A stretch of DNA of 64,000 bases from a virus. The stretch lies in the IMG/VR virus record IMGVR_UViG_3300014501_000001, positions 1 through 64,000 of that record. The stretch is one strand, 5' to 3'. Numbering within the stretch: the stretch's first letter is position 1; every line of letters begins with the position of its first letter. Below the pieces are notes generated by a model that did no database searches, was not told where the DNA came from, and worked only from the letters and a program-made list of their open reading frames with translations. Made by a program: the position numbers and the translations under genes. This document shows positions 1 to 64,000 of this stretch, one piece after another.

Positions 1-138
1 GCCGAGTCCGGGCATCCGTCCTCATGCGTGATCACTCCCTCGGTAAGGGGAGCCATGCAGGCTGAGCAGCACCAGATCCCGTCCGGGTATCCGCCGCTCA
101 GGGTGAGAAGCCAGCGTCCGGCCTCGGGCGGCAGTGGC

Positions 139-1523
139 TCAGCCACGGTAATCCCACCTGAACAGGTCGTCGTAGTGGGCAAGGATGGCGTCCCAGGTCC
201 GGTCGCCGTCTGCGACGGACTGGATAGCGGACTTGCCGCCCCACGCTGCCAATGGCCTGCTGAGCGCGTCGGCCGGGTCAATGGCGAAGTACCGCTTCAG
301 GCGGTCGATCACGAGATCCGGTATCACCAGCGGATAGCGGCTGGCTATGCGCGCCAGCGTCTCCGGGTTGAGTTCGTCTTTCCGCAGGCCGGCCCGCTCT
401 AGCGCGGTGACGGCCTCTGGCGGTAGTGGCTCGCTCATGCCGCACGCCGCCTCTCCGTGATCACCCTGCGCCACTCGTCCTCAAGGTCCGCTATGAAGGC
501 GTGGGAACTGAACCCGGACCCGAAGCCGGCAGACGGCCACGTGAACCCGTGCCGGGCGGCACCGAAGTCGTCAAGGCGGAGTGCCCGGCATCCCTTCGCG
601 TAGGAGCCGAACGTCTGGCCGAGGGGGCAGTCGCATGAGGATGCGATCCGCATCTCAGCCGGGTCGAGCAGGGCTACCGCGCCGGGCCGCTTGTCCTCGA
701 TGAGCGCCACCCCGGCGGCGACGAGGGGCGCAACATCGGCGCTCATGCCGCACTCGCCGGGTGCCGGTTCGCGATTCCCTTAACCTCTGCGGGCTCCAAA
801 ACAGCAGCCCTTTCCCTCGGCGGATTCGGCTTCGCAATGGCGAAGGATGCGGTAATCCGGTATCCTTGGTGCATGGCGTCGCGGAATACGTATGCGATCG
901 TGAGAATGCCTATAACGGCAGCGGCGCTGACGGCGATAGTTGCGATCACGGCTGCCCCCTTTCATCGGTGCGGTCAGGGTCGTAGTCGGCTGCGTACGGG
1001 GCACCGAGGATGTCGGTCACCCGTCGCCAGTGCGGGTCATCTTCAAGGCCGCTGAAGGCATCCAGCTCGGCCCACAGCAGGCGGCTGGCGGAATCCATCA
1101 CCTGCCCCGAGGGGTGGCGGGAGCGGGCTTCCTGGCGGCGTTCCCGGCAGTCACAGCACCACGGGTGAGAGCGGCGGTCCCTGCGCGCGGCGAGCTTTCC
1201 GGTCAGCCATGCAAAGAGCAGCGGGGAAGTGAGGATGGCAATGGCGGCGAGGAGGGCCAGGAAGGTGCCCAGGGCGTGGTTCATGCGGGCACTCCCTCTG
1301 CGGGAACGTCGCCAATCCGCACGAGGTTGATCGGGCATTCGTGGCCGTCGAAGTCATGGCAGGTCTGGCACAGCGCGGCCTCGGTGAACATGGCGTGCAG
1401 CTCGCACAGCCAGCCGTCGCGGACGTGCTCATGGACGCACGCGCGTCGGTACTGGCCTTCTGCCGGGGCGCCGCAGATGAAGGGCAGCATTTCCCACTGC
1501 GCCTCGCAGGCGAGCGCGCTCAT
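139..1523 (-). CDS. Run of five small coupled hypothetical phage genes (139-438, 435-746, 743-949, 946-1284, 1281-1523)
   Basis: Consecutive ORFs with ATGA/GTGA stop-start overlaps; no recognisable domains. Confidence 0.6.
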
Positions 1524-1975
1524 GCCGCGCCATCCCACGAATGAACAAGAAAGCCAAGGTCATACATCCAGGGCTGCTCGTCGGCGGCGAACATGAAGTT
1601 GCACGGGTTGCAGACCTTGCGGATTGCGTCGCGGTCGAGAATGTCGCCGCCCCGTGCCCGCGTTAGCGGCTCATGCGGGTCGGTGGCGATGTTCGTGCAC
1701 CACGGCACTTCGCAGATGGACGGCTCGGCGAACATCTCGGCGACGATGGCGCGGCGCGTCACGTACTTGCGGGCTGTCTTAGCGCTGCGGAATCGCAGTC
1801 CCTTGCTGCGGCCTTGCGAGAAACCCGTTTCCCTGCGCGTTTTCCGTTTCTGCGCTCCGGACGCCCCTGCAACTTCGGGCAATTTTCCGCGCGCATTAAG
1901 GCCCGTCGCCCTCCGTAGCGGCCTGGTGCCCTTGGGCATCTCCGCCTTGCGCTGGAGGTTCCCGCCGCGCTTCAA
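1520..1975 (-). CDS. HNH-like endonuclease
   Basis: CEVPWC...DPHEPLTRARGG...VCNPCN pattern; basic N-terminus. Confidence 0.65.
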   Translation of the reverse strand: MKRGGNLQRKAEMPKGTRPLRRATGLNARGKLPEVAGASGAQKRKTRRETGFSQGRSKGLRFRSAKTARKYVTRRAIVAEMFAEPSICEVPWCTNIATDPHEPLTRARGGDILDRDAIRKVCNPCNFMFAADEQPWMYDLGFLVHSWDGAA

Positions 1976-2493
1976 AATCCCTCACCCCTCTGGCCCCGGT
2001 AGGCGTCCGCCACGGACTTTGTGAGCGTCTGCTGGAAGCTGCCCTGCTTGCCGACTTTCCGCAGGTGATCGGATGCCGCCTGCCGTGCCACCTTCGCCAG
2101 CCGGTAAGCGCGCTCCTCGTCCTTGATCTGGTCCTCAACCCAGGCGGTGACATAGGCGACCGTGATCCGGACGCCGTTAAACACGCCGGCTGGCGGGCAA
2201 TCGGGCGACATCTGTGCCCGGCGGCGTGCGGAGTCGCGTGCCTCCTCGGCTTCGAGCTCGGCGTTGCGGGCGCGCGCGAGCAGTTCGCCCGCCTCCTCAA
2301 GCGCGTCGGAGTAGGACTGGAGGTCGCGCTCGGCACCGGGCGGCGTCTGCGGGTCGCGGCTGCCGGAGATGTGGCGCTTGCAGTCACAGAGCCGGCACTC
2401 GCCGATCTCATCGGGCCGCGCCCAGTGGCCGCATTCGCAGCGGCCGGCGGGGATGGTCTCGTGACGGGCGGGCATGCTCACGGCGTCTCCCAC
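1972..2493 (-). CDS. Hypothetical protein with N-terminal Zn-binding motif and coiled coil
   Basis: CECGH...CRLCDC; coupled to neighbours. Confidence 0.6.
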   Translation of the reverse strand: MGDAVSMPARHETIPAGRCECGHWARPDEIGECRLCDCKRHISGSRDPQTPPGAERDLQSYSDALEEAGELLARARNAELEAEEARDSARRRAQMSPDCPPAGVFNGVRITVAYVTAWVEDQIKDEERAYRLAKVARQAASDHLRKVGKQGSFQQTLTKSVADAYRGQRGEGF

Positions 2494-2647
2494 CCTTCAG
2501 GCTGGTGACGTGGCGGAAGCTCGTCCACGGCTGCCGCCAGGTCCCTCGCGGGAAGATCCAGGGCTTCCGGGGTGGCGTCGTGGGCCAGGACTTCCCTCGC
2601 TACCCGCAGGAGTTCCCGGCGGGCGTTCACGGCTGCCTGAAGGGCGC

Positions 2648-3700
2648 TCACGCTGCAGCCTGCTTGCGCCACAGGTCTTGCAGGTAGGGCTTGAGCGGTT
2701 CCCAGGTGTCGTTCTGGCGGTCGGAGCAGACGTGCTCGTCGCCCAGCCCCTTATCCTCGGCCTCGGCGGCGCACGCCTCGATCCCGCGCCGTGACGTGGC
2801 GTTCCTGGCCTTCGCCGCGATCTGCTCGGCGCGCTCCCAGTCCTCAAGGCCGGGCTCGTCCGCTGGCACATCTGGCAGCGGTGGCGCGGGCTGCGCTACA
2901 GACTCAGCAGCAGGGACGGGCGGCGGCGCTGCGGCGATGGCCTTCGGCTGCTCTCCGGGAGCGGGCGGAAGCTGAGCCATGATCCCCCGGCCTTCGAGCG
3001 CCCCGGAGGCGATCTGGCGGAACGTGGCCAGCACTTCCAGCACGGGGACCGGGTAGTTGGTCGTCTTGCCCCCGGCGATCCGCTGCCGCTGCTCGATGCG
3101 CAGGATGGCGGGCAGCAGGACGCCCTTGTCGCGGGCTGCCTGCATGAGGATCGCCGCGTCGCCTATCTCGCTGGCGGCGTAGTAGCTGCCTGAATCCAGG
3201 CGGAAGATTCCCAGGCCGGGCAGGTCGGGGATCATGACCGAGATGCGGGTGACGAGCTTGCACGCCTGCGGCGGGTTCAGCTTGGCCAGCCCGGCGCGCT
3301 CCAAGGCGCAGCGCGCAACCTCGTCCTCGTCGCCAGGGTCAGCGGCGTGCGGGCACAGGCACGGACCATTGCTTATCTGCTCGTGCCGGGAATCGCAGCG
3401 CCTCTCCGCTCCCCCCTTGTTCCACTTCTCATACCATTGCGAGATCACCTGATCGCGCGGCGGCACGGTCACGCCGATGGCCGACTCTTTGGTGATGACC
3501 TCAAACTGCCCGCGCTGCCAGTCGCGCACTTCGCCGCCGTAAAGCTCGGCGATGGCGTCGGCAGCGACTCGCGACGCAGTAGTGAATCTGAAGGTGCTCA
3601 GCTTGTCGGGTCGCATCTTTCCGTTGGACGCCTGGACTAGCTGGCCAAGGCGTATCCGTCCGATCTGCTGCCCGCGTCTTTGGATATCCAAGATGGCCAT
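2648..3700 (-). CDS. Gp3-like recombination directionality factor / recombination protein
   Basis: Starts ILDIQRRGQQIGRIRLG, contains FRFTT, RRCD and GIFRLDSGSYYAA; adjacent to an exonuclease. Confidence 0.75.
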   Translation of the reverse strand: MAILDIQRRGQQIGRIRLGQLVQASNGKMRPDKLSTFRFTTASRVAADAIAELYGGEVRDWQRGQFEVITKESAIGVTVPPRDQVISQWYEKWNKGGAERRCDSRHEQISNGPCLCPHAADPGDEDEVARCALERAGLAKLNPPQACKLVTRISVMIPDLPGLGIFRLDSGSYYAASEIGDAAILMQAARDKGVLLPAILRIEQRQRIAGGKTTNYPVPVLEVLATFRQIASGALEGRGIMAQLPPAPGEQPKAIAAAPPPVPAAESVAQPAPPLPDVPADEPGLEDWERAEQIAAKARNATSRRGIEACAAEAEDKGLGDEHVCSDRQNDTWEPLKPYLQDLWRKQAAA

Positions 3701-4872
3701 TACGCCGCCTCCCCCGATGCGGTGGCTTCCCCGGCAAGGCTCAGCCCGTGATCGGCGAGCATTACCCGGATGGTTTCGATCAGCTTCGGCCCGACGCCCT
3801 TGACGGCGAGCACGTCGGCCACGGTGAACCGGGCCAGGTCTTCCAGTTCCGTCGCCGGCCCGAGTGCCTTGCCGAGCGGCGACAGTGCCCGGCCGTAGCC
3901 CTCGCCGGCCAGGTCGCAGATCCGCGGCCCCGGCATGGTGCCGTCAGCCCGCAGCGGGCGCACGGCGTAGCCCGGCTTGGCCTTCTCCACCTGCCGGTCC
4001 CGGTAGACCCCGGCGGCGTTCCGGAACCGCTCCCACGCAACCTCGTCCTTCGGCCCGGCCACCAGCATCAGCAGGTAGCCGTCCGGGTACTCGGGCCGCA
4101 GGTGCAGGACGGCTCCGGCGTCGGTGCGCGGCATCGGCTGCAGGTCGCCCATCGGCAGCAGGCATTCCGTCATCCGCCGGTACGCGGCAAGCTGCTCTTT
4201 CCAGGTGCCTTCCTGGTTGCGGCCCGTCTTGGTGTCCACGCAGACCGACACGACGCTGCCGGGGCAGGCGATGAGCCGGGAGCCATCCGGGTGAATCGCG
4301 TACCCGGTCAGGACGATGATCATGTCGAGCGTCCCGGCGATGCCGAGAGGCTGGTTGTAGACCGCCATCTCCGTCGCCTCGAAAACCGGGTTGAAGTGCG
4401 CGACGAAGCTCAGGAACCCCTCGATCATGAAGTCCGCGACATCCTCGACGGGCTCGCCGTCATACAGGGCGTCCCGCAGGTGATCCGGCAGCACGGGGAT
4501 GGCGATGTCGGCCCCGGTGCGGCCCGGCGACGCGGCCCAGAGGATCAGGGCCTCCTGCACGTCGTGCACGTAGGTCCCGGCGTCGGCCTTGACCGCGCGT
4601 AGCTGCTCGGCGGCGTCCTTCCCGAGGTCGATCGCGGCCTGGCGCCGCTCGTCCTGCGGTATCCGCTCATCCCGCAGCGTCTGCGCCAGTAGCGTCATGT
4701 GATCGACGGCCCACGCCATTGACGACGTGCCGTACCACTTCTTGATCCACGGCTTGCTGTTGGTCGCGCTGATGACCGTGGTGACGGAATCAAGCTGCTC
4801 GCCGGTCGGCGGGTACGGGTAAAACCTAGAGTCGTCCTCGCGCGTCGTCCGCACTTCCGTCGCGGCGGTCAT
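3700..4872 (-). CDS. PD-(D/E)XK (Cas4/lambda-exo-like) exonuclease with C-terminal alphaCTD-like HhH domain
   Basis: SVTTVI, GTYVH, IAGTLD...DTKTG...QLAAY; C-terminal VLAVKGVGPKLIETIRVMLADHGLSL. Confidence 0.8.
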   Translation of the reverse strand: MTAATEVRTTREDDSRFYPYPPTGEQLDSVTTVISATNSKPWIKKWYGTSSMAWAVDHMTLLAQTLRDERIPQDERRQAAIDLGKDAAEQLRAVKADAGTYVHDVQEALILWAASPGRTGADIAIPVLPDHLRDALYDGEPVEDVADFMIEGFLSFVAHFNPVFEATEMAVYNQPLGIAGTLDMIIVLTGYAIHPDGSRLIACPGSVVSVCVDTKTGRNQEGTWKEQLAAYRRMTECLLPMGDLQPMPRTDAGAVLHLRPEYPDGYLLMLVAGPKDEVAWERFRNAAGVYRDRQVEKAKPGYAVRPLRADGTMPGPRICDLAGEGYGRALSPLGKALGPATELEDLARFTVADVLAVKGVGPKLIETIRVMLADHGLSLAGEATASGEAA

Positions 4873-6345
4873 CTAGTGCCTGCCATCAGGTAGCGCAGCG
4901 CATCGTCAACCTCAGCGCACGCGAGCTGGAGCGCCTCCTCTTGCCGGCCTGCGCACGTGAGTTCGGGCCAGACTTCTGCCCACGTCACCAGCCCCGTAGC
5001 CAGCCCGTTCCGGACCCGGACGGCTTCGGTAAAGTCCATCCACGCAAGCGCCAGTTCTTCCTCGCTGAGGCTTGCGCTTGCCCACGGCCGGACCTCGAAC
5101 AGCGGGGCGTCCCGCTCAGCCATCGCGTCGAGCACGTCCGCTGCCGTCTGCTCTGAGACCGGGAGGGTTATCACGTCTGCGGTGGTGGTCATGAGGCACG
5201 CTCCACGCTGTCAACCCACGCCTCAGCCGACAGGTCCGCGAACCCGTCCAGGAAGCCGGCATCGCGCAGGTTCGCGCCGCGAAGGGCGACTTCCGCGTAA
5301 TCCTCTAGCGACCTGTCGCCCCAGCCGCCGGGCTCGGCCTCCACCGATACCGTGACGAGGAACTGCACCTCGGCTTGCCTGGTGCTCATCTCGCGGCCTC
5401 CTGCTCATCGACGTAGCGGCTCATGCCACGGCAGTACGGGCAGACGGCGAGGTGCCAGCGTCCATTACCGAAGGCGAGGGATTCCCGGAGGCAGTAGAGC
5501 CGGGTCCAGCGCGGGCGCCTCATGCCGCCGCTCCGTCGTCCTCAACCGCGTCAATCACGGTCGTGTGCATGTCCGCTGCCGGCATGATCACGGTCCCCGG
5601 AGCGTCCTCGTCAGGCTCCAGAACCGGGTCGGCGGGCATCGGCTCCGAGTCGTGAAGCTCAAGGAACTTCGTCACGCCTTCATCGCGGCGCTCGTCTGCC
5701 TCGGTGCGGGGACCGAAGATCTCGTCAAAGGGATCGGGCGACACGTCATCGCGGGGTACGGGAACGAACTCGTACCCGGCTGCGGCAGCCTCGGCTAGCG
5801 TGACGGGCGCCAGCCCGAACTCCGCGCGGTCGGCCTCTGCTGCCGCTGCCAGCGCGTCCAGTTCCGGTGCTGGCCCGGCGTCCACGGCGACTACGGGCAG
5901 GAGCGCCACGTCCTCTCCCCTTAGTGCCTGCTCGGACAGGGCGTAAAGGGCACCGAACGCGGGGTCGGTCAGCCGGCGTTCCTCGTAGCGGGCCTTCTCC
6001 TCGTCGGTGGCTTCCCGCGGCTCGCCGATGCCCAGCACCCAGGCGAGGTCGGTGCGCTCACGCAGGAGTTGCGCAGCGAAGTCAACGGATAGCGGTCCAT
6101 GGTCCATGGCCCGTGGCTTGGCGGCAGGCTTCGGCTTCGTTGCTGTAGGCATGTCAGTGGTCCCCCTCGTTGCAAGTCAGTCGCGGCAGCAGCCGGGCGC
6201 GTATGCGGTCCTCGACGTCTGCCCGGTGCTGGATAGCGGCGGCAAGCCGCTCGTAGGCGCTAGCGATACGGTTGCGGGCTGCCTGGTCCTCGGTGATGTG
6301 GTCCCGCTCTGCGATGGCGCGGAGCGTGGCCTGCATGCCGGTCAT
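4869..6345 (-). CDS. Small hypothetical early genes (4869-5192, 5189-5389, 5520-6152, 6154-6345)
   Basis: Coupled ORFs with RBS-like sequences. Confidence 0.55.
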
Positions 6346-6758
6346 GACGCCTCCCGGCAGGCGCGAGGCAGAACGGATGCCAGGAACTCGCGGGCCACGT
6401 CAGCGGCCCGGTGCGCGGACGGCTCGGCTACGCAGTAGCAGCCGTCACGGTCCTCGTTCGCGTCATGCTCGATGCCCTGCGCCGTGCCCTCCAGCCAGGC
6501 GGCGACGGCGAGCGCGACTGCTGGCTGCATAGCTGCCACGTAGCGGGCGTCCGCGTGGTCCGCCTTCCACTCCTTCCGGCCGAACATCGCGACCCGCTTG
6601 CGGTCCCGCAGGTGCCCGTCGTTGAGTACCTGGCAGCCCTCGAAGCCCATGCACAGGTGATCCCAGTTGCCGGAGGTTGCGCCCTCGGCGAGTCCCCGCA
6701 TCATTCGCGCGGCTTCGCGCAGGCTGGCCATGACCTCGGCGGATTCGGTGGCGCTCAT
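6342..6758 (-). CDS. Ead/Ea22-like protein, paralog of 15957-16415
   Basis: LREAA...AEGATSGNW...DARYVAAMQPAVALAVAAWL. Confidence 0.6.
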   Translation of the reverse strand: MSATESAEVMASLREAARMMRGLAEGATSGNWDHLCMGFEGCQVLNDGHLRDRKRVAMFGRKEWKADHADARYVAAMQPAVALAVAAWLEGTAQGIEHDANEDRDGCYCVAEPSAHRAADVAREFLASVLPRACREAS

Positions 6759-7804
6759 CGCCCGATCACCGCCCTGCCGGTCCCGCTGCACTCCGTACCG
6801 GGGCACAGCACGTGGCTGTGAGTGCCTACCGTCCCGTTGTCCACCCGGACCTGACGGAGGCACTGGGGGCAGTAGACGAGGCCGTGGCGGGCTACGGGCC
6901 GGTAGTCCTCGCAGCTTGCGCGGTGGGTTTCGTGGCGCCCGGTGCCGCTGCCGACCCCGAAGCATTTGGGGCAGACGTAGCCGATGCTCACCGGCTGGGG
7001 CATGGCCAGGGTCACGTTCCGGCCTGTCACCGGGAGGGCTGCCGGGGCGCTCATGACGCACTCTCCGTCTGCTGCAGCGCCTCGCGGCGGGAAGCGCACC
7101 ACGCGGAGAACTCAGCGACGTGATCGCGTATCCGCTGCTGCTGCCCGTAGGCGGTCCTGACGGTGCGCGCGTGGCGTCCCCGGCTGGTCAGCCCGCGCCA
7201 TGCGTGGCGCTGCTCGCGCCTCAGCACGCGCGTTCCCTGGGGCCTCATAGCGCGCCCTCGTCAGTGACAAGGGGTGCTTTGGTGGACATTGCGGTTCCTC
7301 CCTGTATCGTGGTCGTGCGGTTCCTTCCGGGGCGTCAGTGGTAGCTGGCGCCCCGTTTCACGTCTCAGGCCGCGTCGGCGCCCTTCTTGCCTGCCGCTTC
7401 CGCTAGCCCCTCGTCCAGCAGCCGCACTGCCCGTTCCAGGGGAGCCGGTGACCGTCCGGGAGATGCGGCGAGGGCGTCACGTGCTGCCTTCTCCCCTGCC
7501 GCGCGGACCGCGTGCTGGCCGGGGCAGGACTCGCGGGGAGCGGTACTGGCGGTCATGCGGCACCGCCCGTTCCGGGAAGCTCGATCTCGCCGCGCTCGGC
7601 CGCCTGATACCAGCGCTCGTACTTGCTGCCGGTCCTGTCCCAGTGGACGCCCAGCAGGCCCGCAGCCTCGATGGCGGTTGCGCCCTTGTGCCGGAGGTCG
7701 GCGTACTGACGCACGCGCTCAGCGAAGGCACCGCGCAGTGCGGCTCCTGCTCCCGGCACGTTCCCGGCTGCCCTGTTGCGGGCTGCCACGTCGGGGCGCT
7801 TCAC
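6755..7804 (-). CDS. Small genes downstream of cro (6755-7054 Cys-rich, 7051-7248, 7365-7556, 7553-7804 HTH-like)
   Basis: Overlapping stop/start codons. Confidence 0.5.
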
Positions 7805-8037
7805 GCCGCTGTCCCCGCCGTGAGCGGGTCGCACTCCGGGTCCTGCATCAGGCTGGCCACTGGCGCTTCTAGCGCGGCGGCCAGCCGGTGCAGTACCTCG
7901 ATGCTCGGCGCGTAGTTCTCCTTCTCCAGCTCCGCTACGTAGCGGGCTGAGATGTCGCAGGCGACGGCAAGCTGGGACTTCGTCATGCCGCGCCCGACGC
8001 GCTGTCGCCGTAGCTCCAGACCCTTGATATCAGGCAT
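7801..8037 (-). CDS. Cro-like XRE HTH regulator
   Basis: LRRQRVGRGMTKSQLAVACDISARYVAELEK; first gene of the leftward operon. Confidence 0.85.
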   Translation of the reverse strand: MPDIKGLELRRQRVGRGMTKSQLAVACDISARYVAELEKENYAPSIEVLHRLAAALEAPVASLMQDPECDPLTAGTAA

Positions 8038-8199
8038 GGACCCATGGTGGAAGTGAATGGAAGCAAAGTCAAGTCAATTGACCTGGATTCCCTGATTCTT
8101 TACTCAGGGTGGAAGGTGATCGCGCGTGCTGCGGCTGGGGTCACTGGTAGTTCTGCGGTCAGGGTGGATTCTTCCTAACCCTTCCGGCATAGTGTCTGC
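8038..8199. promoter_or_regulatory. Divergent cro/cI promoter region; both transcripts likely leaderless
   Basis: Minus strand TTGACT(8072-8067)-N17-CACCAT(8049-8044), 6 nt before the ATG at 8037; plus strand CATAGT(8188-8193), 6 nt before the ATG at 8200; repeated CAGGGTGGA/GTGGAAG. Confidence 0.65.
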
Positions 8200-8532
8200 A
8201 TGGCGCAAGAGGACTGGAAACGCCTTGCCAGCTACGTGGTCGCGCGCAGGGTGAAGCTCGGCTACCGCGACCGGCTGGCCTTTGCCGACGTCTCCGGCGT
8301 GACGGCACGGACTCTCGGCAAGCTGGAGAAAGGGCTAAAGGTCGGCGCGGTCACCCTGGCGGACGTTGAGATTGCGCTGGGCTGGGAGCCGGACTCGGCG
8401 CGGAGCATCCTGGCCGGCCGCGAGCCGGTGATCAAGGCAGCGCCTGCCCTTGCGCCGCAGATACCGGAACTCACCGAGGACGAGCGCCGCGCCGTCCTGG
8501 CCTACCTGGAAGTGCGCCGCGCGGGCGGCTGA
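8200..8532 (+). CDS. CI-like immunity repressor (XRE HTH)
   Basis: LASYVVARRVKLGY...GVTARTLGKLEKG...EIALGWEPDS, typical of actinophage repressors. Confidence 0.8.
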   Translation: MAQEDWKRLASYVVARRVKLGYRDRLAFADVSGVTARTLGKLEKGLKVGAVTLADVEIALGWEPDSARSILAGREPVIKAAPALAPQIPELTEDERRAVLAYLEVRRAGG

Positions 8533-9352
8533 TCGCGCACGAGATGCAGCGAGGGGACCGGGGCCGCAGCCTGATACCAGGCGAGCCGCTCGGCAAGCGC
8601 GCACTCCCGGCCGCGGGAATCTGCCAGGTCGCCGGCCAGCCGGGTAACCAGGACGTCCCGTCGCTGCCGTGAGCGCATCGCCACGACGACTCCTGCCGCC
8701 ACGGCTGCCGCTGCCGCCAGTGCCGCCGTCCATGCCAGGCCCCGTCGCCGCATACCACTATCCCCGCTATCTGCGCACTGCCGGGGGCGGCAGCGCGGGA
8801 CAGATGTTAACGCCGCTGACCTGAGAGGCAGCGGCGGGTCTAGTGGCCGGAGACTACCCGCGTGGCGGGTGAACGCACTCCGTAGCATACAGTGATGGCC
8901 AAGTCACGCACCGTGAACGGCGGTTTGCGTAAAAAGGCCGCGACGGCGGGCCGGCATCCACCACGCGCTGTCTCCGGCCAAGGAAACGTTCGCGCAGGTT
9001 GCCGGCCACGCCGTCGCGGCGCTTGGCTCCCGGTACCGGAGGGGGCGGCCGGGAAGCTATACACCATCGTGCACTGCCGCGCGGGCGACTTCTCACGATG
9101 AGACACTCTTGTCTGAAATACCTTGGCATGCCGGGCGCCACCCCAGTAGTGACCAGATGCCTGCGCCCTTCCCTCCCGTAGCGCTAGCCTCCGCACCGGA
9201 GGGGAGTCACGGCGGCGCGCTGCCTTAAAGACCGCTCGCAGCGTTCCCTGTCGGGGTCGATAGGAATCTCCTCTGCATGCAAGCCTGACGCGCCGCCGTG
9301 ACAACTAAGGCTGCCGTGCCGGAGGCGGGGGACAACCGGCACGGCAGCCGGC

Positions 9353-10039
9353 TCAGCCCCAGGATGCCCCTTCCTCCTTGGCCACCTCGATCAGCTCCAG
9401 CAGCTCGTCCGGCCCTTCCGCCTCCAGCGGCGGCTGGGGCCTGGTGGCGCGCTCATGCTTCGTCAGTTCCCCCGTGCGCCGCGCGAACCACTTTCCGCCG
9501 GCTACGTACGATGCCCAGCCAGGGTTAGCGGCGTCGATGCGCGCAATGGCCTCGGTGACGGTCTCGAGCGCGTCAGCCACGGCCGACCTCCGCGTAGGCC
9601 GCGCTGACAAGGGCGTCATCGAGGAAGCAGCGGAGCACCTGCGCGCTGCTGGCCGTCAGCGTGTCGCCGTCGCCTCGCGGGACCGCGGTGAAGACGCCGT
9701 CTCCCTCGGTGATGACCCACGCCCCGCCGTAGCGGGCCTGCAGGCGTGCCAGTTCCCAGCCGCCGCCGTTCACCGGGAGCCCCTGTCCACGGGCGCGGCC
9801 TGCCGGAGCTTGGCCCGGAGAGCTGCCGCACTGTCCGCCGTGATGGGCGTGCCGCCGTCAGCGGGCCGGGCTTTCCAGATGGCACCAGCGCGGCGGTAGT
9901 CGATCGAGAACGTGTAGCACGGCTGCCATTGATCCTCCAGGTCTGCCAGGTCGTGCAGGTCCCTGGTGCCCTGCGATTCCTGTAAGCGCGCTCGTTCCTC
10001 AGCCATGCCCGTCCCCGCTTCCGGTAGCCGTTCGCTCAC
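9353..10039 (-). CDS. Three tandem, distantly related small proteins (9353-9619, 9573-9773, 9770-10039)
   Basis: Shared W...(F/W)xA...(L/I)xAxxxxxL pattern; divergent from GntR. Confidence 0.55.
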
Positions 10040-10130
10040 TCACTGCTCACCATACGCCGGGTATCCCTGGACATCTACTGTTATGCACATGCGCATTAGG
10101 ATGCCCCGGATTGTGCACATGTTACTCCGG

Positions 10131-10400
10131 GTGCCTAATGTTGATCTTGTGACGCTCGACTATGAAGGGGAGATACCCCTTTACCGGCAGCTGGCAGCCA
10201 TCCTGCGGGCTCAGATCGAGGCTGGGGAGATAGCGCCGGGGCGGCCGATCCCGAGCAAGAAGCGCCTGTGCCAGGAGTTCGAGGTGAGCGCCGGCACAGC
10301 CGAGCACGCACTTAGCCTGCTCAAGGCGGAGGGCCTGATCCGCCCGGCCCCCGGCAAGGGCCTGTACGTGGTGCCGGAGGACCAGCGACACGCACCGTGA
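10131..10400 (+). CDS. GntR-family wHTH regulator
   Basis: PLYRQLAAILRAQIEAGE...IPSKKRLCQEFEVS...GKGLYV; repeated TGCACATG upstream (10084-10121). Confidence 0.85.
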   Translation: MPNVDLVTLDYEGEIPLYRQLAAILRAQIEAGEIAPGRPIPSKKRLCQEFEVSAGTAEHALSLLKAEGLIRPAPGKGLYVVPEDQRHAP

Positions 10401-10495
10401 CCAGCGGTTACGTGCGCCCCGTCGCTGCCTTGTTACGCTACGGAGCGCGACCTTCTACCCTGTCGGCCGCCTGGTGGTCTTTGCGCAGACTGCCC

Positions 10496-10540
10496 GCGAG
10501 GCCGTCCGCTTTCCCCCCGGGAGCGGCGGCCTCGCTTTTT
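10496..10540 (+). terminator. Intrinsic terminator-like hairpin
   Basis: GCGAGGCCGTCCGCT...AGCGGCGGCCTCGC followed by TTTTT. Confidence 0.6.
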
Positions 10541-10967
10541 CCGCGCCTGGACGCCAAGATGCCCGGCCAGTCTTCGCAAATGGCCGGGCATCTCGTGGCG
10601 AGAGTCCCGGGATGCGATCGGGAACCTCTGAACCCCCGCGCAGGATGCTAGCGCAGGGTGAGCGTGAGAGCACTCAGCGACACGAGGGGAAGCTGGGCCT
10701 GCCGCCGAGATTCACGGTTCGCCATCCAAGAACTGCGGCCGGATATCCTTGCTGCGGATGCCGCCGCTAGGAGGGTCCGGCGTTACGAACGGCGAAACCC
10801 GCTAGATCAAGGCCCCTGATCACGGCATCTAGCCTATCTACCTGCGGATTGCCGCCGAAAACCGGCGTAGTGGCCTCTTACCGGCCGGATGATGGTCTCA
10901 GGAGCCGGATTTCGCTGTCCGGGCATGGCGAAGTGCCCGCCTGCGGCGGGCTGCGGAGCAGGAAGCC

Positions 10968-12071
10968 CTACGCTCGCGTGACAGCGAGCGCGCTGGCGAG
11001 CGTGGCCAGGATGACCAGGTCAACATGCAGCCGGACGCGGGGCAGGCGTCGCACCCGTAGCGGGAGCATCCCCCACTCGTGCTTGAGCCGGCCGAACTCG
11101 CGCTCGACCGCGCCGCGCTGGTGATACAGATCCTTGTACCGCTCGGTCTCGCGGGGGATCAGCGGGTGCAGCCGGGATGCCTTAACCCATACCGACGCGG
11201 GCTGGCATTCACCGGAGGGACACCTCCACTTGGACGCGCCCCGCTTCGTGTCGGAGCCGGCGAAGGTCCACGTGCCGTGCTCGCACTGCGGCGGGTTTGC
11301 CTTCCCGGCCTTGACGGCGGGAGTCATCCGCAGCGGTATGACGGGCCGGATTCCCCGGCTCTCGGCTAGCTCGTAGATGTCCTCAGCGTCGTAGCCACGG
11401 TCCATGACGGCCACGGCGGGAGCGAAGCCACGCCCGGCGGCGGCGTCCAGCAGGACGGGCACGAGCGGCAGTTCGGAATCCTTCGCCGTCTCCACCTGCC
11501 ATGCCACCGGCAAGCCCGTAACGGTGCAGACGGCGGCATGCACCTTGTAGCCGTAATAGCCACCTCCGGAGCGAGTGGAAATGGATGAGCGGTGACCCCA
11601 GGTGGCGTCCGGGTCGGAGAACCGCTTACGCAGCGCACCGCCCCGTGAAACGTATTTCTGGCCATTCGCGTAGGCCGGAAGGTCGCTTCCGTCAATGGCG
11701 ACGGTCTGGCCCATTCCCGGCTTGACGGCGCGCAGTGAGGCGAGAACCGCATCGATGCACGCGGTGAGCATGTCGCCGTGCAGCCGGAGCTTCGCCCCGA
11801 AGCGGTAGGCGGCATCCACGGACGGGACCGCCCCCAGCACGTCGCGCAGCGCGGCGTGGTCACGGACCAGCGCGACGGTTCGGGTCCAGGTCGGGAGCGT
11901 GTACAGGCTCTTGACCAGCGTCAGGCCGACCATCGCCCGCAGCGGGTAGCCGGGTCGCCCGGTCCACCGGGTCGTCTCAAGCTGAGCGATCAGCCCGGCA
12001 ATCTCAGGGCTGTCCAGCAGCAAGCGGACCTGTGCAGCGTCGCGGGGCAGTGATACCGTGGTAGCGGCCAT
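10968..12071 (-). mobile_element. DDE transposase (IS4/IS5/IS1182-like)
   Basis: GRPGYP, AIDGS, DPDATWG, GYKVH, MDRGYD, YHQRGAVEREFGRLK; no terminal inverted repeats found. Confidence 0.85.
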
Positions 12072-12093
12072 GGGGTCCTATCCCTTGGTCCAA

Positions 12094-12170
12094 GCCCCCG
12101 GAGTGTTGACGCACTCGCGGGGGCGCCTGTCATTTACTTACAGGCTCATTTTATCCAAGGGGTCTGACAA
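12094..12170 (-). promoter_or_regulatory. RecA-NDp/PafBC-like promoter plus CGUCAA hairpin leader (copy 1)
   Basis: TTGTCAGAC-N8-TAAAAT, then GCCCCCGCGAGTG-CGTCAA-CACTCCGGGGGC. Confidence 0.6.
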
Positions 12171-12185
12171 TCCCTGCTGCCTAAG

Positions 12186-12629
12186 CTATGCAACAGCGAA
12201 ACGCACTGACTCATTTCTGACGAAGGCTATATTCAAGGAGTCGAAAACTCCCATGCGACCGAGCAACGGCATGGGGCAGGCTTCGGAGAAAAGGGCCAGT
12301 ACCTCTATCCCCTTGCCGAAAATGTGGGCGACGAGATCTGCTGCGGGTAGCTTTATCTTCTCCCCTCCAAACGCATGGGCAGCATCCTTTTTTGGCAGGT
12401 CGTCCGCCGACAAATGGAATACCTGAAGAAGTGAGGTGGGAAGAAAAGTACAGTCGGAACCCGAATCTACCAGGCAGCCGAGACGCTTATGGCCGAGAAG
12501 CCGCCCTGCTGCGTCAATGGCCGCAAACTCCACATAAATTGCTGGCTCAGGTAAGCCCGCACCAAACATAAAGCTATATGGCTCGCCGTGCGTGAACGTC
12601 AAAACGTGAGGCTTTCGGAGGCGGTCCAA
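12186..12629 (-). CDS. Retropepsin-like aspartic protease
   Basis: CLVDSGSDCTF and PLLGRMGVF motifs; lower GC. Confidence 0.8.
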   Translation of the reverse strand: MDRLRKPHVLTFTHGEPYSFMFGAGLPEPAIYVEFAAIDAAGRLLGHKRLGCLVDSGSDCTFLPTSLLQVFHLSADDLPKKDAAHAFGGEKIKLPAADLVAHIFGKGIEVLALFSEACPMPLLGRMGVFDSLNIAFVRNESVRFAVA

Positions 12630-12633
12630 TTAC

Positions 12634-12969
12634 TTACCCCGCCAGGCGCCCTGAAGATCGCACAAAGACCAGGGTAGCGCCGCGCGTCTCGTCCTCGTCA
12701 AAGTCGGTGGGCGAGCCTTCCACGGCGATTACGCGCCCGCTTGCCTCATCCAGCGCTACCCAGCGACCCCTGTATGCGGCGGCCTGCCGGGTCCGTTGCC
12801 ATGCGACCACGGGATCAGCGCTCGCAGGGGACTCATCTGGACCTGATGCTCCAGGAACGACCGTGGACCCGACGGACTCGTACGGTACAGGGCTCTGCGC
12901 CGCTTCCTGATCAGGATCAGGTTCAACAGTCGTTGACAAGAACCGGCGCGTCTTATCCTCGTCAGGCAT
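12634..12969 (-). CDS. DUF5678-like small protein
   Basis: YRGRWVAL...GRVIA motif; upstream of the retropepsin gene. Confidence 0.55.
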   Translation of the reverse strand: MPDEDKTRRFLSTTVEPDPDQEAAQSPVPYESVGSTVVPGASGPDESPASADPVVAWQRTRQAAAYRGRWVALDEASGRVIAVEGSPTDFDEDETRGATLVFVRSSGRLAG

Positions 12970-13321
12970 CTTCCCCTCCAGACGGAGTTTGGCCCGCTTC
13001 CACTTCAGGTAGCATGCGAGGCGCAAGCTGCTCTACGCTGGGAAGCGGGCCAAATTTAGACTCCCAATCCGATACAGCCTTGGTGAGCAAGTTGGCCAGT
13101 ACCTTCGCGTGCGTAGGCGAAACGAGAATCCGAACAACCGTCTGTGAAGTGAGGCGCTGATTCTCGACAGTGCTGTCAGGTGCCGGAAATGAAAGAGTGA
13201 AGGCGACAGCTAGATCCCACTGCGTCATGCCTATTTGTGCGCCGTTCACATATTGCGCAGTAGCCTCAACCGAGTCCTGGGGCGATGGCGACGTAGTCCC
13301 CCATGGCAGCGTATAAGTCAC
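12962..13321 (-). CDS. DUF3467-like protein
   Basis: YVNGAQIGMTQWDL...RILVSPTHAKVLANLL...WESKFGPL. Confidence 0.7.
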   Translation of the reverse strand: MTYTLPWGTTSPSPQDSVEATAQYVNGAQIGMTQWDLAVAFTLSFPAPDSTVENQRLTSQTVVRILVSPTHAKVLANLLTKAVSDWESKFGPLPSVEQLAPRMLPEVEAGQTPSGGEDA

Positions 13322-13575
13322 TAAGAGCCCCCTCCTGCTGATTCGGGGCTACCCTCGGCCCAGCGGATCACAGCGGCGCCCCGCCGAACGCGCGTGCGTA
13401 AGCGATCAGGCATAGGCCAAACGATACAGCTTACTCCTATGATCAGTTGATCATCTGTATCCCCTCCCTTCCACTACAGGATGGGTCTGACTCCGCGCGC
13501 CTAGATTACCCTTACTGCCGGGCGTGGGGTAATGATCAAGGAATCGTGGGGTCTAGCATGATCACCAAGCCGGCC

Positions 13576-15960
13576 TTACCGCAGGTCAGGTGAGTTTCGC
13601 CGGACCCTCCTAGTGGCTGACGGGCCTCTCATCGCCCGCTGCACGGAAACGATGGCACCGAGGCGGGAGCCGTCTTTGCCGATGATCCAGACTGTCTCGC
13701 CGTGGCCGGCTGAGCGGACCGCCTGCCGCAGGGCATCGCGCACGGGCTGCGGGGCGATCCTGTCAATGTGCAGCTCACCCGTCACGACTTCCTCGCCAGC
13801 CACCCACGGCAGCAGCCCGCTCCCGCCGCAAGGATCGTAGTTCCTCGCGGATCCGCAGTACAGGTAGTGGGTCTGCACCGTGCCGTCTTTGCGCAGCCGG
13901 AACGAGTAGCGGCAGCGGGAGCACCGGCCGCGCTTCACGGGGGCGGCACTCCCGTCCTCCGCGCCTCCGCGAGCGACAGCGCATCCACGTTAGCACCGCC
14001 TACCGCGGCTTCATGGCAGCGGTCCTTGTGGTCCTGGCCTGCGAGCCGTCCGCAGTGCGGGCACCTTTCCGTGAGGCTGGGGCAGTCGCAGGCCATCAGG
14101 CCTCCGTCTCGCGGAGTTTGCGCTCGAGCCGTTCCGCCCGGACCGGATCCGTGGTCAGCCCCGGATGGCACAGGAAGTCGCACACGTCGCTGCCTGCACC
14201 GAGCACAATGCAGTCACCGTTGCAGCCGTGGCGGCAGTCGGACGGGTCGATCAGCGGCACGATGGACGCCAGCCACTCATCGTCAGCGACCGGGGCCAGC
14301 TCGCGTGCCAGCTCGCGCCGCTCGATCCGCCGCCGCCAGCGGGTCGTGTCGTCATCCCGGCAGCACCGGCACTTGTAGCCGCCCGGTCCCCGGCAGTAGC
14401 GGCCGAGCATCTTGCGCTGGCTGACGGCCATCACGCCACCTCCAGCCTGTCAGGATGCACCCTGCCGCCTTCCAGGTAGCCACCCGGCAGGTAGTCGGCC
14501 CGCGCCTCGTCGTCCAGCAGAGCCCAGCATTCATCGCACGGGAAGTCGCGCAGGGGCCCGTGGAACACGATGAAGGACCCGAGGAACGGCAGGTCTAGGC
14601 AGACGGACGGGTTGTCCCATTCATCGCTGCCGGTCCAGATCCACAGGCGCCACCAGTGCGTGCAGGACCACGGCGGCCACCACATGAAGCGGCGGCCGAT
14701 GTTCACCTGACCGCGCGCCATCAGGGACTCATCTCCCGCGCTTCCACCACCGCGTTGTGAGCCCGGCAGGCATCCTGCGCCAGTTCCCGCGCGAACATGA
14801 CCCCGATGAAAGGATCACGCCCGGGGTCCGGCTCCGCGCCGAGCTGGGCGTAGATGGTCTGGCCGGCGCCGGGGAATCCCCGCTTGGTGCCGGTGCGCCA
14901 CGGGAGCTTCATCGCGGCGTGAGCGTCGCGGTAGTCCATGGCCATCAGATCGAGCTGTTGAAGGCCGCCACGGGAACCGGCTGCGGCACGACCAGCCTTC
15001 TCAGTGCCTCATCCAGCACGTCGTCTGACAGCGAGGGGAAGTCACCGAGGGGGACGGAGCGGAGATCCGGCAGTGCGGTCCCGATCACGGCTGCTGGTGC
15101 CACGGCTCCTCCTCGGTGCGCTCTTGCTGGCGTTCTAGTGCAGGTACACGGGCCGCAGGGTCAGTTCCTCATCGCCGCCCGGAAGCTCCTGCTCGTCCGC
15201 GACCTGGACGCCGCCCATCGTGAACAGGCCAAGCTCCGGCTCGCACGGTCGCAGCAGCGCGAGCACCGCGCCGGCAGTGCCGTGGCCGGCCGCGAACGGG
15301 ATCTCAAGGATCCCGCCGTTATAGATGATCTTCTGCCTGTCGATGGCGCTCACCCTCAGCATTCTACCGCTCACGCCCTGCTATCCCTAGTGCCTCCGGT
15401 GCTTCCTGTGCCGCCTGTTCATCATTGGCGGCTCACCCGAGCAGAAGGCCGCGTAGCCGGCACCCAGGGCGACGACAGCGGCGATGCCCAGGCGGATCAG
15501 GTGATCATGCAGCACGCGCCGATCATGGCACCTGACCGGGTTTGCACGCGGTAGCCACACCGTCACCGCTGCCACCACAGCCACATCACCGCATCGAAGG
15601 CCACGATGCCGGCCAGGGCAGCGAAGACGGCAGGGCGCAGCCACTCGTCCCGGAACTCGCGCAATGCCTTGCGGAGTGCCTTCAGGGGCTGCGGGCGCGG
15701 TGCCGGGTATCCCGCTTGCTGCGGGTGCCAGTGGCGGCCAGGGCCGGTCACGGGCTTACCTCCAGAAGTTCGCATGCCCGCAGGTAGACCGAGTGGGACA
15801 TCTCCGCGCACACGCAGGATGACGGATCCGGGCACTGGCCGTCCGGGTGCAGCGGGATGTCGAGTTCCCCCATGGCCTGCCAGAAGGCGCGGATGACGCT
15901 CTGGTCATGCGGCGGCAGGGTGTTGAGCCGGGCCGCGATGGTCGCGTTAGCGGCGCTCAC
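13576..15960 (-). CDS. Cluster of small leftward hypothetical genes (13576-13938, 14096-14431, 14431-14721, 14721-14939, 15135-15362, 15563-15751, 15748-15960)
   Basis: Coupled short ORFs, several Cys-rich. Confidence 0.5.
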
Positions 15961-16415
15961 CGGGACTCATCCCAGTCACCCTGAGCGGGCCCGCGCCACG
16001 GCTCTCCGGTCTCCACGGGGGCAACGTACTGCCGCGGCCCCTCCGTAGTCCCGGTAGCTGTCACCCTGTCAGGGACGGCGGAGAGCGTGCCAAGGTAGGC
16101 GCGGGCGACCGCAAGAGCCTGCGGAAAGCGCAAGGGGAATATGCGCGCGTCCTCAGCCTCAGCGTCCAGCCAGTCAGCGACAGCAAGGGCGGGCTCGCGG
16201 CTCCAGCCCGCGATGTGCTCGGCGTCGCGGTGGTCGGCTTTCCATTCCTTCCGGCCGCAGAACGTGACCCTGACGCGCTCCCGCAGGTGCCCGTCGTTGT
16301 GGACCGCGCAGCCCTCCGAGCCCATGCACATGTGCGCCCAGCGGCCCTGCGATGCCCCCTCGGCGCGCTCCCGGATCAGTGCTGCGGCTTCACGCAATTC
16401 GTCGGCGTCGCTCAT
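15957..16415 (-). CDS. Ead/Ea22-like protein, paralog of 6342-6758
   Basis: Shares CMGxEGCxVxNDGHLR and GRKEWKADH with the other copy. Confidence 0.6.
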   Translation of the reverse strand: MSDADELREAAALIRERAEGASQGRWAHMCMGSEGCAVHNDGHLRERVRVTFCGRKEWKADHRDAEHIAGWSREPALAVADWLDAEAEDARIFPLRFPQALAVARAYLGTLSAVPDRVTATGTTEGPRQYVAPVETGEPWRGPAQGDWDESR

Positions 16416-16799
16416 CTCTCAGCCGCCCTGTCTGCCGGGTCACTCAGGGTAATGACGTGATGCTCCACATGGGATACCACCATCACCCGCTCTGGTCCCT
16501 TGTCGGGGATGATGCGGACCGTATCCCCCTTGGTAACGGTCACGAGTGCGGCGTCTCCTTCGAGCACGCGGACGGGCTTCGCCTTTTCTGCCCAATAGTC
16601 GCTCATCGGTCCTCCCCTGCAGGTGGCTGGCCGTACAACTCCGGATGGTCGGCCATGTAGAGCGCTGAGCAGAACGGGCAGCTGACATCCTCGGCCGAGT
16701 CGGATCGCGGCTCGGCCATGCCGATCACTCCGCAGTAGGCGCGATGCCGACTTGAGCCGACTAGGTGGACGCGCTCGCTCAGCGGGTATGGCCTCGGCC

Positions 16800-16982
16800 T
16801 CATCGTTCCTCCTGTCCAGTCTCACGGGTATCCGGGGATAGCTGGGAACGGAGACGGGAGAGTGCCTCAGCGAGGATGGCGTTGACAGCCTGCCCGGTTG
16901 CCTTCGCGTGCGCGAGCAGCCATGCCCGGTCGTCAGGCGCGGGCCGGAAGCACACGGGGCGCTCGGCGTGACGGTCAGGCAT
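16800..16982 (-). CDS. Ribbon-helix-helix DNA-binding protein
   Basis: PVCFRP...AWLLAHAKATGQAVNAILAEAL. Confidence 0.65.
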   Translation of the reverse strand: MPDRHAERPVCFRPAPDDRAWLLAHAKATGQAVNAILAEALSRLRSQLSPDTRETGQEER

Positions 16983-17245
16983 CAGGAAATCCCGAGCAGT
17001 CCCGCCAGCGGGTCCGAGCGCCGCTTGGCCACGAACATGGCGCAGACCTGGATGCCCGTGAGGAACCCAACAATCCCTTCCTTGGTGACGAACTTGAGGA
17101 TCTGGCCGTTCCAGCCGACGATCCACTGCTCTCCGAGCGGCTCAGTCGGCAGCACGTACTCGATGAGGCCACCGTCCTGGTAAGCCTTCAGGTCTTCGTA
17201 GATCCGCTCGTCTGTTACTTCTGGAGGATCGGCAGTGACGTCCAT
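16982..17245 (-). CDS. Hypothetical protein coupled to the RHH gene
   Basis: RBS GAGGGAG; TGATG overlap. Confidence 0.6.
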   Translation of the reverse strand: MDVTADPPEVTDERIYEDLKAYQDGGLIEYVLPTEPLGEQWIVGWNGQILKFVTKEGIVGFLTGIQVCAMFVAKRRSDPLAGLLGIS

Positions 17246-17264
17246 CTCGTGTCTCCCTCGCTAG

Positions 17265-17305
17265 GTGGTAGACCCCACGCTAGTCCCGTGGTCTACCACT
17301 GTCAA
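17265..17305 (-). promoter_or_regulatory. Promoter with overlapping inverted-repeat operator
   Basis: TTGACA-N17-TAGCGT; GTGGTAGACC(17265-74)/GGTCTACCAC(17290-99). Confidence 0.7.
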
Positions 17306-17339
17306 GCCGGGCCGCCGTACCTGTGCCCGTACACCTCCG

Positions 17340-18092
17340 TCAGGCAGCGGGGAAGTTGAGATGGGCCGCCGCTCCCCAGCAAGCAAAGGCTGCCGCGTCG
17401 TAGGCCCGTGCAGCATCTTCCTCGTTGCTGAACCAGCCGAGGTACTGATCAGGCTCGTAATCCACGGGGCATATCAGCGCGCGCCATCGCTTCTGGGTGC
17501 TGTGCCAGGACACACCCCGGAACCGCGAGGTCTTGCCGCGCCGTAGCCGCTGGTTTCGCGACTGCTGTGATTGCGTCGCCCACCGGCAGTTCCCTGGTTC
17601 GTAGCTGCCGTCATTATCGAGGCGGTCGATGGAGGTTCCTTGCGGGCGCGCGCCCATGTCCGCATAGAAGTTTTCAAAACTGGTGAGCCAGCGTTCGCAG
17701 ACGGTGATCCCGCGACCCCCATAGTCGTCCCACCCTGGATTCTTAGGGTCAATACAACGGCGCTTCATGGACATCCACGACCGGTATTCCGGCGAATCCG
17801 TCATGCCGTGCTTTGGGTGCGCCCCCGTCAGCACGATCTCCGGGTCGCCGTGCTTGCGCCAGCGCGCATAGTGCGTTCCGCACAGCCCTCGCGCAACGGC
17901 GTCCTTGCCGCATCCGTCGAATGTGCATGTGGGGATGTGCTCGCCGCGCACGCGCTCCGCTGGCCCAGGATCACCGTGATCACGAAGGCGCCGGAGATGC
18001 ATGTTGCAGTACCCGCGCCCCTTGTGCTTGCGGTCGCATCCTTCGACGCTGCATTTACGCTCAGCCGGGGTATCGTCTCGGGCTAGGGTCAT
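17340..18092 (-). CDS. HNH-family endonuclease with AP2 domain and N-terminal Cys/His repeats
   Basis: YGGRGITVCERW, SIDRLDNDGSYEPGNCRWAT, SRFRGVSW...YLGWFSNEEDAARAYD. Confidence 0.9.
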   Translation of the reverse strand: MTLARDDTPAERKCSVEGCDRKHKGRGYCNMHLRRLRDHGDPGPAERVRGEHIPTCTFDGCGKDAVARGLCGTHYARWRKHGDPEIVLTGAHPKHGMTDSPEYRSWMSMKRRCIDPKNPGWDDYGGRGITVCERWLTSFENFYADMGARPQGTSIDRLDNDGSYEPGNCRWATQSQQSRNQRLRRGKTSRFRGVSWHSTQKRWRALICPVDYEPDQYLGWFSNEEDAARAYDAAAFACWGAAAHLNFPAA

Positions 18093-18119
18093 TTCCAGCT
18101 CCCACTGGTAGTGATCTCA

Positions 18120-18171
18120 GGCCCCGTTTGGTGTTGACGCACCGGACGGGGCCGCTTGCCCTGCAATTCTA
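18120..18171 (-). promoter_or_regulatory. -10 box plus CGUCAA hairpin leader (copy 2)
   Basis: TAGAAT, then GGCCCCGTCCGGTG-CGTCAA-CACCAAACGGGGCC. Confidence 0.6.
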
Positions 18172-18196
18172 CTCGCCTGACCTCGGGTAATGCCGC

Positions 18197-18937
18197 TTAG
18201 TCGTCATCGGGAGCGAGGGAATATCTATAAGAGACGACCCTATCCGGCGGCATGGCCGATTCGGTGTACAGCAGCGGGCCGTCGTCATCGGAGAAGATCG
18301 CCACTGGCGCGAGGATGGGCGACCCGATCCGCAGCCGCAGGTGGTCAGCTTCACGTCCATCGGCAGCCCGGCCTCGCAGGTGCTCCTCGACGTAGGTTGC
18401 CCTGCGCCGCGTGGCCCGCTCGATGAAGGCCAGGACGCCGCCGGCGACCGGCAGCGGTGCGAGCAGCGACCCCGCGTCCATCTGGCCCATGCCCGGTATC
18501 CAGTCCACGGTCAGCCGCACGGGCCGGTTCTCCTGTGACCCGACTTCCTCGCGGCGGATCACTAGGCCGCCCGGCGTGATCCCCAGCAACTCGGACACGT
18601 AGACCGGGGGCACCTGGATTGCCGCACCCGTGACCACGACCGTCTCCCCGGTGAGTTGCGACGCCGAGCGGGCCATGTCCAGCCGCTCGCGGGCTGTCGG
18701 CGCTATCACGTCGTTGCCCGCGGCGAACGTTCCCTGCGGCGAGGTCCACACCGCGCCCTCCACCTGCAGCTGCCCGATGGCCTTCGCCGCGGTCGCGCTT
18801 GAAACTCCCCAGTCCTTCGCCAGCGTGAGCACCGAGGGAAGCTGAGCGCCCGGCGGGAGTTCCCCGGACAGGATGAGCGCGCGGTAGTGGTTTGCAAGCT
18901 GCACGTAGAGCGGGGGCGGTCGCTCAGGCTGCGGCAC
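18197..18937 (-). CDS. GntR/UTRA regulator (KorSA/TraR-like)
   Basis: PLYVQLANHYRALILSGELPPGAQLPS HTH plus UTRA-like C-terminus; divergent from the transfer-like operon. Confidence 0.8.
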   Translation of the reverse strand: MPQPERPPPLYVQLANHYRALILSGELPPGAQLPSVLTLAKDWGVSSATAAKAIGQLQVEGAVWTSPQGTFAAGNDVIAPTARERLDMARSASQLTGETVVVTGAAIQVPPVYVSELLGITPGGLVIRREEVGSQENRPVRLTVDWIPGMGQMDAGSLLAPLPVAGGVLAFIERATRRRATYVEEHLRGRAADGREADHLRLRIGSPILAPVAIFSDDDGPLLYTESAMPPDRVVSYRYSLAPDDD

Positions 18938-19116
18938 TCCCGGCCTCCCCGCAATGTCGTGTCCTATGTGGCGGCAGGCTATCAGCGTGATAATCCGCGC
19001 GGTCAGTCTCCCGGCACCCATGCTAGTACGCGATTGCCACTTGCACTATGGCACACATTTGCGTATGGTCGCACTGACAGCACCCGGATTTGCTGACAGG
19101 GCCAAGAGGAGCGCGC

Positions 19117-19308
19117 ATGCCGACCTACAGCCGCCGCATAGCGACGCGCATAACCCCGGACGCCGACAACCGGCTCCGGCTGGCCGCCGTCGTCCTGCGC
19201 ATGCCGCTGTCGGCGCTCCTCACGCTCGCCATCGACAAGCAGCTTCCCCCGGCTGCCGAACTGGCCGCATCCCTGCGGGACGACGCAGATGAGGCGGTGG
19301 CGTCATGA
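19117..19308 (+). CDS. Small RHH-like protein
   Basis: RIATRITPDADNRLRLAA...LSALL. Confidence 0.55.
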   Translation: MPTYSRRIATRITPDADNRLRLAAVVLRMPLSALLTLAIDKQLPPAAELAASLRDDADEAVAS

Positions 19309-19621
19309 GCCGCTACGAGTCAGGTGCCCCGATGATCAGCGGTCCTCCACGCCGCAGGGCGCGGATCTGGGCGTGCGGCATCTGCGCTAAGCGGAAGTGG
19401 GCAGTGCGCCAGCCCCAGTGCCCGCGATGCCGCGTCCTGATGGAGGCCGAGTCATGACCACCGACACTGCCGCTTGCGCCTACCTCGCCGAGACCGCTAA
19501 GGCATACGCCGAGTATGAGGCCGAGATCACCAGGGCGACGGCGGGGGCCGGCGCCCGGTGGCACGAGAAGCTCGGCGCCGCAGCGCGCCGGCTCGAACAA
19601 GCAACTAACGGGGGAACCACC

Positions 19622-20152
19622 ATGACCGCACCCACTACCCGCACCCTGGCCGCTACCGCTGCCTGCGCCACTCTCATCGCCGCTTCCGTAGCCTGCGCCG
19701 CCATTCCGGCGTCAGCTTCCGCGCAGGCTCCCCGCTGCCGCACAGGGCAGGTAGCCGTCACCCTTGAGCACCCCGTCCGGCAGGGCGGCAACCAGGGCTG
19801 GACGATCGGGCTCCAGGACAAGGGCAACGCCGCCTGCACCGTCCACGGCTACCCGCGACTGGGGCTGGAGGGACGCCACGGCCAGCGCCTCCGCAGCACC
19901 ACGCAGGACGGCCCCACGTACTTCCACGGCGACCCCGGCCCGTCCTCGGTGCTCTTGCAGCCCGGCGGATTCGCTGTCGCGTGGCTGGCCTACGGGACCG
20001 TCAGCGGGCCCGGGAACGTCCGTGCCCATTCCCTCACCGTCCGCACCGAGGGAGCGGCATCGCACAAGACTGACGTACTCGCCAGCCGGTCCGTCACCAT
20101 CACGCGCGGAATGCTCGACGTGACCGCGTGGGCACCGAGAGGGAAGGGCTAG
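19622..20152 (+). CDS. Secreted DUF4232-like protein
   Basis: Signal peptide; C...CTVHGYP...VLLQPGG; the frame is also open from 19454. Confidence 0.7.
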   Translation: MTAPTTRTLAATAACATLIAASVACAAIPASASAQAPRCRTGQVAVTLEHPVRQGGNQGWTIGLQDKGNAACTVHGYPRLGLEGRHGQRLRSTTQDGPTYFHGDPGPSSVLLQPGGFAVAWLAYGTVSGPGNVRAHSLTVRTEGAASHKTDVLASRSVTITRGMLDVTAWAPRGKG

Positions 20153-20154
20153 CG

Positions 20155-20463
20155 ATGACCGCGCCCCTGCGCTTCGCTGCCGCCATTCCTGGCTGGCACA
20201 ATGCCGCAGCCTGCCGTCACGCGGACCCTGGCCTGTTCTTCGGCCCGGACGGCGAGAGCGACGATGGCCGCAGCCGCCGCGAGAGGCGGGCCGGCCACAT
20301 CTGCGCCGGCTGCCCGGTCCGCGCTGCCTGCGCCCAGTGGGCCGATGAGCACCAGCCCCGCGCCGGCATCTGGGCAGGCGTCAGCCACGACCGCTGGACG
20401 GCCGAGCACCGCCGGGAGAACGACCGTGCGCGGAAAGCCCGGCAGCGCGAGGTGGCGGCATGA
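20155..20463 (+). CDS. whiB: WhiB-family Fe-S transcription factor
   Basis: WHNAAAC...DPGLFF...ICAGCPVRAAC...GIWAG. Confidence 0.9.
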   Translation: MTAPLRFAAAIPGWHNAAACRHADPGLFFGPDGESDDGRSRRERRAGHICAGCPVRAACAQWADEHQPRAGIWAGVSHDRWTAEHRRENDRARKARQREVAA

Positions 20464-20897
20464 AGGCGTCATCGAAACTGGGTGCCGCAGCCGTCGCGTT
20501 CGTCGTGATGGCAGGCGTGAGCCACGGCAAGCACGGGCACCTCGGGCTGGGATCGCTGGATTCCTTCGGCGCTACGCCTGTTGGCTCCAGCACGTCCAGC
20601 GCTAACGAGCGGCTCGCCATGCACATGGCTAAGGACGCGGGCTGGCCGCGCTCGCAGCGCCGCTGCCTGGACTGGCTGTGGACCCGCGAGAGCGGATTCC
20701 AGATGGTGTGGAACACCGCAGGCAGCGGTGCCTACGGAATCCCGCAGGCGCTGCCCGCCTCGAAGATGGCGAGCGCCGGATCCGACTACATGACCAACCC
20801 GGCTACGGACATCAGATGGGGCCTGTCTTACGTGACCGGCCGCTACGGAGATGCCTGCCGTGCCTGGCAGCACGAGGAAGCCAACTCCTGGTACTGA
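20460..20897 (+). CDS. Lytic transglycosylase (SLT-like)
   Basis: CLDWLWTRESG...SGAYGIPQALP...TNPATDIRWGLSYVTGRYG. Confidence 0.9.
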   Translation: MKASSKLGAAAVAFVVMAGVSHGKHGHLGLGSLDSFGATPVGSSTSSANERLAMHMAKDAGWPRSQRRCLDWLWTRESGFQMVWNTAGSGAYGIPQALPASKMASAGSDYMTNPATDIRWGLSYVTGRYGDACRAWQHEEANSWY

Positions 20898-20937
20898 GCG
20901 GATCGCCCGCCCGGACCTAACCCGAGAGGAAAGCACG

Positions 20938-22725
20938 ATGAAGCCCGACAAGTTCGCACTCACCGCCGAACTCCACCGCACGCACTCGCTGCTGCACGGC
21001 AACGCGCTCCAGCACCAGATCGGCATCAGCACGACGGCGAACGAGATGACCGTGGTCATCATGATCGCGATCGTGCTCGTGGTAGTCGGCATCGCCGCCG
21101 CGCTGATCAAGGCCCTCTGACCGCGCTGACCCGTAACCACCGGAAGGGAGTCCCGCAATGGCCGCCAGCCTCAGGGAGCGCGCCCAGCGCCGCTCAGCCG
21201 AGGTCTACCAGGCTGCCATCAGGGACGCCCTGGCCGAGGGGAATGGGCGGCAGGCGCTGCACCTCGCGATCCGGGCGCTCCTGTCCGAGTCCGCGAAGAT
21301 CCGGCGCCGCCGCCCCGCCAGCGCATCGCTGGCGGATGCGGAACTGGCCGGTTCGATCGCGGCAATCGCCGCCGGGCTGCACGCCTACAAGCCCCGCAAG
21401 CCGGCCGGGTGCACGAGGGTGCCGGGACCGCACCACCTGCTGTCCGTGTACGAGGCCAGCCTTGAGCAGGCCGAGGGAGCAAGCCATGAGTGAACCGGGA
21501 GTTATCCTGCGATTGCACCGGGGAGGCGACGATGACGGCGCGTTCCCCGACGCTGAGGCACCCGCCGAGGCTCCCCGGGACACCGCAGCCGGCGGCGCGC
21601 TCGTGACCCTCAGCGGAGGCCAGATGGCCCTGCCCGATCAGGCGAAGGCTGCGCTCGCGCATGCCTTGCGGGCGGCACTGAGGCGGGCGAAGGACCTGTC
21701 CGAGCGCGAGGGCGGCATCGTCCACGGGCTGATCAATGCGAAGCCGCCATCGGTCGGGGACCAGCACCGCTACTCCGCGTCCCGCGCATGGGTTCCGCCA
21801 GGTCACGACAACGGGATCGCCGAGAGGGCAGGCGTGATCTATCACCTGCTGATCGGCCGGCCCGGCGTCGCGCTCGGGAACACCATCTCGGCGCTGGCGT
21901 CCCGCCCCCTGCGGTTCTTCCTGGCGCTGGGCGTCATCGCCATCGCAATCATCGTCGTTCTTTTCGCAGCCTGAGAGCAGGACCCATGCACGGCATCCAC
22001 GGATTCCCGGTGGCCCTCGCCGCCATCACGTTCTCGATTGCAGCGGGCCTGTGGAGCTACAGAAAGCTTCACCGCGTCACGGCGTGGGGCTTCGGCCTCG
22101 CCGCGTTCTTCCTGGCCGCTGGCCTGACGCCGTGGACCGACGCCCTGGCATCGCTGGTTGCTACGGGTGCCGGGATCACGGTCCTGGTGATCGTGGCCAT
22201 CGTCGGGGGCTTCGGGTTCCACTTCGAGGCCATCCTCAAGCACCAGCACCACCGCATCCGGACCCCGGTCATCGCCGTGACCTTCGGGACCGCGATCGTG
22301 CTGACCATCGGCAGCCTGTCCCGGCTGCTCCGCAAGGCCGCGGAAAGCCCGTCTAAGACCAGTGATGCGCTCGGCTCGGCCATCTCCCGCATCCAGTCGG
22401 GAAAGGCCGCTCACGCCGTGCCTGCGGGTCACGGGCTGTTCGTCCTCGCCATCGGTGCCGCCGTCCTGATGGCCCTGATCATGTTCGGCCACAAGATGGA
22501 GAACCGCCGGAAGGGCGGCGGCAGGGGCATGATCCCGGCTGCTGCCCGTCCCGCAGGGCGCCCGGCCCTTCCCGCTGGCAGGGGGCGCCGGCCATGAAAT
22601 CCGACCTGATCCTGCTCGGCGCGGGAGCAGTTGCCCTGCTCGGCTGGTACCTGCGCTGCAAGTCGTGGGAGCGCGAGGAAGACGCATACGCCGCTGAGGA
22701 CGAATACGAGGATCACCTGTCATGA
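20938..22725 (+). CDS. Small and membrane proteins upstream of FtsK (20938-21120, 21158-21493, 21486-21974, 21986-22597 multi-TM, 22594-22725)
   Basis: Hydrophobic segments, coupled starts; Spd-like context. Confidence 0.6.
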
Positions 22726-24770
22726 ACGAGTCCCGGCAGCCCGGCGAGCTGCGCGCCGTCGTCCGCGCCCACGATGCCATCCTCGCGCCGTATGCCTGGA
22801 TGCTCGCGGTGGACGCGGTGGCGCTGTTCGCCCGCTACGGCGTGCGCGGCTCCACTGCGCCCATCACGGATGCATGGTGGACCGTGCTGCTCGCCGCTGC
22901 CGCTGCCGGGATCTGGATCCTGCGGGCGCGCAAAGCCCGGCCGTTCCGCTTCATGACCGCCGTCATCTTCCGCCATCCGCTGCCCGCCCCGGCGCGCAAG
23001 CACGGCACCCGCTACGCCGCCTGGTGCTGGGGACTGGGCACGCTGTGGGCGCTCGTGTCGGTCACGTGGTCGCCCGGCTGGCTGATGCAGGCCATCCTCA
23101 TCATCGGCGGCACCTGCCTCGCCGCCCCGCACCTGTACCGCAGCCGCGTCAGCCATTCCGGCCCGCGCATCCTCGGCGGTCACCTGATGGGCGATGACGA
23201 CCCGGAGCCCGCTCACGTCGAGGACATGGAAGTCACCCAGACGGGACCCTATGACAGCCCGGTAGTGGGCGAGACCGTGACACCGGAGCCCGGCACGTAC
23301 GCCGCTCCCGGCTCGTCCGTGCTGCGGCCCGGCGCGAAGCCGAAGGGACGCACCGCGGCCAATGACGCCGCCCGCGAGGCCCTGGCCCGGGTTCTGTCGG
23401 ACTTCGCCGTCGATGCCGAGGTGACCGGCTTCACGCGCGGCCCGACCGTGACCCGCTACCAGATCGAGATCGGCAGCGGCACGAAGGTGGAGGCGGTCCT
23501 GCGGCTGCTGAAGAACATCTGCTACGCCCTCGGAACCGAGTCTGTGCGGATGCTCGCCCCCGTCCCCGGCATGTCCGCGATCGGCGTCGAGGTGCCGAAC
23601 GCGGACCCGGAAGTGGTCTCCCTCGGCGATGTCCTGCGCTCCCCGGCGGCGGCGAAGGACCGGCACCCGCTGACGGTCGCCCTCGGCGTGGACGTGGAAG
23701 GCCGGCCCGTGCTCGCCTGCCTCGCGAAGATGCCCCACGTTTTGATTGCGGGCGCCACTGGCAGCGGAAAAAGTACCTGCGTAAACAGCCTGATCACGTC
23801 GGTGCTGATCCGCGCCACCCCGGACGAGGTGCGGATGCTCCTGATCGACCCCAAGCGCGTCGAGCTGGCCGCCTACCGCGGCATCCCGCACCTGATCACG
23901 CCCATCGTCACAAGCCCGCAGAAAGCCGCCGAGGCCCTCCAGTGGGTCACGGGCGAGATGGAGCGCCGCTACGACGACATGGCCGCGTTCGGAGTCAAGC
24001 ACATCGACGACTTCAACCTCAATGCCGCCGCCGGGAAGCTGATCCGCCACGGCGAGCACTCGGCCGCCCTGCCGTACCCATACCTGCTGGTGGTCGTGGA
24101 CGAGCTGGCCGACCTGATGATGGTCGCCCCCCGCGATGTTGAGGACTCGGTAGTGCGCATCACGCAGCTAGCCCGCGCCGCCGGCATCCACCTCGTGCTG
24201 GCCACGCAGCGGCCCTCGGTAGACGTGGTGACCGGGCTGATCAAGGCCAACATCCCGTCGCGGCTGGCGTTCATGACGGCGAGCCTGACGGACTCCCGCG
24301 TGATCCTGGACATGCCGGGAGCGGAGAAGCTGATCGGCCAGGGTGACGCGCTGTTCGTCCCCATCGGCGCCTCCCGCCCGATCCGCATCCAGGGCGCCTA
24401 CGTGTCCGACCCGGACATCGCCGCCGTGGTCCGCCAGTGCCGCCAGCAGAACGGGCCGCACCTCGCGTCAGGCCCGGAGCCCGCGCCCGTGGTGATCAAC
24501 CCCACGGTAACGATCGCCCCTTCCGATGACGGCGATGACGCGGAACTGATCGTGCAGGCCGCCGAGCTCGTGATCCGCACGCAGTTCGGCTCCACGTCGA
24601 TGCTCCAGCGGAAGCTTCGCCTCGGGTTCGCCCGCGCGGGCCGCGTCATGGACCTGCTCGAAAACCGGGGCATCGTCGGCCCCAGCGAGGGATCGAAGGC
24701 CAGGGACGTCCTGGTCGGACCTGACGGGATGGACGCGGCACTAGCCGCGCTGAGCACGGAGGCAAGCTGA
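22722..24770 (+). CDS. ftsK: FtsK/SpoIIIE (TraB-like) DNA translocase with N-terminal TM segments and gamma domain
   Basis: [23 protein letters not shown]; gamma domain [22 protein letters not shown]. Confidence 0.92.
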
Positions 24771-25718
24771 TGGGGATCTTCAAGCGGGGCTTCGGCCGGG
24801 CGTCTAACGCCGCCAAGTCGGCGATCTCGCGCACCGACTGGCACCCCGATGGCAATGGCGTGTTCGAGGGCTACGACCGCACCGCCGACATCGTGGCCGG
24901 CGACGCCTGGAGCATCTGCTTCGCGCGTGACGATAAGCCCGGCTCGCTGATCACTGTCACGTTCTACCCGGTCGAGTATGACGAGAGCCCGGGCGAGTTC
25001 GTGGTTCAGCGCGAGGTCGAGTGGATGGTCTGCGAGAACCCGGCCGACCCCGGCGGCACCGAGGTCTGGTCAGACGCCTTCACGGACGACCCGATGCCGG
25101 AAACGTGGGCATCGGCAGCAGAGGCGGAAGCTGACTGCCGGTCGGCTGCCGAGGATGCGCTCGGCGTTGCCTGGGCGTACGGCACCTGGGACGGCGAGCC
25201 TGAGTGGAACGCGGAGGCAGTCTGATGACCACTCCCCCGACCGGACCCACGCCCCCTCGAATTCGCACCCAACGTGCCTATACGCACACCCGTAACACCC
25301 GTATACGCGCCCGCGCGCGAGAAATGAGCCCGTCATGACCCGGATACTCGCCATGCTGGTGCCGGCGGTTGCCATAGCGGCGCTGCCCTGGCGCTTCGCC
25401 CTGCTGATCGCCGGCGGCATCGCCCTGCTTGCCGCCCTCGTCGCGGTGGGATCCAGTACGCGCCGGACCGGCGCGGTGATCGTGGCAGCCCTGGCGGTCG
25501 CGGCGCTCACCGCCGGGCGGGACGCCTTCGACGCCAGCCACATCGGCGCTCCCATCCACGCCTGGACCGCCAGCTACCACTGCCCGGCCAAGAGGCAGAC
25601 GCTCTCCACCAACGACTGGGTGAAAGCCCCGAACCCGAACGTCCAGTACTACTACAACGGCTGGCAGGACCTGATCGGCTGCCAGGAGAGCATCCAGCTA
25701 GGTATCGGCTCCCGCTAA
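24770..25718 (+). CDS. Acidic hypothetical protein (24770-25225) and membrane protein (25335-25718)
   Basis: ORFs; TM segments in the second. Confidence 0.55.
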
Positions 25719-25781
25719 GCGGGTAGCGCGGCACGGACGGAAATGCAGCGATTGATCAAGCTACGCACGGAGGATGACCAG

Positions 25782-26957
25782 ATGACCGCAATCCCGTGGG
25801 AAGCGCCCGCCGCGCTCGGCGCAGGCGCGGTCCTGCTGCTGTCGCTGCCCCGTGCTGTCCGCTCGCTGCGCCCCGGTCGCCGGCAGCGCAAGGCCAGCGA
25901 CTGGACCCGGCCGCAGCGGTTTCTGGCTGGCGTCCTGATCGTGCTCGGCGTCGGGATCACGATCCCGGCCTTCACTGAGATCTACCTTACGGTCACGCAC
26001 CTGATCCGCCCGGCGTTCGGCGCCTGGTCGTGGACGGTCCCGGTGTCCGGGGAGATTGCGTTCACTTACCTGTTCCTCAATGGCGTGCTGCTGGCGATGC
26101 GCCGGGCACCCGCCGGGGCGCTGCGCAGCATGCTCATCGCCGTGATCATCGCCGGCTCGGTGATCCTCAACATCTGGGCTTACCTCGGCTCGGTGCCCGC
26201 CATCACGGGTCACCTGATCGTCGTCGCCGCGTTCTTCGGCGTGCTGCTGGCCGGCAAGGAAACGGTGATGACCCTGCGCGGCGGCAAGGTCCGCGCGGAC
26301 CGGATCACCGCGTCCGCGTGGATCGCTCACCCGCTGCACTCGGCGCGGCTGTGGCGGTGGATGGCGACCTGGGGCGAGCCGTCCCGCGCCGTGGCGCACG
26401 CCCGGTACATGCGGCTGCTGTTCGCCATCACGATCGCGCAGGCAGACGACCGGATCGGCAGCCAGCGGCGGCGCTGGCGCCGCAATCTTCCGGAGATCCT
26501 GCGCTACCAGATAGCCATGGGGGAACTGCCGGATCCGCCGAGGTACGGCGACTGGCAGGAGGCACTGGCGGGACACGTCACGGCGCAGCTTGAGAGGCTC
26601 CCTGCGGCGCAGTCCGGTGACACCGATGAGCGCAGCGGCGGTGACACGGAAAGTGGCAGCGGTGGTGACAGCGATCGGCGCAGGCAGGATGACAGCGAGC
26701 GTGGCACGCGCCGGCGCAATGACAGTGACACCGCGCGTGACAGCTGGCCCGAGACCAAGGACGTGGACCCGGCGGTCATGCGCCGCATGATCCGCACGGC
26801 CATCGGCCGCTACGAGCGGGAACACGAGGGTGCCCGCGTGCCCGACGCGAAGCTAGAGGAACTCATCCAGGTCCGCATGAGCCGGGTGACGGCCAAGAAG
26901 CTGCTGACCGCCGCGTATGGCGCCGAGGGCGCTAGGCAGCGCGCCGGGGCAAGGTAG
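25782..26957 (+). CDS. DUF2637/SpdB-like membrane protein
   Basis: Four to five TM segments, WTVPVSGE, WIAHPLHSARLWRWM motif, low-complexity linker. Confidence 0.7.
   Translation: MTAIPWEAPAALGAGAVLLLSLPRAVRSLRPGRRQRKASDWTRPQRFLAGVLIVLGVGITIPAFTEIYLTVTHLIRPAFGAWSWTVPVSGEIAFTYLFLNGVLLAMRRAPAGALRSMLIAVIIAGSVILNIWAYLGSVPAITGHLIVVAAFFGVLLAGKETVMTLRGGKVRADRITASAWIAHPLHSARLWRWMATWGEPSRAVAHARYMRLLFAITIAQADDRIGSQRRRWRRNLPEILRYQIAMGELPDPPRYGDWQEALAGHVTAQLERLPAAQSGDTDERSGGDTESGSGGDSDRRRQDDSERGTRRRNDSDTARDSWPETKDVDPAVMRRMIRTAIGRYEREHEGARVPDAKLEELIQVRMSRVTAKKLLTAAYGAEGARQRAGAR
26617..26744 (+). repeat. TGACA/TGGCA repeats on a 12-bp lattice
   Basis: TGACA at 26618, 26642, 26666, 26690, 26720, 26726, 26738; TGGCA at 26654, 26702. 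Confidence 0.7.
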
Positions 26958-27015
26958 TGCCCGTTCCTCTGCCGGGATACCCGGGCACTCACTGATTGCG
27001 GGAGGATGAACGACC

Positions 27016-27537
27016 ATGGCCCTCTATGACATCGCGGTAGGAGACGGGCAGCAGCTGGAGCGAGGCGCCATCCTGCTGACGATCCTCGGCAATCCGACCG
27101 TCAAGCGGTTCCGTGACGCCTGGACGGAGAAGGGCAGCGACGGAGAGCCGGTGATCGCGATCTACACCCGGCAGGGCGGCGGCTACCGCGAGTGCTACTG
27201 CGACACCGTGGACATGCTGGCTTCCAGCACGCATAACCCGGAGGGCTGCAACGCCGCGTGCAATACTGCTCTCGCCGCGCATCCGCTGTACCTGCGGGAT
27301 GCTGACGACGACTTTGACCGGACTTACGCCACGTTCTACTTCCGCGTGCCGCCTGAGTACCGTGATGCTCTCGCTGCCAGCGCGGTTGACCCGGTGAACA
27401 TGTCCGAGGTCTGGCAGCAGGAGATCGACCGCATCGGCAGCGGCGAGATGAGGCCGGCCGAGGTCGCGCTAGGTGATCAGCTAGGCGCGTTCCTGTCCGA
27501 CCCGGCGCCAGACGGCCCGAGGATCATGGAGGTTTAA
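27016..27537 (+). CDS. Conserved phage hypothetical protein
   Basis: RFRDAW...IYTRQGGGYRE...DDDFDRTYATFYF. Confidence 0.7.
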   Translation: MALYDIAVGDGQQLERGAILLTILGNPTVKRFRDAWTEKGSDGEPVIAIYTRQGGGYRECYCDTVDMLASSTHNPEGCNAACNTALAAHPLYLRDADDDFDRTYATFYFRVPPEYRDALAASAVDPVNMSEVWQQEIDRIGSGEMRPAEVALGDQLGAFLSDPAPDGPRIMEV

Positions 27538-27614
27538 CCCTCCGCGCTTGGCTAGTCGCTCTCCGTGTTGCACACTAGGGCCATCCAATCCCGCGAGGTC
27601 TCAGGGGTGACGGC

Positions 27615-28622
27615 ATGGCGGATCGCGGAAACTACTGGCAGACCTCGTTTCAGGCCAGTGATAGCTTCCGCGAACGGCAGCGGATAAACGGGCACCAGCC
27701 CGCGAGGACCGTGCCGGTGCAGGCTGATGAGGCGGGCCCGCATCGCTGCGAGCGGCGGGAATGGTGCGCCTCCGGTGAGCGCACCGAGCGCGAGGACGGC
27801 AGCCACGGCAGGATGCCCGCGCTGACGCCGCAGCCGTTCTGTGATGCGGACGAGTCGATCATCTACGCCTGCCTGGAGGAACTCGCCGGCCTGCACTCCC
27901 GTCTCGCCGCCGCCATGCTGTCCGGAGTGACCGGCGAAGTCCTGATCCGGCTCCCGTTCGGCCCCTCTGTGCCGCTCCGGGTGGACATTGACGAGCTGCA
28001 GCGGTTGCTAGTCGAGACGGCCCTGTCGTGGCATGAGCGCGTCGCCACGTCCGACCGGCTGTCGGTGATTGACACGCAGGCCACGCATAAGCAGGCGCTC
28101 GGCGCGCGGTCCGGAAAGATGCTGGCGCACTCATCCGACGTGCTGAAAGAGCATCTGGGCACGCTGCTGTACCTAGCTCCCGGCGTGATGACCCGCATTC
28201 CGTCGCCGCTGATGGCCGCGATCACGCCAGACGCGCCTGTAGTCGGCCAGGGCGCCGGCGGCACCGTGCTGGTGATGCTGTCGGGCGCCGACGCGGGCAA
28301 CGAGATCATGCGGCTGGAGTACGCCGGGCGAGCCACGCTGCTGGAGACCGACCCGGCACCGGAGAAGCTTCTAGGCGTCCAGTGCCGCTCGTGCGAGCGC
28401 CGGTCACTGCGCCGGGCAGCGCGGCCCCAGCACGACGGCGACCCCGTGTACGCCTCGGAGTGCGCCGACTGCGGGCATCTCATGACTCCGCTTGAGTACA
28501 AGCAGTGGACCGCGATGAACGCCCGTTACTGGCGGCTGCGCGTGACCCCGGCTCAACTCGCGGCCAAGGCTTCTATCAGCGAGGATGCCGCCGCGCGGCT
28601 CATGGCCGCAGTCGTTGCGTAA
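27615..28622 (+). CDS. Hypothetical protein with C-terminal Zn ribbon (possible late regulator)
   Basis: CRSC...CADCG; followed by HTH genes. Confidence 0.6.
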   Translation: MADRGNYWQTSFQASDSFRERQRINGHQPARTVPVQADEAGPHRCERREWCASGERTEREDGSHGRMPALTPQPFCDADESIIYACLEELAGLHSRLAAAMLSGVTGEVLIRLPFGPSVPLRVDIDELQRLLVETALSWHERVATSDRLSVIDTQATHKQALGARSGKMLAHSSDVLKEHLGTLLYLAPGVMTRIPSPLMAAITPDAPVVGQGAGGTVLVMLSGADAGNEIMRLEYAGRATLLETDPAPEKLLGVQCRSCERRSLRRAARPQHDGDPVYASECADCGHLMTPLEYKQWTAMNARYWRLRVTPAQLAAKASISEDAAARLMAAVVA

Positions 28623-28635
28623 CCCGCTCCTGCGA

Positions 28636-28711
28636 TAGAATATGTCCCGCGGCCTGCGTCAACAGGCCCGGGACGTCGGCCACTGCTAAACCCTTTGCGA
28701 GGAGCAGCGAC
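28636..28711 (+). promoter_or_regulatory. -10 box plus CGUCAA hairpin leader (copy 3)
   Basis: TAGAAT, then GTCCCGCGGCCTG-CGTCAA-CAGGCCCGGGAC; RBS GAGGAG. Confidence 0.6.
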
Positions 28712-29278
28712 ATGGGACAGGTTACCGTCCGGCCGGATGGGCTCATAACGTCCGCGCAAGCGGCCGAACTCTGCGGCGTCAGCGTCAAGACGATCTATGC
28801 CTGGGCGCACAGCGGACTCCTGCCGGTGAAGCGCTCCAGTCAGCGCAGGATCCTGCTCAACCTGCTTGACGTGCTGCGAGCGGATAACGCGACCCGGAAG
28901 GCTGCCCGGCGTACAGCCGTTACCTATCCGGCGTGGGAAATCGACGGCGAACCGGATACGGACTACGCGGCAATCCTCCGCGCCTGCCGTGACGGTGCAG
29001 CTAGCACTCCCGTCCTACGGCAGTCGGTGGTTTACTACCTGCGGTTCGCGGATCGCATCAAGATAGGAACCTCAACCCGTTATCTTGCTCGCATGCGCGA
29101 GTTGCCTAAGGATGAGCTTCTAGTGACCGAACCCGGTGGTGACGATCTGGAGCGAGCGCGCCACCGCCAGTTCGCCGCATTGAGGATCCGGGGGGAATGG
29201 TTCCGCGCGGAAGCGCCGCTGCTGGCTCACATCGTCAGACTGCGCGCCGACCTTGCCCCGGCTATACCTGACATGTAA
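28712..29278 (+). CDS. MerR/Xis-type HTH fused to GIY-YIG (T5orf172-like) domain
   Basis: AAELCGVSVKTIYAW; VVYYLRFADRIKIGTS...E...HRQF...GEWF. Confidence 0.8.
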   Translation: MGQVTVRPDGLITSAQAAELCGVSVKTIYAWAHSGLLPVKRSSQRRILLNLLDVLRADNATRKAARRTAVTYPAWEIDGEPDTDYAAILRACRDGAASTPVLRQSVVYYLRFADRIKIGTSTRYLARMRELPKDELLVTEPGGDDLERARHRQFAALRIRGEWFRAEAPLLAHIVRLRADLAPAIPDM

Positions 29279-29351
29279 GGTCAGTTCCGGACCACCATGC
29301 CCGCCGCCAGCAAGTGCGGCGGGCATTCGCGCGCCCTGGGGGTGATTTGCC

Positions 29352-29594
29352 CTGGACGAGACCGAGCAGATCAGCCCGAGGCCCGGAGACGGGCGCATCA
29401 GCCGCGCTGATGCCGCGCACCTCGCGCGTGTCGAGCCCGACACGATCTCAGCGTGGATCAACCGCGGTCACCTGACCGACGTCCGCCGCGAGGGCAGGCG
29501 CGTCTGGCTCATGCCGGCCGAGGTCATCGAGACCGAGCACCGCGTGCACGCCGCCGAGCGGGAGCGCATGCGCCGCGTGCTGTCGGCCGCGTGA
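29352..29594 (+). CDS. Xis-like HTH protein with CTG start (absent from the ORF track)
   Basis: ISRADAAHLARVEPDTISAWINRGHL; in-frame TGA at 29343 leaves CTG as the start, 7 nt after GGGGGTG. Confidence 0.65.
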   Translation: MDETEQISPRPGDGRISRADAAHLARVEPDTISAWINRGHLTDVRREGRRVWLMPAEVIETEHRVHAAERERMRRVLSAA

Positions 29595-30079
29595 GCGACC
29601 AGCCGCCCGCCGGGCCTGCGGACCCGATCACGCCCATACGTGAGGGCCTGATCGGCCTGCACGAGCTTTACCGCAGACTCCGGGAGGCCGGCTGGCCGGT
29701 CCTGGCCGCGTGCTGTTACCTGGCGGCGTTCTCGAAGATCAATAGCGAGGATCCGCCCAGCACCTAGCGCCTCTGCCGTGCCTGGTTCCGCGCGACCGCA
29801 CCGCGCCGCCACTTGCAGTAGACCCCGAACGTCGCGCATACCCCCATCCCGGCGATGAACTGGCAGCAGATCCAGAGCGCTCCCCAGTAGGTAGCGTGCT
29901 CACGAGGGGCCAGGACCGCTGCCAGCCCGAGCACGAACGCGGCGAGGACAAGAGCGCACGTCACGTTGACGGCGGGGCTGGCGGAGAACGTGCGGCCGGT
30001 CGTGCGCTGTGGTGGTGCCATCCCGGCGCGCAGCTCGCCCATGAGCCGGTCGTACTCGGCCTTGCTGGTGCTCTCCATG

Positions 30080-31006
30080 TCAGTGCCTCCTGGCGGGGTC
30101 ACGATCGGCCTGCCACGCCGCCAGCGCATCGGTTCCCACCCTGGCGTAGATCAGCAGGCTCTTGACGTTCCTGTGGCCGCTCAGCGCCATCATCATCGCG
30201 GTCGACGCTCCCGCCTCCGCAGCGTCGGTAAGCGCCCGGTGGCGGATCTGGTGCAGCGTGTACGGGCCGCCGGGGAAGTCCCGGGTTGCCTTCATGAACG
30301 TGTCCTGCGCCTGCCTCGCTGACAGCCTTCCCCGGCCGTCAGGCGCAACGTCAGCGCGCGGCGTGCCTGCCGGTGCCTTCCGTGACGTGACGAACAGCGG
30401 GCCGCTCTTGCGCCCTTTCAGCAGCCGGGGAAGCGCCGACGCCGTGCCCGACTGCCACACGATCGCGGTAACGTCCGAGCCCTTCCTGACTACCCGTGCA
30501 CGGTGGTGCGGCAGGTCCAGGTCGGCGACGTCGAGCCGCAGCAGCTCCGATTCCCTCGCGGCGGTCTCCAGCATCATCCGCCAGAGCGCGCGCTCCCGCA
30601 GCGGGATCTTCTGGTCCGCCAGCAGCGCCTCGAGCACGTCCGCCGGGATTGCCCGGTCACGGTCCTCTGCTACCTTGCGCGGCGGGATGCCCCGTGCAAC
30701 CTCCGGGCCGGCCCATCCTTCCTGCCCGAAGTATGACCATGCGGACCGCAGGCATACGCGGGCCAGATTCCACGTCCTGGGAGCGCGATCCCCGGACGTG
30801 GCCTTCATCCACGCCGCGAGGTCGGCGGCGGTGACGGCCTGCACGTCCCTTTCCTCGCCGATGCCCTTTGCCATGCGCCCCAGGATCGAGCCGTACTGCT
30901 TCCTGGTTCCCGCGCTCTCGGGGTGGTCCAGGGTGGCCAGGTAGCAGGCCACGGCGTCCCAGAGCGGCATGCTGGTGCTGGGGACGGCATGCAGGGCGCG
31001 GGTCAT
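30080..31006 (-). CDS. Tyrosine recombinase/integrase
   Basis: Catalytic R (AARESE), K (VRKG), HQIRH, SGH and Y (LIYA). Confidence 0.9.
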   Translation of the reverse strand: MTRALHAVPSTSMPLWDAVACYLATLDHPESAGTRKQYGSILGRMAKGIGEERDVQAVTAADLAAWMKATSGDRAPRTWNLARVCLRSAWSYFGQEGWAGPEVARGIPPRKVAEDRDRAIPADVLEALLADQKIPLRERALWRMMLETAARESELLRLDVADLDLPHHRARVVRKGSDVTAIVWQSGTASALPRLLKGRKSGPLFVTSRKAPAGTPRADVAPDGRGRLSARQAQDTFMKATRDFPGGPYTLHQIRHRALTDAAEAGASTAMMMALSGHRNVKSLLIYARVGTDALAAWQADRDPARRH

Positions 31007-32604
31007 AGCTCAGCGTCCCACGCTGCCATGATGCGGTCCATCTCGTCAGCGGTCTCGGCTGCCTCATCGGGCATGCCGCCCGTGAATACCAGTTCCTCGC
31101 ATGCCTGCCTGGCAGCCTCCGGCCACCTGCCGCCGGCAGCATCGGCCACGGCCAGCAGCGGCTCCCACAGCTCGGCCGGCCTGTTCCCGATGCCTTCCGG
31201 CACTTCCGGGACCGCATCCTCCATCTCGCCGATGACCTGCGATGCCCACAAGGTGAGCCGCTCGCTGATCCTCGCGGCGACGAACGCGGCGTCACGGCCG
31301 AACCTCGGCGGCCGGTAGCCTTCCGGTCCCCTGGCCATCCTGACGCGGATGCCGCGGTCAAGCAGTGCCTTCAGGTGGCTGCCGGTGCCGGTCTCCAGCA
31401 CGTCCAGGCCGGCGATGGCCAGCGCGCCGAACGTGGGCAGGGATTCCACCTTGCCCGAGCGAACGCGGGTCCACGAGCCGTCCGGGGTATACCCGTCGTT
31501 CACGATGGCCCGGATGGCTGACTTGCGCTGCCCCTGGCCGAACAGGACATCGCTTTCATCGAGGAACACGGTCCGGTGCTCCTTGCCGATCGAGTGCGCG
31601 AGCGCTGCCTCTGACGGCTCAAGGAACACGCGGCCCTGCGGCGTGATCTTCGAGAGCAGCCGCAGAACATGCGACTTGCCGCTGCCGGGCTCGGAACTGA
31701 GCAGCATCAGGCGCGGCGTCGAGGGGAACACGAGCATCCCGCCTGCGTCGCGCGCATGGGCGTGAGCTGCCCACAGGGTAAGGGTGTCCAGCACGGCCTC
31801 GCTGGGGTAGATGCCGAAGTAGCCCAGGAACTTCCGGGCGTACCCAAGCTCGGCTTCCCCGTCCAGTTCAGGGCGCCGCGAAGAGACCACGGTGCCGCTC
31901 TCGCGGACCGCTACCTGCCCGGTTCCGCCGGCTATCCTCGCTGCCCTTATCGCCCGCCCGGTAGCGCTCTTGTGCGTGCACGAGTCATCTACGTGCAGGC
32001 ATTCGGTGTCAGTGGTCATGCTTCCTCCCCGAACAGGGAATCCTGGCCGGGCAGCTGCACTGCCGCCGGCGTGGCCTTGCGTGACGGCACGGGCAGCAGC
32101 CGGGGGAACAGGGTGGCCGGCGCGGTCTCGATGATCGCGCGCTCCCTCCTGCCCGCTGCCTGCCGGTCGAACTCCGCCGCCTGCATCTCGCTCCATGCGG
32201 TCATCTTCGTAAACCTTTCTTTGCGCTGATAGCTGGTCATCGAAGCCCGTTGCGGTGATGCGAGGGTGGGTATCCCACCAGTCGCAAAGATCAGAGGTAG
32301 CGTTAGCGCGGGCAGTCGCCTCATTGCCTGACCAGAGCTGCCACTCGTCGCCGAGCTTCGAGCCGCGGGCTAGCAGGTGGCCCCTTAGCTCGGTCCTGGC
32401 CTGCGCGTACTGCGCTTCTGCGGCGTACACGAAATCGCCGGTGATCAGCTTGACGCGCCGCGCTGTCATGCGCTTCACGCGCTCACGGCGGGAACGCTCG
32501 GCGGCTACCGCGCCGGACCAGTCATCGGCGGCGACCGCGGCGAGCTCGGAAAGCTCGGCGGCTGACAGCGCCGACAGGTCCGGTCGTTCTAGCGTGATGG
32601 TCAT
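31003..32604 (-). CDS. DUF3631-type P-loop ATPase (replication-associated); strong internal start at 32019
   Basis: LWAAHAH, EPGSGKS, FLDESD, NDGY, NRPAELWEPLLAVADAAGGRWP. Confidence 0.75.
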   Translation of the reverse strand: MTITLERPDLSALSAAELSELAAVAADDWSGAVAAERSRRERVKRMTARRVKLITGDFVYAAEAQYAQARTELRGHLLARGSKLGDEWQLWSGNEATARANATSDLCDWWDTHPRITATGFDDQLSAQRKVYEDDRMERDAGGGVRPAGSGQEGARDHRDRAGHPVPPAAARAVTQGHAGGSAAARPGFPVRGGSMTTDTECLHVDDSCTHKSATGRAIRAARIAGGTGQVAVRESGTVVSSRRPELDGEAELGYARKFLGYFGIYPSEAVLDTLTLWAAHAHARDAGGMLVFPSTPRLMLLSSEPGSGKSHVLRLLSKITPQGRVFLEPSEAALAHSIGKEHRTVFLDESDVLFGQGQRKSAIRAIVNDGYTPDGSWTRVRSGKVESLPTFGALAIAGLDVLETGTGSHLKALLDRGIRVRMARGPEGYRPPRFGRDAAFVAARISERLTLWASQVIGEMEDAVPEVPEGIGNRPAELWEPLLAVADAAGGRWPEAARQACEELVFTGGMPDEAAETADEMDRIMAAWDAEL

Positions 32605-33989
32605 TGCGATTTCTCCCCCTGGCTGGAGTTGTTTCTGAGTGCCCTCCCGCGCCGCGAGCGCGGATGCCCGGTCCTGCCGGTCCGAGGGCTTGACGTGCTA
32701 GCGGCTGATCGTGACTCTGCTGGTGACCTGCGCCGCGCTGGTGACTTCCCATGCCCCCGCAGGCCGGTCCTGACGGCACGCACGATCCTGCGGACGGTTC
32801 CCGCAGCCTGCGCACGGTGGAATCCGTGTGACCGGACCCCTGTAACGGTGTAGCTCATCGTTTCCCCCCTGGCTGGGATTTCACGGTGCCTTCCTGGCAC
32901 ACTGCCGGGCCGGCGCGGTAATGAGCGCGCTTGCCCTACGGCGATGTCAGAGCCCGGCTGCGACCTTGCGCAGCTCATCCGCGATGACCTGGTAAGAGGC
33001 AGCCCAGCGCGCGTCATGCTCGGCGCTCACGATCGGCTGCCCGAGCTTGCCGGCGTCGCGGAACTTCCGCGCGTCAGAGGCGTAGGACTCCGCGCGCTCG
33101 GTGAGCTGCCCTGCGCACTCAGCCCACACGCCTTCAGGATCGGTGTAGTACGTGACCGCCTCGCGGCAGTGAGGGCAGCTCTCCGGCCGCTTCGGCTTGC
33201 GCGCGGTCATGACGCCACGCTCGCATGGTCACTGATCAGCGCCGAGCCGGTACGGATGACCGCCAGCGCGTCCCTGGCCGCCATGGCGATCCCGTCCGCG
33301 TAGAACAGGTAGCCGCGCTTCGGGCCGCCTGGCAGGCACGGCGTGAAGCCCTCGGCATCCATGCGCCGCTGGCAGATGCGCTCCCACCGTTCGAGCCACG
33401 CGATGACGCTGTCGCGTCCCACGGGGCAGTCGCGGAAGTAACGCGCCGTCATGCGGTTAAGCGCCGCGCGTCCCCGCCAGTAGCTCGCTTCCGTGCCGCG
33501 GACGCCGGCAGCATGGGCCGACGCGCTGTCTGCGGCCCATGCGAAGTAGCCGCCGGCCTGGTCAAGCTCGATCCGCCTGGCGGCGATCATGACGTCAATG
33601 GTGCTCATTCCGGTAAACCTCCCTGGCTAGGTTCCTGCTGAGCTTTCCAGCGCAAGCGACGCGCGTTACCGCGCCGCTCACGCAAGCAGCTCAGGAGCTG
33701 CTATCACTGCGGCTGACAGCGCGTTGACCGCTGCGGCCAGATCCGGGAACTTCCCGAGCGGCTCCCACCGCACGCCGGACGCGCGCCAGTGCCCGCAATA
33801 GAATTCGAGCCGGCCGGCGTCACCGTTGCGGTACGACGCGCGCACCGTGCCTGCCTCGTCCCCCTCATCGATCACGAGCGTGAAGTCACCGAACGCCGGT
33901 GACCTGACAACGCCCAGGTCATCGATCATGAGAACCTCGGCCATGCCTGGCATCGTGACCGGCCGCAGATCCGTGCTTACGAACGTCAT
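32601..33989 (-). CDS. Small genes of the leftward operon (32601-32858, 32947-33210, 33207-33608, 33678-33989)
   Basis: Most are preceded by C(T/C)AGCCAGGG(A/G)G. Confidence 0.6.
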
Positions 33990-34014
33990 GTCTCGCTCCC
34001 TGGCTAGTCGCTAC

Positions 34015-34070
34015 GGGCTCATCAGGACCGGCATAACCGGCCGACGCGGCATCGCTGCCACGTTTCGCCC
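34015..34070 (-). ncRNA. Type II hammerhead ribozyme A
   Basis: GGGC GAAA CGUGGCA-GCGA-UGCCGCG UC| GGCCGG-UUAUG-CCGGUC CUGAUGA GCCC; complete core, all three stems pair. Confidence 0.92.
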
Positions 34071-34231
34071 TACCTGCGCTGGTCAATGACCGCCACGTGC
34101 CCGTAAACGTCCACCGAGCCATCCGGCCGCAGCACTACGGCAACCGGCTCAGTGACCGCGGCCAGTTCGCCTAGACCGCTCATGTCGTCGGACGAGTGGA
34201 ACCGCATGGTTGCCGTGTTCTCTCTACTCAT
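34070..34231 (-). CDS. 53-aa ORF between the two hammerheads
   Basis: MSRENTATMRFHSS...VIDQRR; GGAGG/AAGGGA upstream. Confidence 0.65.
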   Translation of the reverse strand: MSRENTATMRFHSSDDMSGLGELAAVTEPVAVVLRPDGSVDVYGHVAVIDQRR

Positions 34232-34244
34232 TCCCTTGCCTCCC

Positions 34245-34302
34245 GGGCTCATCAGCGCGGCCCCTTAGCCGCGGACTCCGCAACCATCGCGGAGTTTCGC
34301 CC
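34245..34302 (-). ncRNA. Type II hammerhead ribozyme B
   Basis: GGGC GAAA CUCCGCGA-UGG-UUGCGGAG UC| CGCGGC-UAAGGG-GCCGCG CUGAUGA GCCC. Confidence 0.92.
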
Positions 34303-34306
34303 TGCC

Positions 34307-35063
34307 CTAGCTCGCCATATGCCGCAGGAACACTGCCCGCGTCACCTCGAAAGCCCCGTTCACCATCCGTGCTACCTCGCACAAGTGCCTGCCGCACGGC
34401 GCGAACAACTCGATATGCGCGATCGTGAAGCCGAGTACGTACCGCATCAGGCAGCACTCGCCTTTGCGTGCATCTCACGGAGCGGCGCGGCCAGCATGCG
34501 CAACCGCACGTCGCCGGCGCTTGCCAGGCAGTTGCCCTCCGCGTCGTACTCACCGTGCGCGCCGTGAGTGTCCGCATGCCGGCAGTTGCCCCAGCGGTCG
34601 CACAGGACCGTGAACCTGGAGCCATCCGACGCGCACACATGAAACAGGCTGACGCGCGTCTGCGGGTAAGGCGTCTCGATCTCCTCGATGCGGTATCCGT
34701 AGTCACCCCACTCGCGGGCGATGTAGCTACCTGCCGCGCTGAGCTGGTCTGGCGTGATGCTGAGCATGCGATCTCCCTGGCTAGATGATCTTCCCGAGTG
34801 CCCGTGCCACGCATCGAACGTGACAGCCTGCCTGTCAGGACGGGCCAACTGCCTCAGTCCTCGTACGGCACCTTGTTGCTGCCGTCGTCCTGGACGCCAT
34901 GCGCGATGTCGCACCGGCTGCAGAACACGCCATCCGCATCCCAGTCCATGGAAGCGTTACCGTGCACCGGGCAACCGACCGCCATGGCGAACCTCTGCGC
35001 GTCGCTCAGCTCATCCCAGCCTGCGAGTTCCTGAGTCCGTGCCCACGCTTCGGGTGTCATCAT
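34307..35063 (-). CDS. First genes of the leftward operon (34854-35063, 34447-34767, 34307-34447)
   Basis: RBS motifs; TGATG coupling at 34447. Confidence 0.6.
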
Positions 35064-35159
35064 CTGCACTGAAACCTCCTGGTAGTCAGACGGCAGCCGA
35101 CCTGTGCCGGAGTTACGATCCGGGCCGGTCTCGTATTCATACCGCATCTGCATACCGCA

Positions 35160-35188
35160 ATGATGGGCCCTACCCGTGCCCCTGTCAA
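35160..35188 (-). promoter_or_regulatory. SigA-type promoter of the 35-30 kb operon
   Basis: TTGACA-N17-CATCAT; tandem TGCGGTATG just downstream. Confidence 0.7.
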
Positions 35189-35614
35189 CCCTGCCGCGTA
35201 AAGTTTCCGTAGTGATCTTGAAGCTAGCGCGCATGAGTGCAGGTCACGACCCTGCACCCTGCCTCCAGCCGCGTAAAGTGGTGCACTATGCGCGGCACTG
35301 AGAGCATGCCCGCGCGGGACCTGGACCGCGGCACCGATGGCAGCTCAGCGGCCAGGCCCGGCCCGGCCAGGTACATACGCGGGGTGGTCCTGCCGCCCCG
35401 GCCAGGGCAGGGCATGAGAAGACCCCCCCTGCTTCGCTCTGGGCGCGCGCCGGCGGCAAAGGGTACCTTCGGGAATTTCACGAGCGATGTCCCTTGTGCG
35501 CACATGGGACTCCGGTGCCCTCAAAAAATCTCGCGCTGCATGACTCGCGCGCATGGCACGGTAGCCGTATACCGTATACGGAAATGCCCCCTGGGGCGCG
35601 TAGCGGTATACGGG

Positions 35615-36195
35615 TTACTCGTCCGGGCCGTCTAGCAGTTTCTGCTCAGCGGCGAAGGCTTTGGCCTCCTGCTTCATCAGCTCGCCGAACCGCTCAGGGT
35701 TCTCCCTGGCGAGCCGGCTGAGCGCCCGCGAGCGAACCATCGTCCGGTCGTAGCCATAGATCGCCCACGCTTCCTTGCATGCTTCGCAAGCCTGCTCCCC
35801 GGCCCTGCGGTGCCGGTGGTACCCGGAGATGGTCCCGCAGCCGGCCCGCAAGCGTGTCATGGAGTTGCGGTGTACTTCGCCGCCTCGCGCTCAAGGTCCG
35901 GGGTGTCCTCGCCGGACTCCAGCACCAGGGATGCGGCACGCTGCAGCCGGTCCGCAAGCAGGAGGGCCTCGGCGGGGTCAAGTAGCGCGGAGACCATGTT
36001 CCCCTCCTCGGACATGATGAGGCCGATCATGCCGGGGTCGTGGGCCGCGTTGCCGCAGCCGTCGTGGTCGCAGGTGGCGGCGCCTTCGGGTTCGTAGACG
36101 TGCTCGACGGCGATTGACACGTCGTCGCAGGGATGCAGGCAGCCGATCATGCGGCTGCGGAGCGGGCCGGCCTCTGGCTCAGGGTTCGCTGTCAT
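35615..36195 (-). CDS. Two hypothetical proteins (35615-35860 with CGT..GY..H....E.AC..C motif; 35857-36195)
   Basis: Coupled ORFs. Confidence 0.6.
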
Positions 36196-36237
36196 GGGTA
36201 TCAGTATACGGGAATCCGGTATCCGTATACTGGCAAC

Positions 36238-36615
36238 ATGCCGAGGTCAAGGACCAAAGACGGGCGCCGCGTGATCGTCACCGCGCGGCTCAGCGAGACG
36301 GAAGCCGAAGCGATCGACGCGGCGCGCGGAAAGCAGCCGCGCTCCGAATGGCTCCAGTCCGCTATCCAGCAGGCGCTCGCATTCAGCGAGCGGCCAGATC
36401 CGGCCCGGCCACGGCGCGCGGCACCGAGGAAGCCGACCGAGGCCGAGAAGGACGCTGCGCGGATCGTCACGCGCCGCATGACCGGTGCGGAGATGCCGGC
36501 CGTCCCTGCCGCTGAGCCTTCACGCGGGCAGGACCGCGCCAGTGAGTGCCCGCCGCACCCGAAGGGGCGCGTTCTCAAGGGGCTGTGCGGAGCCTGCGGG
36601 ACGCACGTCGGCTGA
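36238..36615 (+). CDS. CopG/RHH-like regulator with C-terminal Zn motif
   Basis: IVTARLSETEAEAIDAARGKQPRSEWL; upstream inverted repeat CAGTATACGG...CCGTATACTG. Confidence 0.7.
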   Translation: MPRSRTKDGRRVIVTARLSETEAEAIDAARGKQPRSEWLQSAIQQALAFSERPDPARPRRAAPRKPTEAEKDAARIVTRRMTGAEMPAVPAAEPSRGQDRASECPPHPKGRVLKGLCGACGTHVG

Positions 36616-36623
36616 ATCGCCAG

Positions 36624-37641
36624 TCAGCACGCCTCTGCCGTGACCGGGCAGATGGGGTTACCGCTGAGATGCACCATCTCGTAGCCGTCCACCCCGTCTG
36701 AGGGCTGGACGGGGCGGACCCACTCGCCGCATTTCATCCCGCACTCACGGACCCCTGCGGCCTTCTCCAGGGACCGGATGGCGCTGTTCAGTTCCGCCCT
36801 GAACCTCGCGATGCGCTCGAAGAACACGGCCGGGTCCGGGCTCGCGCCGATGATCCACTCGTCGCACTGATGCGGCAGCCAGATTGCCCAGTCACCGTCT
36901 TCCACGTCCATGGGGACGGCATCGCCGTCAGGCCATTCGGGTTCCGGCTGCCCGGGCTGGTGCGTCCCGAAGCCAAATGGCTCGCTCACGGCTTTCCTCC
37001 TGCCTCCGGGTCGCAGGTGACCAGTTCGGCTACCTCGTAGCCGTAGCGGTCCGGCGGGTACGGGCTGCCGTCATCGAACAGCATCTCCACCTCGTAGTAG
37101 GCACGCTGCCTGTCGCGTGCCCGCTCGGCCTTGGCGTAGGTGCCGTGGACCTCGTTGAACTCCGTGCCCGTGCGCATCGTGCCATCTGGTGCGGTGATGA
37201 AGGTCACGACCACGAAGCCGATGTGATTGCCGCTCATCCCCTGATCGTAGCCACCCGCACCGTGGGTCACCCCTTGCGCCGGTTGCTCGTTACGGGCGTG
37301 CCTGCCTCTTTGAGGTCGATGCAGTAGGTGCCATCCACCTGGATCAGCGGCCAGCGGCGCGTCTGGCTGGCGTCGAGCTTGATGAACCGCAGGAATGCGA
37401 CAGCCGACGCTACGTGCTGCTTGCCCCGCACCCGGTGGGCGTTCTGGTGGGCCGCCGCCGTGCTCCGGAAGCCGGCGAGGCGCTCCTCGCGGTAGTACAG
37501 GAACGTGACGGCCGCGGGCGAGCCGAGAGCCTCCCAGGCTGCGCCGCTGAAGGTGATAACACCCCGGCGGGTGATAGTTACCGTCGCATGCGTGCTGCGC
37601 CTGCGCGAACCAGTGCGCTCGTAAATCTCGAAGTCCGGCAT
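36624..37641 (-). CDS. Three hypothetical proteins (36624-36989, 36986-37237, 37267-37641)
   Basis: ORFs with plausible starts. Confidence 0.55.
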
Positions 37642-37702
37642 CTTCTAATGCTACATCTAAAGCGCGAAACGCGCATGCCACCCGCGCAGCAAGGAGACCT
37701 GA

Positions 37703-38374
37703 ATGAAGCGACTCCTCGCAGCCCTGCTCGCGGGCGCCGTGGCCCTGATGCTCGCCAGCCTCCCCGTATCGGCGGCAGCCTCCGCGCATCCCCGCGGCCA
37801 TGTCGTCACCCTTCCCGGCATCAAGGGCAACAACGACGGCAATGACCTGTGCTGGGATGAGGGCGGCGCCGACTGCCTGCATGTCTCCGGGCCCGCCACC
37901 GATGACGTGGTGCGCACCGACCCGTGGACCTACTCGGGCGGCTACATGGCGTTCGAGTTCGTGAACGCCATCGGCTGGTACCCCGGCGTGACCGTCTCCT
38001 CCTCCGGTGCCTACCCGTTCACCCCCGGCTCCGGCATGAACGCCACGTACAACGGTGACCTGATCGTCATCGGCGGCTTCACCAGCATCCTCAATAACGG
38101 CGGCAACGGCGGCTGCATCGGCGTCGATTCCGCCGATAACTACGCGGACGCGCTGGAGCGGCCCTGCCTGTTCGGCCGCGGCTCGACCCTGGTCCTGCAG
38201 CTGGACCCCTACGGGCAGGGCAACGAGGTGATCTCCGTCGCCTCCAGTGACCATTACGGCACCCCGATGTTCCTCAACGGCGCCGGGGACGGGATCGCCA
38301 CCGCATGGGTGCAGCCCCTCTCGTCGTGCGACGGATCTAATGCCACCTGCCTGTGGGCACCGGGAACGAGCTAG
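37703..38374 (+). CDS. Secreted Cys/Gly-rich protein
   Basis: Signal peptide MKRLLAALL...ASA; RBS AAGGAG. Confidence 0.75.
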   Translation: MKRLLAALLAGAVALMLASLPVSAAASAHPRGHVVTLPGIKGNNDGNDLCWDEGGADCLHVSGPATDDVVRTDPWTYSGGYMAFEFVNAIGWYPGVTVSSSGAYPFTPGSGMNATYNGDLIVIGGFTSILNNGGNGGCIGVDSADNYADALERPCLFGRGSTLVLQLDPYGQGNEVISVASSDHYGTPMFLNGAGDGIATAWVQPLSSCDGSNATCLWAPGTS

Positions 38375-38378
38375 CGCC

Positions 38379-38984
38379 GTGGCCGCTGACCCGGAAGGCG
38401 GCGCCCTGGAGCACCGCCGGCGCAAGCGGGATGCGTTGCCGGCGCGGCAGCTTGACGCGAAGGCCCTGGAGCGGGCGAAGCGGGCCGCTGAGGCGATGAC
38501 GCTGCGGGCACGCGGCCACTCCATGCAGGAAATCGCCGACGAGCTGGGCTACGCGAGCAAGGCGGTCGCCGAGAAGGATATCCGCCGGGCGCTGCTGGAG
38601 ACCATGCAGCAGCCCGCGGACGAGCTGCGGGCGATGGAGTACAACCGGACCATGCTCGTGATCCGGGGAGCGTGGGACCTGATCGCCGACCCGCAGCCGC
38701 TGGTGGACAAGACGGGTCACCCGGTGACGCTCATCGGCGAGGACGGCAGCGAGTACGCGGTCCCGGACCAGGCCATCATCGACCGGCACCACCAGACGAT
38801 CCTGAAAGCGTCGGAGTCACTGCGGAAGCTGATGGGCCTCGACGCGCCTACCCGGTCGGTGAGCGCACGCGCGGCGATCAGCCTCCAGGAGCTTCAGCAG
38901 ATGTCCGCCGACCTCGGCATCCCCGCCGAGGAGATCTACCTGAACGGCGGGGAGCAAGGGGATGACGAGGACGCGCCCGGCTGA
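38379..38984 (+). CDS. terS: Terminase small subunit (HTH)
   Basis: AMTLRARGHSMQEIADELGYAS...RKLMGLDAP; directly upstream of TerL. Confidence 0.75.
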   Translation: MAADPEGGALEHRRRKRDALPARQLDAKALERAKRAAEAMTLRARGHSMQEIADELGYASKAVAEKDIRRALLETMQQPADELRAMEYNRTMLVIRGAWDLIADPQPLVDKTGHPVTLIGEDGSEYAVPDQAIIDRHHQTILKASESLRKLMGLDAPTRSVSARAAISLQELQQMSADLGIPAEEIYLNGGEQGDDEDAPG

Positions 38985-40590
38985 GCCCCTGGAGCCCCTG
39001 GACATCGACGCGGAGATCCGGCGGCTCCTGGCCCTCAACGCGAAGTGGCTGGCCGCGAGGCAGGAAACGTCCCGCGAGTCGGTTGCCAGGTACCTGCACG
39101 ATCCGTCCGGATTCGCCAAAAATTGCATCAACTGGGACGCGGCGCCCGGCAGCAAGGACGAGGGCCACGGCGACGGCGCGCGGGGGCTGGCGGACTACCA
39201 GGCCGAGATCCTGGACCTGCTGGACAGCAAGAAGCGCGTAGCCGTCCGCGCGCCCCGCGGGACCGGCAAGTCCATGCTCGGCGCCGTCACGGTCCTGTGG
39301 TTCGCGCTGACCCGCGAGGCCGCGGGGATCGACTGGAAGATCGTCACCACCGCCGGCGCGTGGCAGCAGCTCAAGAACTACTTCTGGCCCGAGGTCCACA
39401 AGTGGGCCGGGCTGATCCGCTGGGACATCGTGCGGGACGGCCGGCCGCCGAAATCCGATGAGCTGATGCGCCAGGCCCTCCGCCTGCCCCACGGCCTCGC
39501 CCTCGCCGCCGCGCCGACTGACTCGGCGAAGATCGAGGGCGCGCACGCGAGCGCGATATTGATCATGTTTGATGAGGCGAAGCTGATCCCGGCGACGACG
39601 TGGGATGCGATCGAGGGCGCCCTGTCCGGCGGCGGCGAGGCCCTCGCGCTGGCCCTGTCCACGCCGGGTGACCCGCAGGGCCGGTTCTACGACATCCACT
39701 CCCGCCGTGAGGGCCTGGAGGACTGGACCGCCCGCCACGTCACCCTGGACGAGGCGGTAGCGGCGGGGCAGATCAGCCGCAAGTGGGCTGACCAGCGGAT
39801 CAGGCAGTACGGGCTGACCTCCCAGTTCGTGCAGTGCCACGTCCTCGGCGAGTTCCATTCCGCTGACGATGATGCGGTGATCCCGCTCGCCTGGATCGAG
39901 GAGGCGGTCGCCCGCTGGCACGCCTGGGCGGATGAGGGCAAGCCTGACCTGCCCGGCCCGCACTCGGTCGGCTGCGACATCGCCGGCTCCGGGTCGGACA
40001 TGACGGTCCTGGCGATCCGCAAGGGCCCGGTGCTGACGGAACTGCGTAAGTTCGGCAAAGCGGACACTATGGCGACAACGGGCAGAATTAAGGGCCTGCT
40101 CGATTCTGACGCCGAGATGACCGCCGTGGTGGACTCGGACGGCATCGGCAAGGGCGTCTACGACCGGCTCCGCGAGCAGAAGGCAAAGGCCGAGCCGTTC
40201 ACCGCCGCTAAAACCGCAGGCCAGCGGCGTGATGTCTCGGGAGAATACAGATTTTCTGACTGGAGAAGCTGGGCATGGTTCCGCCTGCGCGAGCTTCTGG
40301 ACCCCCGCAGCGACCCGGACATCTGCCTCCCTGATGATGATCTTCTGATCGGTGACCTGTGCGCCCCGAAGTACAAGATCGAGTCCGGGGCGCGGATCAA
40401 GGTCGAGTCCAAGGTCGATATCCGCAAGCGCCTCGGCCGGTCTACGGACGACGGCGACGCTGCCGTAATGGGGTATTCCTCCGAAGGCACGACATGGCTG
40501 GACGCTTACGGCGTAACTCGTTGTGAGTGTGGCAAAGCGTACATGGCGCGGCTCGGGAAGTGCCCCGCCTGCGGGGAAGTCGCCGCCTGA
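38962..40590 (+). CDS. terL: Terminase large subunit
   Basis: APRGTGKS, MFDEAK, LSTP, GCDIAG, VDSDGIGKGVYD, RSTDDGDA; C-terminal Zn ribbon. Confidence 0.92.
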   Translation: MTRTRPAEPLEPLDIDAEIRRLLALNAKWLAARQETSRESVARYLHDPSGFAKNCINWDAAPGSKDEGHGDGARGLADYQAEILDLLDSKKRVAVRAPRGTGKSMLGAVTVLWFALTREAAGIDWKIVTTAGAWQQLKNYFWPEVHKWAGLIRWDIVRDGRPPKSDELMRQALRLPHGLALAAAPTDSAKIEGAHASAILIMFDEAKLIPATTWDAIEGALSGGGEALALALSTPGDPQGRFYDIHSRREGLEDWTARHVTLDEAVAAGQISRKWADQRIRQYGLTSQFVQCHVLGEFHSADDDAVIPLAWIEEAVARWHAWADEGKPDLPGPHSVGCDIAGSGSDMTVLAIRKGPVLTELRKFGKADTMATTGRIKGLLDSDAEMTAVVDSDGIGKGVYDRLREQKAKAEPFTAAKTAGQRRDVSGEYRFSDWRSWAWFRLRELLDPRSDPDICLPDDDLLIGDLCAPKYKIESGARIKVESKVDIRKRLGRSTDDGDAAVMGYSSEGTTWLDAYGVTRCECGKAYMARLGKCPACGEVAA

Positions 40591-40630
40591 GTTACTGTAC
40601 GCATTGCTGCATACCGTATACACTGCTCTC

Positions 40631-43600
40631 ATGACTGAGACCATGAGACCCGCGCCCCGCCAGGACCGCTGGAAGTCCTCCGTCCTGCTGCGCGGGGCGG
40701 CCCGCGCGCGTTACGAGGCGCGCGGGCGTTCCCTCGCCGCCCTGGTAGAGAAGGGCCTGGACGCCTTCGATGCCGAGGATGCAGCTGAAAAGCTATCCCT
40801 GGCTGCCGAGTCCGCCGCCGCCCTTGATCCCGTCAAGGCCATAGTGATCGAGTTCGAGCGCATGCTGCGGGCATCCCTGAACGAGCACGGCATGATCGCG
40901 TGGCCGGGGCTGCCGGAAGGCCACGTGCCCGAACTGGCTCAGCCCAGGACCGGCCCGGTGAAGATGCGTCCCGGCCGGCGCCCGAAGCTGCGCTACGTGC
41001 CGCGAGACGAAGAGCAAGCCTGAGCCGGCTCCTTCGCGGGGCCGGCAACCCCGTCGTAAGGAGTGCATGACTAGTGACTGTCCCCGAAGGCGCTGCCGCT
41101 GAGCCCATGTCCGTGTGGCACGTCCACCTGCTGCTGCCGGACCTTCCCGGCATCGAGGTAACCTCCCGGCCGCCCCGCCGCACCCCGGAAGGCGCCTACG
41201 TGTTCCGCGACTCTGCGGGCCTGCTGATGGAGGTCCCGGCGGCGGTCGTCGCCTACATCCAGCGCTCGGATAAGCCCGCATGACCGGGCAGCCGCCGGAA
41301 AGCACGCCCCTTGACCCGCTGACAGAACTCGTCAAGGGAGCCGTCCAGATCCACGAGATGTTCACGGCCTACGTGGAGGCAGGATTCACCCGCGCCGAGG
41401 CGCTCCAGCTCGTCCTCGGGGTCATGACGGCCGGGATCGGCAAGGGCAATGCCTGACGCCGCGCCGCGCCGGATAGACCCGGACACCGAGGCAGAGCGGA
41501 TCGTCAGGGAACGCGCCAGGGGGGCAATCGCCGCGTGGCCGCCCATCTGCGACGAGATAATCACCATCCAGATGCCGGATCACGGCGTCCGCCTGGTGCG
41601 GATCTGCGTGACCGCCGAGTACCCGCCGGCCCTGATCCCGGCGGACCTCGGGCAGCGGCTCGCTAACGTGGTCCGGGCATGCTGGCCGCAGGAGCCCGGC
41701 GGTGAGTGAGGCCCCTTGCAAGCACCGCTGCGAGTGGTGGCGTCCCCCGACGGGCGCCGAGGTCGATGAGGCGGAGCGTAACGGCACCTACGTGTCCGGT
41801 GCGCTTGTCTGCAATGCGTGCGGAGACTGGGCGCCGCTACCGGGCGAGCGCAGGCCGCTGGTCATGCCCGCTGATGAGTTCGCGCTGGTCAGGCGGGTCG
41901 CGGAGCAGATCGGCCTAGATCCCGCCGCGCCCATGACCCCAGCGCAGCACGAGGCGTGGCACGCCGCCATGGCCCCGGACCTCCCGGCGCTGACCATGAC
42001 CGACGAGGAAGCCGCCGAGTTCGCGGAGCGCTTCGCCGTCTACATGGCGGAAAACTCGCTCACTCACCGGGTGATCCCGCTGCCGCCGCCGCTGTCCCCG
42101 GACCAGATCCGCTCCCTCCTGCGGGAATGCGTAACGGTAGTGAAGCCCGGCGAGGTACTGGTGATCCGCGTGAGCGAGAACATGACCCCGCGCCAGTGCA
42201 GCGAGTACCAGCAGGCGGTTGATGGCTGGATCGCCCACGGGGACCTCGGCATCAAGGTGATGGTGCTGCCCGGCGAGGGCCTGGGTATCACGGAATCCGT
42301 GCCCGAGCGCGACCACGCGGCATGGCTACGGGACGTGCGCTACTTCATGAACGGGATACCGGGAGCGGTCAAGAGTGTCACGGCAACGCACCGGCCGACC
42401 GGACTGCAGGTCACGGCTCCCACGCAGGAGCAGGCGCTGACGGATCTCGCCGCGCTGCTGCAGGGCAAAGGCAAGATCACTATCAATGACGCGCGGGCCG
42501 CGATCGGCCTGCCGGCCTGGGATCCGGAGGCCGCGTCATGACCCCGGAGCAGAACGGGCAGGCCGGCATCCCGCTCGCGCAGGACCCCGAAGCCTTCGCC
42601 CGCGCCATGCAGGCCCGCTCCATGATGCCCCCCCAGCCGCAGCAGCGCTGGCAGTGCGCCCTCTGCGTGGGCCTGCGCAGGTCGTGGGAGGAAGCCAACC
42701 GGGCCGTCCTGGAAGCCGCCCAGGCAGCGATGATGGCCGCCATGGCGAACGGCGGGCCGCCCCCGGACCCCCGCGCCTTCCTCGGTGATGATCTTGTCGC
42801 CTCCATGCCGCAGGTACAGGAAGCGGTCACGATGGCCACCATCCCGAACACCGGGCCCTGCTACGTGTGCGTGGCGCATGTCCCGCTGCCCGCTGACGGG
42901 AGCCGCCGCCCGCTGCTGGCGGCGACGGCAGGACTGAACCTCGCGGCGTTCGCGGCGGGACTGGTCAAGTGAGCGCGCCGCTCCTCGCCGACGTGCGCGC
43001 GGCAGCCGCCTGCACGGGCGAGGACGTCACCGAGTGGCAGCGCGGCTACCGGGCCTGCTCGGATCGCGTGCTAGCGGTCCTGGACGCCGCATCACCGCCC
43101 GTCACGGTCTCCCTCGGCGAGGTAATGATCGTCATCCATGACGCCATCATGACCTATGCCGCCGACCAGGTAGCGAAGGCGGTCACGCCCGTGCCAAAGG
43201 GCGGCACCAGTGGGTGAGCCCTACCCCGGTACTCCCGCAAGCGGACCCCAGTTCCTCGCCCGCGAGGTCATAGCGCAGGCAAGGCAGCGGGTAGCGCCGC
43301 AGAAGCCCCTGATCCCGGCGGCGCTGATGCCCAAGCCGGATCGGCCGGAACTCACCGACGCCGACAGGCGGGCGCTGGGCGAGGCCATCCAGGCTGGCGC
43401 GCTCTGCGCGTGCTGCGCCGGCGTCCATGCCGGGACCGAGCTGGCCTGCCCTCGCGTCGCCACGTTCGAGCGTGACGGGGACGGGAAGATCAAGGCAGGC
43501 TCCTACTGGCCGGACGGAACCTGGGATACATCCCGCGTGGTATTCGCCGAGGAAGCCTCTGCTCCCGCTGTTCCCGCCGGGCAGCCGGACTACGCGAAGA

Positions 43601-44551
43601 TCGCGGAGCTTGAGAAGGAAACCGGGCTGGCGCCGTGACCTTCCCCGAGCAGGACGAGATTTCCTCTCTCGCTGCCGCCTCCGCTGACCCTCTGACCAGG
43701 GCACTCCTGCAACTGAGGATGATCGGCGAGGCCAAGGCACGGGGAGCATCCTGGAACCAGGTAGCCGCTACCCTCGGGGCACCGGACGGGAAAGCAGCCA
43801 AGGCAATGGCGCATAAGCTGGCGAGAACGGCGCAGCGGGCCGTGATCGCCCGCGACCTGGCGGCAGGAGGCGATGATGGCTGATGACATCGTGCACATGG
43901 CCCTCGGCGAGTCCTTCCGCTGGTCAATGTGCGGCAAGGGCGGCGGGATGACAAAGGCCGTCCTGACCACCATCCCGCAGGAGGTCACCTGCGGTAGCTG
44001 CATCAAGAGCAGCGACTGCCGGATGGTCAGCGAGCGGCGGCGGCGAGTGAAAGCCGAGTTGGCCGATGCCTGACGAGCCCGGCCTTCCCGCGCGCCGCAC
44101 CGAGCGCGCGGAGATGGACTCCCCGTTCCCGCCGGGTACTACCTTCGCTGATGCATTCAAGGCCCTGACCCCTCCGGGCGCTGACCCGAACGCGCTGATG
44201 GAGGCACTGAAGGCCGCGCGGCGGCCGGTGATCGCGCTCCCGGCCAGCGACGAGGACGCCCGCCACTACTCGCTGTGCCCCCGCTGCGATACGGTCCACG
44301 ACTCGCGGGTGCTCTGCGCGGATCAGCAGCAGAAGATCACCCTGGATGACCTGGACCCGGGGCGCGCGATCCGCCGCGGCGCGGCCGGCGCCCCTTCCCT
44401 GCCAGCCGATCCGTTCACCGCGGGTGACCTCCGCGCTACCGCTTTGTCCCAGTTCTGGCATGAGTCGGTAGAGGCGGGTATCCCGGTGGAATCGGTGGAC
44501 AGGATCATCGGCGTCATGCTCGCCGAGGCGCACGGAGGGAAGCAGGGATGA
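40631..44551 (+). CDS. About 12 small hypothetical genes between terL and portal (40631-41023, 41074-41283, 41280-41456, 41449-41709, 41702-42541, 42538-42972, 42969-43217, 43210-43638, 43635-43883, 43873-44073, 44066-44551)
   Basis: Tightly coupled ORFs. Confidence 0.6.
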
Positions 44552-44795
44552 ACGGGCCGGCTCAGCAGGTGAACCTCTCTTGCTGTGGATACCAATGTCA
44601 CCAAGGGGTGCCCGCTCCGTGGACATGTCCGGGCTGCGGGAAGCTCTGGGCGCCGCCCGCACCAGCGGGAACCCCGGCTGAGGCCGGCGATGCGTCACCG
44701 TCCCGTCACTGAACGGCATCATCTACGTGCGCCGCAACGGGCGCGCGGTCTGGGCTGCCGGCTGACCGAATGAGCCGAGGGGAGCAGGATTCCCC

Positions 44796-47700
44796 TTGGC
44801 ATCTCCGGCCGCCATTATCGCCGCAGCGAAAGCCGCGCGCAGTGCGCCTTCCGCAGGCCAGGGCGGCATGTCACCCGCTGTTGCCGCCATGAACGATAGC
44901 TGGGGCGGCATTTACGGGAACTTCCTTCCCCGGCCTGCCCAGGACTTCACGCAGGGCGCGTTCGGGCCGCTGACACCCCTCCCGCCGATGCCGGTCGATC
45001 AGCCGCCGCCGGGCTTTGACCGCCCGATGCCGCGACGCTGGCAACCGCCAATAGGCTGGAATTTGCCGCAGAGCCCTCCGGGTAGCGAGGGGCTGAAGCT
45101 CTGCGGCTTCGGCGAGTTGCGCACCCTGAGCCGGCTCTACAGTGTCGCCCGCGCGTGCATCCAGCTCTTGAAGTCCGAGATCCGCGCCCTGGAATGGGAC
45201 ATCGTGCCCACGAAGGACGCGGCGAAGGCCATGCGCGGCGACCACAAGGCCATGCGGGACTTCGGCGAGCGCCGGTCCGAGTGCATCCGGTTCTTCAAGA
45301 ACCCGGACCCGGAGTACGGGTCGTGGTCCTCGTGGCTGGACACGCTGCTGGAGGAAATCTACGCGATAGATGCGCTTAGCGTATTTTTGCGCCCTTCGCG
45401 TGTCCGGGGACGCGGGCTAATGGGATCGGACCTGTCAGCGCTTGAGCTGATAACAGGTGATTCGATTCGCCCGATGGTGGATCTTCATGGTTCACGCCCT
45501 ACGCCCCCATCTGTCGCTTTTCAGCAATTTTTGTATGGGGTGCCCCGCAGCGACCTCATGACCATCATGATGGGCGCCGACCTGACCGACGACCTCAAGG
45601 CCACCCAGGTCCATGAGTACCGGGGGGATCAGCTTCTGTACCTGCCTTACACAAGGCAGACGGACAGCCCCTATGGCTTCCCGCCGGCGGAGCAGGCGCT
45701 AGTCCCGGTGATGTCGGGGCTGTCCAAGCAGGGTTACCAGCTTGACTTCTTTCGTGAGGGTTCGGTACCTGCTGTATATATTTCGCCTGGGGATGCCGCT
45801 ATGACCGCATCTCAGGTGCGGGAGCTTCAGGATGCATTGAACGTTATTGCCGGAGATGTCGGGTTTAAGCATAAGGTCATAGTGCTGCCCCCCGGCAGTA
45901 AGCCGTACCCGCAGAAGGACCCGCAGCTAGCCGACCAGTTCGACATGGTCGTGTCTACCGAGGTCTGCATGGCCTATCAGGTGCAACCCACCGAACTTGG
46001 GCTAATGCCGCAAGTAGCCACCGTGCAAAGTCCGTCAAGTATGAACCAGGCAGCCAAGGCGGACGCCGCGCGCCACCAGCGCAAGTCCCTCGTCCCGATG
46101 CTCCAGTTCCTCAAGCAGGGCCTGCTGGACAAGGTCATCCAGGTTGCCTGCGGGCAGACGGACATGCAGTTCCTGTTCGAGGGCCTGGAAGAGGACGAGG
46201 ACGAGGTCTCCCTGACGGGCCTGCTGGGAACGCAGATCGGCACCGGCCTGCGGTCGGTGGACGAGGGCAGGGGCGTCCTGGGCCTGGACCCGTGGGGCCT
46301 GCCGGTCACCCAGGACCCGCTGTGGGCATCCGCGAACGGCGTCATGCTGCTGGGGTCGGTGGACCCGGCGACGGGCCAGCCGGGCGGCCAGCTGGCGGGG
46401 CTGCCGTCCGTGACGCAGCAGATGCAGGGCGCGCAGGGCGGTGCCGCAGGCTCGCCGGGCGCGAACGAGGGCCAGGTGAACGGCAAGCCCGCGCTCGCGC
46501 AGGGCCACCTGCCGGGCACCACGCATGTCCCCCCGGCTCAGCCGCAGCGGGACCCGACACCCTCGCATTCGGCGGCGATAGCGGGAGCGGCGGAAGCAGC
46601 GGCAGCGGTCTCGGGCTCGTCCTCGAAAGCGGCAACGGCAGGGCAGGACGGGCTGCACCGCTACGAGCCGTTCGTCCCCGGCGACCAGTCCGCGTGCGTG
46701 AAGTGCAGCCTGCCGCGCAGCTATGCCGCCCACGCAGTGACGGCGATCGGGTCGCGGATGATGCTGAAGGCCATCGCGGCACCCGTTGCGCCAAGGCCGC
46801 CGGATCATGTCCTCGCGGAGATCCTGACCGCCCCGGACGCTGCGTCGCTGAGCAAGGCCGCAGCAGCCGCGCTGATGCCTGCCCTGCCGGAAACCCCGGC
46901 CGTGTCGTCCAAGGCCGCGCTGAGCGAGCTGGATGCGCTGGGCAGGCACGTCCGCAAGGGCCGCGACCCCGCAACCTGGCAGCCGGTCCACATCCCCGGT
47001 CACGTCATGGCCATGATCTGCGAGGACGTGACGAAGGGCATAGCCATTGCGGAAGTGCTGACGGCGGCGGCTGACCAGATCCCAAAAGCCTCAGCCGCCA
47101 AGAGCGGCCCTAGCAGCGGTCAGCGGCGGCAGGCGTGGCTTGCCTGGGAGCATGACCTCCAGCTGGCGGCGAAGTACGAGAAGCAGATCGGGGCCGCTTT
47201 CGCGTCGGTGATGGCCGAGGCGGGCAGGCTGTTCGCCGCGTTCCTCGCCGGGACCCTCGCGGTCACTGCGGCGGTTCTGGCGTCGATGATCGCGGACCTG
47301 ATCCGGCAGCGGCTCGCGCTGATCCTGGCTCCCTTGCACGCGGAGGGCCGGGAACTGGGCGCGGCGGCGGCCATGCAGGCAGTAGGGGCGTCCGCACGGC
47401 AGCGGCAGGGGATAGCGGCGGCGCAGCAGGCGGACACGTCCCAGATCGCCCAGCAGGCCGCGGTAAGGCAGATGGCCGGCACCGGGCTCGCCGGGTTCAC
47501 CGTCGCGCTCATGAAGCTGCTCCTCGGCGGCGCGGTCACCGTTGGGGCGCTGCTGGCGCTGCTGGATGCGTTCCTTAACGCTGAGAACCGCGCCGGGCTG
47601 ATCGCCCTGACGGAGATCGAGAAGGCCATCGCGGACGGGGCCTTCGGGGTCTACACCGAGCTAGGCGTGAGTTACGTCCGCTGGCACACCCGTAACGACT

Positions 47701-49337
47701 CAAGGGTCTGCGCCCGCTGCATGGCCAACCAGGACGCCGGCCCGGTTCCGCTGGGGAGCCTGTTCCCCGGCGGGGTCGCCCAGCCGTGCCAGCATCCAGG
47801 ATGTCGTTGCTGGCTGGCTCCGAGCGATCCGCCGAAGCAGGGTGTTGCGCCTCCCGCGCCGGGGACTGCGAAGGCGGCCGGGGCTCCGCTGCTCTACCAA
47901 GGACCCGTCCATGGGGGCCCATTGAGCTACCCGCCAACCATGGATGGCGAGGCGGGACTCGAACCCGCAACCTACGGAACCCCGGCCGCAGTGCACCTTA
48001 CCAAGGCCGACAAACCCTGGAAGCACCCGGACACGTCTCTCCCTGTCGCTGAGCAGGTCTACGCGCAACTGCTGGAGGACTACCCCGCCTCGGCGCTGAC
48101 CTGGGTAAAGGACGCTACCTGGACCGGCCCGCAAGAGGTCCCGCTCAGCGCGATCGAGTACACCCCGGACAAGTGGCAGGCCGGCCACGAGGACGCCAAG
48201 GTCGATCGCTTCAAGGCCAAGATCGAGCGCCGGCAGGCGGCAGGCAAGCCGGTCAAGCCGGCCGTCCTCATCGACCGGCCGGACACGAAGCCGGGAACGC
48301 ACCTGATCGTGATCGACGGCCACCACCGCACGATGGCCTTCCATGAACTGAATCGTCCCGTCGTCGCCTACGTCGGCAAGGTCACCACAGCAGGAGCGAG
48401 TGCGGCAGAGGAAACTCACGCCTCGCAGTTCAGCGACCGGAAGCCGGGCGCGGGCGACGACGGGCGCACCATGAAGAACTTCACGGCGGCGAACCTCGGC
48501 GACGGCTCGGTGCACGGCCTCGCGCCGTATGACCTGCGGGGCCAGGACGACGGCTGCGGCTGCTGCGCGGAGTGCAGCGGCCCGTCGTGCGGCTGCTGCC
48601 CGGACTGCGATGCGGCCAAGGCGGCACGCGGCTACAGCCTGAACCCGCGCTCGGGCATGATCTCCCTGGACCTGCCGGAAGGGCTGATCGAGCCCCTGCC
48701 AGGCGGGGTCACGGATCACCATGTGACCGTGGTTTACCTCGGGCCTGACGTGGATGACGACGCATTCAGCGCCGCGTGCGGCATGGCACGCGAGGTCGCG
48801 GCGGCCACGCAGCCGCTGTCCGGGACCATCGGCGGCATCGGCTCGTTCCCTGCCGGTGATGACGGGGTTCCGGTCTGGGCCGGCGTGAACCTGCCCGGTG
48901 CCGAGACACTGCACGAGGCGCTGGCTGAACTTCAGTCACCGGACGCGAAGGCCCGCGAGCACGGCTACAAGCCGCACTGCACCATCGCGTACCTCGAAGA
49001 GGGCGACCCGCTGCCGGATCCGCTGCCCCACATGCCGGTGACATTCACTCACCTGTCGGTACATCGCGGCGAGGACGTGAAGCGGTTCTCGTTCGGTGGC
49101 GGCTCAGCGGAGAAGTCAGGCAAGACCAGCGCCGAGATCCTCCGCGAGTACTGGACCCATGAAGGGCACCCCGGCCCCACGCAGTACGCCCTGGAAGAGA
49201 AGATCCGCTGGGGCGAGAAAGACGACTGGTACCGCTGCGTGGACGAGCTAACGCCCTACATCGGCGAGGGTGCGCGTGGCTATTGCACGCTCAGGCACCA
49301 CGAGGTCCTGGGTGCCTGGCCCGGACATCCGGTCTGA
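44796..49337 (+). CDS. Portal polyprotein: portal + Mu gpF-like head domain + ParB/Srx-like + 2H phosphoesterase + C-terminal KIRWG domain
   Basis: Portal motifs SPYGFPPAEQ, FFREGSVP, VDEGRGVLGL; gpF WHTRNDSRVCARC...QHPGCRCW; VIDGHHR; HVTV...HCTI. Confidence 0.85.
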   Translation: MASPAAIIAAAKAARSAPSAGQGGMSPAVAAMNDSWGGIYGNFLPRPAQDFTQGAFGPLTPLPPMPVDQPPPGFDRPMPRRWQPPIGWNLPQSPPGSEGLKLCGFGELRTLSRLYSVARACIQLLKSEIRALEWDIVPTKDAAKAMRGDHKAMRDFGERRSECIRFFKNPDPEYGSWSSWLDTLLEEIYAIDALSVFLRPSRVRGRGLMGSDLSALELITGDSIRPMVDLHGSRPTPPSVAFQQFLYGVPRSDLMTIMMGADLTDDLKATQVHEYRGDQLLYLPYTRQTDSPYGFPPAEQALVPVMSGLSKQGYQLDFFREGSVPAVYISPGDAAMTASQVRELQDALNVIAGDVGFKHKVIVLPPGSKPYPQKDPQLADQFDMVVSTEVCMAYQVQPTELGLMPQVATVQSPSSMNQAAKADAARHQRKSLVPMLQFLKQGLLDKVIQVACGQTDMQFLFEGLEEDEDEVSLTGLLGTQIGTGLRSVDEGRGVLGLDPWGLPVTQDPLWASANGVMLLGSVDPATGQPGGQLAGLPSVTQQMQGAQGGAAGSPGANEGQVNGKPALAQGHLPGTTHVPPAQPQRDPTPSHSAAIAGAAEAAAAVSGSSSKAATAGQDGLHRYEPFVPGDQSACVKCSLPRSYAAHAVTAIGSRMMLKAIAAPVAPRPPDHVLAEILTAPDAASLSKAAAAALMPALPETPAVSSKAALSELDALGRHVRKGRDPATWQPVHIPGHVMAMICEDVTKGIAIAEVLTAAADQIPKASAAKSGPSSGQRRQAWLAWEHDLQLAAKYEKQIGAAFASVMAEAGRLFAAFLAGTLAVTAAVLASMIADLIRQRLALILAPLHAEGRELGAAAAMQAVGASARQRQGIAAAQQADTSQIAQQAAVRQMAGTGLAGFTVALMKLLLGGAVTVGALLALLDAFLNAENRAGLIALTEIEKAIADGAFGVYTELGVSYVRWHTRNDSRVCARCMANQDAGPVPLGSLFPGGVAQPCQHPGCRCWLAPSDPPKQGVAPPAPGTAKAAGAPLLYQGPVHGGPLSYPPTMDGEAGLEPATYGTPAAVHLTKADKPWKHPDTSLPVAEQVYAQLLEDYPASALTWVKDATWTGPQEVPLSAIEYTPDKWQAGHEDAKVDRFKAKIERRQAAGKPVKPAVLIDRPDTKPGTHLIVIDGHHRTMAFHELNRPVVAYVGKVTTAGASAAEETHASQFSDRKPGAGDDGRTMKNFTAANLGDGSVHGLAPYDLRGQDDGCGCCAECSGPSCGCCPDCDAAKAARGYSLNPRSGMISLDLPEGLIEPLPGGVTDHHVTVVYLGPDVDDDAFSAACGMAREVAAATQPLSGTIGGIGSFPAGDDGVPVWAGVNLPGAETLHEALAELQSPDAKAREHGYKPHCTIAYLEEGDPLPDPLPHMPVTFTHLSVHRGEDVKRFSFGGGSAEKSGKTSAEILREYWTHEGHPGPTQYALEEKIRWGEKDDWYRCVDELTPYIGEGARGYCTLRHHEVLGAWPGHPV
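47874..47989 (-). ncRNA. Circularly permuted tRNA-like (YrlA-like topology) element antisense within the portal gene
   Basis: 16-bp closing stem; T arm GCGGG-UUCGAGU-CCCGC; acceptor CUCGCCA/UGGCGGG closed by UCCAUGGU; D arm UAGCUCA...UGGUAGAGCA. Confidence 0.75.
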
Positions 49338-49395
49338 CGGCTAGGCGGGGGGTTGCATCGCCTATCAGGATGCTTACCCGCAATTCACCTACCGG

Positions 49396-49746
49396 ATGGC
49401 CGCCGGCTCGCTCCAGGAACTCGCCTGCAACTTCGTGGTCAACTCCCCGGCTACGTCCGCACCGTGGCCGATCACCGGGGCTACCTGGGAGTATTGCGTC
49501 CGGAATACGGCCACGGACACCGGCTCCCCGGTCTTCTCGATCACCACGACGGCGAACGCCTCGGGCGTCATCACGATCACGAACTCCGCATCGGTATCCC
49601 AGGCGCTCCTGTCGATCTACCCGGCAGCAACAGCGGCCCTGACGCCGGGGACCTACTTTCACTCGCTCTGGCAAAACCCCTCGACCGTCAACGCATACGC
49701 CTGGTTTTCCGGCTCGCTGATCGTGTTCGGGACGCCGCAGCCGTGA
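49396..49746 (+). CDS. Small beta-rich structural protein
   Basis: ORF in the structural region; LTPGTYFHSLW. Confidence 0.6.
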   Translation: MAAGSLQELACNFVVNSPATSAPWPITGATWEYCVRNTATDTGSPVFSITTTANASGVITITNSASVSQALLSIYPAATAALTPGTYFHSLWQNPSTVNAYAWFSGSLIVFGTPQP

Positions 49747-49759
49747 GCGGGAGGCGGAT

Positions 49760-51748
49760 GTGAGCACCCCGTATGCGGCGAGCATCATCGTTTCCCCTGC
49801 AGGGAACGGGCAGGCCGGGGTAACCATCTCACCAGGAGGACTGCCAGGGCCGTCAGCGCCGGGTACGTACTACCTGGATTCCTACACCGGATCCGATGAC
49901 GCGAAGATGACGGCGGCCCTGACCGCCCTGTTCGCCGCCACCCCGGCGGGCGGGACGATCATCCTCGCGCCGCGTGCCTACAGCTGCTCGCTCCAGTCGT
50001 GGGCGACGGCCTACAGCGCGGGCGTTGCCACGGCGGTGAAAATCCAGGGCGCCGGCGCGGGCTTCAACGGGGCGTGGGGCGCCCCGGAGGGTGCCACGAC
50101 CGTCACGTTCACCTACTCCGGCAGCGGCGCCGCGATGATGGATTTCCAGCACATCGGCACTATCGAGATATGCGGGATCCAGTTCATCCAGGCGAACACC
50201 GGTAAGCCGTTTTTGCTGACCACGAACGCGACGCCGAACCTGCACGACAACGTGTGGTCCGGCGGCGGCACCGGGGTCACCTGCGCGACGGACGCGATCG
50301 TGCTCGGCGGTACCGGGACCACGGTCGGCTCCGGCGACACCGCCCCGTACCAGGGCTATCAGGGCGACATCTACCGCAACTTCTTCGACGGCATCCGCCG
50401 CCCGGTGCTGTTCCAGGAGTACGCGAACTCCGTCCAGGTCCACGGCAACACCATCTCGCTGACCTGCGGCAGCAACCTCTACCAGGGCTCCGCGTTCGAG
50501 ATGCTGGGGTCGGGCAGCGGCTCCTGCTCGGGCAACGCGGTGTACGGCAACTGCATCGAGTGCACGCACTATTCGTTTGCCGTCCGGGCGCAGTATGCCG
50601 TGGGCAACACGCTCGGCCCGAACGGGCTGTTCGACATGTCAACCCCGTGGATCGCCGGCTACTACCTGGGGCCGAACGCGGGCTCTAACGAGGTCATCGA
50701 CGGGGAGCGCACTACGGTCAGTGCCCCGCTGTGCTGGGACCTGAGTCCCGGCTCGAACAACCGGCAGCGGAACGCGGCGCGCGGCTCCGGGCAGTACGAG
50801 CGCTTCAGTACCCCGGTGGGCTTCTACGGCACGGCAGGACCGCCGCAGAGCTTCTACTTCGGCCAGGGCGTCATCGGGGTCGAGAAGACCGGCAACCAGG
50901 CTTACTGGGAGACCCTGCCGGGAGTCAATCCGTACCCGCAGGTGGCGCTGTTCACGATCGCCGCCACCCAGTTCACTGACGGTAACCTGGTCAGCGGCTC
51001 GCAGTGGGTCACCAGCCTGACCGCCGCTTTCGCCCTCGCCGACGTGGGCCAGGCCATCGGCGCGACCGGGATCCCGTCGCAGACCCAGATCATGCTGACG
51101 GTCACCGCGACCACCGCATTCCCGTGGCAGGCGTCCCGCGCCTACGCGGCCGGGGACGTGATCCGGCCGGCCAGCGCGAACGCTCACCTGTACCAGTGCG
51201 CCGTCGCCGGGACCACTGCTGCCAGCCAGCCCGTGTTCCCCGTCAACGGCAGCACGGTCACTGACGGCGGCGTGACCTGGCAGGATCTCGGCACCTCGGC
51301 CGCCTGCTGCATCAGCAACCCGGCGACCGCGACCGCTAGCGGCGTCACGATCGGCATCTCCCGGGCAGCCGGGACCAGTACCGAGGTCATCGCGTTCGAG
51401 CGGACCCACATCCGCAGTCAGGGCAGCGCGCCGTCCGGGGCTGCCGGTGCCGGGGCGGGCTCATCGCCGTCCGCGATATCGGCCACGGGCACTGACCTGG
51501 CCTTCACGTTCAGTATCACGACGGGCGGATCCGGGACCGCCGCCGGCGCGATGTTCTCGGTGGCGCCGGCGCTCGGCTGGACGGCGGCGCCGCACTTCAC
51601 CATGACGGCCGGGAACTCCGCGACGGCTTCCCTGATGGCGGGCGGGTTCTGGCTGACGACCACCGGCGGCGGCACCGTGACGGCGAGCTTCGTGAACGCC
51701 CCGGTGATCTCCACCGCCTACGTGTTCGCCTTCACGGCCATCCAGTAG
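49760..51748 (+). CDS. Beta-helix (pectin-lyase-like) virion protein with carbohydrate-binding-like motif
   Basis: DDAKMTAAL...GGTIIL; Asn-ladder repeats; WQASRAYAAGDVI...TVTDGGVTW. Confidence 0.7.
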   Translation: MSTPYAASIIVSPAGNGQAGVTISPGGLPGPSAPGTYYLDSYTGSDDAKMTAALTALFAATPAGGTIILAPRAYSCSLQSWATAYSAGVATAVKIQGAGAGFNGAWGAPEGATTVTFTYSGSGAAMMDFQHIGTIEICGIQFIQANTGKPFLLTTNATPNLHDNVWSGGGTGVTCATDAIVLGGTGTTVGSGDTAPYQGYQGDIYRNFFDGIRRPVLFQEYANSVQVHGNTISLTCGSNLYQGSAFEMLGSGSGSCSGNAVYGNCIECTHYSFAVRAQYAVGNTLGPNGLFDMSTPWIAGYYLGPNAGSNEVIDGERTTVSAPLCWDLSPGSNNRQRNAARGSGQYERFSTPVGFYGTAGPPQSFYFGQGVIGVEKTGNQAYWETLPGVNPYPQVALFTIAATQFTDGNLVSGSQWVTSLTAAFALADVGQAIGATGIPSQTQIMLTVTATTAFPWQASRAYAAGDVIRPASANAHLYQCAVAGTTAASQPVFPVNGSTVTDGGVTWQDLGTSAACCISNPATATASGVTIGISRAAGTSTEVIAFERTHIRSQGSAPSGAAGAGAGSSPSAISATGTDLAFTFSITTGGSGTAAGAMFSVAPALGWTAAPHFTMTAGNSATASLMAGGFWLTTTGGGTVTASFVNAPVISTAYVFAFTAIQ

Positions 51749-51756
51749 GGGGGCGC

Positions 51757-52005
51757 ATGGGCACTCTTGTCACAGGCGCCGGGGCGGCAAACACCGTCTG
51801 CGCGGTCCAGCCGGGGATGCACGTGAAGCCTGTTGTCCTGGTGAGCTTCGCGGGCGTGATGGTCACCGCCGGGACCGCTACCACGAGCGCGCCGGGGCTG
51901 GTCACGGGCGCTGGCGCGGCCAACGCGGCCGTCCAGGTCCAGCCCGGCATGAAGGTTCTCCCCGTGATCGTCGTGGATGGCACCGGGGCCTACGTCTACG
52001 CATAG
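51757..52005 (+). CDS. Small protein made of two internal repeats; the same motif starts the next gene
   Basis: LVTGAGAANxxxxVQPGM twice; LATGAGAPNTVVEIQPGM at 52047. Confidence 0.65.
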   Translation: MGTLVTGAGAANTVCAVQPGMHVKPVVLVSFAGVMVTAGTATTSAPGLVTGAGAANAAVQVQPGMKVLPVIVVDGTGAYVYA

Positions 52006-52046
52006 CCCCCGGCCCGTCCTGCCCGTTCCCAGATCCACGGAGGTGC

Positions 52047-53633
52047 ATGACAGGGAGCCTTGCCACGGGTGCGGGTGCACCAAATACCGTTGTTGAAATC
52101 CAGCCCGGAATGCTGGTCCAGGCTGTCACATTGGTTGACGAATCGGGCAACCCGGTCACCCCCGGCGGCGGGACCGCGACCGCGCTGGCCACCCTGACGA
52201 CGCCCGTTAACGTCTCGGGTGCGACCGCGCCGACAGCGAATCAGGTCCTGACCGCCGTCAGCGCCTCGGTGGCCACCTGGCAGGCGTCATCCTCGGGGTT
52301 CGCTAACCCGATGACGACCCAGGGTGACCTGATCTACGAGAACGCCACCCCGGCAGCGGCCCGTCTCGCGGGCCCCACGTCGGCGACGAGGCAGTACCTC
52401 CAGTCCACCGGCACCGGGGCAGCGCCGCAGAACCCGGCCTGGGGCACCATCGCCGCCGGCGACGTCCCCACCCTGAACCAAAACACGACGGGCACGGCGC
52501 TCAACGTGACCGGAACCGTCGCTACCACGAACGGCGGCACGGGCGTAGCGGCGGCAAGCGCTGCCGCCGCCTTCAACGCCCTGTCGCCGCTGACGACTGC
52601 CGGTGACACCCTCTACGGCGGCACGTCCGGGGCGGGCACGCGGCTGGCGGGGCCGGCTGCGGCAACGAAGAACTTCCTGACCAGCACGGGAACCGGCTCA
52701 GCGGCGCAGGCGCCAGCGTGGGCAACTATCGTCTCCGGTGACCTCCCCGGTGCCACCACGTCAGCCCAGGGCGCGGTCGTCTTCGACGGGACCGCAGGCG
52801 ATATCCAGCCGGTAGGCACCCAGGCAGCGGGCGCGGTCGGCAAGGCCGCCGACGCGGGCCATGTCCACGGCCCGGCGTTCTTCGCCCAGTACACCGCGAC
52901 GCCGGGCACGCAGCCCACCCTCGCGACGGGAACGTACGAGCTGACAGCCGTGGGCGCCGGCGGCGGCGGTTCCGGCGGAGGCACGTCCTCCAACGCGGCC
53001 ACCCAGTCGGGCGGCGCCGGCGGCGGCTCGGGGGCGACTGCCCGCATGATCGCCGTCCTGGGGTCCGCGACGACGCTGACCGTCACCATCGGGGCGGGCG
53101 GCGGCGGCGGGGCGGGCGGCGCGGCGAATGGCGCCCCCGGCTCGCAGGGCGCTAACGGCGCCAGCACCACCATCACCGGGACCGGTGTTTCCCTTACGGC
53201 TTTCGGCGGGTCGCCGGGGCGCCACGCGACCACCAACTCGGCTGCGGCGGCGAACGGCGGCGGCTGGGGCGGCGGCAGTTACAACACGCAGAACGTGGCC
53301 AATGCGTCGCCGCCTGGCAGCGGCCAGGCGTCGGCGGCAGGCGGCACCTCGGGCGGCGGCGCCCCGGTTGACCTCGCGGGCGGCGGCGGCGGCGCGGGCG
53401 GCTCCGCGAATGCCACGCTCGGCGGCGGCGCCGGCGGTCCCGGGCTGGCGAGCGCCGGCGGCCTGGTCGGCACCGACAACACGTCCGGCACCACGTCAGG
53501 CGGCACGGCTGCCACCGCTACCACGATCGGCGCCGGGGGCGGCGGCGGCGGTGGCGGCGCTAACACGACCGGCACGGGCGGCACTGGCGGTACTGGCGGT
53601 CCCGGCTTCGCGATGATCCGCCGCATAGCCTGA
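52047..53633 (+). CDS. Gly/Thr/Ala-rich fibre-like virion protein
   Basis: TTxGDxxY repeats; glycine-rich C-terminal domain. Confidence 0.75.
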   Translation: MTGSLATGAGAPNTVVEIQPGMLVQAVTLVDESGNPVTPGGGTATALATLTTPVNVSGATAPTANQVLTAVSASVATWQASSSGFANPMTTQGDLIYENATPAAARLAGPTSATRQYLQSTGTGAAPQNPAWGTIAAGDVPTLNQNTTGTALNVTGTVATTNGGTGVAAASAAAAFNALSPLTTAGDTLYGGTSGAGTRLAGPAAATKNFLTSTGTGSAAQAPAWATIVSGDLPGATTSAQGAVVFDGTAGDIQPVGTQAAGAVGKAADAGHVHGPAFFAQYTATPGTQPTLATGTYELTAVGAGGGGSGGGTSSNAATQSGGAGGGSGATARMIAVLGSATTLTVTIGAGGGGGAGGAANGAPGSQGANGASTTITGTGVSLTAFGGSPGRHATTNSAAAANGGGWGGGSYNTQNVANASPPGSGQASAAGGTSGGGAPVDLAGGGGGAGGSANATLGGGAGGPGLASAGGLVGTDNTSGTTSGGTAATATTIGAGGGGGGGGANTTGTGGTGGTGGPGFAMIRRIA

Positions 53634-53708
53634 CCGCCCTCTTAGCGATCTTCGTTTCTTCCCTTCTGCCGCCACGGCGGTGTACCCGATCTGCATCCAC
53701 GGAGGTGC

Positions 53709-56399
53709 ATGGCAGCCACACTGACCGCCGGCAACGACCTTGCTTTCGCGAGTTTTCCCATCGAAAAGTGGGAGGACGGCCCGGACGGCTCGGTCTACGT
53801 CTACGGGAAGGCATCGACGCCCGAGATCGACACGGACGATCAGGTGGTCTCGCCCGATTTCTCGGGCCCGGCTCTCAAGCAGTGGATGGAAGCGCCCGCG
53901 CTCCGGGTGAACCATCAGGCCCGCCGCGACCCGGCCGGATCGGGCATTCACGTCGAGATTGACCGGGATGGCGACGGCGCCCACTGGGTGAAGTCGATCG
54001 TGGCCGAGAAGGAAGCGGTCCGGCTGGTCAAGGGCGGCCACCTGCGCGCCTACTCCATCGGCATCGCCCGGCCCGTCATCGAGCGCGACATGACCGGGAA
54101 GGCGCGCGGCGGCATCATCACGGGCGGCGTCATCGCCGAGGTCAGCCTGGTCGATTCGCCCGCGAACAGGTCATGTTTCCTAGAACTGGTCAAAGCGGAC
54201 AAGAACGGCGACGCGCAGTGGTCCGGCAAGGTGTTCGGCGCTGACGACTTCCTCGCCAAGGACGCCGCCCCGGACCTGATCAAGGGCACCGTCTCCTTCT
54301 CCCCTGATGACCTCGCCAAGCTTCTCCAGCACCGCAAGGTCGCCGAGGAGCGCGAAGCGGAAGTCACCAAGGCGGCGGCGGGAGCCGACGAGGCCGGCGG
54401 CGACAACGCTGCGGCTGACCAGGAGGACGAGTCCGGCAACGCCGACATGGAGAACGCCGACGACACGGACGCGCCGAAGGCAGCGGAGCCGGACGCGGCA
54501 GAGGTTGCCGTGGCCGATGCGGTGAAGGCGGTAGAGGTCGCCGTCTACAAGCGGGACGTCTCCGCAGCGGAGCGCAAGGAACTCGCCGGCAAGGGCCACG
54601 CGCTCAAGGACGGTTCCTACCCGATCGCCAACGCCGAGGATCTGGGCAACGCGGCGATCCTGGCCCGCTCCGGTCACGGTGACGTGGCAGCCGCGAAGGC
54701 GCTGATCGCCAAGCGCGCGAGTGAACTGGGCGTGGCCAACCCGCTCGACGACGACGCGGAGAAGGCCGCCACGGCCGATGACGCGCCCGCCGTTCCTGTC
54801 GCTGACAAGGCCGCGAAGCCGAAGATGGCGTGCCCGTCGTGCGGCAAGAAGTCCGGGGCGAAGAACCCGTTCTGCTTCAAGTGCGGCAAGAAGATGACCC
54901 CGGACACCGATGACAAGGCCGACAAGGCCGCATCCCCGACGCCCGCCGATGGCGTGAAGGACGCGCCGCCGGCCGAGCCCGTCACCCCGCACCGGGAGCC
55001 TGACGGGGTGGCGATGGAACAGCTCGAGGACGACGCGCACCTGGAGGGCGGCAACCCGGACGAGGGCGGCGAGCGCGCGGCCGAGGCCGCCGTAGCGCCT
55101 CCCGCAGCCGAGGACGCCCAGGTGGGCAAGACGGCCGGCTCCGAGGCCGCGTCGTGGCGGATCAGGGAGGCCGGCGCCTCGTGGGGCGAGGGGATCCTGC
55201 ATGATTTCCTGTGCCCCGCGTTCTCCCCGGACGCGACCGCGAAGTCCTACCCCGGCCAGACCCTCGCCGCCGTCGCGGACCCGGCGGAATGGCAGTCGAA
55301 GGCACTGTCGGCCGCGATCGACGCCCCGATCCCGGAGGCGGGCAAGGCGCAGCGCCGCTGGCAGGATGCCCTGACCATCGCCGGCACGGACGCCGAGACG
55401 GTCACGGGCCTGCGCTGGGAGGCGCACAAGGCGTTCGCCGACGCGAACCCCGGCCCCTCCGCGTACCCGACTCCGGGCGAGTTGCGCCCGCAGTCGTTCC
55501 GGCGCCCGATCCTCACTGACGGGCAGTCCCCGAGCCCGGCGGCGTCCGGCGCCAGCCCGTCGCACATCACGGCCGATCACATCTCGGCTACGGACTTCAC
55601 CCGCGGCCCGCTCACCGGAGGCCAGGAAGCCTCCAGCGAGCCAGAGGGAGACAACGGCTCCCAGGGCGTCCCGTCAGTGCCGGGGAAGCCGCAGCGGACC
55701 TTCTACCGCAACACGAGCCGCGACGGCGCCAGGGCCGCGATGGCGTCCATGCACGACCACATCGCGGGAACGTTCCCCGACCTGTGCCCCATGCACGGGC
55801 CCGGGATGGGCGGCCAGCCGCCGGCGGGCGCGCGTCCCGTCCCGGTGCCGGGAACCCGGAAGGCAGAGGACGAGCCGGAGGTTGTCAAGGCAGCGGCGCC
55901 GGCAGGCAAGCCGGCCAAGGTGGCGTGCCCGTGCGGCAAGAAGGCCCGTCCCGGCAAGTTCTGCCCCGGCTGCGGCGAGAAGATGCCGATGAAGGGCGGC
56001 ATGGCTGCCAAGGCAGCGGACCCGCTGCCCGCCGTCGCCGCGCTCCCGGTCCCGTCGCTGGACGCCGCGGCGCTCCAGGCAGCCGTCGAGAAGGCCATCG
56101 CCCCTCTCGCCGCCAGGCTTGAGCAGCAGGGCGATCTCATCGACCAGATGGCCTCTGCCCCTGACCCCCGCTATGCCCCGTTCAAGGCCGTGGCTGCCGG
56201 CGGGGTGCTCCCGAAGGCCCTCCAGCCGGCCCCGGCGGTACCTGAGCGGAGCGCCGTGGAGAAGGCAGCCAGCAACGTGCAGGAAACCCTCCTGCGCGAC
56301 CTCCAGTACCAGGCCCGCAACGACCCGGACCCCGGCAGGCGGGAAGTCGCCTGGCAGGAGCTGACCAGGCTGCTGAACGTCGCGGGCGGCACGCGGTAG
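53709..56399 (+). CDS. Prohead protease fused to scaffold with accessory domains and Zn ribbons
   Basis: VYGKAST..IDTDDQVV, RVNH, AYSIG, EVSLVDSPAN; DGSYPI domain; CPSCG/CPCG. Confidence 0.85.
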   Translation: MAATLTAGNDLAFASFPIEKWEDGPDGSVYVYGKASTPEIDTDDQVVSPDFSGPALKQWMEAPALRVNHQARRDPAGSGIHVEIDRDGDGAHWVKSIVAEKEAVRLVKGGHLRAYSIGIARPVIERDMTGKARGGIITGGVIAEVSLVDSPANRSCFLELVKADKNGDAQWSGKVFGADDFLAKDAAPDLIKGTVSFSPDDLAKLLQHRKVAEEREAEVTKAAAGADEAGGDNAAADQEDESGNADMENADDTDAPKAAEPDAAEVAVADAVKAVEVAVYKRDVSAAERKELAGKGHALKDGSYPIANAEDLGNAAILARSGHGDVAAAKALIAKRASELGVANPLDDDAEKAATADDAPAVPVADKAAKPKMACPSCGKKSGAKNPFCFKCGKKMTPDTDDKADKAASPTPADGVKDAPPAEPVTPHREPDGVAMEQLEDDAHLEGGNPDEGGERAAEAAVAPPAAEDAQVGKTAGSEAASWRIREAGASWGEGILHDFLCPAFSPDATAKSYPGQTLAAVADPAEWQSKALSAAIDAPIPEAGKAQRRWQDALTIAGTDAETVTGLRWEAHKAFADANPGPSAYPTPGELRPQSFRRPILTDGQSPSPAASGASPSHITADHISATDFTRGPLTGGQEASSEPEGDNGSQGVPSVPGKPQRTFYRNTSRDGARAAMASMHDHIAGTFPDLCPMHGPGMGGQPPAGARPVPVPGTRKAEDEPEVVKAAAPAGKPAKVACPCGKKARPGKFCPGCGEKMPMKGGMAAKAADPLPAVAALPVPSLDAAALQAAVEKAIAPLAARLEQQGDLIDQMASAPDPRYAPFKAVAAGGVLPKALQPAPAVPERSAVEKAASNVQETLLRDLQYQARNDPDPGRREVAWQELTRLLNVAGGTR

Positions 56400-57073
56400 G
56401 CAATCACCAAAGGAGGAAGCGTGATGACCATTCTCGATGGCGCCGAGTCGCCCCCGCGCGCCTGGAAGATCGGCCGCTACACGTTCCAGCACGAGGTCTA
56501 CCCTCCCGGCGCTCCCCGGCGCTCCTGGTCCTGCGGCGTCCGGTACGGCCCGGCGGGGCCTGTTGGCGCGGGCGGTCGCAAGTCGCCGCTCTCGGCGCTT
56601 CTTGCCGCTCGCCGCTTCGAGCGCGAATGCGTTGCCGCCACGGCGGCCGGTCATGCGTGAGGGATGGCGCTGCCCGGCGTGCTCGCGGATCAACTCGCCG
56701 GACCTGGACTGGTGCCCGTGCTCGGGCGGCAGCGCAGGCGTGATGGCCCCCGCAACGCCCGTCTACCCGGGCACGTCAGGCGGCACGACGACCTTCACGT
56801 CCGGCGGGGCAGGCGGTTCCGGCGGCGGCGGCGTGCCGGGCATTACCGTCACCTACCACGTGGCCGGCAGCGTAGTCACCGAGCAGGAACTAGCCCGCCA
56901 GATCCGCAAGAGCGCGCTGGCGCGGACCCTGCGCAACACGGGCCGCGCAGCCTGACCCGCAAACGTCCCTTTCAGCGGTGCTGAGAGGTAACGACTGCCC
57001 GAGCGCGGCGCGCACGGGCCAGACCCCATAGGAGACAACAAGAACGCAACTACCAGCACCCAATAAGGAGTGC

Positions 57074-57772
57074 ATGGCGGACATTCTCGAAGCAACGATC
57101 GCCCCGGCTGACCAGCTCAGCCCCACGGGCGCAGAGGTCGCCGGCAACGTCGCGCAGTTCTCCCGCACGGGGGAAATGCTGAAGGCCCGGCTCCCGAACC
57201 TCGTCAAGGGAGCAGGCTACGCCGGGACCGGCAACGCCCCCCTCACCGACGAGATCCAGATCATGACCAAGGCATCCCAGGCCGCTATCGACCTGCGGCA
57301 GGCAACCTGGGACGGCATCACCGACAAGCCGGCCGTGGTCAAGGGCATGAACCAGGGGTTCCTGAACCAGTTCGGGTACCTGAAGACGGCCCTGACGGCC
57401 CCGTCGCTGATGGACACCCTCGCGGGTGTCTTCGGGCAGATGCCCGGCGGCAGCGAGGCGTTCAAGAATTTCACGGCCGGCAATCTCGGGGTGGGGTCGG
57501 TGTACGGTTTGGTGCCGTTTGACCTCATGCGACCGAGTCGTCTGATCTACCCGGTATATACCGTTTTCCGCAACAAATTCCCACGGCCCCAGGGCCAGGG
57601 CACGAGCGCGCAGGAACGGGTCATCACCGGCATCTCTGGCAGCCAGACCGGCGGCCAGGGTGTCCTCGACGTGTCCATCACCGAGCTGGTTCAGAGCGGC
57701 GGTACGTTCTCGAACTGGCCCCTCAACCTGCCGCCTTCGGGCTCGCAGACTGAGGTCTTCCTCAATGTGCCT
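57074..57772 (+). CDS. Major capsid protein, exon 1
   Basis: Position after protease/scaffold; FDLMRPSRLIYPVYTVFRNKFPR; ends ...LNVP at the P1 U.G pair. Confidence 0.8.
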
Positions 57773-59120
57773 TGCATCCTGTAGGGCCGCCGCGCCGCGA
57801 GGCGCACGCGATAACCGCGAGAATTGCTGGAAAGCCCGTACCACATGCACATGCCACAACGTGGGGCGAAAGCCCGAGCGTGATGGCCTGAAAAATGTGC
57901 ATTAGGGGTAATCAGCAGCCGAGCCCGCCTGGACCGCGACACGCGGCACCGACGGGATGGTTCAGAGACTATGCACGCGGGTTCTGGTAATCTTTAACGA
58001 TGGAGATTAATAACGATGACTGGCAGATAATGGCCGGTCAGGAGCGGGAAGAGTTCATTCGGCGCTACGTGGCTGGCGAGGCCCTGACATCCCTCGCCAG
58101 GGAGTATCACCACGGGCCTGCCACGCTGAGGGCAATCCTCGTCAGCGTGGGGGTGCCAGTCCGGACAAGGCCCGGATACGCCAAGGGCAGGAAGTGGTCA
58201 GAAGCGCAGCGTGAAGCTCACAGGCGCACAACTAGCACCCCTGAGCACAGGCAGAAGATGCGCGCGATCATGCTGAAACGCCTCCCGGTCATGCGCGGAG
58301 CGGCGACGAACTCTCCGATCGAGCGCCGGATGCAAGATGCGCTCATGGCGGTCGGCATCGGCTTCACAACGCAGTCTGTCCTGCTGGACCGCTACCTGGT
58401 GGACATCGAGATCCACCAGGCACCCATCGTGATTGAGGCTGACGGCGCGCAGCACACACTGCGCATCCAGAAGGCCAAGGACGCCGAGCGCGACACGGCT
58501 CTCACTGCCGCCGGGTACCGGGTTTTCCGGTTCACGGGCAGCGAGATCAATGCCGACGCCGTGCTGTGTGTCCGGCGTGTTATCGACGCTTGCTTCCTGG
58601 TTCCCGACCAGGAGCCCATCTATGAAATCCGCACGGCTTTCACTGGCGAACTCCACCCGCTCTGGAAGGGCGGCAAGCGGGAGTTCACCTGCGAGATCTG
58701 CGGGGTCGTGTTCATGGCTCAGCCTGCGCACCGCAAGGGGCCGCACATCTACTGCAGCATGCAGTGCAATGGTGCAGCCAAGCGCGGCAAGACGGCGAGT
58801 GCTGAGACCCGTGCCAAGATCAGCGCCGCGAATAGGGGCAAGGAGCGCAAGCCCCCGCCACCGTTCACGGCCGAGCATCGCGCCAAGATCAGCGCAGGGC
58901 TTAAGGGCAGGCCAAAGACTGCGGAGCACGCCGCCAAGGTTGGTGCAGCGCAGGCTGGCAGGCCAAAGTCCGCCGAGACTCGGGCAAAGATCAGCGAAAC
59001 GCTCAAGCGTCGAAACGCAAACCAGAACAAGATAGAGTCCGCTCTGCATGGAGACATGCAGAGGCCGGCAGAAATGACCGGCCCCGCCACCCTGTTCTGA
59101 GGGCGGCGAGTAACAACAGG
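57773..59120 (+). ncRNA. Group I intron 1 carrying a homing endonuclease in L8
   Basis: IGS GUAGGGC pairs with GCCU|UAC; P GAAUUGCUGGAA, Q AAUCAGCAG, R GUUCAGAGACUA, S AAGAUAGAGUCC; P8 GUUCUGGU/ACCAGAAC; terminal G. Confidence 0.92.
58000..59100 (+). CDS. Intron-encoded Vsr-like/DUF559 (EDxHD-type) endonuclease with NUMOD3-like repeats
   Basis: SPIE, YLVDI, IEADGAQH, DAERD, GYRVFRF; SAETRAKIS repeats. Confidence 0.85.
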   Translation: MEINNDDWQIMAGQEREEFIRRYVAGEALTSLAREYHHGPATLRAILVSVGVPVRTRPGYAKGRKWSEAQREAHRRTTSTPEHRQKMRAIMLKRLPVMRGAATNSPIERRMQDALMAVGIGFTTQSVLLDRYLVDIEIHQAPIVIEADGAQHTLRIQKAKDAERDTALTAAGYRVFRFTGSEINADAVLCVRRVIDACFLVPDQEPIYEIRTAFTGELHPLWKGGKREFTCEICGVVFMAQPAHRKGPHIYCSMQCNGAAKRGKTASAETRAKISAANRGKERKPPPPFTAEHRAKISAGLKGRPKTAEHAAKVGAAQAGRPKSAETRAKISETLKRRNANQNKIESALHGDMQRPAEMTGPATLF

Positions 59121-59180
59121 TACCGTTTCTTCGGCATCAGCGAGCAGCTTTCCTGGCTCGCGCAGTTCGCAGGACAGGGT
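59121..59180 (+). CDS. Major capsid protein, exon 2 (20 codons)
   Basis: YRFFGISEQLSWLAQFAGQG; in frame after both splices. Confidence 0.85.
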
Positions 59181-59455
59181 CAACTTAGAGGCCCCCTCGC
59201 AGGGTGACCTGCGAGTTCACTCGGCACCGTAACGGTGAACCCCGCCAAGCCAAGGGGAATACCGTGGAAACCTCGCACTACAGGGTTCCGTAGAGAGCAA
59301 GCGTGCCGCGCCTGTGTCATGGGACCTGCCCCGAGTGCATCAGGGGCAGCGGACCGCAGGCGAAGTTGTGCTCCGGGCTCGCGCGATGGAAAAGCGCGAG
59401 AGGCGTCCAGAAATGAGGCGCCCGGCCGTCCCCAGTGGCGGCAGGTAACAGTTCG
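59181..59455 (+). ncRNA. Group I intron 2, ORF-less, 275 nt
   Basis: IGS GAGGCCC pairs with GGGU|UUC; P3 CGGCAC/GUGCCG; AACGGUGAA, AAUACCGUGG, CGUAGAGAGCA, AAGUUGUGCUCC; terminal G. Confidence 0.85.
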
Positions 59456-60511
59456 TTCGAGGACATTGCCGGCCTGGCCAACCTGATCATGCTTCAGGAG
59501 GCCATGCTCGGAGAGGAATATCAGTTCATAGCGGGCACTTCCGCTCCGCTGGCCGTTCCCGCAGCACCGACCTGCACTGTCCGCACCGCCGGCTCCAATG
59601 AGACGGCGCTCAACACGAACATCACCGCGGTCAAGGTGGCCGCGACCAACTACTTCGGCTCGACCGCCGTCTCGGCGGCCTCGTCCACGTTCGCCGTGGC
59701 GTCCGGCCAGGTCGTGGATGTCACGATCGCCCCGGTCGCGGGCACGATGACCTACTCGATCTACGCCTTCACGTCCGGTTCCAGCTACTACCTGCTGGCA
59801 TCGGGCGTCGGCGGCCAGAAGTACACCCTGCAGGGCTTCTCGTCCCTGCCGACCGCCGTCGTCCCCCCGGCTGCCGACACCGGCACCGGGAAGAACACCC
59901 GGATGGAAGGCGTCATCCCGACGCTCACCGGGGCGTCGGCCGCTGCGGGGGTCTACCCCAGCGGCTGGCAGGGCGGCTACGTCAACCAGTCCGTGGGAAC
60001 CCACCTGTCCTACAACGCCATCTACACGGCGCTGGACAGCCTGTGGGAGTCCAACTCCAACTCACCGGGCGCATTCAAGGCGGACCCGCAGGAGATCGTC
60101 GGCGACGGCGGCGACATCATGCGCCTGTCCAACGACGTGATCTCGGCGGGGACGGCGACGAACTACCGCCTGTTCCTGGAGCAGCAGGAAGTCGGGGGAA
60201 TGCGCGTCGGCGGCGCCGTCAGCGAGTTCCAGAACCCGATCACCCGGTCCATCCTCAAGCTGGTCGTCCACCCCTGGTTCACGCAGGGCACGGCGGCCTT
60301 CATGACCTACCAGCCGCCGATGACCTACTCCCAGATCAGCAATGCCTGGGAAGCCCGAATGGTGCAAGATTACGCCAGTATTGCCTGGCCTGTCATAGAT
60401 GCGACCTTTAGGTTCTCAATCTTCTGGTATGGGGCCTTGATCGCGAATGCGCCATTCTTCTCCGGTTTGCTCCAGGGGCTCCAGATTAGTGACGTTACGC
60501 CCTACTCCTGA
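59456..60511 (+). CDS. Major capsid protein, exon 3
   Basis: FEDIAGLANL...EE; FN3-like insertion; LVVHPWFTQGT; YGAL...P. Confidence 0.8.
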   Translation, partial: FEDIAGLANLIMLQEAMLGEEYQFIAGTSAPLAVPAAPTCTVRTAGSNETALNTNITAVKVAATNYFGSTAVSAASSTFAVASGQVVDVTIAPVAGTMTYSIYAFTSGSSYYLLASGVGGQKYTLQGFSSLPTAVVPPAADTGTGKNTRMEGVIPTLTGASAAAGVYPSGWQGGYVNQSVGTHLSYNAIYTALDSLWESNSNSPGAFKADPQEIVGDGGDIMRLSNDVISAGTATNYRLFLEQQEVGGMRVGGAVSEFQNPITRSILKLVVHPWFTQGTAAFMTYQPPMTYSQISNAWEARMVQDYASIAWPVIDATFRFSIFWYGALIANAPFFSGLLQGLQISDVTPYS

Positions 60512-60570
60512 GCATTCATCCTGTTATGTCCGATTAGGACAGGCAGGGTAGCCGGAGTCTCACAGCGGTG

Positions 60571-60603
60571 CCGGGCCGGGCGCTCAGCAAGGGCGCCCGG
60601 CCC
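60571..60603 (+). terminator. GC-rich hairpin after the capsid gene
   Basis: CGGGCCGGGCGCTC...GGGCGCCCGGCCCG. Confidence 0.5.
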
Positions 60604-60676
60604 GAGCCCGCTCCCCAACTTCCCGCACTACCCGCAACAGGGCGGCCATGCCGCCAGTCACCACTACAGGAGGCGC

Positions 60677-61538
60677 ATGGCTCTCTTCGGGCCCGGATCC
60701 GCAACCACCGTCAGCACCGTCGCGACCCAGGTTTACACGCCCACCTCGGGCGGGCTGCAGGTGAACCCGACCGTCATCAACCAGGGACCCAGCACGTTCG
60801 CGGTAGGAACGTCCTCGGTGACCTACGCCACGGGGCTGCTGGTGGCGCCGGGTGACCAGGTGACCCTGCAGGGGCTGGAGATCGCGATCTACGCGATCTG
60901 CAACACGTCGAAGTCGTCGCTGGCCCTGGCGGGGCTGGCGACCGTGGAGTCGGTGGTCTGACCGGGCTCGCGGTTCCCGGCGGCGCATGGTCTCGCCCGC
61001 CGGGGCCGCGCGCCCTCGTCCTGTTCCTTCCTTTCCCCTGCCGGGTGAGTCCCGGAAGCATTGGAGATGCATGTCGCTTGCCGGAAAGAACCTCGCGCCC
61101 GGGACGGTCAGCGAGACCGCGAATATCACGTTCTCGGGGAACGTGGTCATCAGCGCCCAGGGCGGCGCCCTCGACGTCCACGGGGCGACGGGCTTCACCG
61201 CCGTTGCCCTGCAGGGCGGCGGGGCGCTGCCGACGATCACGGGGGTCACGCACTGCGTGGCGTCGGTGCCGAAGGGCCATGACCTGGGCGGGAACTTCAC
61301 GCTCACCGTCGATGCCTCAGGGGTCGCGTCGGGGACGATCGCCACGGTCGTGTTCGGGACGGTGCTGCCTGCTGCCCCGGTGGCGGTGTACGCCACCGCA
61401 TACGACTCGACTACCAGCGTGAACGTGACCACGGTGACGGCGACCTCGCTGGCTACCACGGGGTTCACGGTGTCGAACTCGGGGTCGGTCGCACCCACCC
61501 AGGTCATCAACGTGCAGTATTTCGTGGTCGCCGCCTAA
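60677..61538 (+). CDS. Two small structural proteins (60677-60961, 61071-61538)
   Basis: GGAG..GCATG starts; Thr/Val-rich. Confidence 0.65.
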
Positions 61539-61556
61539 CCGGACAAGGGGAACACA

Positions 61557-62696
61557 ATTCGCATACTCGCCCACAGTAACGCGCCATGGGAGAAATCGGG
61601 CTACGGTACGCAAATCGCCCTGCTTGCCCAGCGGCTGCCGGAACTCGGCCACGAGGTCGTGCTGTCCGCGTTCCACGGGCTCGGCGGATCGCCGCTGGCG
61701 TGGAACGGGATCACGGTCCTGCCCGGCGCGTTCCCCGGTGACCCGTACGGCGCCGGGATCCTGCCGCAGCACCGGGCACGGCACGGCGCGGACCTGATCA
61801 TCACCCTGATGGACGTGTGGGTGCTGGACCCGGCACCGCTGAAAGGCCAGCCCCTCGCCTGCTGGATGCCATCCGACTCCGAGCCGCTCTCGTCAGTTGA
61901 CAGGACGTTCCTGGACGCCTCCGGGGCCATCCCGATCGCGATGTCACGGTCAGGGGAGGCACGGCTCAAGGATGCGGGCTACTCGCCGCTCTACGTGCCG
62001 CACGGCATAGATGTCCAGTTGTTCTCGCCGTCGCCTATCCGGGAGGAGACCAGGGAGATCCTGGAGGCCACCGGGAAGTTCACGATCGGCATCAACGCGA
62101 ACAACAAGGACTCCTTCCGCAAGGGCATGTACGAGCAGATGGCCGCGTTCGCGAGGCTGCACGCGGCGCACCCGGACACGCTGCTGCTGATCCACGGCCT
62201 GGTCCACGAGGTCGGCTCGGTGGACCTGGCGCAGGTGACCCGCAACCTGGGGATTCAGGAGGCGGTGAAGTTCTGCGGGCAGTACGAGTACCTGACCGGG
62301 ATGATCACCAGCCAGCAGGTCGCGAACTGGTACGGGGCACTCGACCTGTACTCGCAGGCGAGCTTTGGCGAGGGCTTCGGGATCACGGCGCTGGAAGCGC
62401 AAGCGTGCGGCGTGCCTGTGGTCACAACCGACGCGGGGGCGATGGCGGAGATGTGCGGCGGCGGCTGGAAGGTCGCCGGGGAGAAGTTCTGGAACCCGGT
62501 GCACAACGCCTGCTGGACCCGCCCGTCGATCGCCGGCATCCACCGGGCGTATGAGCAGGCGTACCAGCGGGGCAAGGCGTACGAGGCCAAGAAGGCTAAG
62601 TGCGTCCCGTTCGCCGCGCAGTACGACGCTGACCGGGTGCTGAAAGAGCACTGGGCTCCCGCGCTCGCCGAGCTTGAGCGGAGGATCACGGCGTGA
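61557..62696 (+). CDS. GT4-family glycosyltransferase with probable ATT start
   Basis: (M)RILAHSNAPWEKSGYGTQ; VPHGID; EGFGITALEAQACGVPVV. Confidence 0.85.
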   Translation: MRILAHSNAPWEKSGYGTQIALLAQRLPELGHEVVLSAFHGLGGSPLAWNGITVLPGAFPGDPYGAGILPQHRARHGADLIITLMDVWVLDPAPLKGQPLACWMPSDSEPLSSVDRTFLDASGAIPIAMSRSGEARLKDAGYSPLYVPHGIDVQLFSPSPIREETREILEATGKFTIGINANNKDSFRKGMYEQMAAFARLHAAHPDTLLLIHGLVHEVGSVDLAQVTRNLGIQEAVKFCGQYEYLTGMITSQQVANWYGALDLYSQASFGEGFGITALEAQACGVPVVTTDAGAMAEMCGGGWKVAGEKFWNPVHNACWTRPSIAGIHRAYEQAYQRGKAYEAKKAKCVPFAAQYDADRVLKEHWAPALAELERRITA

Positions 62697-62988
62697 GTGA
62701 GCGCGAACCCGAGGTCCACCTGCTCAAGGAGGACAGCGCCAAGCCGGGATTGCGGCACCTGCCCGAGGAACACGCGCCCGTTACCACGGTCGCCGCTGAT
62801 CACCCTGTCGCCGTCCGGGAGCCGGGACGCTGCCAGGCATGCCATGCGTTCGCCCTGCTTGAGCGGCACTGGCCGGGCGGGATCCTGCTGCCGGGCCGCC
62901 ACGTTGAGATCTGCGCTGCGTGCCGGGGTCTGGGTGACGAGGAGATCATGCGGAGGCTGCCGGACTGGAGACGGGACGGGGCGAGCAC

Positions 62989-63876
62989 ATGAGGGTTCTC
63001 GTAACTGGGGGCGGGGGCTTCATCGGCCGCCACGCCTGTGACGCGCTGACGGCGGCCGGCCATTCGCCGCTGGTGCTCGACCGGCGGCGGGACCGCAACT
63101 GCGGGCATGACGTGATCCTCGGCGATGTCCGGGACGCGACGGCGGTCACGGAGGCGGTCGCGCACTGCGAGGGCGTCATCCACCTCGCCGGGGTGCTCGG
63201 GACGGCGGAGACGATCAGCAACCCGCGGCCGGCGGCGGAGGTCAACATCCTCGGCGGCCTGAACGTGGCCGAGGCATGCGCGCAGTACGGGGTGCCGCTG
63301 GTGAACATCGCGGTGGGGAACTGGTTCGAGTACAGCACCTACTCGGTCACCAAGAGCACCGTGGAGAGGTTCTGCGGGATGTACCGGCGGTACCGGGGCC
63401 TGCCCGTCGCGTCGGTGCGGGCCTTCAACGCCTACGGGCCGGGCCAGTCCGTCGCGGCGCCTTACGGCACGTCGAGGGTGCGGAAGATCATCCCGTCGTT
63501 CATCATGCGGGCACTGCACGGCGAGGCCATCGAGGTCTACGGCGACGGCTCCCAGGTGATGGACATGGTGTACGTCACCGATGTCGCCGCCGCGCTCGTC
63601 ACCGCACTGGAGGGCCTCGCGGCCGGGTGCGTGCCGGATGAGCCACTGGAGGCGGGCACCGGGCGGGCGACGACCGTGGCGCAGATCGCGGAGATGACCC
63701 GCGCCGAGGTGGAACGCCAGACCGGGGTCGCGGGCAAGGTGGGCTTCCTGCCGATGCGGCCAGGCGAGACCCCCGGCAGCGTCGTCCTCGCCAGCGCGGG
63801 CCTGCCCGGCTGCGTCCCGCTCGAGGACGGGCTCGCCCGGACGGTCACGCATTACCGGGAGGCGGCCGGGTGCTGA
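62989..63876 (+). CDS. NAD-dependent epimerase/dehydratase
   Basis: VTGGGGFIG, YSVTK, FNAYGPGQ, YGDGSQVMDMVYV. Confidence 0.9.
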   Translation: MRVLVTGGGGFIGRHACDALTAAGHSPLVLDRRRDRNCGHDVILGDVRDATAVTEAVAHCEGVIHLAGVLGTAETISNPRPAAEVNILGGLNVAEACAQYGVPLVNIAVGNWFEYSTYSVTKSTVERFCGMYRRYRGLPVASVRAFNAYGPGQSVAAPYGTSRVRKIIPSFIMRALHGEAIEVYGDGSQVMDMVYVTDVAAALVTALEGLAAGCVPDEPLEAGTGRATTVAQIAEMTRAEVERQTGVAGKVGFLPMRPGETPGSVVLASAGLPGCVPLEDGLARTVTHYREAAGC

Positions 63877-64000
63877 TCCACCGGATGTGGCTCGGCCCCC
63901 GCCCCATGCCGGCGCCGTTCCGCGGCTTCGGCAAGAGGTGGCAGGAGCTTAACCCCGGCGCGAAGGTCATCGAGTGGAGCTGGCACAACCTGCCGGAAGA
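63870..64000 (+). CDS. Partial DXD-type (GT32/OCH1-like) glycosyltransferase
   Basis: LIHRMWLGPRPMP...WQELNPG; runs off the window end. Confidence 0.65.
   Translation, partial: MLIHRMWLGPRPMPAPFRGFGKRWQELNPGAKVIEWSWHNLPE

Follow-up and report, generated by a model that had tools for sequence, protein, structure and literature searches.

The window analysed here, a stretch of 64,000 nucleotides, covers positions 1 to 64,000 of the complete genome (113,096 bp, 68% GC) of an uncultured phage. It contains three genes that are each headed by a leader of the same architecture: a -10-like box, a strong hairpin (hairpin 1) and a second, weak hairpin around the ribosome-binding site. We refer to these leaders as W1, W2 and W3; their strong hairpins lie at 12124-12094(-), 18153-18120(-) and 28644-28674(+).

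W1 heads a DDE transposase gene of 367 aa on the minus strand (10968..12071), which matches the Pfam families DDE_Tnp_1 (3e-23) and DUF772 as well as PHROG transposase families. Its box TAAAAT (12148..12153) is followed by a hairpin 1 made of a 7-bp outer stem, a bulged C and a 5-bp inner stem, with the loop CGUCAA at 12111-12106, and then by a weak hairpin 2 (12066..12092) that covers part of the ribosome-binding site and the AUG (12071-12069) and is the same in the MFE and centroid structures. The W1 cassette was also considered as an insertion sequence, and this was rejected because no pair of terminal inverted repeats brackets 10968-12153. W2, likewise on the minus strand, heads a 250-aa HNH endonuclease gene with a C-terminal AP2 domain (17340..18092; Pfam AP2; PHROG HNH families phrog_374, 3377 and 953, best E 1e-47). 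The TAG of its box TAGAAT (18166..18171) is the stop codon of an upstream GntR-family gene; the hairpin has an 8-bp outer stem, a 2x2 internal loop and a 4-bp inner stem with CGUCAA at 18139-18134, and the weak hairpin 2 (18095..18108), found in the centroid structure, holds the Shine-Dalgarno sequence within its loop. W3, on the plus strand, heads a gene of 188 aa (28712..29278) encoding a MerR-type HTH and a GIY-YIG-like T5orf172/MUG113 domain (Pfam HTH_17, MerR, MUG113 and T5orf172; PHROGs). Here the box TAGAAT (28636..28641) is located 14 nt past the stop codon of the upstream gene, the hairpin consists of a 6-bp outer stem, a bulged C and a 6-bp inner stem with CGUCAA at 28657-28662, and the 3' arm of hairpin 2 (28683..28707) overlaps the Shine-Dalgarno sequence.

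The core TGCGTCAACA, that is, the loop CGUCAA with its closing U-A and G-C pairs, is exact in all three hairpins, and the outer stems differ in sequence yet still pair, each with a bulge or an internal loop. This exact 10-mer occurs three times in the window and still only three times in the whole 113,096-bp genome, against a chance expectation of about 0.1-0.2. The box is scarce as well: there are only 12 TA[AG]AAT hexamers on both strands of the genome, the W1 box among them, and five of the 12 are upstream of such a hairpin leader. Strong hairpins as such do not discriminate, since a census of the whole genome at 68% GC returned 796 of them. From box to stem the distance is 23, 13 and 2 nt in W1, W2 and W3, and from core to ATG it is 32, 39 and 47 nt. 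All three leaders fold into hairpin 1 plus the weak second hairpin around the Shine-Dalgarno/AUG (z = -2.9, -2.6 and -2.1 against shuffles); hairpin 2 is marginally stable in W1 and W2. The box lies upstream of the hairpin, with 2-23 nt between it and the stem, and the putative transcription start would be inside the outer stem only for W3; a promoter embedded in the hairpin, a T-even trait that leaves the promoter's own transcripts without the inhibitory 5' arm, was not found in W1-W3. Thus the box, the bulged stem and the shared loop on different but pairing stems, which an earlier note had pointed out at these three sites, hold up on reading and folding the sequence, as does its placing of the ribosome-binding site in a weak second stem, and the Pfam and PHROG matches agree with the three gene types it had named downstream.

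The same architecture is found twice more in this genome beyond the window, at genome positions 64599(+) and 82204(-), with other loops. The first of these leaders precedes an HNH (phrog_374) gene and the second a NUMOD4-HNH_3 gene, so that all five leaders of this architecture in the source phage head selfish genes, and four of the five precede genes of the HNH, GIY-YIG or endonuclease VII type. In all five copies hairpin 1 is clear of the ribosome-binding site, and the weaker hairpin 2 takes in the Shine-Dalgarno sequence and/or the AUG. It is worth pointing out that our covariance model R1 is dominated by the loop: it scores the hairpins of W1, W2 and W3 at 47.5, 37.7 and 35.5 bits and misses both variant-loop leaders.

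In pattern scans of IMG/VR and of bacterial genomes the same loop came up in well over 100 non-redundant hairpins; they come from upward of 100 viral contigs that are unrelated, and also from genomes bearing prophages. Among the carriers are the cultivable Rhodococcus phage REQ2, Gordonia phage ODay and Pseudomonas phage Lodos. An exact 16-mer around the loop was present at 66 viral loci, whereas a permuted-loop control gave 7, all of them lacking a long stem. In contigs with a GC content of at least 0.5, 58% of the hairpin flanks have z < -2 against shuffles, compared with 14% of the low-GC chance hits. Some of the low-GC genome hits are canonical T-run terminators. The stems covary: the alignment has a covariation score of 0.365 with 73.9% of cells paired, the shuffles gave 0.152 with none of 500 reaching 0.365, and slid registers all scored lower; in the model-fitted alignment 79.4% of cells are paired and the score is 0.414. 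Rfam 15 gave no hit in the whole window, a limit relaxed to E <= 10 brought up none at the three sites, and the hairpins of 25 related loci had none either, so the match to a known family that the earlier note had allowed for did not turn up. Nor did literature searches, whether for the motif sequence or for leader hairpins of homing-endonuclease genes, yield a description of the CGUCAA leader; the 50-bp motif of Gordonia phage Vardy is another element, a leaderless-promoter repeat.

The hairpin also has a regular position with respect to genes. In 68 of 105 non-redundant copies a co-oriented ORF starts 25-59 nt after the core, and a good Shine-Dalgarno sequence precedes 50 of these 68 starts. 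In the leaders we call type a, hairpin 2 shows covariation around the ribosome-binding site; in those we call type b, an A-rich internal loop and the linker past the stem are conserved, as are entire stems in some subtypes. Upstream of the family stems TANNNT is enriched at 0-20 nt, with a peak at 6 nt. The promoter box of the earlier note is present at all three window sites but does not extend to the family as a whole, since only about one third of the members collected without requiring a box have TANNNT nearby.

The genes behind the family hairpins are mostly HNH-type nucleases and Dam methylases, which are strongly enriched compared with the upstream neighbors. Among the 105 copies, the downstream ORFs include HNH_3 (18), HNH (9), HNH_5 (9), Endonuclease_7 (4), NUMOD4 (6), GIY-YIG/T5orf172 (4) and D12 methylase (14), whereas the upstream neighbors are ordinary phage backbone genes (portal, terminase, Rz, capsid) with an HNH-type gene in at most 5 of 103 cases; a lack of enrichment, the other outcome for which the earlier note had made provision, was not seen. 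The same hairpin is found as well ahead of genes that do not encode nucleases, and a small-RNA-like unit of Clostridium has it too. In BLASTP comparisons, 18 type-a leaders with near-identical hairpins precede proteins of 11 unrelated clusters. About 29 nt of the W1 hairpin are identical to hairpins at two other loci (L169 and L171), and the W2 hairpin has a near-twin, 3 nt different, ahead of an unrelated gene at a third (L216). Because near-identical hairpins precede unrelated genes, the leader is portable, and these comparisons show it to be a modular, horizontally travelling unit, placed, sometimes near base for base, ahead of unrelated genes in unrelated phages. A portable cis-regulatory RNA had been proposed from the three copies, and the recurrence, the covarying stems, the fixed gene spacing, the enrichment and the 11 unrelated clusters all support it. 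Taken together, this leader family is large and uncatalogued, and in phages whose hosts are high-GC bacteria it stands ahead of genes for homing nucleases and DNA methylases.

The loop that gave the family away is not its defining constant. The CGUCAA loop had been taken as the mark of the leader, which is right for the three window copies; homologous HNH genes, however, have the same leader with at least nine different loops, and two leaders of this very genome have other loops as well. CGUCAA is merely the commonest among several 6-nt loops, and its apparent invariance in the large set stems from how that set was collected. The loop variants of the homologous leaders have a form in common: they are six bases long, most of them end in AA, and many include a GNRA-like run. 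We also considered what the loop might pair with. No complement of the loop was seen within the leaders of the three window copies. Kissing-loop pairing was rejected, since the loop-complementary segment pairs locally in hairpin 2 and is unchanged when the loop differs; a pseudoknot between the loop and the linker after the stem was set aside as sterically unlikely with a stem of 10-14 bp.

The explanation that we somewhat favor is that every copy serves as the 5' leader of a gene cassette complete in itself, in which its own promoter, hairpin 1 and the weak hairpin 2 together tune expression. A sigma-A-type -10 box would start the transcript at, or a few bases before, the very stable GC-rich hairpin 1, and a short linker and the weaker hairpin would then hold the ribosome-binding site and/or the AUG. 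Hairpin 1 may shield or insulate the 5' end of an mRNA that is poorly translated, and hairpin 2 may throttle its translation; potentially harmful enzymes such as homing nucleases, the transposase and methylases would in this way be kept low and uncoupled from the neighboring phage genes. The leader thus probably controls the amount of risky enzymes made. The promoter, the start site and the function of the leader are inferred from the DNA sequence; a simple sigma-70 scan returned no -35/-10 pair at the three sites. Also speaking against this reading are the low share of boxes among the members collected without requiring one, the weakness of hairpin 2 in the three window copies, the slightly better fold of the opposite strand and the A-runs before the stem described below, and the presence of the hairpin ahead of genes other than nucleases and in the Clostridium unit. 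A pure stabilizer role leaves two things unexplained, the return of one loop sequence in different phyla and the conservation of entire stems in some subtypes. A bolder version, which we regard as rather improbable, is a mobile, cross-phylum "plug-in" leader with a loop recognized by some conserved factor of the cell, for instance the ribosome, a ribonuclease or RNA polymerase together with Nus factors. If this were true, any gene behind it, be it a nuclease, a methylase or a small RNA, would gain a defined expression program from Actinomycetota to Proteobacteria and Clostridia.

A related possibility, and in our judgment also an unlikely one, is that an RNA-binding factor acting in trans uses the hairpin as its operator; this factor would be host-encoded given the host spread, and would switch on or off either translation, as Com does on the Mu mom mRNA, or antitermination, as N does on boxB. 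The identical 10-nt core in three different stems of one genome fits this, as do the roughly ninefold excess of the motif over the permuted loop, the promoter-proximal position of the hairpin, the shared form of the loop variants, one of which contains what we take to be the P22 boxB pentaloop sequence, and the conserved A-rich internal loop and linker of the type-b leaders. However, two of the five leaders of the same phage have unrelated loops, so a phage-encoded factor that reads CGUCAA cannot serve all five. The tolerance of so many loops by the homologous HNH genes and the collection effect behind the constant loop of the large set weaken the case further, and neither a boxA-like element nor a candidate binding protein was found.

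The hairpin could instead be mainly a transcription boundary, a terminator or roadblock acting partly on the opposite strand, that insulates the cassette and its neighbors, its position at a gene start being secondary. Hairpins do stand directly past the stop codon of the upstream gene, and in 35 of 147 copies the 8 nt before the stem contain at least 5 A, equivalent to a U-tract on the opposite strand, compared with 8 of 147 family members that have a U-tract on the sense strand. The opposite strand also folds slightly better in 120 of 148 copies, with the constant loop giving 1.3 of the 2.4 kcal/mol, and the T-run terminators among the low-GC hits point the same way. Counts of G-U versus A-C for the transcribed strand are confounded by the conserved A-rich internal-loop bases and by an extra U-G pair in the antisense loop. 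Nevertheless, most copies have no U-tract, the three window copies have none on either side, and a terminator scan found no intrinsic terminator at the three sites; the mycobacterial RNA polymerase reportedly requires a U-tract at intrinsic terminators. Neither the tight spacing to a co-oriented start preceded by a Shine-Dalgarno sequence nor the conserved hairpin 2 is explained by a boundary, which makes it a quite unlikely main role.

It is still less probable, and indeed very improbable, that the element is a DNA-level hairpin or cruciform, a site for the insertion or recombination of selfish cassettes with a parallel in the attC sites of integrons; a variable stem with a common loop marking the 5' border of cassettes of many kinds, unrelated genes joined to hairpins that are almost the same, and cassettes adjoining conserved backbone genes would suit such a site, but no matching 3'-border site, flanking repeats or associated recombinase was found, and the orientation is locked to the ribosome-binding site and AUG of the gene. 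None of the tests points to the recombination or mobility site suggested in the earlier note. Homing endonucleases, moreover, need no such site, as they spread by cleavage of a neighboring gene and are then copied in by repair (PMC2988022). Close relatives of the source phage were not found by megablast against phages, nor by single-protein locus searches with two upstream genes, which also gave no empty-site allele; Gordonia phage ODay has a single relative, and that relative carries the cassette too.

What the leader family offers is a defined, widespread module of which nature supplies over 100 variants whose stems have changed in compensating ways, and its occurrence ahead of gp37 in REQ2, gene 19 in ODay and the dam gene in Lodos makes it directly testable. 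Homing endonucleases, and the methylases that travel likewise, are among the commonest mobile genes of phages, and to our knowledge almost nothing is known, outside the T4 group, of how they are prevented from damaging the phage that carries them. For the annotation of phage genomes with high GC, the module is a useful marker of mobile cassettes that stand free, and it may serve as a compact expression part in the genetics of actinobacteria. Should the shared loop turn out to have a partner that binds it, this would add something new to host-parasite RNA biology.

Several known systems resemble this leader in part. The 5' stabilizer stem-loops of the ompA, T4 gene 32, ermC and aprE leaders also place a strong stem-loop at or a few bases from the putative start, where it would block RNases that depend on the 5' end (RNase E, RNase J), but they are not known to have a conserved loop, horizontal spread or a tie to one gene class. 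The boxB of lambdoid nut sites is likewise a promoter-proximal hairpin with a variable stem and a short purine-rich loop that is kept. Its hallmarks, a GNRA-like pentaloop on a short stem with boxA nearby, are absent here: the loop has six bases and a different closure, the stems have 10-14 bp, and the alignments have no conserved boxA-like element. In addition, the loops of the CGUCAA family vary within one genome, and single-gene cassettes are headed rather than long early operons. There is also a likeness to the T-even phages, where stable leader hairpins and nearby promoters regulate the homing-endonuclease genes I-TevI, I-TevII, I-TevIII, segB and Aeh1 mobE (PMC2988022). In both cases a stable hairpin lies in the short leader of free-standing or intron-borne HNH/GIY-YIG genes with a dedicated promoter (putative in W1-W3) adjoining, directly before the homing-endonuclease gene (as in a large share of the 105 family members); a hairpin that has the ribosome-binding site inside it or next to it would restrain a risky nuclease. 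In particular, the very stable hairpin of seg43(25) of Aeromonas phage 25, just upstream of an uncovered ribosome-binding site (PMC2988022), resembles hairpin 1 of the CGUCAA leader. The CGUCAA family nevertheless differs in sequence and in hosts, being found in phages of high-GC Actinomycetota and Proteobacteria; its promoter-like box is upstream of the hairpin and not inside it, and its strong hairpin leaves the ribosome-binding site free. Finally, unlike the T-even leaders, the module is common to unrelated phages and extends beyond nucleases, with Dam methylases, a DDE transposase and others among the genes that it precedes.

Three genes in the window are preceded by leaders of the same build, here called W1, W2 and W3. 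Each has a strong GC-rich stem-loop (hairpin 1), located at 12124-12094 on the minus strand in W1, at 18153-18120 on the minus strand in W2 and at 28644-28674 on the plus strand in W3, with a -10-like box (TAAAAT or TAGAAT) lying 23, 13 and 2 nt upstream of the stem, respectively. The stems, each broken by one bulged C or a 2x2 internal loop, differ in sequence from one another, while all three close with the same 10 bases, a six-base CGUCAA loop with closing pairs U-A and G-C; the start codon follows this core by 32, 39 and 47 nt. The window has three exact copies of the 10-mer and the whole genome has no more; all lie within such a hairpin, against a chance expectation of about 0.1-0.2 copies. 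In the predicted folds, hairpin 1 is accompanied by a weaker second hairpin (hairpin 2) around the Shine-Dalgarno sequence or the AUG, with z-scores of -2.9, -2.6 and -2.1 against dinucleotide shuffles. The boxes, stems and shared loop described at these sites in an earlier note were thus borne out on re-reading the sequence, and domain searches agreed with its account of the downstream genes: a DDE_Tnp_1/DUF772 transposase behind W1, an HNH endonuclease with a C-terminal AP2 domain behind W2, and a MerR-type HTH protein with a T5orf172/MUG113 (GIY-YIG-like) domain behind W3.

The virus record is complete (113,096 bp, 68% G+C, direct terminal repeats), and the same hairpin-forming sequence of about 48 nt at 1-70 and 113,000-113,096 fits the terminal repeat. 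TA(A/G)AAT hexamers occur only 12 times on both strands of the genome, and five of them head such leaders. The two leaders beyond the window (genome 64599-64680, plus strand, and 82204-82125, minus strand) keep the order of box, similar stem with a bulged C, linker, Shine-Dalgarno-bearing hairpin and ATG, with loops unlike CGUCAA (one the six-base CAGCCA, one of nine bases); they precede another PHROG 374 HNH endonuclease and a NUMOD4-HNH_3 endonuclease. Toward the right end of the genome, a further two HNH-domain ORFs (244 aa at 111.6 kb and 702 aa at 109.1 kb) sit within operons, and the region upstream of the 244-aa ORF has no such leader. As to the surroundings, W2 and W3 stand at the outer ends of a GntR and TraB/Spd-like plasmid-type block (18197-28622), both facing outward with a nuclease gene behind. 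At 13418-14445 the DNA matches FtsK/TraB genes on plasmids from Micromonospora, Verrucosispora and Streptosporangium at about 75% identity, the 12-14 kb stretch having a G+C of 0.61 against 0.68 in the remaining genome; a separate FtsK-like ORF of 682 aa lies at 22722-24770.

Searched at gathering scores and at E <= 10, Rfam 15 gave no match to the three window sites, and it gave none to the hairpins at 25 related loci. Relatives were sought by exact-pattern scans of IMG/VR. A scan for the -10 box plus the core returned seven high-GC contigs of identical architecture; two further scans, each joining the core to a different inner stem and not demanding the box, returned 66 and at least 120 loci. 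Filtering left 129 long hairpins on contigs whose G+C is at least 0.5. When the loop was permuted within the identical inner stem, seven loci were found, none with a long stem, and in flank-only shuffles z fell below -2 for 58% of high-GC occurrences compared with 14% of low-GC chance matches. In an ungapped, loop-anchored alignment of 105 sequences and 11 stem pairs, pairs were formed in 73.9% of cells and both-sided changes were seen at all 11; the covariation score was 0.365 against 0.152 in shuffles (none of 500 reached 0.365), and every slid register scored lower. Fitting the alignment to a covariance model built from the same sequences gave 79.4% paired and a covariation of 0.414. Because these three controls support the family, we conclude that the hairpin is under selection as a structure.

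The hairpin also holds a fixed position before co-oriented gene starts. Among the 105 non-redundant viral-contig copies, 68 have a co-oriented ORF starting 25-59 nt past the core, 50 of these with a good Shine-Dalgarno sequence, and a second spacing group at 90-125 nt corresponds to the Dam methylase leaders. The hairpin is strongly linked to selfish nucleases and methylases. The families behind the 105 copies (overlapping Pfam counts, not to be summed) are HNH_3 (18), D12 adenine methylase (14), HNH and HNH_5 (9 each), NUMOD4 (6), Endonuclease_7, zf-His_Me_endon and AP2 (4 each), GIY-YIG and T5orf172/MUG113 (2 each), and DDE transposase and Antirepressor (1 each). Co-oriented upstream neighbours are ordinary backbone genes, such as portal (5), large terminase, Rz and capsid; HNH-type domains account for at most 5 of 103, and methylase is absent from the 25 upstream families listed. 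This is the pattern expected of free-standing homing-type cassettes beside conserved genes.

The portability proposed in the earlier note is seen as modular spread. In type a, the leader subtype that includes W1, the stem sequence is conserved as well; about 29 consecutive bases are common to W1 and hairpins of two unrelated contigs, and 18 type-a leaders precede proteins of 11 different BLASTP clusters. A near-twin of W2 in another contig (L216) differs at three bases, all in the internal loop, and precedes an unrelated gene. The exact 16-mer around the loop, with a long stem, also turns up in bacterial genomes, namely those of Nocardia, Streptomyces, Kitasatospora, Clavibacter, Microbacterium, Rathayibacter, Burkholderiales and Rhizobiales. 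Among cultured phages, the hairpin is carried by Rhodococcus phage REQ2, where attP/integrase and the HTH gene gp37 flank it, by Gordonia phage ODay, ahead of gene 19, and by Pseudomonas phages Lodos and Meadow, as the 5' part of a leader of about 145 nt for a DNA adenine methylase. At a set of D12 DNA adenine methylase loci (L241:7735-7900; L516:1501-1650, from Lodos; L196, L234, L270, L278, L289 and L298) it makes up the 5' portion of a conserved leader of about 110-145 nt with lysis genes upstream, which may be a larger structured RNA.

Some copies occur in other settings. In Clostridium (L310, L314, L369, L401, L410, L413, L417 and L421, the last having it twice) and Paenibacillus (L303, L319 and L388), the exact core is part of a conserved unit, about 110 nt long, with an extended -10 promoter upstream, a T-run terminator downstream and no ORF; the unit has no match in Rfam and looks like an unannotated small RNA. 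Two Kitasatospora loci (L296:8180-8266 and L302:3128-3211) carry a tandem hairpin pair, about 35 nt apart, ahead of one small ORF. One hairpin copy, on a prophage-like contig, has a C4 antisense RNA with its a1/b1 target (L203:4102-4316; Rfam RF01695, RF03163) about 800 nt upstream.

Since the large set was gathered by loop sequence, its loop invariance proves nothing. For a less biased sample, the NUMOD4-HNH proteins behind six copies were aligned and 80 homologue-encoding loci fetched. Many lack any leader; those bearing one show a -10 box, 6-7 nt, a long hairpin, a linker, a short hairpin, Shine-Dalgarno and AUG. CGUCAA occurs in five loci, with different closing pairs in one, and the others have CGCCAA, CGACAA, CUGCAA, GUGCAA, CAGCAA, CGGGAA, GUGGAA or a few unrelated loops. 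CGUCAA is thus not a family constant but the commonest loop in a set that mostly ends in AA. A kissing-loop arrangement was also considered; it is not seen, because the loop-complementary segment that some leaders have close to the ribosome site forms local pairs in hairpin 2 and stays the same when the loop differs.

Given a precedent in T-even phages and the established protection afforded by 5'-terminal stem-loops, we lean toward a joint reading in which the -10 box would act as a promoter, the transcript would start at the foot of hairpin 1, this stem-loop would protect or insulate the 5' end, and hairpin 2 would limit ribosome access. In T-even phages, homing-endonuclease genes come with dedicated promoters and with stable hairpins in their leaders, and in one T-even-type case the ribosome site is left uncovered by a very stable hairpin that lies immediately upstream (PMC2988022). 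Across the family, TANNNT is about three-fold enriched within 20 nt 5' of the stem, peaking at 6 nt, but is present in only about one third of copies collected without the box requirement; A-rich bases immediately precede the stem, and a short linker, U-(G/A)-(A/G)-C-C, follows it in 16% of copies against a background of 2.3%. A less likely reading is that a host factor recognises the CGUCAA loop; a phage-encoded factor doing so is unlikely, since of the five leaders in this phage two carry other loops. Less probable still is a role as boundary element or terminator, in part for the opposite strand: the A-run before the stem in a quarter of copies would be a U-tract on the other strand and folding is somewhat more favourable on the antisense strand, but over half of that difference stems from the constant loop and none of the three window copies has a U-tract. 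A DNA-level capture site, close to the recombination or mobility site raised in the earlier note, has no positive evidence and is very improbable.

Leader hairpins that restrain homing-endonuclease genes are already known as a kind. The present family appears to be undescribed; Rfam has no model for it, and literature searches found no description. It differs from the known leader hairpins in that it is found in high-GC hosts with the promoter upstream of the hairpin, shares one loop across phyla, and extends beyond homing endonucleases to Dam methylases, a transposase and other genes.

Follow-up and report, generated by a model that had tools for sequence, protein, structure and literature searches.

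What do two hammerhead ribozyme motifs on either side of a 53-codon ORF do for the phage that carries them? The question is raised by a short minus-strand region in a 64,000-nucleotide stretch of phage DNA (the window). In IMG/VR the phage is a complete record of 113,096 bp with direct terminal repeats, and the window covers its first 64 kb. The first-pass annotation had read the region as a pair of ribozymes releasing a 231-nt RNA that could close into a coding circle, and had left segmentation of the polycistronic message as a simpler reading. We consider it probable that the motifs are two ordinary intercistronic type II hammerheads that split the polycistron into single-gene pieces. The features that bear on the question are given below in window coordinates.

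34245 to 34302, minus strand: HH-B, type II hammerhead (sequence; RF02276, 32.3 bits over the full model; MFE fold; descriptor)
HH-B, 5′ part, minus strand: GGGC 34302-34299, GAAA, stem III hairpin of 9 bp, GUC 34276-34274
HH-B, 3′ part, minus strand: stem I hairpin of 7 bp, CUGAUGA 34255-34249, GCCC 34248-34245
Between 34274 and 34273, minus strand: cut of HH-B, predicted from sequence
34015 to 34070, minus strand: HH-A, type II hammerhead (sequence; RF02276, 34.4 bits over the full model; MFE fold; descriptor)
HH-A, 5′ part, minus strand: GGGC 34070-34067, GAAA, stem III of 8 bp with GCGA tetraloop, GUC 34045-34043
HH-A, 3′ part, minus strand: stem I hairpin of 7 bp, CUGAUGA 34025-34019, GCCC 34018-34015
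Between 34043 and 34042, minus strand: cut of HH-A, predicted from sequence
34043 to 34273, minus strand: predicted 231-nt RNA freed by both cuts, derived from the cut sites
34307 to 34447, minus strand: ORF46, conserved gene upstream of HH-B, with 4 nt between its TAG stop and the ribozyme
34239 to 34244, minus strand: RBS of ORF53 (GGGAGG, from sequence), with a 7-nt spacer to the ATG
34070 to 34231, minus strand: ORF53, 53 codons, ATG at 34231 and TAG at 34072-34070, overlapping HH-A by one base
33996 to 34000, minus strand: RBS of ORF103 (GGGAG), with a 6-nt spacer to the start
33678 to 33989, minus strand: ORF103, second cargo gene, starting 25 nt downstream of HH-A
33693 to 34308, minus strand: 616-bp block with HH-B, ORF53, HH-A, and ORF103 minus its last codons, missing in related phages
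30080 to 32604, minus strand: tyrosine integrase and DUF3631 protein, downstream of the hammerheads in the same strand block
22722 to 24770, plus strand: full FtsK/SpoIIIE gene with alpha and gamma domains, in the neighboring plus-strand block further left

The sequence bears out the first-pass annotation in every coordinate: the minus strand carries two complete type II hammerheads, with both cuts where they had been placed, and the 231-nt product holds a single RBS and a single 53-codon ORF. Stems I and III differ between HH-A and HH-B yet pair, and stem II is identical, as had been described. The stop codon does abut HH-A, the last G of the ORF53 TAG being the first G of HH-A stem II. The predicted RNA would begin with a 5′-OH and the stem I hairpin, and end with the stem III hairpin and a 2′,3′-cyclic phosphate.

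HH-A and HH-B as hammerhead ribozymes

Judged by their sequences and predicted folds, HH-A and HH-B are considered genuine hammerhead motifs. The core was defined by C3 U4 G5 A6 N7 G8 A9, G12 A13 A14, A15.1-U16.1, H17, and G10.1-C11.1, and it is complete in both copies (CUGAUGA, GAAA, GUC, and a G-C pair closing stem II). A core pattern occurs at exactly two sites in the 64-kb window, HH-A and HH-B, with 0.03 expected by chance; a stricter descriptor demanding paired stems again returned these two alone, and they are the sole hammerheads in the 113-kb genome. The MFE fold of each isolated motif is a three-way junction (HH-A: z = -2.8) with a stem I of 7 bp, a stem II of 4 bp, and a stem III of 8-9 bp, stems I and III being loop-closed and stem II open-ended in both copies. 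Positions of stems I and III that differ between HH-A and HH-B stay paired, either by two-sided change or through a G-U pair, and compensatory changes are present in 9 of the 15 pairs in an alignment of 20 hammerheads of the GGGC/GCCC type (both copies included), drawn from phage and bacterial contigs.

The Rfam type II model (RF02276), which the first-pass annotation had suggested as a check, aligned with both copies at full length, but neither reached its gathering score of 37 bits, a curation threshold rather than the definition of a ribozyme. Both copies cover model positions 1-66, with 34.4 bits for HH-A and 32.3 bits for HH-B (2.6 and 4.7 bits below the gathering score; E-values of 4.6e-5 and 1.7e-4 on 901 nt, and of 1.4e-6 and 5e-6 per genome), so that a default Rfam scan lists neither. 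The shortfall comes from the 3′ tail of the model and from a shorter loop I, and not from the core: both HH-A and HH-B are without two consensus bases of the tail, and their loop I is shorter. They share with RF02276 the full-length alignment, the intact core, the open stem II, and the closed stems I and III. A weak third match to the model (genome positions 98998-99054, E = 0.77, 12.5 bits) failed the descriptor and was taken as noise.

HH-A and HH-B differ from type II examples in their short loop I and in the pseudoknot between loop I and the 3′ tail, which about half of the examples have and which here is lacking or weak. At least 4 Watson-Crick pairs at this place were found in about 52% of 198 hammerheads (among the matches listed), whereas the pseudoknot is absent in HH-B, and the pairing in HH-A (UUAUG with CGUAG) has 3 Watson-Crick and 2 G-U pairs, is weak, and overlaps stem II. 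This could slow cleavage at cellular Mg2+. When nascent HH-B was folded with 30 nt of upstream sequence, the predicted MFE structure was an alternative pairing and not the hammerhead; translation of ORF46 may, on this model, free the nascent HH-B to fold. Before any cut, the MFE fold of the precursor pairs the 3′ part of HH-A (34028-34010) with the sequence flanking HH-B on its 5′ side (34311-34299, with a duplicated GGGC in TAGGGCAGGGC).

Genome context and genes around the ribozymes

The GC content is 68%. Codon-position GC and ORF layout place the ribozymes in a leftward, minus-strand block of small genes, from about 37.9 to 28.6 kb, which also has a WhiB-like gene, the DUF3631 protein, and the tyrosine integrase; the divergent plus-strand block opens with a large-terminase match just below the Pfam cut-off. 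It is plausible that the block is an early operon, the term used in the first-pass annotation, though a search for promoter-like sites returned just one, a weak one, and a search for terminator-like sites none. Both hammerheads are on the coding strand in intergenic gaps: the preceding stop codons end 4 nt before HH-B and 1 nt into HH-A, and the following start codons lie 13 nt after HH-B and 25 nt after HH-A.

A blastn search with 33000-35300 against isolated phages (INPHARED) gave no match, and the phage appears to be an uncultured high-GC lineage without sequenced relatives among isolated phages. Neither ORF53 nor a 533-aa neighbor matched anything in IMG/VR, and neither the exact HH-B pattern nor the exact HH-A pattern was found there. 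The ORF46 alignment had no match in IMG/VR or in GTDB genomes, and three weak partial matches only in JGI metagenomes. The GGGC/GCCC hammerhead pattern is present in 15 contigs of GTDB genomes, and because these span many phyla, the pattern gives no clue to the host.

ORF46 is real and conserved: it has homologues in 11 clusters with 72-98% identity, all but one of which are 46 aa long. It matches no known family in Pfam, PHROG, or Atlas. H11, C18, H21, and C23 are invariant across the 11 homologue clusters and may form a small metal-binding knuckle. ORF46 is also a sharply bounded mosaic module, over which the depth of run X2 reaches its maximum of 74x. The one contig from an RNA library (X14, a vent metatranscriptome) is 156 nt long, covers ORF46 alone, matching 34309-34447 without mismatch, and has unrelated ends; it does not show transcription.

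ORF53 has per-codon-position GC of 0.67/0.44/0.78, typical of coding sequence here, and a single homologue (P0014, 80% identity), with no match in Pfam, PHROG, or Atlas. An ATG at 34252 on the minus strand, within the CUGAUGA core of HH-B, is in frame with ORF53, so that gene callers give a 60-aa form (P0013); the position of the RBS supports 34231 as the start, i.e., the 53-aa form. ORF103 likewise has one homologue (P0016, 75% identity), with a different C-terminus, and no family match in Pfam, PHROG, or Atlas.

Variation of the locus among related strains

We compared the window with related-strain runs over 33400-34900. These are contigs, from which RNA ends, strand, and expression level are not readable, and runs of small share were not used for naming a habitat. 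In DNA contigs from two different lake/freshwater studies (X6 and X9), position 34309 abuts 33692, so that 616 bp are gone: HH-B, ORF53, HH-A, and ORF103 except its last codons. At the joint the ORF46 stop changes from TAG to TGA (the T of 34309 with the GA of 33692-33691). The joint has 2 nt of microhomology. The C-terminus of ORF103 (…AAPELLA) diverges from that of its homologue (…GTFKV) at about the boundary of the 616-bp block, which fits an illegitimate recombination junction.

A 317-nt contig from a third study (X2) is 100% identical to the window over 34238-34340, i.e., over all of HH-B and the RBS, and then goes from 34238 to 34071, the start of HH-A, either directly or with about 157 nt of other cargo between. 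It therefore keeps both ribozymes and skips the body of ORF53 (166 nt). Run X2 also has no cover over 34114-34215, and the absence of ORF53 is read from the 34071-to-34238 contig alone and not from this missing cover. A further X6 contig matches HH-B without a difference, and its similarity to the window breaks off at 34238. The breakpoints in DNA, 34238 and 34071, are the outer edges of the ribozymes and not their cut sites. In the related-strain contigs, 14 variable places are listed in ORF46 and 9 in ORF103, and none inside HH-A or HH-B. HH-B is also present behind an ORF46 relative of 76% identity (P0009), in which the stop codon has become a Glu codon and the ORF runs on into HH-B, ending at a TAA in loop I; its 13 extra residues equal the translation of HH-B in the window. 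The joints in X2, X6, and X9, together with P0009, indicate that the accessory block carrying the ribozymes is variable and that they move with it. These contigs suggest two tandem "hammerhead-RBS-ORF" modules, both within the 616-bp accessory block, as a better reading of the locus than a single bracketed cassette; such modules would act as insulated plug-in units.

The same variability lends itself to an alternative, that the motifs are mainly non-catalytic and are kept as conserved boundaries or hairpins of a mobile accessory block, working as DNA-level recombination linkers or as RNA stability elements that rarely, if ever, cut themselves in the cell. Consistent with it, the block with both motifs is an indel between close relatives, the X2 contig retains HH-B and HH-A without ORF53 and with breakpoints at the outer ribozyme edges, and the motifs have no clear tertiary contact and Rfam scores below threshold. 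We nevertheless regard this alternative as unlikely. The whole catalytic core is intact in both copies despite the complete divergence of stems I and III, which is hard to explain without selection on catalysis; HH-A and HH-B share merely 9 and 12 nt of identity, a poor substrate for homologous recombination within the genome; and tested relatives of these hammerheads do cleave (PMC3088659; PMC8782182).

Hammerhead arrays in phages

The paired design, which the first-pass annotation did not know to have been described, has a clear precedent: Perreault et al. (2011; PMC3088659) reported clusters of hammerheads on either side of a single gene or a short run of genes in prophages of Clostridium scindens, Azorhizobium caulinodans, and Agrobacterium tumefaciens. 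They showed cleavage of the clustered hammerheads in vitro and in E. coli, considered and looked for circular and spliced products without detecting either, and reported an integrase near the prophage hammerheads. The likeness to our locus is close, with same-strand hammerheads between small phage genes, inconstant flanked genes, an integrase nearby, and a polycistron predicted to yield single-gene RNAs; the differences are in the phage and host lineage (here uncultured, 68% GC, from permafrost and lake metagenomes) and in the cargo genes. A second precedent is Desulfovibrio vulgaris, in which Olzog et al. (2021; PMC8782182) used cyPhyRNA-seq, which captures 2′,3′-cyclic-phosphate and 5′-OH ends, to find that two type II hammerheads about 310 nt apart (loc 2 and loc 3) cut themselves in vivo. 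There, as here, two same-strand type II hammerheads lie by phage-like genes, but the flanked genes differ, and cleavage is proven there and predicted from sequence here. A 2019 review (PMC6765202) called the role of bacterial and phage hammerheads "largely elusive" and cited processing of polycistrons as a suggestion.

The first-pass annotation had proposed a search of other phages for paired hammerheads, and such loci turned out to be frequent. A pattern scan of IMG/VR returned at least 120 contigs, in which the descriptor then found 198 hammerheads among the matches listed. Two or more hammerheads were present in at least 38 loci (38 of the 120 listed). Their 96 neighboring same-strand pairs (among the matches listed) release 68-2200 nt, and several of these listed pairs release 227-290 nt with an ORF of 40-70 codons, for example L106 (227 nt, 57 aa), L028 (243 nt, 54 aa), and L025 (257 nt, 57 aa). 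Placement between genes is just as regular: among the matches listed, an ORF stop lies -6 to +40 nt from the ribozyme 5′ end in 164 of 192 hammerheads, mostly at -1 to +5, and an RBS and start codon follow downstream in 157 of 192 (median 25 nt). A stop codon abutting the ribozyme thus appears from these sequences to be a family signature. HH-A and HH-B have the layout of clustered phage hammerheads, being on the same strand and 231 nt apart from cut to cut around ORF53, and also the placement of the family, on the sense strand between an upstream stop and a downstream RBS. The arrangement is a further example of a layout published for phages since 2011.

Four IMG/VR loci (L010, L064, L082, and L085) have doublets of back-to-back type II hammerheads 9-13 nt apart, which would free a 68-69-nt RNA made of the ribozyme halves alone, with no ORF. 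Among the GTDB contigs, two, from a Lysobacterales MAG (L134) and a Salinarimonas MAG (L141), have four type II hammerheads apiece, all on one strand and within a span of about 2-3 kb, so that proteobacterial genomes, too, have arrays of the GGGC/GCCC subtype.

Probable segmentation of the polycistronic message

Segmentation of the polycistron, the simpler reading of the first-pass annotation, has better support than the circle. Each ribozyme would fold during transcription of the operon and cut after its GUC, and the two cuts would yield a piece on the ORF46 side, the 231-nt ORF53 mRNA, and a piece on the ORF103 side. Downstream pieces would begin with a 5′-OH and a GC-rich stem I hairpin, and upstream pieces would end with a stem III hairpin and a 2′,3′-cyclic phosphate. 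The sequences show the motifs, where they lie, and that the block varies as DNA; from these we infer cleavage, its rate in the cell, and an effect on expression.

Such RNA ends should uncouple the stability and translation of adjacent cistrons, as insulators of the RiboJ type do. RiboJ is an engineered self-cleaving hammerhead placed just upstream of an RBS, with a measured effect. In both cases cleavage fixes, or here would fix, where the downstream cistron begins, with a hairpin as its 5′ cap; for HH-A and HH-B the role is a natural one and is proposed. Insulation or stability would be the benefit to the phage.

Possible circular and spliced products

The first-pass annotation proposed another fate for the 231-nt piece, namely that it refolds as a chimeric hammerhead and could ligate into a coding circle. 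The ends would be joined either by the reverse reaction of the chimeric hammerhead or through a host ligase of the RtcB type, and a stable, translatable circular mRNA for ORF53 would result. The junction of the predicted circle would read GCCGCGUC followed directly by CGCGGCUAAGG (34043 joined to 34273). In favor of this reading, translation in bacteria can start at an internal Shine-Dalgarno site. An endless ORF is not part of the picture, since there are stop codons in all three frames of the 231-nt circle.

The geometry of the chimera is as had been described, with stem I and CUGAUGA-GCCC of HH-B at the 5′ end and GGGC-GAAA-stem III-GUC of HH-A at the 3′ end, and the fold is within reach, since forcing it on the 231-nt RNA costs +0.4 kcal/mol (MFE) or +1.3 (ensemble) and the probability of the chimeric stem II with the natural cargo is 0.14. 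It is not, however, favored over shuffled cargo: 55% of dinucleotide-shuffled cargos equal or exceed this probability, and the 5′ GCCC pairs preferentially, at a probability of 0.85, with an internal CGGGC (34102-34098). Nor is the shared stem II a special adaptation, because GGC/GCC is found in 64% of unbiased IMG/VR neighbor hammerheads (among the matches listed) and is therefore mostly a trait of the subclass. In the 96 IMG/VR neighbor pairs (among the matches listed), the chimeric stem II has a mean of 2.66 bp, compared with 2.86 for random chimeras and 3.48 for native hammerheads. No signature of ends brought together beyond chance was found, either in the comparison with shuffled cargos or in the 96 listed pairs.

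The ends left by the two cuts, a 5′-OH and a 2′,3′-cyclic phosphate, are of the type that RtcB ligates (background in PMC8782182), but RtcB was not found among the genes of the phage, and no tertiary contact favoring ligation is evident. For comparable arrangements, circular or spliced products were sought and none detected (PMC3088659), and the D. vulgaris ribozymes were detected by a method built for free 2′,3′-cyclic-phosphate and 5′-OH ends (PMC8782182). Hammerhead-bearing retrozymes and viroid-like circular RNAs, and the synthetic twin-ribozyme system Tornado (background, in part PMC7761336), resemble our locus in that two cuts leave ends of this kind, joinable in principle, and in that after cleavage a single hammerhead can re-form from the terminal ribozyme halves. 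Those systems have identical repeated ribozymes in mostly non-coding RNA, with circles and ligase demonstrated, whereas here the ribozymes differ, the RNA encodes a protein, the circle is hypothetical, and the indel at the DNA level is not bounded by the cut sites. We give the circle, possible but unsupported, a slim chance.

Splicing by the ribozymes, in which the 231-nt piece would drop out and a trans hammerhead would ligate the RNA of the ORF46 side to that of the ORF103 side, was raised as a possibility by Perreault et al. (2011; PMC3088659) and might seem to be helped by the precursor pairing of 34311-34299 with 34028-34010, but that pairing uses the extra upstream GGGC and invades HH-A stem I, so that no proper hammerhead results, a proper trans stem II would be just 4 bp between two separate molecules, and the spliced product was not detected in that study; we rejected the trans-assembled hammerhead on geometry and give splicing hardly any credence.

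Significance

Across the 96 neighbor pairs (among the matches listed), the shared stem II bears no mark of selection for re-forming a ribozyme around the cargo, which weakens the idea of a circular mRNA for the whole class and not for this locus alone. Should the circle prove true after all, coding circular RNAs would have a natural source in bacteria, namely the many twin type II hammerhead cassettes of phages. A cultivable relative with such a cassette would make a useful test system, the role of these ribozymes being still "largely elusive" (PMC6765202). The ribozyme block is gained or lost as DNA between close relatives, and one strain (X2) keeps the ribozymes but not the intervening ORF; this variability of the block supports "hammerhead-RBS-ORF" units as plug-in accessory modules.

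What the first reader, a model, noticed from the sequence alone, without database searches (positions are those of the whole stretch)
47874..47989. Circularly permuted tRNA mimic with complementary loops hidden antisense in the portal gene
Seen on the - strand: GCGGCCGGGGUUCCGU AGGUU GCGGG-UUCGAGU-CCCGC CUCGCCA UCCAUGGU UGGCGGG UA GCUC AAU[GGGCCC-CCAUGGAC-GGGUCC]UUGGUA GAGC A GCGGAGCCCCGGCCGC. The tRNA 3' half precedes the 5' half, the acceptor stem is closed by a CCA-containing loop, and the anticodon arm becomes an open 16-bp stem. G-U pairs favour the - strand. Known: this topology is that of bacterial YrlA Y RNAs, but no Ro60/TROVE gene is in the window and I see no GNCGAA Ro-binding motif. 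The acceptor loop UCCAUGG is exactly complementary to the loop of a hairpin inserted in the D loop (CCAUGGA), which suggests kissing-loop oligomerisation reminiscent of phi29 pRNA (speculative). The element sits in frame in the linker between the gpF and ParB-like domains.
Basis: partly seen in the sequence, partly recalled or inferred. Interest (0 to 1): 0.88.

Follow-up and report, generated by a model that had tools for sequence, protein, structure and literature searches.

The report
Antisense tRNA mimic inside portal gene
A 128-base "inside-out tRNA" of the known YrlA type really is written backwards inside a phage's portal gene, where the protein frame reads it as a floppy spacer. It has no Ro60 partner gene, it recently jumped between two phages, and whether it is made as an RNA is still untested.

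Summary
It matches Rfam YrlA at 48.2 bits (E 1e-9), the same range as genuine Ro60-linked phage YrlAs (38-50 bits). After in-silico re-permutation it reads as a textbook 77-nt tRNA with an encoded CCA. It lies in frame in a length-variable linker of a 1513-aa portal / MuF / ParB-like / 2H polyprotein; relatives have a short or a different linker.

Both phages that carry it are complete genomes without a Ro60 gene, and the GNCGAA Ro-binding motif is absent. The two genomes are about 85% identical where they align. Their only long identical run (795 nt; the next longest is 160 nt) surrounds the element, so it was exchanged very recently. A rare extended -10 box (TGGTAAGGT) sits at the insertion junction, placed to start transcription at the base of the stem.

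My best reading (about 0.4) is an expressed, Ro60-independent antisense tRNA mimic that RNase P cuts as it cuts M. smegmatis YrlA. The main rival (about 0.3) is a recently acquired passenger tolerated as a linker. The 7-nt loop complementarity is real (p about 7e-4), but both loops hold the palindrome CCAUGG, and nothing supports a phi29 pRNA-like role. There are no expression data and no covariation. Earlier notes of this scan report orphan YrlA-type mimics in other phages.

The parts
47865..47992 (-). Whole tRNA-mimic element (128 nt), YrlA-type permuted order: stem 5' strand, variable loop, T arm, closed acceptor stem, D arm, stem 3' strand
   Evidence: Rfam YrlA full-length match at 48.2 bits; fold z -5.2; part coordinates; alignable flanks of variant contigs end at 47864/47870 and 47993/47998
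47974..47989 (-). 5' strand of the 16-bp stem that replaces the anticodon arm (its inner 5 bp correspond to the tRNA anticodon stem)
   Evidence: inverted repeat I2
47874..47889 (-). 3' strand of the 16-bp stem
47969..47973 (-). Variable loop AGGUU; U48 can form the Levitt pair with A15
   Evidence: sequence reading on the coordinates; the A15:U48 / G15:C48 rule is from PMC4201824
47952..47968 (-). T arm GCGGG-UUCGAGU-CCCGC with a canonical T loop
47930..47951 (-). 7-bp acceptor stem closed by the loop U-CCA-UGGU (47937-47944). RNase P is predicted to cut between U47937 and U47936
   Evidence: the cleavage site is inferred from M. smegmatis YrlA (PMC4201824)
47891..47929 (-). U8-A9 and the D arm GCUC / GAGC. 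The D loop AAU...UUGGUA is interrupted at position 16/17 by a 20-nt hairpin (47901-47920) with loop CCAUGGAC
47995..48003 (-). Extended -10-like box TGGTAAGGT at the insertion junction; it would place a transcription start at about 47989-47987
   Evidence: only 17 such motifs on both strands of the 113-kb genome; the consensus sigma-70 scan found nothing; the other long linker allele (L037) has TGGTAATCT and the short alleles have GGTGAC / GGTCAC
44796..49337 (+). Host gene: 1513-aa portal / MuF / ParB-like / 2H-phosphoesterase polyprotein. The insert adds about 43 residues to the linker between HPGCRC and KPWKH (72 residues in all); the 16-bp-stem core 47874-47989 covers about residues 1027-1065
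   Evidence: GC3 0.83
47451..48245 (.). 795-nt tract identical to sister phage G001, with the element inside it

Best explanation
The element is a YrlA-class tRNA-mimic RNA module whose sense strand is the minus strand.

SHOWN:
- It has the full tRNA core (T arm, 7-bp acceptor stem, D arm, variable loop and the nucleotides for the tRNA tertiary pairs). The halves are in permuted order and sit on a 16-bp stem instead of an anticodon arm.
- It occupies a length-variable inter-domain linker of the portal polyprotein gene and is read through in frame on the plus strand.
- It is absent from, or replaced in, relatives.
- It was exchanged very recently between two otherwise diverged phages.

INFERRED:
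- Host RNA polymerase transcribes it from the junction-formed extended -10 box, starting at the base of the stem.
- The RNA folds into an L-shaped tRNA mimic. RNase P cuts 5' of the acceptor strand (-1 U, 7-bp stem, UCCA present), and trimming exposes the encoded CCA, as shown for M. smegmatis YrlA. This gives a two-piece, anticodon-less, CCA-ended tRNA look-alike.
- It has no Ro60-docking motif and the phage has no Ro60, so it probably acts without Ro60, as a decoy or substrate for a tRNA-binding factor (host tRNA-targeting defence or tRNA-repair enzymes).
- The palindromic CCAUGG loops may let molecules pair with each other.

My odds: the identity claim about 0.9; lateral acquisition and recent exchange about 0.85; expression and function as an RNA about 0.4, which is the figure given below.
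For: - Anatomy and family match. The score equals that of genuine Ro60-linked phage YrlAs (38-50 bits).
- Strand: G-U pairs, the T-loop and D-loop consensus and the CCA fit only the minus strand.
- RNase P / CCA precedent for a 7-bp acceptor stem: PMC4201824.
- Promoter-like box: 17 per 226 kb of both strands, and one lies 3 nt upstream of the element on the correct strand, roughly a 0.2% chance for a 30-nt target (my arithmetic from the count). 11 of the 17 lie outside GC3-supported ORFs that cover 66% of the genome.
- Spread: the only exact run of 250 nt or more between two genomes of about 85% identity is 47451-48245. Identical element contigs occur in lake-water runs of other studies. This fits a tract that is favoured or driven.
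- The linker has not taken on the gene's codon bias: GC3 0.72 against 0.83 for the gene and 0.81-0.88 for the short linker alleles.
Against: - No transcript evidence of any kind, and no terminator-like site.
- All known copies are identical, so there is no covariation and no test of purifying selection.
- The location, antisense inside a strongly expressed late structural operon, is unusual for an RNA gene.
- The promoter box was found after the fact and is partly built from conserved Thr-Lys codons.
- The other long linker allele at the same site (L037 / L039) is unstructured (z 0.35). Inserts at this site can therefore be plain linker.
- The phage's CCA-adding / repair enzyme is absent from the sister phage that carries the identical element, so no partner gene co-occurs with it.
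Confidence: 0.4

Rival explanations
1. Passenger or fossil. A YrlA or tRNA-like gene fragment from another phage or host was inserted by illegitimate or RNA-mediated recombination into a permissive, disordered linker. It survives only because it is in frame and stop-free. It looks perfect because it is young, and it has no RNA function here.
For: - It is found only in one narrow lineage.
- All copies are identical.
- Two of the three plus-strand frames are open, so in-frame survival is cheap.
- The linker length varies from 27 to 75 residues among homologs.
- The element-coded peptide has the lowest pLDDT and no secondary structure, in an admittedly poor model.
- The L037-type allele at the same site is unstructured.
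- There is no Ro60 gene, no Ro motif and no co-occurring partner.
Against: - The insert borders coincide with the base of the RNA structure.
- A rare promoter-like box sits exactly at the junction.
- The only long identical tract between the two genomes carries the element, which is more than neutrality predicts.
- No donor was found: the exact 21-nt T-arm-plus-acceptor word is absent from 185,579 species genomes, and the 18-nt acceptor stem-loop word occurs in no other IMG/VR record.
Confidence: 0.3
2. Classical Y RNA working with the host's own Ro60 (Rsr). The phage supplies only the RNA, which tethers host Ro60 to an effector such as PNPase.
For: The Rfam YrlA full-length alignment includes an outer helix with an asymmetric internal loop where YrlA has its Ro-binding stem. 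Many actinobacteria encode Rsr (PMC4201824).
Against: The GNCGAAN0-1G motif is absent: the aligned positions read UGCGG-. The stem can instead form 16 uninterrupted pairs. The defining linkage to a Ro60 gene within 4 kb is not met in either complete phage genome. The host is unknown.
Confidence: 0.07
3. The selected feature is not the minus-strand RNA. It could be a structured stretch in the plus-strand mRNA (ribosome pausing or partial termination between the portal-MuF and cargo domains). It could be the extra 43-residue spacer itself. Or it could be a DNA-level recombination or mobility site whose inverted ends drive its spread.
For: The plus strand is also unusually stable (z -3.8 and z -2.7). 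The element sits exactly at a domain junction in a family whose C-terminal cargo is swapped between 2H and NUDIX. The co-converted flanks resemble homing tracts.
Against: Every tRNA-specific feature (T loop, D loop, CCA, G-U pairs) is meaningful only on the minus strand. The element is single-copy, with no other copy of its ends in the window and no second YrlA-like match in the genome. No endonuclease gene lies in or beside the tract.
Confidence: 0.1
4. phi29 pRNA-like packaging RNA that forms rings on the portal through kissing loops.
For: The 7-nt inter-loop complementarity is unlikely by chance (p about 7e-4). The gene location is suggestive.
Against: Both loops carry the same palindrome, so pairing is not directional. 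No pRNA family match at E<=10. The acceptor loop is the predicted RNase P site. From my own knowledge, pRNA is known only in phi29-like phages; this is an unrelated 113-kb high-GC phage with direct terminal repeats, and relatives with the same portal lack the element.
Confidence: 0.03

Closest known systems
YrlA (Y RNA-like A, Rfam RF02553), especially M. smegmatis YrlA and the YrlAs of Ro60-encoding mycobacteriophages (Chen et al. 2014, PMC4201824; Wang et al. 2018, bioRxiv 10.1101/312249)
   Same: Permuted order (T arm, closed acceptor-like stem, D arm) on a terminal stem, with the tRNA tertiary-pair nucleotides. Like M. smegmatis YrlA it has a 7-bp acceptor stem, the determinant of RNase P cleavage and of a CCA end. 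The CM score is in the range of genuine phage YrlAs.
   Different: No GNCGAA / Ro60-docking module. No Ro60 gene in the phage. The full CCA is encoded inside the loop. A 20-nt hairpin is inserted in the D loop. It is nested antisense and in frame inside a structural protein gene instead of lying upstream of rsr.
Circularly permuted tRNA genes of Cyanidioschyzon merolae and some other algae and archaea (my own knowledge)
   Same: The 3' half precedes the 5' half, and the acceptor ends are joined by a short intervening loop.
   Different: Those mature into complete tRNAs with an anticodon. Here the anticodon loop is replaced by 11 further base pairs, so no decoding tRNA can result.
Two-piece (permuted) tmRNA genes of alpha-proteobacteria and cyanobacteria (my own knowledge)
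   Same: A permuted gene whose CCA-ending acceptor piece comes first and whose loop is excised to give a two-piece RNA.
   Different: The element has no tag reading frame and no pseudoknots, and it has a full D arm. ARAGORN's tmRNA search is negative.
phi29 pRNA (my own knowledge)
   Same: A small phage RNA with two loops able to pair between molecules.
   Different: pRNA loops are non-palindromic and give directional ring assembly. There is no sequence or structure match, the phage type is unrelated, and the element is dispensable in relatives.
Rickettsia palindromic elements, i.e. structured repeats inserted in frame in protein genes (Ogata et al. 2000; my own knowledge)
   Same: A hairpin-ended element of about 100-150 nt inserted in frame and tolerated as extra peptide in a protein.
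   Different: Those elements are multi-copy repeats without tRNA likeness. This one is single-copy.
Co-conversion tracts around homing introns and inteins in phages (my own knowledge)
   Same: An insertion flanked by stretches identical between otherwise diverged genomes.
   Different: No ribozyme, intein or endonuclease is associated. 128 nt is not a multiple of 3, and the element is translated, not spliced.

Membership tests
YrlA (RF02553) | tRNA-like module in permuted order (T arm, closed acceptor-like stem, D arm) on a terminal stem | tested here: met
   Full-length CM alignment, MFE structure, canonical cloverleaf after re-permutation
YrlA (RF02553) | Nucleotides for the tRNA tertiary pairs (U8:A14, 15:48 Levitt pair, G18/G19 with U55/C56, U54:A58, G53:C61) | tested here: met
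   Read from the sequence on the coordinates: U8, A14, A15:U48, GG in the D loop, UUCGAGU T loop. The rule is from PMC4201824 and 10.1101/312249
YrlA (RF02553) | GNCGAAN0-1G motif / bulged Ro60-binding stem near the 5' end | tested here: not met
   No GNCGAA within 47800-48120(-). The aligned positions read ACUGCGG with the internal-loop columns deleted
YrlA (RF02553) | Encoded within about 4 kb of, and on the same strand as, a Ro60/TROVE gene | tested here: not met
   No PF05731 match in the complete 113-kb genome or in the complete sister genome G001. The controls L012, L019 and L021 do have TROVE
YrlA (RF02553) | Rfam gathering score of 69 bits | tested here: not met
   48.2 bits. Ro60-linked phage YrlAs also score only 38-45 bits (L005, TROVE not checked, 50), so the threshold does not discriminate for phage YrlAs
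YrlA (RF02553) | Expressed RNA bound by Ro60 | not testable with these tools
   No RNA run is listed for this DNA
tRNA | Anticodon arm with a 7-nt loop, in standard gene order | tested here: not met
   ARAGORN finds 0 genes. Rfam tRNA gives only 16 bits on a partial alternative alignment
Permuted tRNA gene (C. merolae type) | Re-joining the halves yields a complete decoding tRNA | tested here: not met
   A cloverleaf appears only when a dummy anticodon loop is supplied and the D hairpin is removed
phi29 pRNA | Match to the pRNA family, and directional complementary loops | tested here: not met
   No pRNA hit at E<=10. The loops are complementary over 7 nt, but both are palindromic
tmRNA (two-piece) | tRNA-like domain plus a tag reading frame | tested here: not met
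   ARAGORN's tmRNA search is negative
In-frame palindromic repeat elements (RPE / MITE-like) | Multiple dispersed copies in the genome | tested here: not met
   One YrlA-like match in the genome. The terminal 18-mer has no other copy in the window at up to 3 mismatches, apart from its own partner arm

The most novel reading that the evidence does not exclude
A Ro60-independent tRNA-mimic small RNA is expressed antisense from within the portal polyprotein gene, so that one DNA stretch encodes both a protein spacer and a structured RNA. It is processed by RNase P to a CCA-ended two-piece molecule, self-associates through its two palindromic CCAUGG loops, gives an advantage (for example as a decoy against tRNA-directed host defence), and for that reason sweeps between phage lineages by recombination.
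Probability: 0.15. Interest if true: 0.8.

Novelty: new variant of a known kind. Interest (0 to 1): 0.5.

Why it matters
YrlA-type tRNA mimics are known only as partners of Ro60, and what their tRNA-like half does is still open. An orphan copy reduced to the tRNA-like half would point to a Ro60-independent job for that half. This copy carries an encoded CCA and a 7-bp acceptor stem, and it spreads between phages.

It would also be a clear case of a structured RNA gene and a protein linker sharing the same bases on opposite strands. If instead it is a passenger, it still documents how tRNA-like modules are captured into coding sequence at domain junctions of modular phage proteins.

Tried and rejected
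- RNA evidence: no RNA holder is listed for this DNA, so expression could not be examined.
- Cultured-phage collection: no protein or DNA relative, only a generic T-arm match to a tRNA-Asn.
- A protein search for short fragments carrying the linker found nothing.
- The metagenome scan gave only three loci, all with short linkers.
- The exact 21-nt T-arm-plus-acceptor word is absent from 185,579 species genomes.
- The second genome scan found only a distant MuF relative in Kitasatospora humi, which ends right after the CRC motif. This is a weak host hint only.
- Homology between the YrlA-type linker and the L037-type linker: the whole-segment alignment beats shuffles only marginally (21 of 500) and the interior does not (67 of 500). 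The L037-type segment is not unusually structured (z 0.35). I leave this undecided and drop the idea that its terminal stem shows covariation.
- MITE or repeat hypothesis: rejected, because the element is single-copy.
- A link to the phage's CCA-adding / repair enzyme and RlaP: not supported as a rule, because the sister phage with the identical element lacks PF01743.
- RtcB is absent.
- The consensus sigma-70 and terminator scans found nothing.
- ParB assignment: Pfam and PDB sequence searches were negative. Only PHROGs gives a weak ParB-like hit, E 1.6e-4.
- The AlphaFold model of residues 900-1300 was poor (pLDDT 44.6). It is used only as a weak hint that the linker is disordered, and no fold search was run on it.
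- The read laying joints that skip 127-128 nt cannot be precise deletions, because they would shift the frame. I read them as replacement alleles whose alignable flanks end at the element's borders.
Full report
**What is there.** RNAfold gives the drawn structure:
- a 16-bp stem;
- a 5-nt variable loop;
- the T arm GCGGG-UUCGAGU-CCCGC;
- a 7-bp acceptor stem closed by UCCAUGGU;
- U8-A9;
- a D arm whose loop carries a 20-nt hairpin.

The energy is -72.3 kcal/mol, z -5.2. The plus strand is weaker, at -59.7 kcal/mol and z -3.8, because four G-U pairs of the drawn structure become A-C there. The T loop, the D loop and the CCA make sense only on the minus strand.

Rfam's YrlA model aligns over its whole length to 47862-47992(-) at 48.2 bits, E 1e-9 (4.5e-11 genome-wide). 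ARAGORN sees no tRNA or tmRNA. When the halves are re-joined in silico with a dummy anticodon loop and the D hairpin is removed, it calls a textbook 77-nt tRNA with U73-CCA. The nucleotides behind the tRNA tertiary pairs (U8:A14, A15:U48, G18/G19, U54:A58, G53:C61) are all present, and the extra hairpin sits at D-loop position 16/17. From my own knowledge, that is the length-variable part of the D loop.

**Gene context.** The element lies inside ORF 44796-49337(+), which has the high-GC codon signature of a real gene (GC3 0.83). The domains are:
- Phage_portal, residues 117-496;
- Mu F-like / head morphogenesis, about 931-1007;
- a weakly ParB-like segment (PHROG E 1.6e-4; Pfam and PDB negative);
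- a 2H / LigT-like phosphoesterase, residues 1309-1413.

The 16-bp-stem core covers about residues 1027-1065. Homologs show that the stretch between the motifs HPxCRC and KPWKH is a variable linker:
- 23-32 residues in L036, L038, L115 and L117;
- 66 residues of unrelated-looking, unstructured sequence in L037 and L039;
- 75 residues in the window phage and its sister L035 / G001.

None of the other relatives has a YrlA-like match in this gene. The structural genes around it are all on the plus strand, so the RNA sense is antisense to a late operon. The poor structure model gives its lowest confidence, and no secondary structure, over the element-coded peptide.

**Comparison with YrlA.** Chen et al. 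2014 (PMC4201824) define YrlA by three things: a tRNA-like module, a GNCGAAN0-1G motif, and a position within 4 kb of Ro60 on the same strand.
- The first feature is met.
- The motif is absent.
- Neither complete element-bearing genome has a TROVE gene.

The score is below Rfam's gathering value of 69. However, genuine phage YrlAs in records that do hold TROVE score only 38-45 bits, and a further one (L005, TROVE not checked) scores 50. The threshold therefore says little here.

The same paper shows that M. smegmatis YrlA is cut by RNase P and carries CCA in vivo. It was the only YrlA tested with a 7-bp acceptor stem. The present element has the 7-bp stem, a U at position -1 and the complete UCCA already encoded. 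The same processing is the natural prediction, but it is an inference. The S. Typhimurium YrlA structure lacks a free CCA end (10.1101/312249).

**Evidence on history.** The window phage and G001 are both complete genomes with terminal repeats. They align over 42.9 kb at a mean identity of 85%. The only exact run of 250 nt or more is 47451-48245 (795 nt), and the next longest is 160 nt. The element lies inside that tract.

Contigs from lake-water metagenomes of other studies hold the element without any difference over 370-396 nt. Other contigs from the same runs match the flanks, but only up to 47864/47870 and from 47993/47998 onward. These cannot be clean deletions, because the frame would shift. 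I read them as alternative linker alleles.

So the insert is polymorphic in nature, its borders coincide with the base of the RNA structure, and it has recently moved between lineages with co-converted flanks. No donor was found in 185,579 species genomes or in IMG/VR. The element is single-copy.

**Evidence on expression.** There is none directly, because no RNA run is listed. The one indirect hint is the box TGGTAAGGT at 48003-47995(-), three bases upstream of the element.
- The motif TGNTANNNT occurs 17 times on both strands of the 113-kb genome.
- 11 of those lie outside GC3-supported ORFs that cover 66% of the genome. Base composition confounds this.
- The box is formed at the insertion junction and uses a rare T-ending Leu codon. 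The other long allele has TGGTAATCT, and the short alleles have GGTGAC or GGTCAC.
- It was noticed after the fact and is partly built from conserved Thr-Lys codons. The standard two-hexamer scan found nothing.

**Loops.** The 7-nt complementarity between the acceptor loop and the D-hairpin loop is unlikely by chance (0.07% of random loop pairs). Both loops contain the palindrome CCAUGG, so each can also pair with itself. This permits dimers or chains but not the directional ring of phi29 pRNA. No pRNA match exists. The acceptor loop would also be destroyed by the predicted RNase P cut. In passing, I saw phage tRNA genes elsewhere with D-loop hairpins whose loops hold another palindrome, CAUAUG. 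Such hairpins may therefore be a wider theme.

**Weighing.**
- For a working RNA: the exact coincidence of insert borders with the RNA structure, the junction promoter box, the lack of codon-bias amelioration (linker GC3 0.72), and the fact that the only recent exchange between the two genomes carries this element.
- Against: no transcript, no covariation, an awkward antisense location in a late operon, no partner gene that co-occurs (the CCA-adding / repair enzyme and RlaP of this phage are missing from G001), and an unstructured alternative insert at the same site.

I put an expressed, Ro60-independent tRNA mimic at about 0.4. A young passenger is about 0.3, other selected features (mRNA, peptide or DNA level) about 0.1, a host-Ro60 tether about 0.07 and a pRNA-like role about 0.03.

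**Novelty.** YrlA-type mimics in phages are published, so the kind is known. What is new is the combination: no Ro60, no docking motif, encoded CCA, a D-loop hairpin, and above all nesting antisense and in frame within a structural polyprotein gene, with signs of recent spread. Earlier unchecked notes of this scan report orphan YrlA-type mimics and a D-loop-hairpin variant in other phages. That fits a broader, undescribed Ro60-independent class, but it is not independent evidence.

Noticed in passing
same genome, beyond the window: 89827-90510(-) and 90507-91730(-) (L145:1828-2511 and L145:2508-3659): An RlaP-family nucleotidyltransferase (PF10127) lies next to a CCA-adding / repair enzyme (PolyA_pol head + HD; NF008137, E 1e-45), in a phage for which ARAGORN finds no tRNA gene. 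With the 2H domain of the portal polyprotein this looks like a tRNA-end repair kit. The sister phage G001 lacks the CCA enzyme.
   Followed up: partly
window 47451-48245: This is the only long (795 nt) tract identical between two 113-115-kb phage genomes that are otherwise about 85% identical where alignable. The next longest exact run is 160 nt.
   Followed up: yes
L119, L121, L123, L124, L129, L130, L134-L137 (IMG/VR loci; matches listed): Ordinary, non-permuted phage tRNA genes carry 20-27-nt hairpins inserted in the D loop. In six of them the hairpin loop holds the palindrome CAUAUG, as the present element holds CCAUGG.
   Followed up: no
L031:2230-2466: Downstream of a large-terminase gene lies a tRNA (Rfam 58 bits) with a 26-nt D-loop insert that ARAGORN misses. 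A YrlA-like element (40 bits) follows it. No TROVE gene is present in this 7.7-kb fragment.
   Followed up: partly
L044:1019-1080 (-): A weak YrlA-like permuted tRNA module (26 bits, 7-bp acceptor-like stem) lies about 200 nt upstream of, and antisense to, a distantly related portal-MuF fusion gene. A second T-arm-like piece follows it.
   Followed up: partly
window 44796-49337 and homologs P0003-P0014: The C-terminal cargo of this portal-MuF(-ParB-like) family swaps between a 2H / LigT phosphoesterase and a NUDIX hydrolase. This is typical of modular, virion-delivered MuF cargo.
   Followed up: no
window about 48549-48622: A Cys-rich 21-residue insert (DGCGCCAECSGPSCGCCPDCD) lies before the 2H domain. 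It is absent from the sister phage, where 10 other bases replace 73.
   Followed up: no
same genome: 88503-89006(+) and window 30137-30643(-): Two tyrosine-recombinase (Phage_integrase) genes in a phage with direct terminal repeats. Neither is near the element.
   Followed up: no

Follow-up and report, generated by a model that had tools for sequence, protein, structure and literature searches.

We found that the portal polyprotein encoded in the window, by which we mean the whole 64,000-nucleotide stretch of viral DNA analyzed here, carries a copy of a peptide from the major capsid protein of the same phage, corresponding to the junction between the capsid leader and its N-arm. The portal peptide KNFTAANLGDGSVHGLAPYDL (48474-48536) and the peptide KNFTAGNLGVGSVYGLVPFDL of capsid exon 1 (57464-57526) agree in 16 of 21 residues and 47 of 63 bases. 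Different codons are used at 8 of the 16 identical residues, which confirms the first-pass annotation of a capsid-peptide copy with many differing codons. We propose, with about even confidence, that the adjacent S78-type protease-scaffold recognizes and cleaves both proteins at this shared peptide, cutting after Lys and thereby freeing cargo in the prohead.

The portal copy maps to a linker of a polyvalent virion protein that is predicted to be disordered

The gene of the portal polyprotein (44796-49337; all features described here are on the plus strand) encodes a "polyvalent" virion protein of 1513 aa with a TTG start, as taken from the ORF list and its translation; the database gene call (P0008) begins at 44868, 24 codons downstream of the TTG. 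Profile matches of the ORF comprised Phage_portal, 2_5_RNA_ligase2 and Phage_Mu_F (Pfam) and the portal family phrog_2662 (PHROG). The portal core (aa 78-580, 45027-46535) matches phrog_2662 with E=3.4e-56 and PF04860 (Phage_portal) with E=1.1e-12. It is followed by a MuF-like segment (SPP1 gp7/Mu F; aa 928-1019, 47577-47852) that matches PF04233 below the Pfam cut-off (E=0.0015) and phrog_115 and phrog_4728 at E ~1e-6. Next comes a ParB/DdrB-like domain (aa ~1085-1215, 48048-48440) whose DGHHR motif was read from the sequence. This domain gave no profile match in this analysis; it has a compact, confident AF2 fold (residues 1-140 of the model), and a relative is annotated as "ParB/Sulfiredoxin domain" in its source.

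The copy itself consists of K1227 followed by NFTAANLGDGSVHGLAPYDL (translation of 48471-48540: MKNFTAANLGDGSVHGLAPYDLR). An invariant RGQ comes next and opens a variable linker (48537-48620) that ends at K1275 in AAK/AARGY, the slash marking a candidate cut; a Cys-rich insert in this linker (CGCCAECSGPSCGCCPDC, 48555-48608) is missing from a 97%-identical relative (L003). The 2H phosphoesterase cargo domain (aa ~1285-1425, 48648-49070; PF13563, E=4.6e-12) has both HxT motifs, HVT and HCT, and a confident AF2 fold, and matches TIGR02258 below the cut-off (E=1e-6). The protein terminates in a domain of unknown function (49101-49328; phrog_6439, E=3.6e-12), and a tail of this type also terminates the portal fusions P0026 and P0038. 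The Pfam and PHROG matches and the head-gene neighborhood place the protein among the polyvalent portal/MuF effector fusions, and 88 homologous portal fusions with varied cargo were found.

Since AF2 pLDDT falls below 50 at the portal copy, between two confident domains, the copy is predicted to lie in a disordered linker after the ParB-like domain. It stands upstream of the 2H domain, but its first-pass placement "just before" that domain has to be corrected, as it is about 50 residues away, in the post-ParB linker, and in relatives it is followed by a NUDIX domain. A 2H-specific role of the peptide was rejected because the same peptide also precedes NUDIX.

When the whole portal ORF was compared with capsid exon 1 by BLASTP, the similarity was confined to the peptide stretch (E=2e-7). 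With the capsid exon as query, a six-frame search across all 113 kb of the genome returned the portal copy as the sole second place (E=2e-6), and a peptide HMM detected two copies in the genome and no more. The match between portal and capsid does not extend upstream of the Lys.

The capsid peptide marks a leader/N-arm boundary with a conserved basic residue

Exon 1 of the major capsid protein (57074-57772; phrog_13692), delimited by alignment to uninterrupted orthologs, encodes a 130-aa leader, K131 and the N-arm; the junction peptide is K131 followed by NFTAGNLGVGSVYGLVPFDL, the start of the N-arm. Micro-exon 2 (YRFFGISEQLSWLAQFAGQG, 59121-59180) was read against the uninterrupted orthologs, and exon 3 (59456-60511), its frame read from the sequence, encodes the rest of the HK97 fold (phrog_13692, E=2.6e-31 on the ORF 59435-60511). 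The capsid had no Pfam, NCBIfam or PDB sequence match, and the interrupted region had no Rfam match.

Because the capsid gene of the window is split by introns, the fold was tested on a 63%-identical uninterrupted ortholog. Its AF2 model (pLDDT 80) matched the capsids of SPO1, SU10, D3, T5 and HK97 with a Foldseek probability of 1.0, and E-values against phage capsids, including HK97 1ohg, went down to 5e-12. The portal, 2H and capsid identities given on first pass were upheld. The model has a helical leader, a stretch with pLDDT below 50 (residues 110-146) and the HK97 fold thereafter. Among 73 diverse homologs, the residue preceding the N-arm peptide was K in 70 and R in the other 3, and it is the best-conserved position in the N-terminal half of the capsid. 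The leader varies in length from ~15 to 130 aa across the family. This HK97-fold coat has a flexible leader/N-arm boundary with a basic residue at the predicted P1 position in 73/73 sequences. The HK97 coat is cut at K103/S104, likewise within an unstructured stretch (PMC10275583). Given the helical leader, the near-invariant K/R in a disordered junction and the adjoining gene for an S78-type protease, the capsid peptide, placed on first pass after a ~130-aa leader, has a setting that fits a maturation site of the HK97 type. An isopeptide cross-link role of the junction Lys was rejected, since three natural sequences have Arg instead; a basic P1 residue fits this substitution and a cross-linking Lys does not.

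The neighboring gene (53709-56399) encodes a protease-scaffold fusion of 896 aa. We assign its N-terminal ~165 aa to the S78 (HK97-type) prohead proteases on the basis of language-model features, a sub-threshold profile and conserved His/Ser residues, rather than of a significant profile match or a fold. For the N-terminal 184 aa, 27 of the 30 nearest ESM Atlas clusters were Peptidase_S78 (score 0.97); TIGR01543 aligned below its cut-off over 121 of 142 positions (E=0.009), and H69 and S116 are invariant in 60 homologs. The ORF had no significant Pfam match, and its hhalign alignment to the "capsid maturation protease" of Mufasa8 was not significant. An S78-type protease is thus encoded in the head module, and the family also has a conserved C-terminal helix region, RNDPDPxxREVAW.

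Lysines recur at the domain borders of both proteins. K-A occurs at 2.1 times the expected frequency in the portal and protease-scaffold ORFs vs. 1.04 times in the remaining ORFs of the genome, and K-A exceeds A-K, so that the Lys-Ala enrichment noted on first pass is real. K162 (57/60) and K184 (56/60) are conserved in the linker right after the protease domain, 73 of 81 fusions have a K 8-10 residues upstream of the 2H domain, and DPxNK closes the ParB domain with a conserved Lys.

The portal copy is a conserved accessory feature

The copy is kept in about seven related portal fusions (two of them fragments only) and is conserved in P0009, P0010, P0011, P0013, P0369 and P0371; in P0010 it is identical to the capsid peptide of the studied phage at 20 of 21 positions. 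With 71% invariant columns vs. 29% and 3% in the flanking linkers, it forms a conservation island, and the conservation in homologous portals on which the first-pass proposal depended was thereby found. It stands at the point where cargo is swapped, upstream of either a 2H or a NUDIX domain. About 13 of the 21 positions are kept in the portal copies, reaching 20 residues past the Lys, and the conserved block (K, NFT, G, GL.P[YF]DL) consists of positions at which capsid N-arms are conserved throughout the family.

The copy is absent from 54%-identical portal relatives, although their capsids keep the peptide, and we therefore regard it as an accessory feature. Similar fusions without it occur in clade 1b, including one with a 2H domain (L004), and in the cultured Arthrobacter phages Mufasa8 and Sonali, the two whose portals were checked. 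Since relatives lacking the copy have similar fusions, it is not required for processing such fusions. Among cultured phages, neither the portal gene (megablast) nor capsid exon 1 (tblastn) had a match; the cultured capsid relatives are distant only (Thermoanaerobacterium THSA-485A, Brevundimonas phages and the two Arthrobacter phages). Scans of metagenome contigs with a degenerate DNA pattern and then with P0010, and a pattern scan of genome contigs, found nothing; the broad capsid alignment was too diverse to serve for a locus scan.

A second clade carries its own capsid-matched copy

In a second, deeply diverged clade (portal 25%, capsid 21% identical), the portal has a copy of its own, GITxxTGIxSYDL, which matches the N-terminus of that clade's capsid. 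The motif is present twice in 14/14 clade-2 phages that have both genes in the locus. In the capsid it lies 4 aa after a Lys near the N-terminus, and in the portal, where it lies in the linker that directly follows the core, it is preceded by a conserved VAK/[DE]G, with 6-13 aa between Lys and motif vs. 4 aa in the capsids. Portal copies agree with the capsid type of their own clade at 10-12 of 17 positions vs. 5-6 of 17 for that of the other clade. The co-variation with the cognate capsid that the first-pass annotation had asked about is therefore present at the clade level. At fine scale within clade 2 it is not: cognate pairs were, if anything, less alike than shuffled ones (P = 0.998; 14 pairs, few independent lineages). 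In a third clade, comprising 80 loci with KDISLTSP-type capsids, no second copy was detected in any locus ORF.

Discussion

Taken together, these observations are consistent with the 21-residue stretch being a selected short linear motif in the portal linker, one that appears to copy the maturation junction of the capsid, namely the conserved Lys and the 20 N-arm residues after it. The neighboring genes encode the head-assembly machinery, to which the linker would then resemble a capsid processing site. We infer that the protease-scaffold reads the motif, docks on it and cuts after Lys-1227, with a second cut probably after Lys-1275 (AAK/AARGY). The C-terminal 2H phosphoesterase, or NUDIX in relatives, would thus be freed as cargo inside the prohead and ejected with the DNA. 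Both halves of such a scheme have precedents: in phage P1 a single prohead protease cuts the coat and an internal/anti-defense protein (MCP and DarA; PMC12810830), and portal/MuF-2H fusions have been described as injected polyvalent proteins (PMC5512222).

A protease site needs only a few residues. The many positions kept past the Lys and the variable spacing in clade 2 suggest that the distal G(L/I)xxYDL block, rather than the scissile bond, is the main functional element. The motif could instead act as a docking mimic that needs no cleavage and binds whatever the capsid N-arm binds, a reading that we consider possible, if on balance doubtful. Its partner might be the C-terminal, coat-binding end of the scaffold, in which case the portal would be drawn into the growing shell much as 12 additional coat subunits would be. 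Alternatively, the partner might be the neighboring coat subunits around the portal vertex, and the motif would then anchor the portal extension, together with its cargo, to the inner surface of the shell. Docking of this kind would account for a long conserved block that keeps exactly the N-arm positions conserved throughout the capsid family, for the clade-specific matching of portal and capsid, and for the variable Lys-to-motif spacing. The C-termini of the 80alpha scaffold bind the coat N-arm (PMC5644958), P22 and T7 show scaffold density close to the N-arm (PMC10275583), and the RNDPDPxxREVAW region of the protease-scaffold family could be the reader. However, the motif moves relative to the portal core (~650 aa away here, directly after the core in clade 2), which is unexpected for a fixed structural anchor; all portal copies have Asp in place of the hydrophobic V/I of the capsid (GDG vs. 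G[VI]G), and close relatives assemble without any copy. The first-pass annotation had suggested a protease site and/or a cargo-docking N-arm mimic; conservation and clade-level capsid matching strengthen that pair of readings and fit both alike.

Recognition and cleavage could also be joined in a broader, speculative scheme, which we think unlikely. Here, the coat N-arm copy would be a portable tag in a large lineage of high-GC tailed phages. After a cut at the Lys, cargo enzymes (2H, NUDIX, MuF-linked effectors) or a small peptide would bear the N-terminus of the mature coat and fill N-arm or scaffold-binding sites, a self-mimicry for cargo loading or portal anchoring that would have arisen at least twice.

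We consider it quite improbable that the functional product is a small free peptide, i.e., the N-arm mimic with an acidic tail (27-48 aa), excised at Lys sites on either side and serving in the prohead as an internal peptide, or else regulating the protease or N-arm sites or acting as their decoy. In both clades the motif and an acidic run do lie between conserved Lys sites (K/NFTA...AAK/AARGY here; VAK/DG...DDEDE..AVAK/E in clade 2). Additionally, the 57-aa stand-alone ORF P0370 encodes just a leader, the K, the motif and an acidic tail; being free of cargo, it is a poor fit to a role purely in cargo release. P0370 is, however, a single gene call that may be a fragment, fusions of the NUDIX type lack a second Lys site after the motif, and no such peptide function is known for the family.

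Finally, a functionless similarity, left by illegitimate recombination or gene conversion between the capsid and portal genes or arisen by chance, is disfavored and in our judgment highly improbable: the copy is missing in 54%-identical relatives, the similarity spans only 21 residues and the genomes are highly mosaic with swapped cargo domains, but the BLASTP E-value is 2e-7, the copy was kept through synonymous changes and across lineages with diverged flanking linkers, and an analogous copy matched to its own capsid is found again in each of the 14 phages examined from the portal lineage with 25% identity.

To our knowledge, how injected effectors are loaded and separated from the structural proteins to which they are fused is largely unknown outside T4, P1 and phiKZ-like phages. 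The 2H and NUDIX cargo domains are likely anti-defense enzymes, and a coat-derived motif in two deeply diverged clades, matched to the coat in each, offers a concrete and mutable handle on effector loading. Such a motif also points to a simple way of predicting where "polyvalent" virion proteins are processed.

Comparison with known systems

The closest parallel to our preferred reading of a recognition and cleavage module is the delta-domain site of HK97 gp5 (K103/S104, cut by the S78 protease gp4), with which the present system shares the HK97-fold coat, a helical leader, a basic residue in a flexible junction and an S78-type protease in the head module. What sets it apart is that a portal polyprotein holds a second copy of the junction and of the 20 residues that open the N-arm, that protease and long scaffold form one protein, and that leader length varies in the family; cleavage here is a prediction. 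In phage P1 (Pro, acting on MCP and DarA), T4 (gp21, capsid-targeting sequences) and phiKZ/SPN3US, one prohead protease trims the coat as well as injected internal proteins, the cargo being loaded and then freed or trimmed in the prohead, and we propose the same scheme here. In those systems the proteins have no more than a short cleavage consensus in common, or separate proteins carry an N-terminal targeting leader, whereas the element described here is a 21-residue look-alike of the coat N-arm in the linker of a portal fusion. A capsid targeting sequence of the T4 type was rejected as an explanation, since the motif is internal (residue 1227 of 1513) and lies near an N-terminus only in the putative 57-aa ORF P0370.

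Polyvalent portal/MuF fusions with DdrB-like ParB, 2H and NUDIX domains have been described (Iyer et al. 2017, PMC5512222), with the same architecture and a predicted role as injected early effectors; the 2H domain is proposed to act on RNA ends or to break down 2'-5' or cyclic nucleotide signals. That work names dedicated peptidase domains as the processing route, whereas we propose a linker motif and the neighboring protease-scaffold; a term look-up in that paper returned no mention of a capsid-derived linker motif.

The scaffold C-termini that engage the coat N-arm, as in the "helix-and-hook" of 80alpha SP/CpmB and the helix-turn-helix of P22 gp8, make the N-arm a handle for the assembly machinery, as it would likewise be here. 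We know of no case in which a portal carries a copy of this handle. Should the motif serve as a docking tag, it could offer a means of loading HK97-fold shells with foreign cargo. Encapsulin cargo-loading peptides similarly tether enzyme cargo inside an HK97-fold shell by a short disordered peptide; unlike the portal copy, they sit at a terminus and bear no sequence resemblance to the shell protein, and they are uncoupled from proteolysis.

A coat-protein peptide recurs in the portal fusion protein

The record is a complete genome of 113,096 bp from an uncultivated phage with direct terminal repeats and 68% G+C; the window covers its initial 64 kb. The core of the portal (phrog_2662, E = 3e-56; PF04860, E = 1e-12) occupies aa 78-580 of a portal fusion protein (ORF 44796-49337, 1513 aa). 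A segment resembling MuF follows at aa ~930-1015, and a ParB-like domain marked by a DGHHR motif at aa ~1085-1215; beyond a linker come a 2H phosphoesterase with both HxT motifs (PF13563, E = 5e-12) and a small C-terminal domain (phrog_6439). This layout corresponds to the "polyvalent" portal/MuF effector type of Iyer et al. 2017 (PMC5512222).

Positions 48474-48536 of the portal gene translate to KNFTAANLGDGSVHGLAPYDL and positions 57464-57526 of the capsid gene to KNFTAGNLGVGSVYGLVPFDL, with identity at 16/21 residues and 47/63 bases and different codons at 8 of the 16 identical residues. BLASTP of the whole portal against the capsid ORF gave E = 2e-7, confined to this stretch, and no further copy turned up when the complete genome was searched in six frames. 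We thereby confirm the first-pass annotation, which had noted a capsid-peptide copy in the portal. AlphaFold2 modeled the ParB-like and 2H domains confidently within the last 439 portal residues, while the linker joining them, peptide included, had a pLDDT below 50.

A database search with the peptide-bearing region recovered 88 homologous portal fusions. The peptide is kept in P0009 (a 97%-identical relative), P0010, P0011, P0013 and the fragments P0369 and P0371, invariably behind the ParB-like domain and preceded by Lys; RGQ follows it in all five full-length fusions and KGS in P0371. Some fusions carry 2H downstream of it and others NUDIX, and the peptide is therefore not bound to 2H. Across five fusions, 71% of columns are invariant from the Lys to RGQ; the ParB core reaches 41%, and the linkers on either side 29% and 3%. 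The P0010 copy matches the capsid peptide of the window at 20/21 residues, and the Val or Ile of capsids is Asp in every portal copy (GDG vs. G[VI]G). Portals with 54% identity (L004-L018) lack the copy, with the capsid peptide almost unchanged; most of them stop just past the ParB domain (...DPxNK plus ~3 residues).

The linker between peptide and 2H contains an insert of 18 residues, nine of them Cys: CGCCAECSGPSCGCCPDC (48555-48608). It is missing in the 97%-identical L003, and an acidic run takes its place in P0010; possible explanations are a metal-binding mini-module and a neutral insertion. Additionally, a stand-alone ORF of 57 aa from a Logan assembly (P0370) reads MTEDPLLRAIEAHNEK-NFTAGNLGDGSVHGLAPYDL-VGQ...acidic tail; it holds a short leader, Lys, the portal-type motif and the tail, and nothing else.

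The capsid copy lies at a putative maturation junction

The capsid gene is interrupted, and its ORF at 57074-57784 represents exon 1 only. A 1348-nt insertion containing a homing-endonuclease ORF (DUF559/NUMOD3, 58000-59100) is followed by a 60-nt micro-exon (59121-59180), a second insertion of 275 nt without an ORF, and the third exon (59456-60511). The interruptions span 57773-59455 and gave no Rfam match. Capsid genes of relatives are unbroken (610-625 aa). Two related loci have their capsid ORF broken elsewhere, after ...ASLILL (L015, 9953-10804) and after ...SRLIYPV (L017, 9965-10465), so insertion sites vary among relatives. The protein search also returned numerous short capsid fragments, compatible with widespread interruption.

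We therefore modeled an uninterrupted, 63%-identical orthologue, P0096, with 73 homologues (pLDDT 80). The model shows a helical leader (residues 1-119), a low-confidence, flexible stretch (residues 110-146) that includes the peptide, and then an HK97 fold (Foldseek probability 1.0 to the SPO1, SU10, D3, T5 and HK97 capsids). From its place in this model, the capsid peptide is predicted to be the tip of the N-arm, straight after a delta-domain-like leader.

Of the 73 aligned sequences, 70 have K and 3 have R just before the peptide, and this position tops conservation in the N-terminal half (family consensus ADLxK|D[IW][TS]LTSPLSSGLVP[YF]DL). That Arg is tolerated here points to a basic P1 residue and speaks against a cross-linking role of the Lys. 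The coat of HK97 is cleaved at K103/S104, within a prohead segment that is unstructured (PMC10275583).

A second clade carries its own copy

Running a profile of capsid N-arms on the portal homologues revealed a different motif in a second, deeply diverged portal set without the ParB domain (clade 2, 30 loci). G[IV]TxxTG[ILV]x[SG]YDL occurs exactly twice in all 14 phages that have both genes in the locus. The capsid copy lies four residues past a conserved Lys near the N-terminus, behind a leader of only ~15-20 aa (...EETLAAITK|AQTTGILESTGIYSYDL); the portal copy lies in a Pro-rich linker past the portal core, with a conserved VAK|[DE]G ahead of it and an acidic run, then another VAK|E, after it. 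Between clades 1 and 2, portal cores are 25-27% and capsids 21-23% identical. Portal copies match capsids of their own clade at 10-12/17 residues and those of the other clade at 5-6/17.

The nearer relatives of each clade (clade 1b; Arthrobacter phages Mufasa8 and Sonali) have no portal copy, and neither do 80 loci from a third clade of capsids. Two independent gains are the simplest history, and this argues strongly for a function. Fine-scale co-variation of portal and capsid was not found in clade 2 (L027-L056): portal and capsid copies of one phage resemble each other slightly less than copies taken from different phages (permutation p = 0.998), perhaps because identical repeats are avoided, or perhaps only owing to phylogenetic structure and the small number of independent lineages.

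A protease-scaffold protein and Lys at domain borders

Three lines of evidence type the first ~165 residues of the protease-scaffold fusion (gene 53709-56399) as a probable S78 (HK97-type) prohead protease: Peptidase_S78 as the family of 27 of the 30 closest clusters in the ESM Atlas, a below-threshold TIGR01543 match covering 121/142 positions, and His69 and Ser116 without variation in 60 homologues. Between this gene and the portal lie two extra genes. The first (49760-51748; 662 aa) includes a stretch similar to head decoration proteins (phrog_20658), and the second (52047-53633; 528 aa) matches Gly_rich_2 weakly; relatives have the protease-scaffold gene directly after the portal gene. In Mufasa8 (genes 4-5, L057:5129-6795) and Sonali (genes 5-6, L058:5785-7250), the annotated "capsid maturation protease" has only ~125 aa, and the overlapping next ORF opens with the apparent rest of the protease fold (..RVDIVDEPATGIPF..), then an Ala/Pro-rich scaffold; this may be a frameshift product or an annotation mis-split.

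The first-pass remark on Lys-Ala was borne out statistically: the portal and protease-scaffold ORFs contain K-A at 2.1-fold the expected frequency, all other ORFs of the genome at 1.04-fold. K-A is also commoner than A-K, homologue sets included. K162 (57/60) and K184 (56/60; DDxL[AT]K|A) directly follow the protease domain, the ParB-like domain ends in DPxNK, and a Lys stands 8-10 residues ahead of 2H in 73 of 81 fusions, regardless of upstream content. These sites loosely share the pattern hydrophobic-x-K|(D/A/S/N/E), but the evidence is circumstantial, and the conserved Lys residues could also be part of the domains themselves.

Proposed role and relation to known systems

The best-supported reading, on which we are evenly poised between belief and doubt, is that the peptide lets the portal linker pass for the coat maturation junction, to be cut by the protease-scaffold. 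Through this resemblance, the protease-scaffold protein would dock on the motif and cut the portal after K1227, probably also after K1275, which would set the 2H or NUDIX cargo free in the prohead. Alternatively, the distal G(L/I)xxYDL block could be a binding element, with the scaffold's coat-binding end or the N-arm sites of the shell as partner; the former is a candidate because the scaffold of 80alpha binds the coat N-arm through its C-terminus (PMC5644958). A conserved block longer than a cleavage site, variable Lys-to-motif spacing in clade 2, comparable fusions without the copy, and the P0370 ORF, with its motif standing alone, all count against a pure protease site and favor such a binding role. 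Release of the peptide as a mimic is a third possibility.

In the literature searched, we found neither a copy of the coat N-arm junction inside a portal polyprotein nor its recurrence in clade-matched form. Already known are the domain architecture and the processing of several head proteins by one prohead protease. For the cleavage proposed here, the Pro protease of P1, which processes both the coat and the internal protein DarA (PMC12810830), is a precedent of a single protease trimming coat and internal protein.

Follow-up and report, generated by a model that had tools for sequence, protein, structure and literature searches.

A phage major capsid gene interrupted by two predicted group I introns around a 60-nt micro-exon

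Introns in capsid genes have been described before, in the mycobacteriophage LittleE, and so have micro-exons flanked by tandem group I introns, in orf142 of phage Twort. LittleE, of Cluster J, has a probable group I intron in its major capsid gene (Pope et al. 2013, PMC3706429); splicing in this actinophage was shown by RT-PCR and N-terminal sequencing, and is efficient (PMC3706429). Landthaler & Shub (1999), in the summaries given by PMC10136302 and PMC11878797, reported three group I introns in orf142, the tail tube gene of Twort, the second and third being separated by an exon of 23 nt. In the Coxiella burnetii 23S rRNA gene, as outlined in PMC10136302, an exon of 34 nt separates two group I introns that belong to different subgroups. 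Exons of 23 and 34 nt lying between group I introns are known to be skipped, and in phage SIOphi exon skipping was found in 47% of transcripts (PMC10136302, PMC11878797). A preliminary description of the locus considered here had implied that its arrangement was exceptional. With published examples both of introns in capsid genes and of tandem introns flanking exons of 23-34 nt (PMC3706429, PMC10136302), it is less unusual than that implied.

The window is a stretch of 64,000 nucleotides from a viral record that comes from a metagenome assembly, not an isolate. The genome it belongs to is complete, about 113 kb long, and has terminal repeats. The window appears to contain a single HK97-fold capsid gene from which two group I introns are spliced to give a 604-aa capsid protein, a reading to which we assign a probability of about 0.88. 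The features of the gene are as follows.

57074-57772, forward strand: capsid exon 1, 233 codons, ending ...FLNVP, last base U57772
57773-59120, forward strand: intron 1, predicted group I, 1348 nt, terminal G59120
58000-59100, forward strand: putative homing endonuclease gene, 366 aa, in the P8 loop of intron 1
59121-59180, forward strand: capsid micro-exon, 60 nt, encoding YRFFGISEQLSWLAQFAGQG, last base U59180
59181-59455, forward strand: intron 2, predicted group I, 275 nt, no ORF, terminal G59455
59456-60511, forward strand: capsid exon 3, 351 codons and a stop, starting FEDIAGLAN...

Joined, the three exons form a coding sequence of 1815 nt with a single terminal stop, whose 604-aa translation reads from ...FLNVP through the micro-exon peptide into FEDIAGLAN.... 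We scanned all donor and acceptor pairs within 60 nt of each junction, taking T as the last exon base and G as the last intron base. The top in-frame joins were exactly 57772^59121 and 59180^59456, the joins originally proposed, and the exon 1 donor was the best under the T/G rule. The final exon bases are U57772 and U59180 and the final intron bases G59120 and G59455. The preliminary description had held that P1/P10 pairing independently predicts both junctions. The P1 U.G pair and the terminal G are present at each, but P10 is only about 3 bp long at either junction and so adds little independent prediction.

Uninterrupted homologs place the exons in the same way. Nine of them, 602-610 aa long, align column for column with the spliced protein and neither junction is gapped: exon 1 matches homolog residues 1-234, the micro-exon residues 235-254 and exon 3 residues 255-604. 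The micro-exon segment, YRFFG(L/I)(T/S)E(S/Q)LSWLAQFAGQG, is present and nearly invariant among the nine. Against six full-length homologs the spliced protein is 68-72% identical, with no gap columns across residues 226-262. The expectation that standard annotation would yield two fragments and miss the exon was also borne out, as the ORF list has capsid fragments at 57074-57784 (236 aa) and 59435-60511 (358 aa), with the 366-aa ORF at 58000-59100 between them.

Sequence families say little about what the protein is. Pfam, NCBIfam and a PDB sequence profile gave no recognition, and the match to PHROG 13692 is to a family without an assigned function, so a fold search was needed. We modelled the homolog P0007, which is 72% identical to the window protein, rather than the window's own spliced protein. 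The AlphaFold2 model (pLDDT 79.7) matched the capsids of Pa223, SU10, SPO1, HK97 and T5 in Foldseek against the PDB at E 1e-12 to 1e-5; nearly all the matches listed were phage capsids, together with two HK97-fold encapsulin shells, at probability 1.00. In the model the micro-exon forms a beta-strand and a short helix immediately before the spine helix. The gene lies in a head module, downstream of a portal domain in ORF 44796-49337, and ORF 53709-56399 has a weak protease-like match. No second capsid gene was matched in the complete 113-kb genome. The product is thus, on its modelled fold, an HK97-fold major capsid protein, in agreement with the identity first suggested.

Intron 1 folds into the following helices, all on the forward strand.

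57769-75/57781-87: P1, 7 bp, with U57772.G57784
57792-96/57801-05: P2, GCGA loop
57815-19/57976-80: P3
57825-30/57912-17: P4
57965,57967-70/59036-40: P7
57981-87/59022-28: P8
59042-50/59055-63: P9, GAGA loop
59064-68/59078-82: P9.1, loop CAGAAAUGA
59085-93/59100-08: P9.2

P7 has one A.G mismatch (A57971/G59035), and an in-frame TAG lies at 57782-84. At the gathering score of the Rfam group I model RF00028, which is 50, the whole window gave no match, and neither intron reaches that score in one piece. On the slice 57600-59600 Rfam gave chance matches only at E<=10; the matches to intron 1 become visible only on narrower slices. There RF00028 finds it in two halves, the 5' half at 57763-58010 (22.9 bits, E 5e-4, 3'-truncated) and the 3' half at 58985-59061 (19.5 bits, E 0.003, 5'-truncated), because the 1.1-kb ORF in L8 divides the match. 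Relatives of intron 1 in homologous capsid genes are 70-83% identical to it (E 3e-58 by blastn and 4e-18 by nhmmer) and score 48-66 bits on RF00028. With the ORF removed, intron 1 is collinear with these Rfam-certified relatives from P1 to the terminal G. The half-matches and this full-length homology together identify intron 1, at the level of sequence, as a group I intron.

The ORF within it is a probable homing endonuclease, as the preliminary description had it for one intron and not the other. Pfam places in it a DUF559 domain (3e-14, 53.2 bits, cut-off 20.6) and NUMOD3 (1e-7, 32.2 bits, cut-off 20.4), and it matches PHROG homing-endonuclease families. The PDB sequence search found only the endonuclease-like DUF559 protein 3hrl (E 0.012). 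The ORF starts 13 nt past the 5' strand of P8, and its last 80 nt or so span P8 3', J8/7, P7 3', P9 and P9.1 and run into P9.2. Ten further capsid loci have homologs of the nuclease inside ORF-bearing introns; the nearest of these, 55% identical, is in L044 at the identical insertion site. We considered the EDxHD family (I-Bth0305I type) and did not assign it, the local motif being E-A-D-G-A-Q-H rather than EDxHD.

Intron 2 folds as a full P1-P9.2 structure with crossing P3/P7 pseudoknot, again on the forward strand.

59177-81/59190-94: P1, 5 bp only, with U59180.G59190
59198-203/59208-13: P2, GUGA loop
59222-27/59303-08: P3
59232-36/59261-65: P4
59240-43/59254-57: P5
59266-73/59282-89: P6
59295-99/59369-73: P7
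59309-16/59355-62: P8
59378-84/59394-400: P9
59402-07/59417-22: P9.1, loop CAGAAAUGA
59425-30/59437-42: P9.2

An in-frame TGA lies at 59205-07. Of the 66 pairs in the window's copy, 65 are canonical. Across six members of the lineage 376 of 379 helix cells (99.2%) pair canonically, counted on our own segmentation as the MAFFT alignment sets P4'-P6 of intron 2 one column out of register; slid-partner controls give 34-42%. Compensatory changes occur at 42 of the 65 helix positions, J4/5 GAA and J5/4 AAU are invariant, and the P1 guide covaries with the exon, keeping its U.G pair, across three to four insertion sites. RNAalifold independently recovers P2 and P4-P9.2. It also pairs CUGU with ACAG, joining J3/4 to the tail of the intron, a solution that we rejected in favour of P3, as P3 has compensatory changes and forms the canonical pseudoknot; the pairing may be a tertiary contact. 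In L097, from a soil metagenome, an orthologous intron occupies the identical site (254/255). A search for the tail of the intron followed by exon 3 returned 114 matches in metagenome contigs, of which three were true loci, and in viral contigs four chance matches without a capsid gene.

The Rfam check proposed for both introns thus gave half-matches below the gathering score for the first, and it gave none for the second. On a 321-nt slice RF00028 finds nothing in intron 2 even at E<=10, and it is also without a match in the lineage's relatives in L058, L052 and L049. A match to RF00028 is an operational rather than a defining criterion, and the model misses this whole lineage. The covariation-supported fold nevertheless places intron 2 among the group I introns, as originally claimed.

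A nearly identical 3' module, with the same P9.1 loop and a GUAACA tail, is common to both introns, while their P1 guides and cores differ. The cores belong to different lineages, with only the P9-P9.2 module in common. P2, P9.1 and P9.2 are present, and P7.1 and P7.2 absent. The shared module favours the possibility that splicing also joins exon 1 directly to exon 3, giving a 584-aa product that would either be a by-product or regulate the output of capsid. At 60 nt the micro-exon could be skipped without loss of frame, and both Twort orf142 and a polymerase gene of Bastillevirinae are reported to show skipping (PMC10136302, PMC11878797). However, differences in guide and core such as those seen here suppress skipping in engineered tandem introns (PMC10136302). 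Nearly invariant across the family, the micro-exon segment supplies a core strand beside the spine helix, so the skipped protein is unlikely to assemble. We consider skipping rather improbable.

It is less probable still, and in our view very unlikely, that one or both inserts are splicing-dead relics, the capsid gene being a pseudogene and the genome defective or non-viable. The three exons are open, 68-72% identical to their homologs and retain the conserved residues, and the complete genome, with its terminal repeats, has no spare capsid gene. Decay might be read into the invisibility of intron 2 to RF00028, the mismatch in P7 of intron 1 and the unusual P7 and J8/7 of intron 2 (AAGUUG, against AUGAGA-like in its lineage relatives). 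Yet intron 2 differs from these relatives in P7 by three changes, all compensatory, and this, with the intact pairs, indicates selection on structure.

That the interruptions are an assembly artefact (a chimeric contig), as a metagenomic record might suggest, or another kind of element is hardly credible, as both inserts have complete ribozyme folds with guides that match their flanking exons and related split genes, including splits at the same two sites, occur in at least 15 independent contigs. Inteins were rejected on the in-frame stops in both inserts; a group II intron and translational bypass were rejected too, there being no group II match, no reverse transcriptase, and ribozyme folds in both inserts.

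If both introns splice, the capsid gene would be transcribed as a precursor containing two group I ribozymes, each folding independently. In each, pairing of the internal guide to the 3' end of the preceding exon would set a U.G wobble at the splice site. From the standard group I mechanism we infer that external guanosine cuts after U57772 and U59180 and that the released exon ends attack after G59120 and G59455. Exon 1, the micro-exon and exon 3 would thereby be joined into the mRNA for the 604-aa protein, while stops 3 and 8 codons inside the introns would halt ribosomes on unspliced RNA. A virion takes hundreds of copies of the capsid protein, so the two ribozymes would have to splice efficiently and in the right order.

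Intron 1 is probably mobile. Its DUF559 nuclease, of PD-(D/E)xK type with NUMOD3 DNA-binding repeats, would presumably cleave, near codon 234/235, the capsid alleles of co-infecting relatives that lack the intron, and the ensuing repair would copy intron 1 in. Intron 2, with no nuclease, may persist through clean splicing, and may spread by co-conversion with its nuclease-bearing neighbour.

The wider capsid family is rich in introns, with at least 10 insertion sites, up to five introns per gene and recurrent micro-exons of 21-60 nt. At least two ribozyme lineages that appear to exchange the P9-P9.2 module, and one diversifying DUF559 nuclease family, occur at these sites. Many fragments of this capsid family are present in the public protein collection; three (P0026, P0079 and P0001) resemble the products of intron-split alleles. 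Standard gene callers split the gene in two and lose the 60-nt exon, and the presence of such fragments in the collection distorts phage annotation and capsid-based classification. The family is well suited to comparative study of intron homing, site switching and micro-exon formation. A broader suggestion, unlikely as we judge it, is that the family is an arena of competition between introns, in which introns like intron 2 spread by co-conversion and skipped or delayed capsid mRNA affects co-infection.

Among relatives in homologous capsid genes, the closest described structures are RF00028 members in L047, L039, L028 and L050 (51-66 bits). With the ORF removed, intron 1 shares with them P4, P6, P7, P3', P8, J8/7 and P9-P9.2; it differs in its 1.1-kb L8 ORF, and the lineage of intron 2 differs in having no match to the model. 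LittleE resembles the window phage in being high-GC and about 110 kb long, in its HK97-fold capsid gene and in having a probable group I intron with a homing endonuclease, a U exon end and a G intron end. It has one capsid intron where there are two here, and its nuclease is LAGLIDADG-like and on the opposite strand, whereas the DUF559/NUMOD3 nuclease is on the same strand. The two capsid proteins have no detectable relation: when 50,697 phage records were searched by tblastn with both large capsid exons, nothing matched, and so there is no Cluster J or other isolated-phage relative at that sensitivity. The window adds what is probably a second, unrelated spliced capsid gene among high-GC phages.

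Twort orf142, so far as it is summarised in the sources cited above, likewise encodes a structural protein of the virion, is interrupted by several group I introns and has a micro-exon between one pair of them. Introns 2 and 3 of Twort, both of type IA2, are closely similar to each other and show exon skipping, whereas the cores of those flanking the 60-nt exon here belong to two lineages. In the outline given for Coxiella burnetii, as here, a very short exon lies between group I introns that are dissimilar, there in a bacterial rRNA gene and here in a protein-coding gene of a phage.

The capsid gene of this virus is interrupted twice, as the preliminary description had proposed, and its three exons are predicted to join at 57772^59121 and 59180^59456. 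The window covers the opening 64 kb of an IMG/VR virus record of 113,096 bp that has direct terminal repeats, is rated complete and has a GC content of 68.3%. The ORF list showed the capsid gene as two fragments with another ORF between them:

44796-49337, portal-containing ORF, very long (1513 aa), with a portal domain, upstream of the capsid gene
53709-56399, protease-like ORF (896 aa), upstream of the capsid gene, with a faint match to a head maturation protease
57074-57784, + strand, 5' fragment of the capsid-like ORF (236 aa)
58000-59100, ORF between the two capsid fragments (366 aa)
59435-60511, + strand, 3' fragment of the capsid-like ORF (358 aa)

With the third exon as query we retrieved 706 relatives, the top ones mostly 599-615 aa long and covering the full query. 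Each exon was then aligned separately against nine full-length relatives. The exons tiled the homologs with no gap columns at the joins, giving ...LNVP / YRFFG(I/L)(S/T)E(Q/S)LSWLAQFAGQG / FEDI... across the junctions. We also enumerated all donor/acceptor pairs within ±60 nt that had a T preceding the insert and a G ending it, and the top in-frame joins were exactly 57772^59121 and 59180^59456. Joining the exons gives a CDS of 1815 nt that encodes 604 aa; six uninterrupted homologs share 68-72% identity with it and align to it without gaps over residues 226-262. The preliminary description had named homologs lacking the YRFFG...AGQG segment as a refutation; these 20 residues, encoded by the 60-nt micro-exon, are near-invariant across the family.

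The protein was not recognised by Pfam, NCBIfam or PDB sequence profiles, and matched PHROG 13692, which has no assigned function. It has 747 diverse relatives at E≤0.001, of which 69 were aligned. A structure model was made for a 72% identical homolog (P0007), with a mean pLDDT of 79.7. In a Foldseek search of the PDB, nearly all its matches were HK97-fold capsids (Pa223, SU10, SPO1, D3, HK97 and T5; probability 1.00, E 1e-12 to 1e-5), together with two HK97-fold encapsulin shells. In this model the micro-exon product forms a strand and short helix immediately ahead of the spine helix. A whole-genome profile search found no second capsid gene, and we therefore infer that both inserts must be removed to produce a functional capsid protein.

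The neighbouring genes have features of their own. The portal-containing ORF has a C-terminal 2'-5' RNA ligase/LigT-like phosphoesterase domain (Pfam, 4.6e-12), and a stretch within it (48324-48539) resembles residues 83-151 of the capsid profile, the N-terminal helical domain (E 7e-7). The protease-like ORF matches PHROG 21715 in its N-terminal region, carries two zinc-ribbon motifs and may be a protease-scaffold fusion. Adjoining the capsid gene downstream, a GT4 glycosyltransferase and an NAD-dependent epimerase/dehydratase (61659-63876) suggest virion glycosylation.

Read by eye, the sequences AAUUGCUGGAAAGC, AAUCAGCAGC, GGUUCAGAGACUAU and AAGAUAGAGUCC of intron 1 (57773-59120) correspond to the classical elements P, Q, R and S, respectively. 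Rfam did not detect it when it was searched within a large slice. Searched alone, the 5' half matched positions 1-188 of the group I model RF00028 (22.9 bits, E 5e-4), and the 3' end matched positions 179-253 (19.5 bits, E 0.003). ORF-less inserts of four related capsid loci exceeded the gathering score of that model (51-66 bits), and three more reached 48-50 bits. At 70-83% identity, both ribozyme parts of intron 1 match these inserts, and the intron minus its ORF body aligned with them from P1 through the terminal G. In P1, GUAGGGC pairs with exon GCCU and intron UGC, giving U57772.G57784; a possible 3-bp P10 pairs the guide GUA with the UAC opening the micro-exon. An in-frame stop lies three codons into the intron.

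The putative nuclease ORF (58000-59100) begins 13 nt inside the loop of P8 (GUUCUGG/CCAGAAC, 57981-87/59022-28), overlaps P8 3', J8/7, P7 3', P9 and P9.1, and stops in the P9.2 loop. It combines NUMOD3 repeats with a DUF559 (restriction-endonuclease-like) domain and a CxxC...CxxxC stretch resembling a zinc ribbon, and matches PHROG homing-endonuclease families and, weakly, PDB 3hrl. We set aside assignment to the EDxHD family because neither the EDxHD motif nor similarity to I-Bth0305I was demonstrated. Ten further capsid loci have homologs of it inside their ORF-bearing introns, and the nearest of these, at 55% identity, belongs to the homologous locus L044. Its host intron (2807-4000) is also at site 234/235; the ribozyme 5' half of that intron is unlike that of intron 1 and has a GUGA-capped P2 resembling the intron 2 lineage. 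This comparison hints that nuclease genes or ribozyme modules have been exchanged between introns.

Intron 2 (59181-59455), with an in-frame stop eight codons in, had no Rfam match even at E≤10. Relatives found by profile searches occupy different positions in homologous genes, namely site 575/576 in L058 and L052 and a site near 163 in L049; part of L043 is related as well. In a metagenome pattern scan, site 254/255 itself proved to hold an intron of this lineage in L097 (duplicate, L173), and L169 has an incomplete copy at the edge of its contig. Members of the lineage were:

L058, 4933-5221
L052, 6645-6934
L049, ~3722-3996
L097, 1799-2075
L097, 3004-3266

In the Rfam searches covering these loci, the lineage had no match to RF00028. 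Its members are compact group I introns of about 275-290 nt, with a fold supported by covariation. From five members RNAalifold independently predicted P2, P4, P5, P6, P7, P8, P9, P9.1 and P9.2; compensatory changes occurred in 39 of the 76 pairs. Manual segmentation added P1 and P3, and P3 crosses P7 as the group I pseudoknot. Of the 379 helix cells in six members, 376 were canonical, and 42 of 65 positions had changed on both sides; pairing fell to 34-42% when the 3' partners were shifted by 1-3 nt. The guide tracks the exon at every site and always retains the U.G pair: GGGU/GCCC (254/255), CCAU/GUGG (575/576) and CCCU/GGGG (near 163). J4/5 (GAA) and J5/4 (AAU) are invariant, and P7 of the window's intron (GAGCA/UGCUC) differs from that of the lineage (GACUG/CAGUC) by three compensatory pairs. 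The P9.1 loop reads CAGAAAUGA in introns 1 and 2 alike, and both have a GUAACA tail. The two introns are nevertheless separable, since L097 lacks one at 234/235 and L044 lacks one at 254/255.

Within the 113,096-bp genome both intron families are confined to the capsid gene. Among 57 related capsid loci gathered from viral contigs, 13 to 15, about a quarter, are split. In viral and metagenome contigs together, homologous genes carry group I introns at at least ten different codons, with up to five per gene. Insertions lie at about residues 138/139, 143, 153-163, 234/235, about 239, 254/255, 261/262, 264, 273/274, 563 and 575/576. L052 (2077-7022) is split by five introns, and its two micro-exons are ~39 and ~36 nt long; those of L058, L047 and L049 are 27, ~21 and 30 nt. 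These family micro-exons (~21-39 nt) lie between tandem introns.

Capsid-gene group I introns have been published for lactococcal phage Tuc2009 and, with splicing demonstrated, for mycobacteriophage LittleE (PMC3706429). Twort orf142 is a virion gene with several introns, a 23-nt exon and exon skipping, and the Coxiella 23S rRNA gene has a 34-nt exon (PMC10136302). As many as three introns in a single gene, and exon skipping of 47%, are reported in Bastillevirinae (PMC11878797). The split capsid gene is thus of a kind already known. What might be new to specialists is the intron density of this capsid family and the Rfam-invisible lineage of intron 2, which would escape Rfam-based screens.
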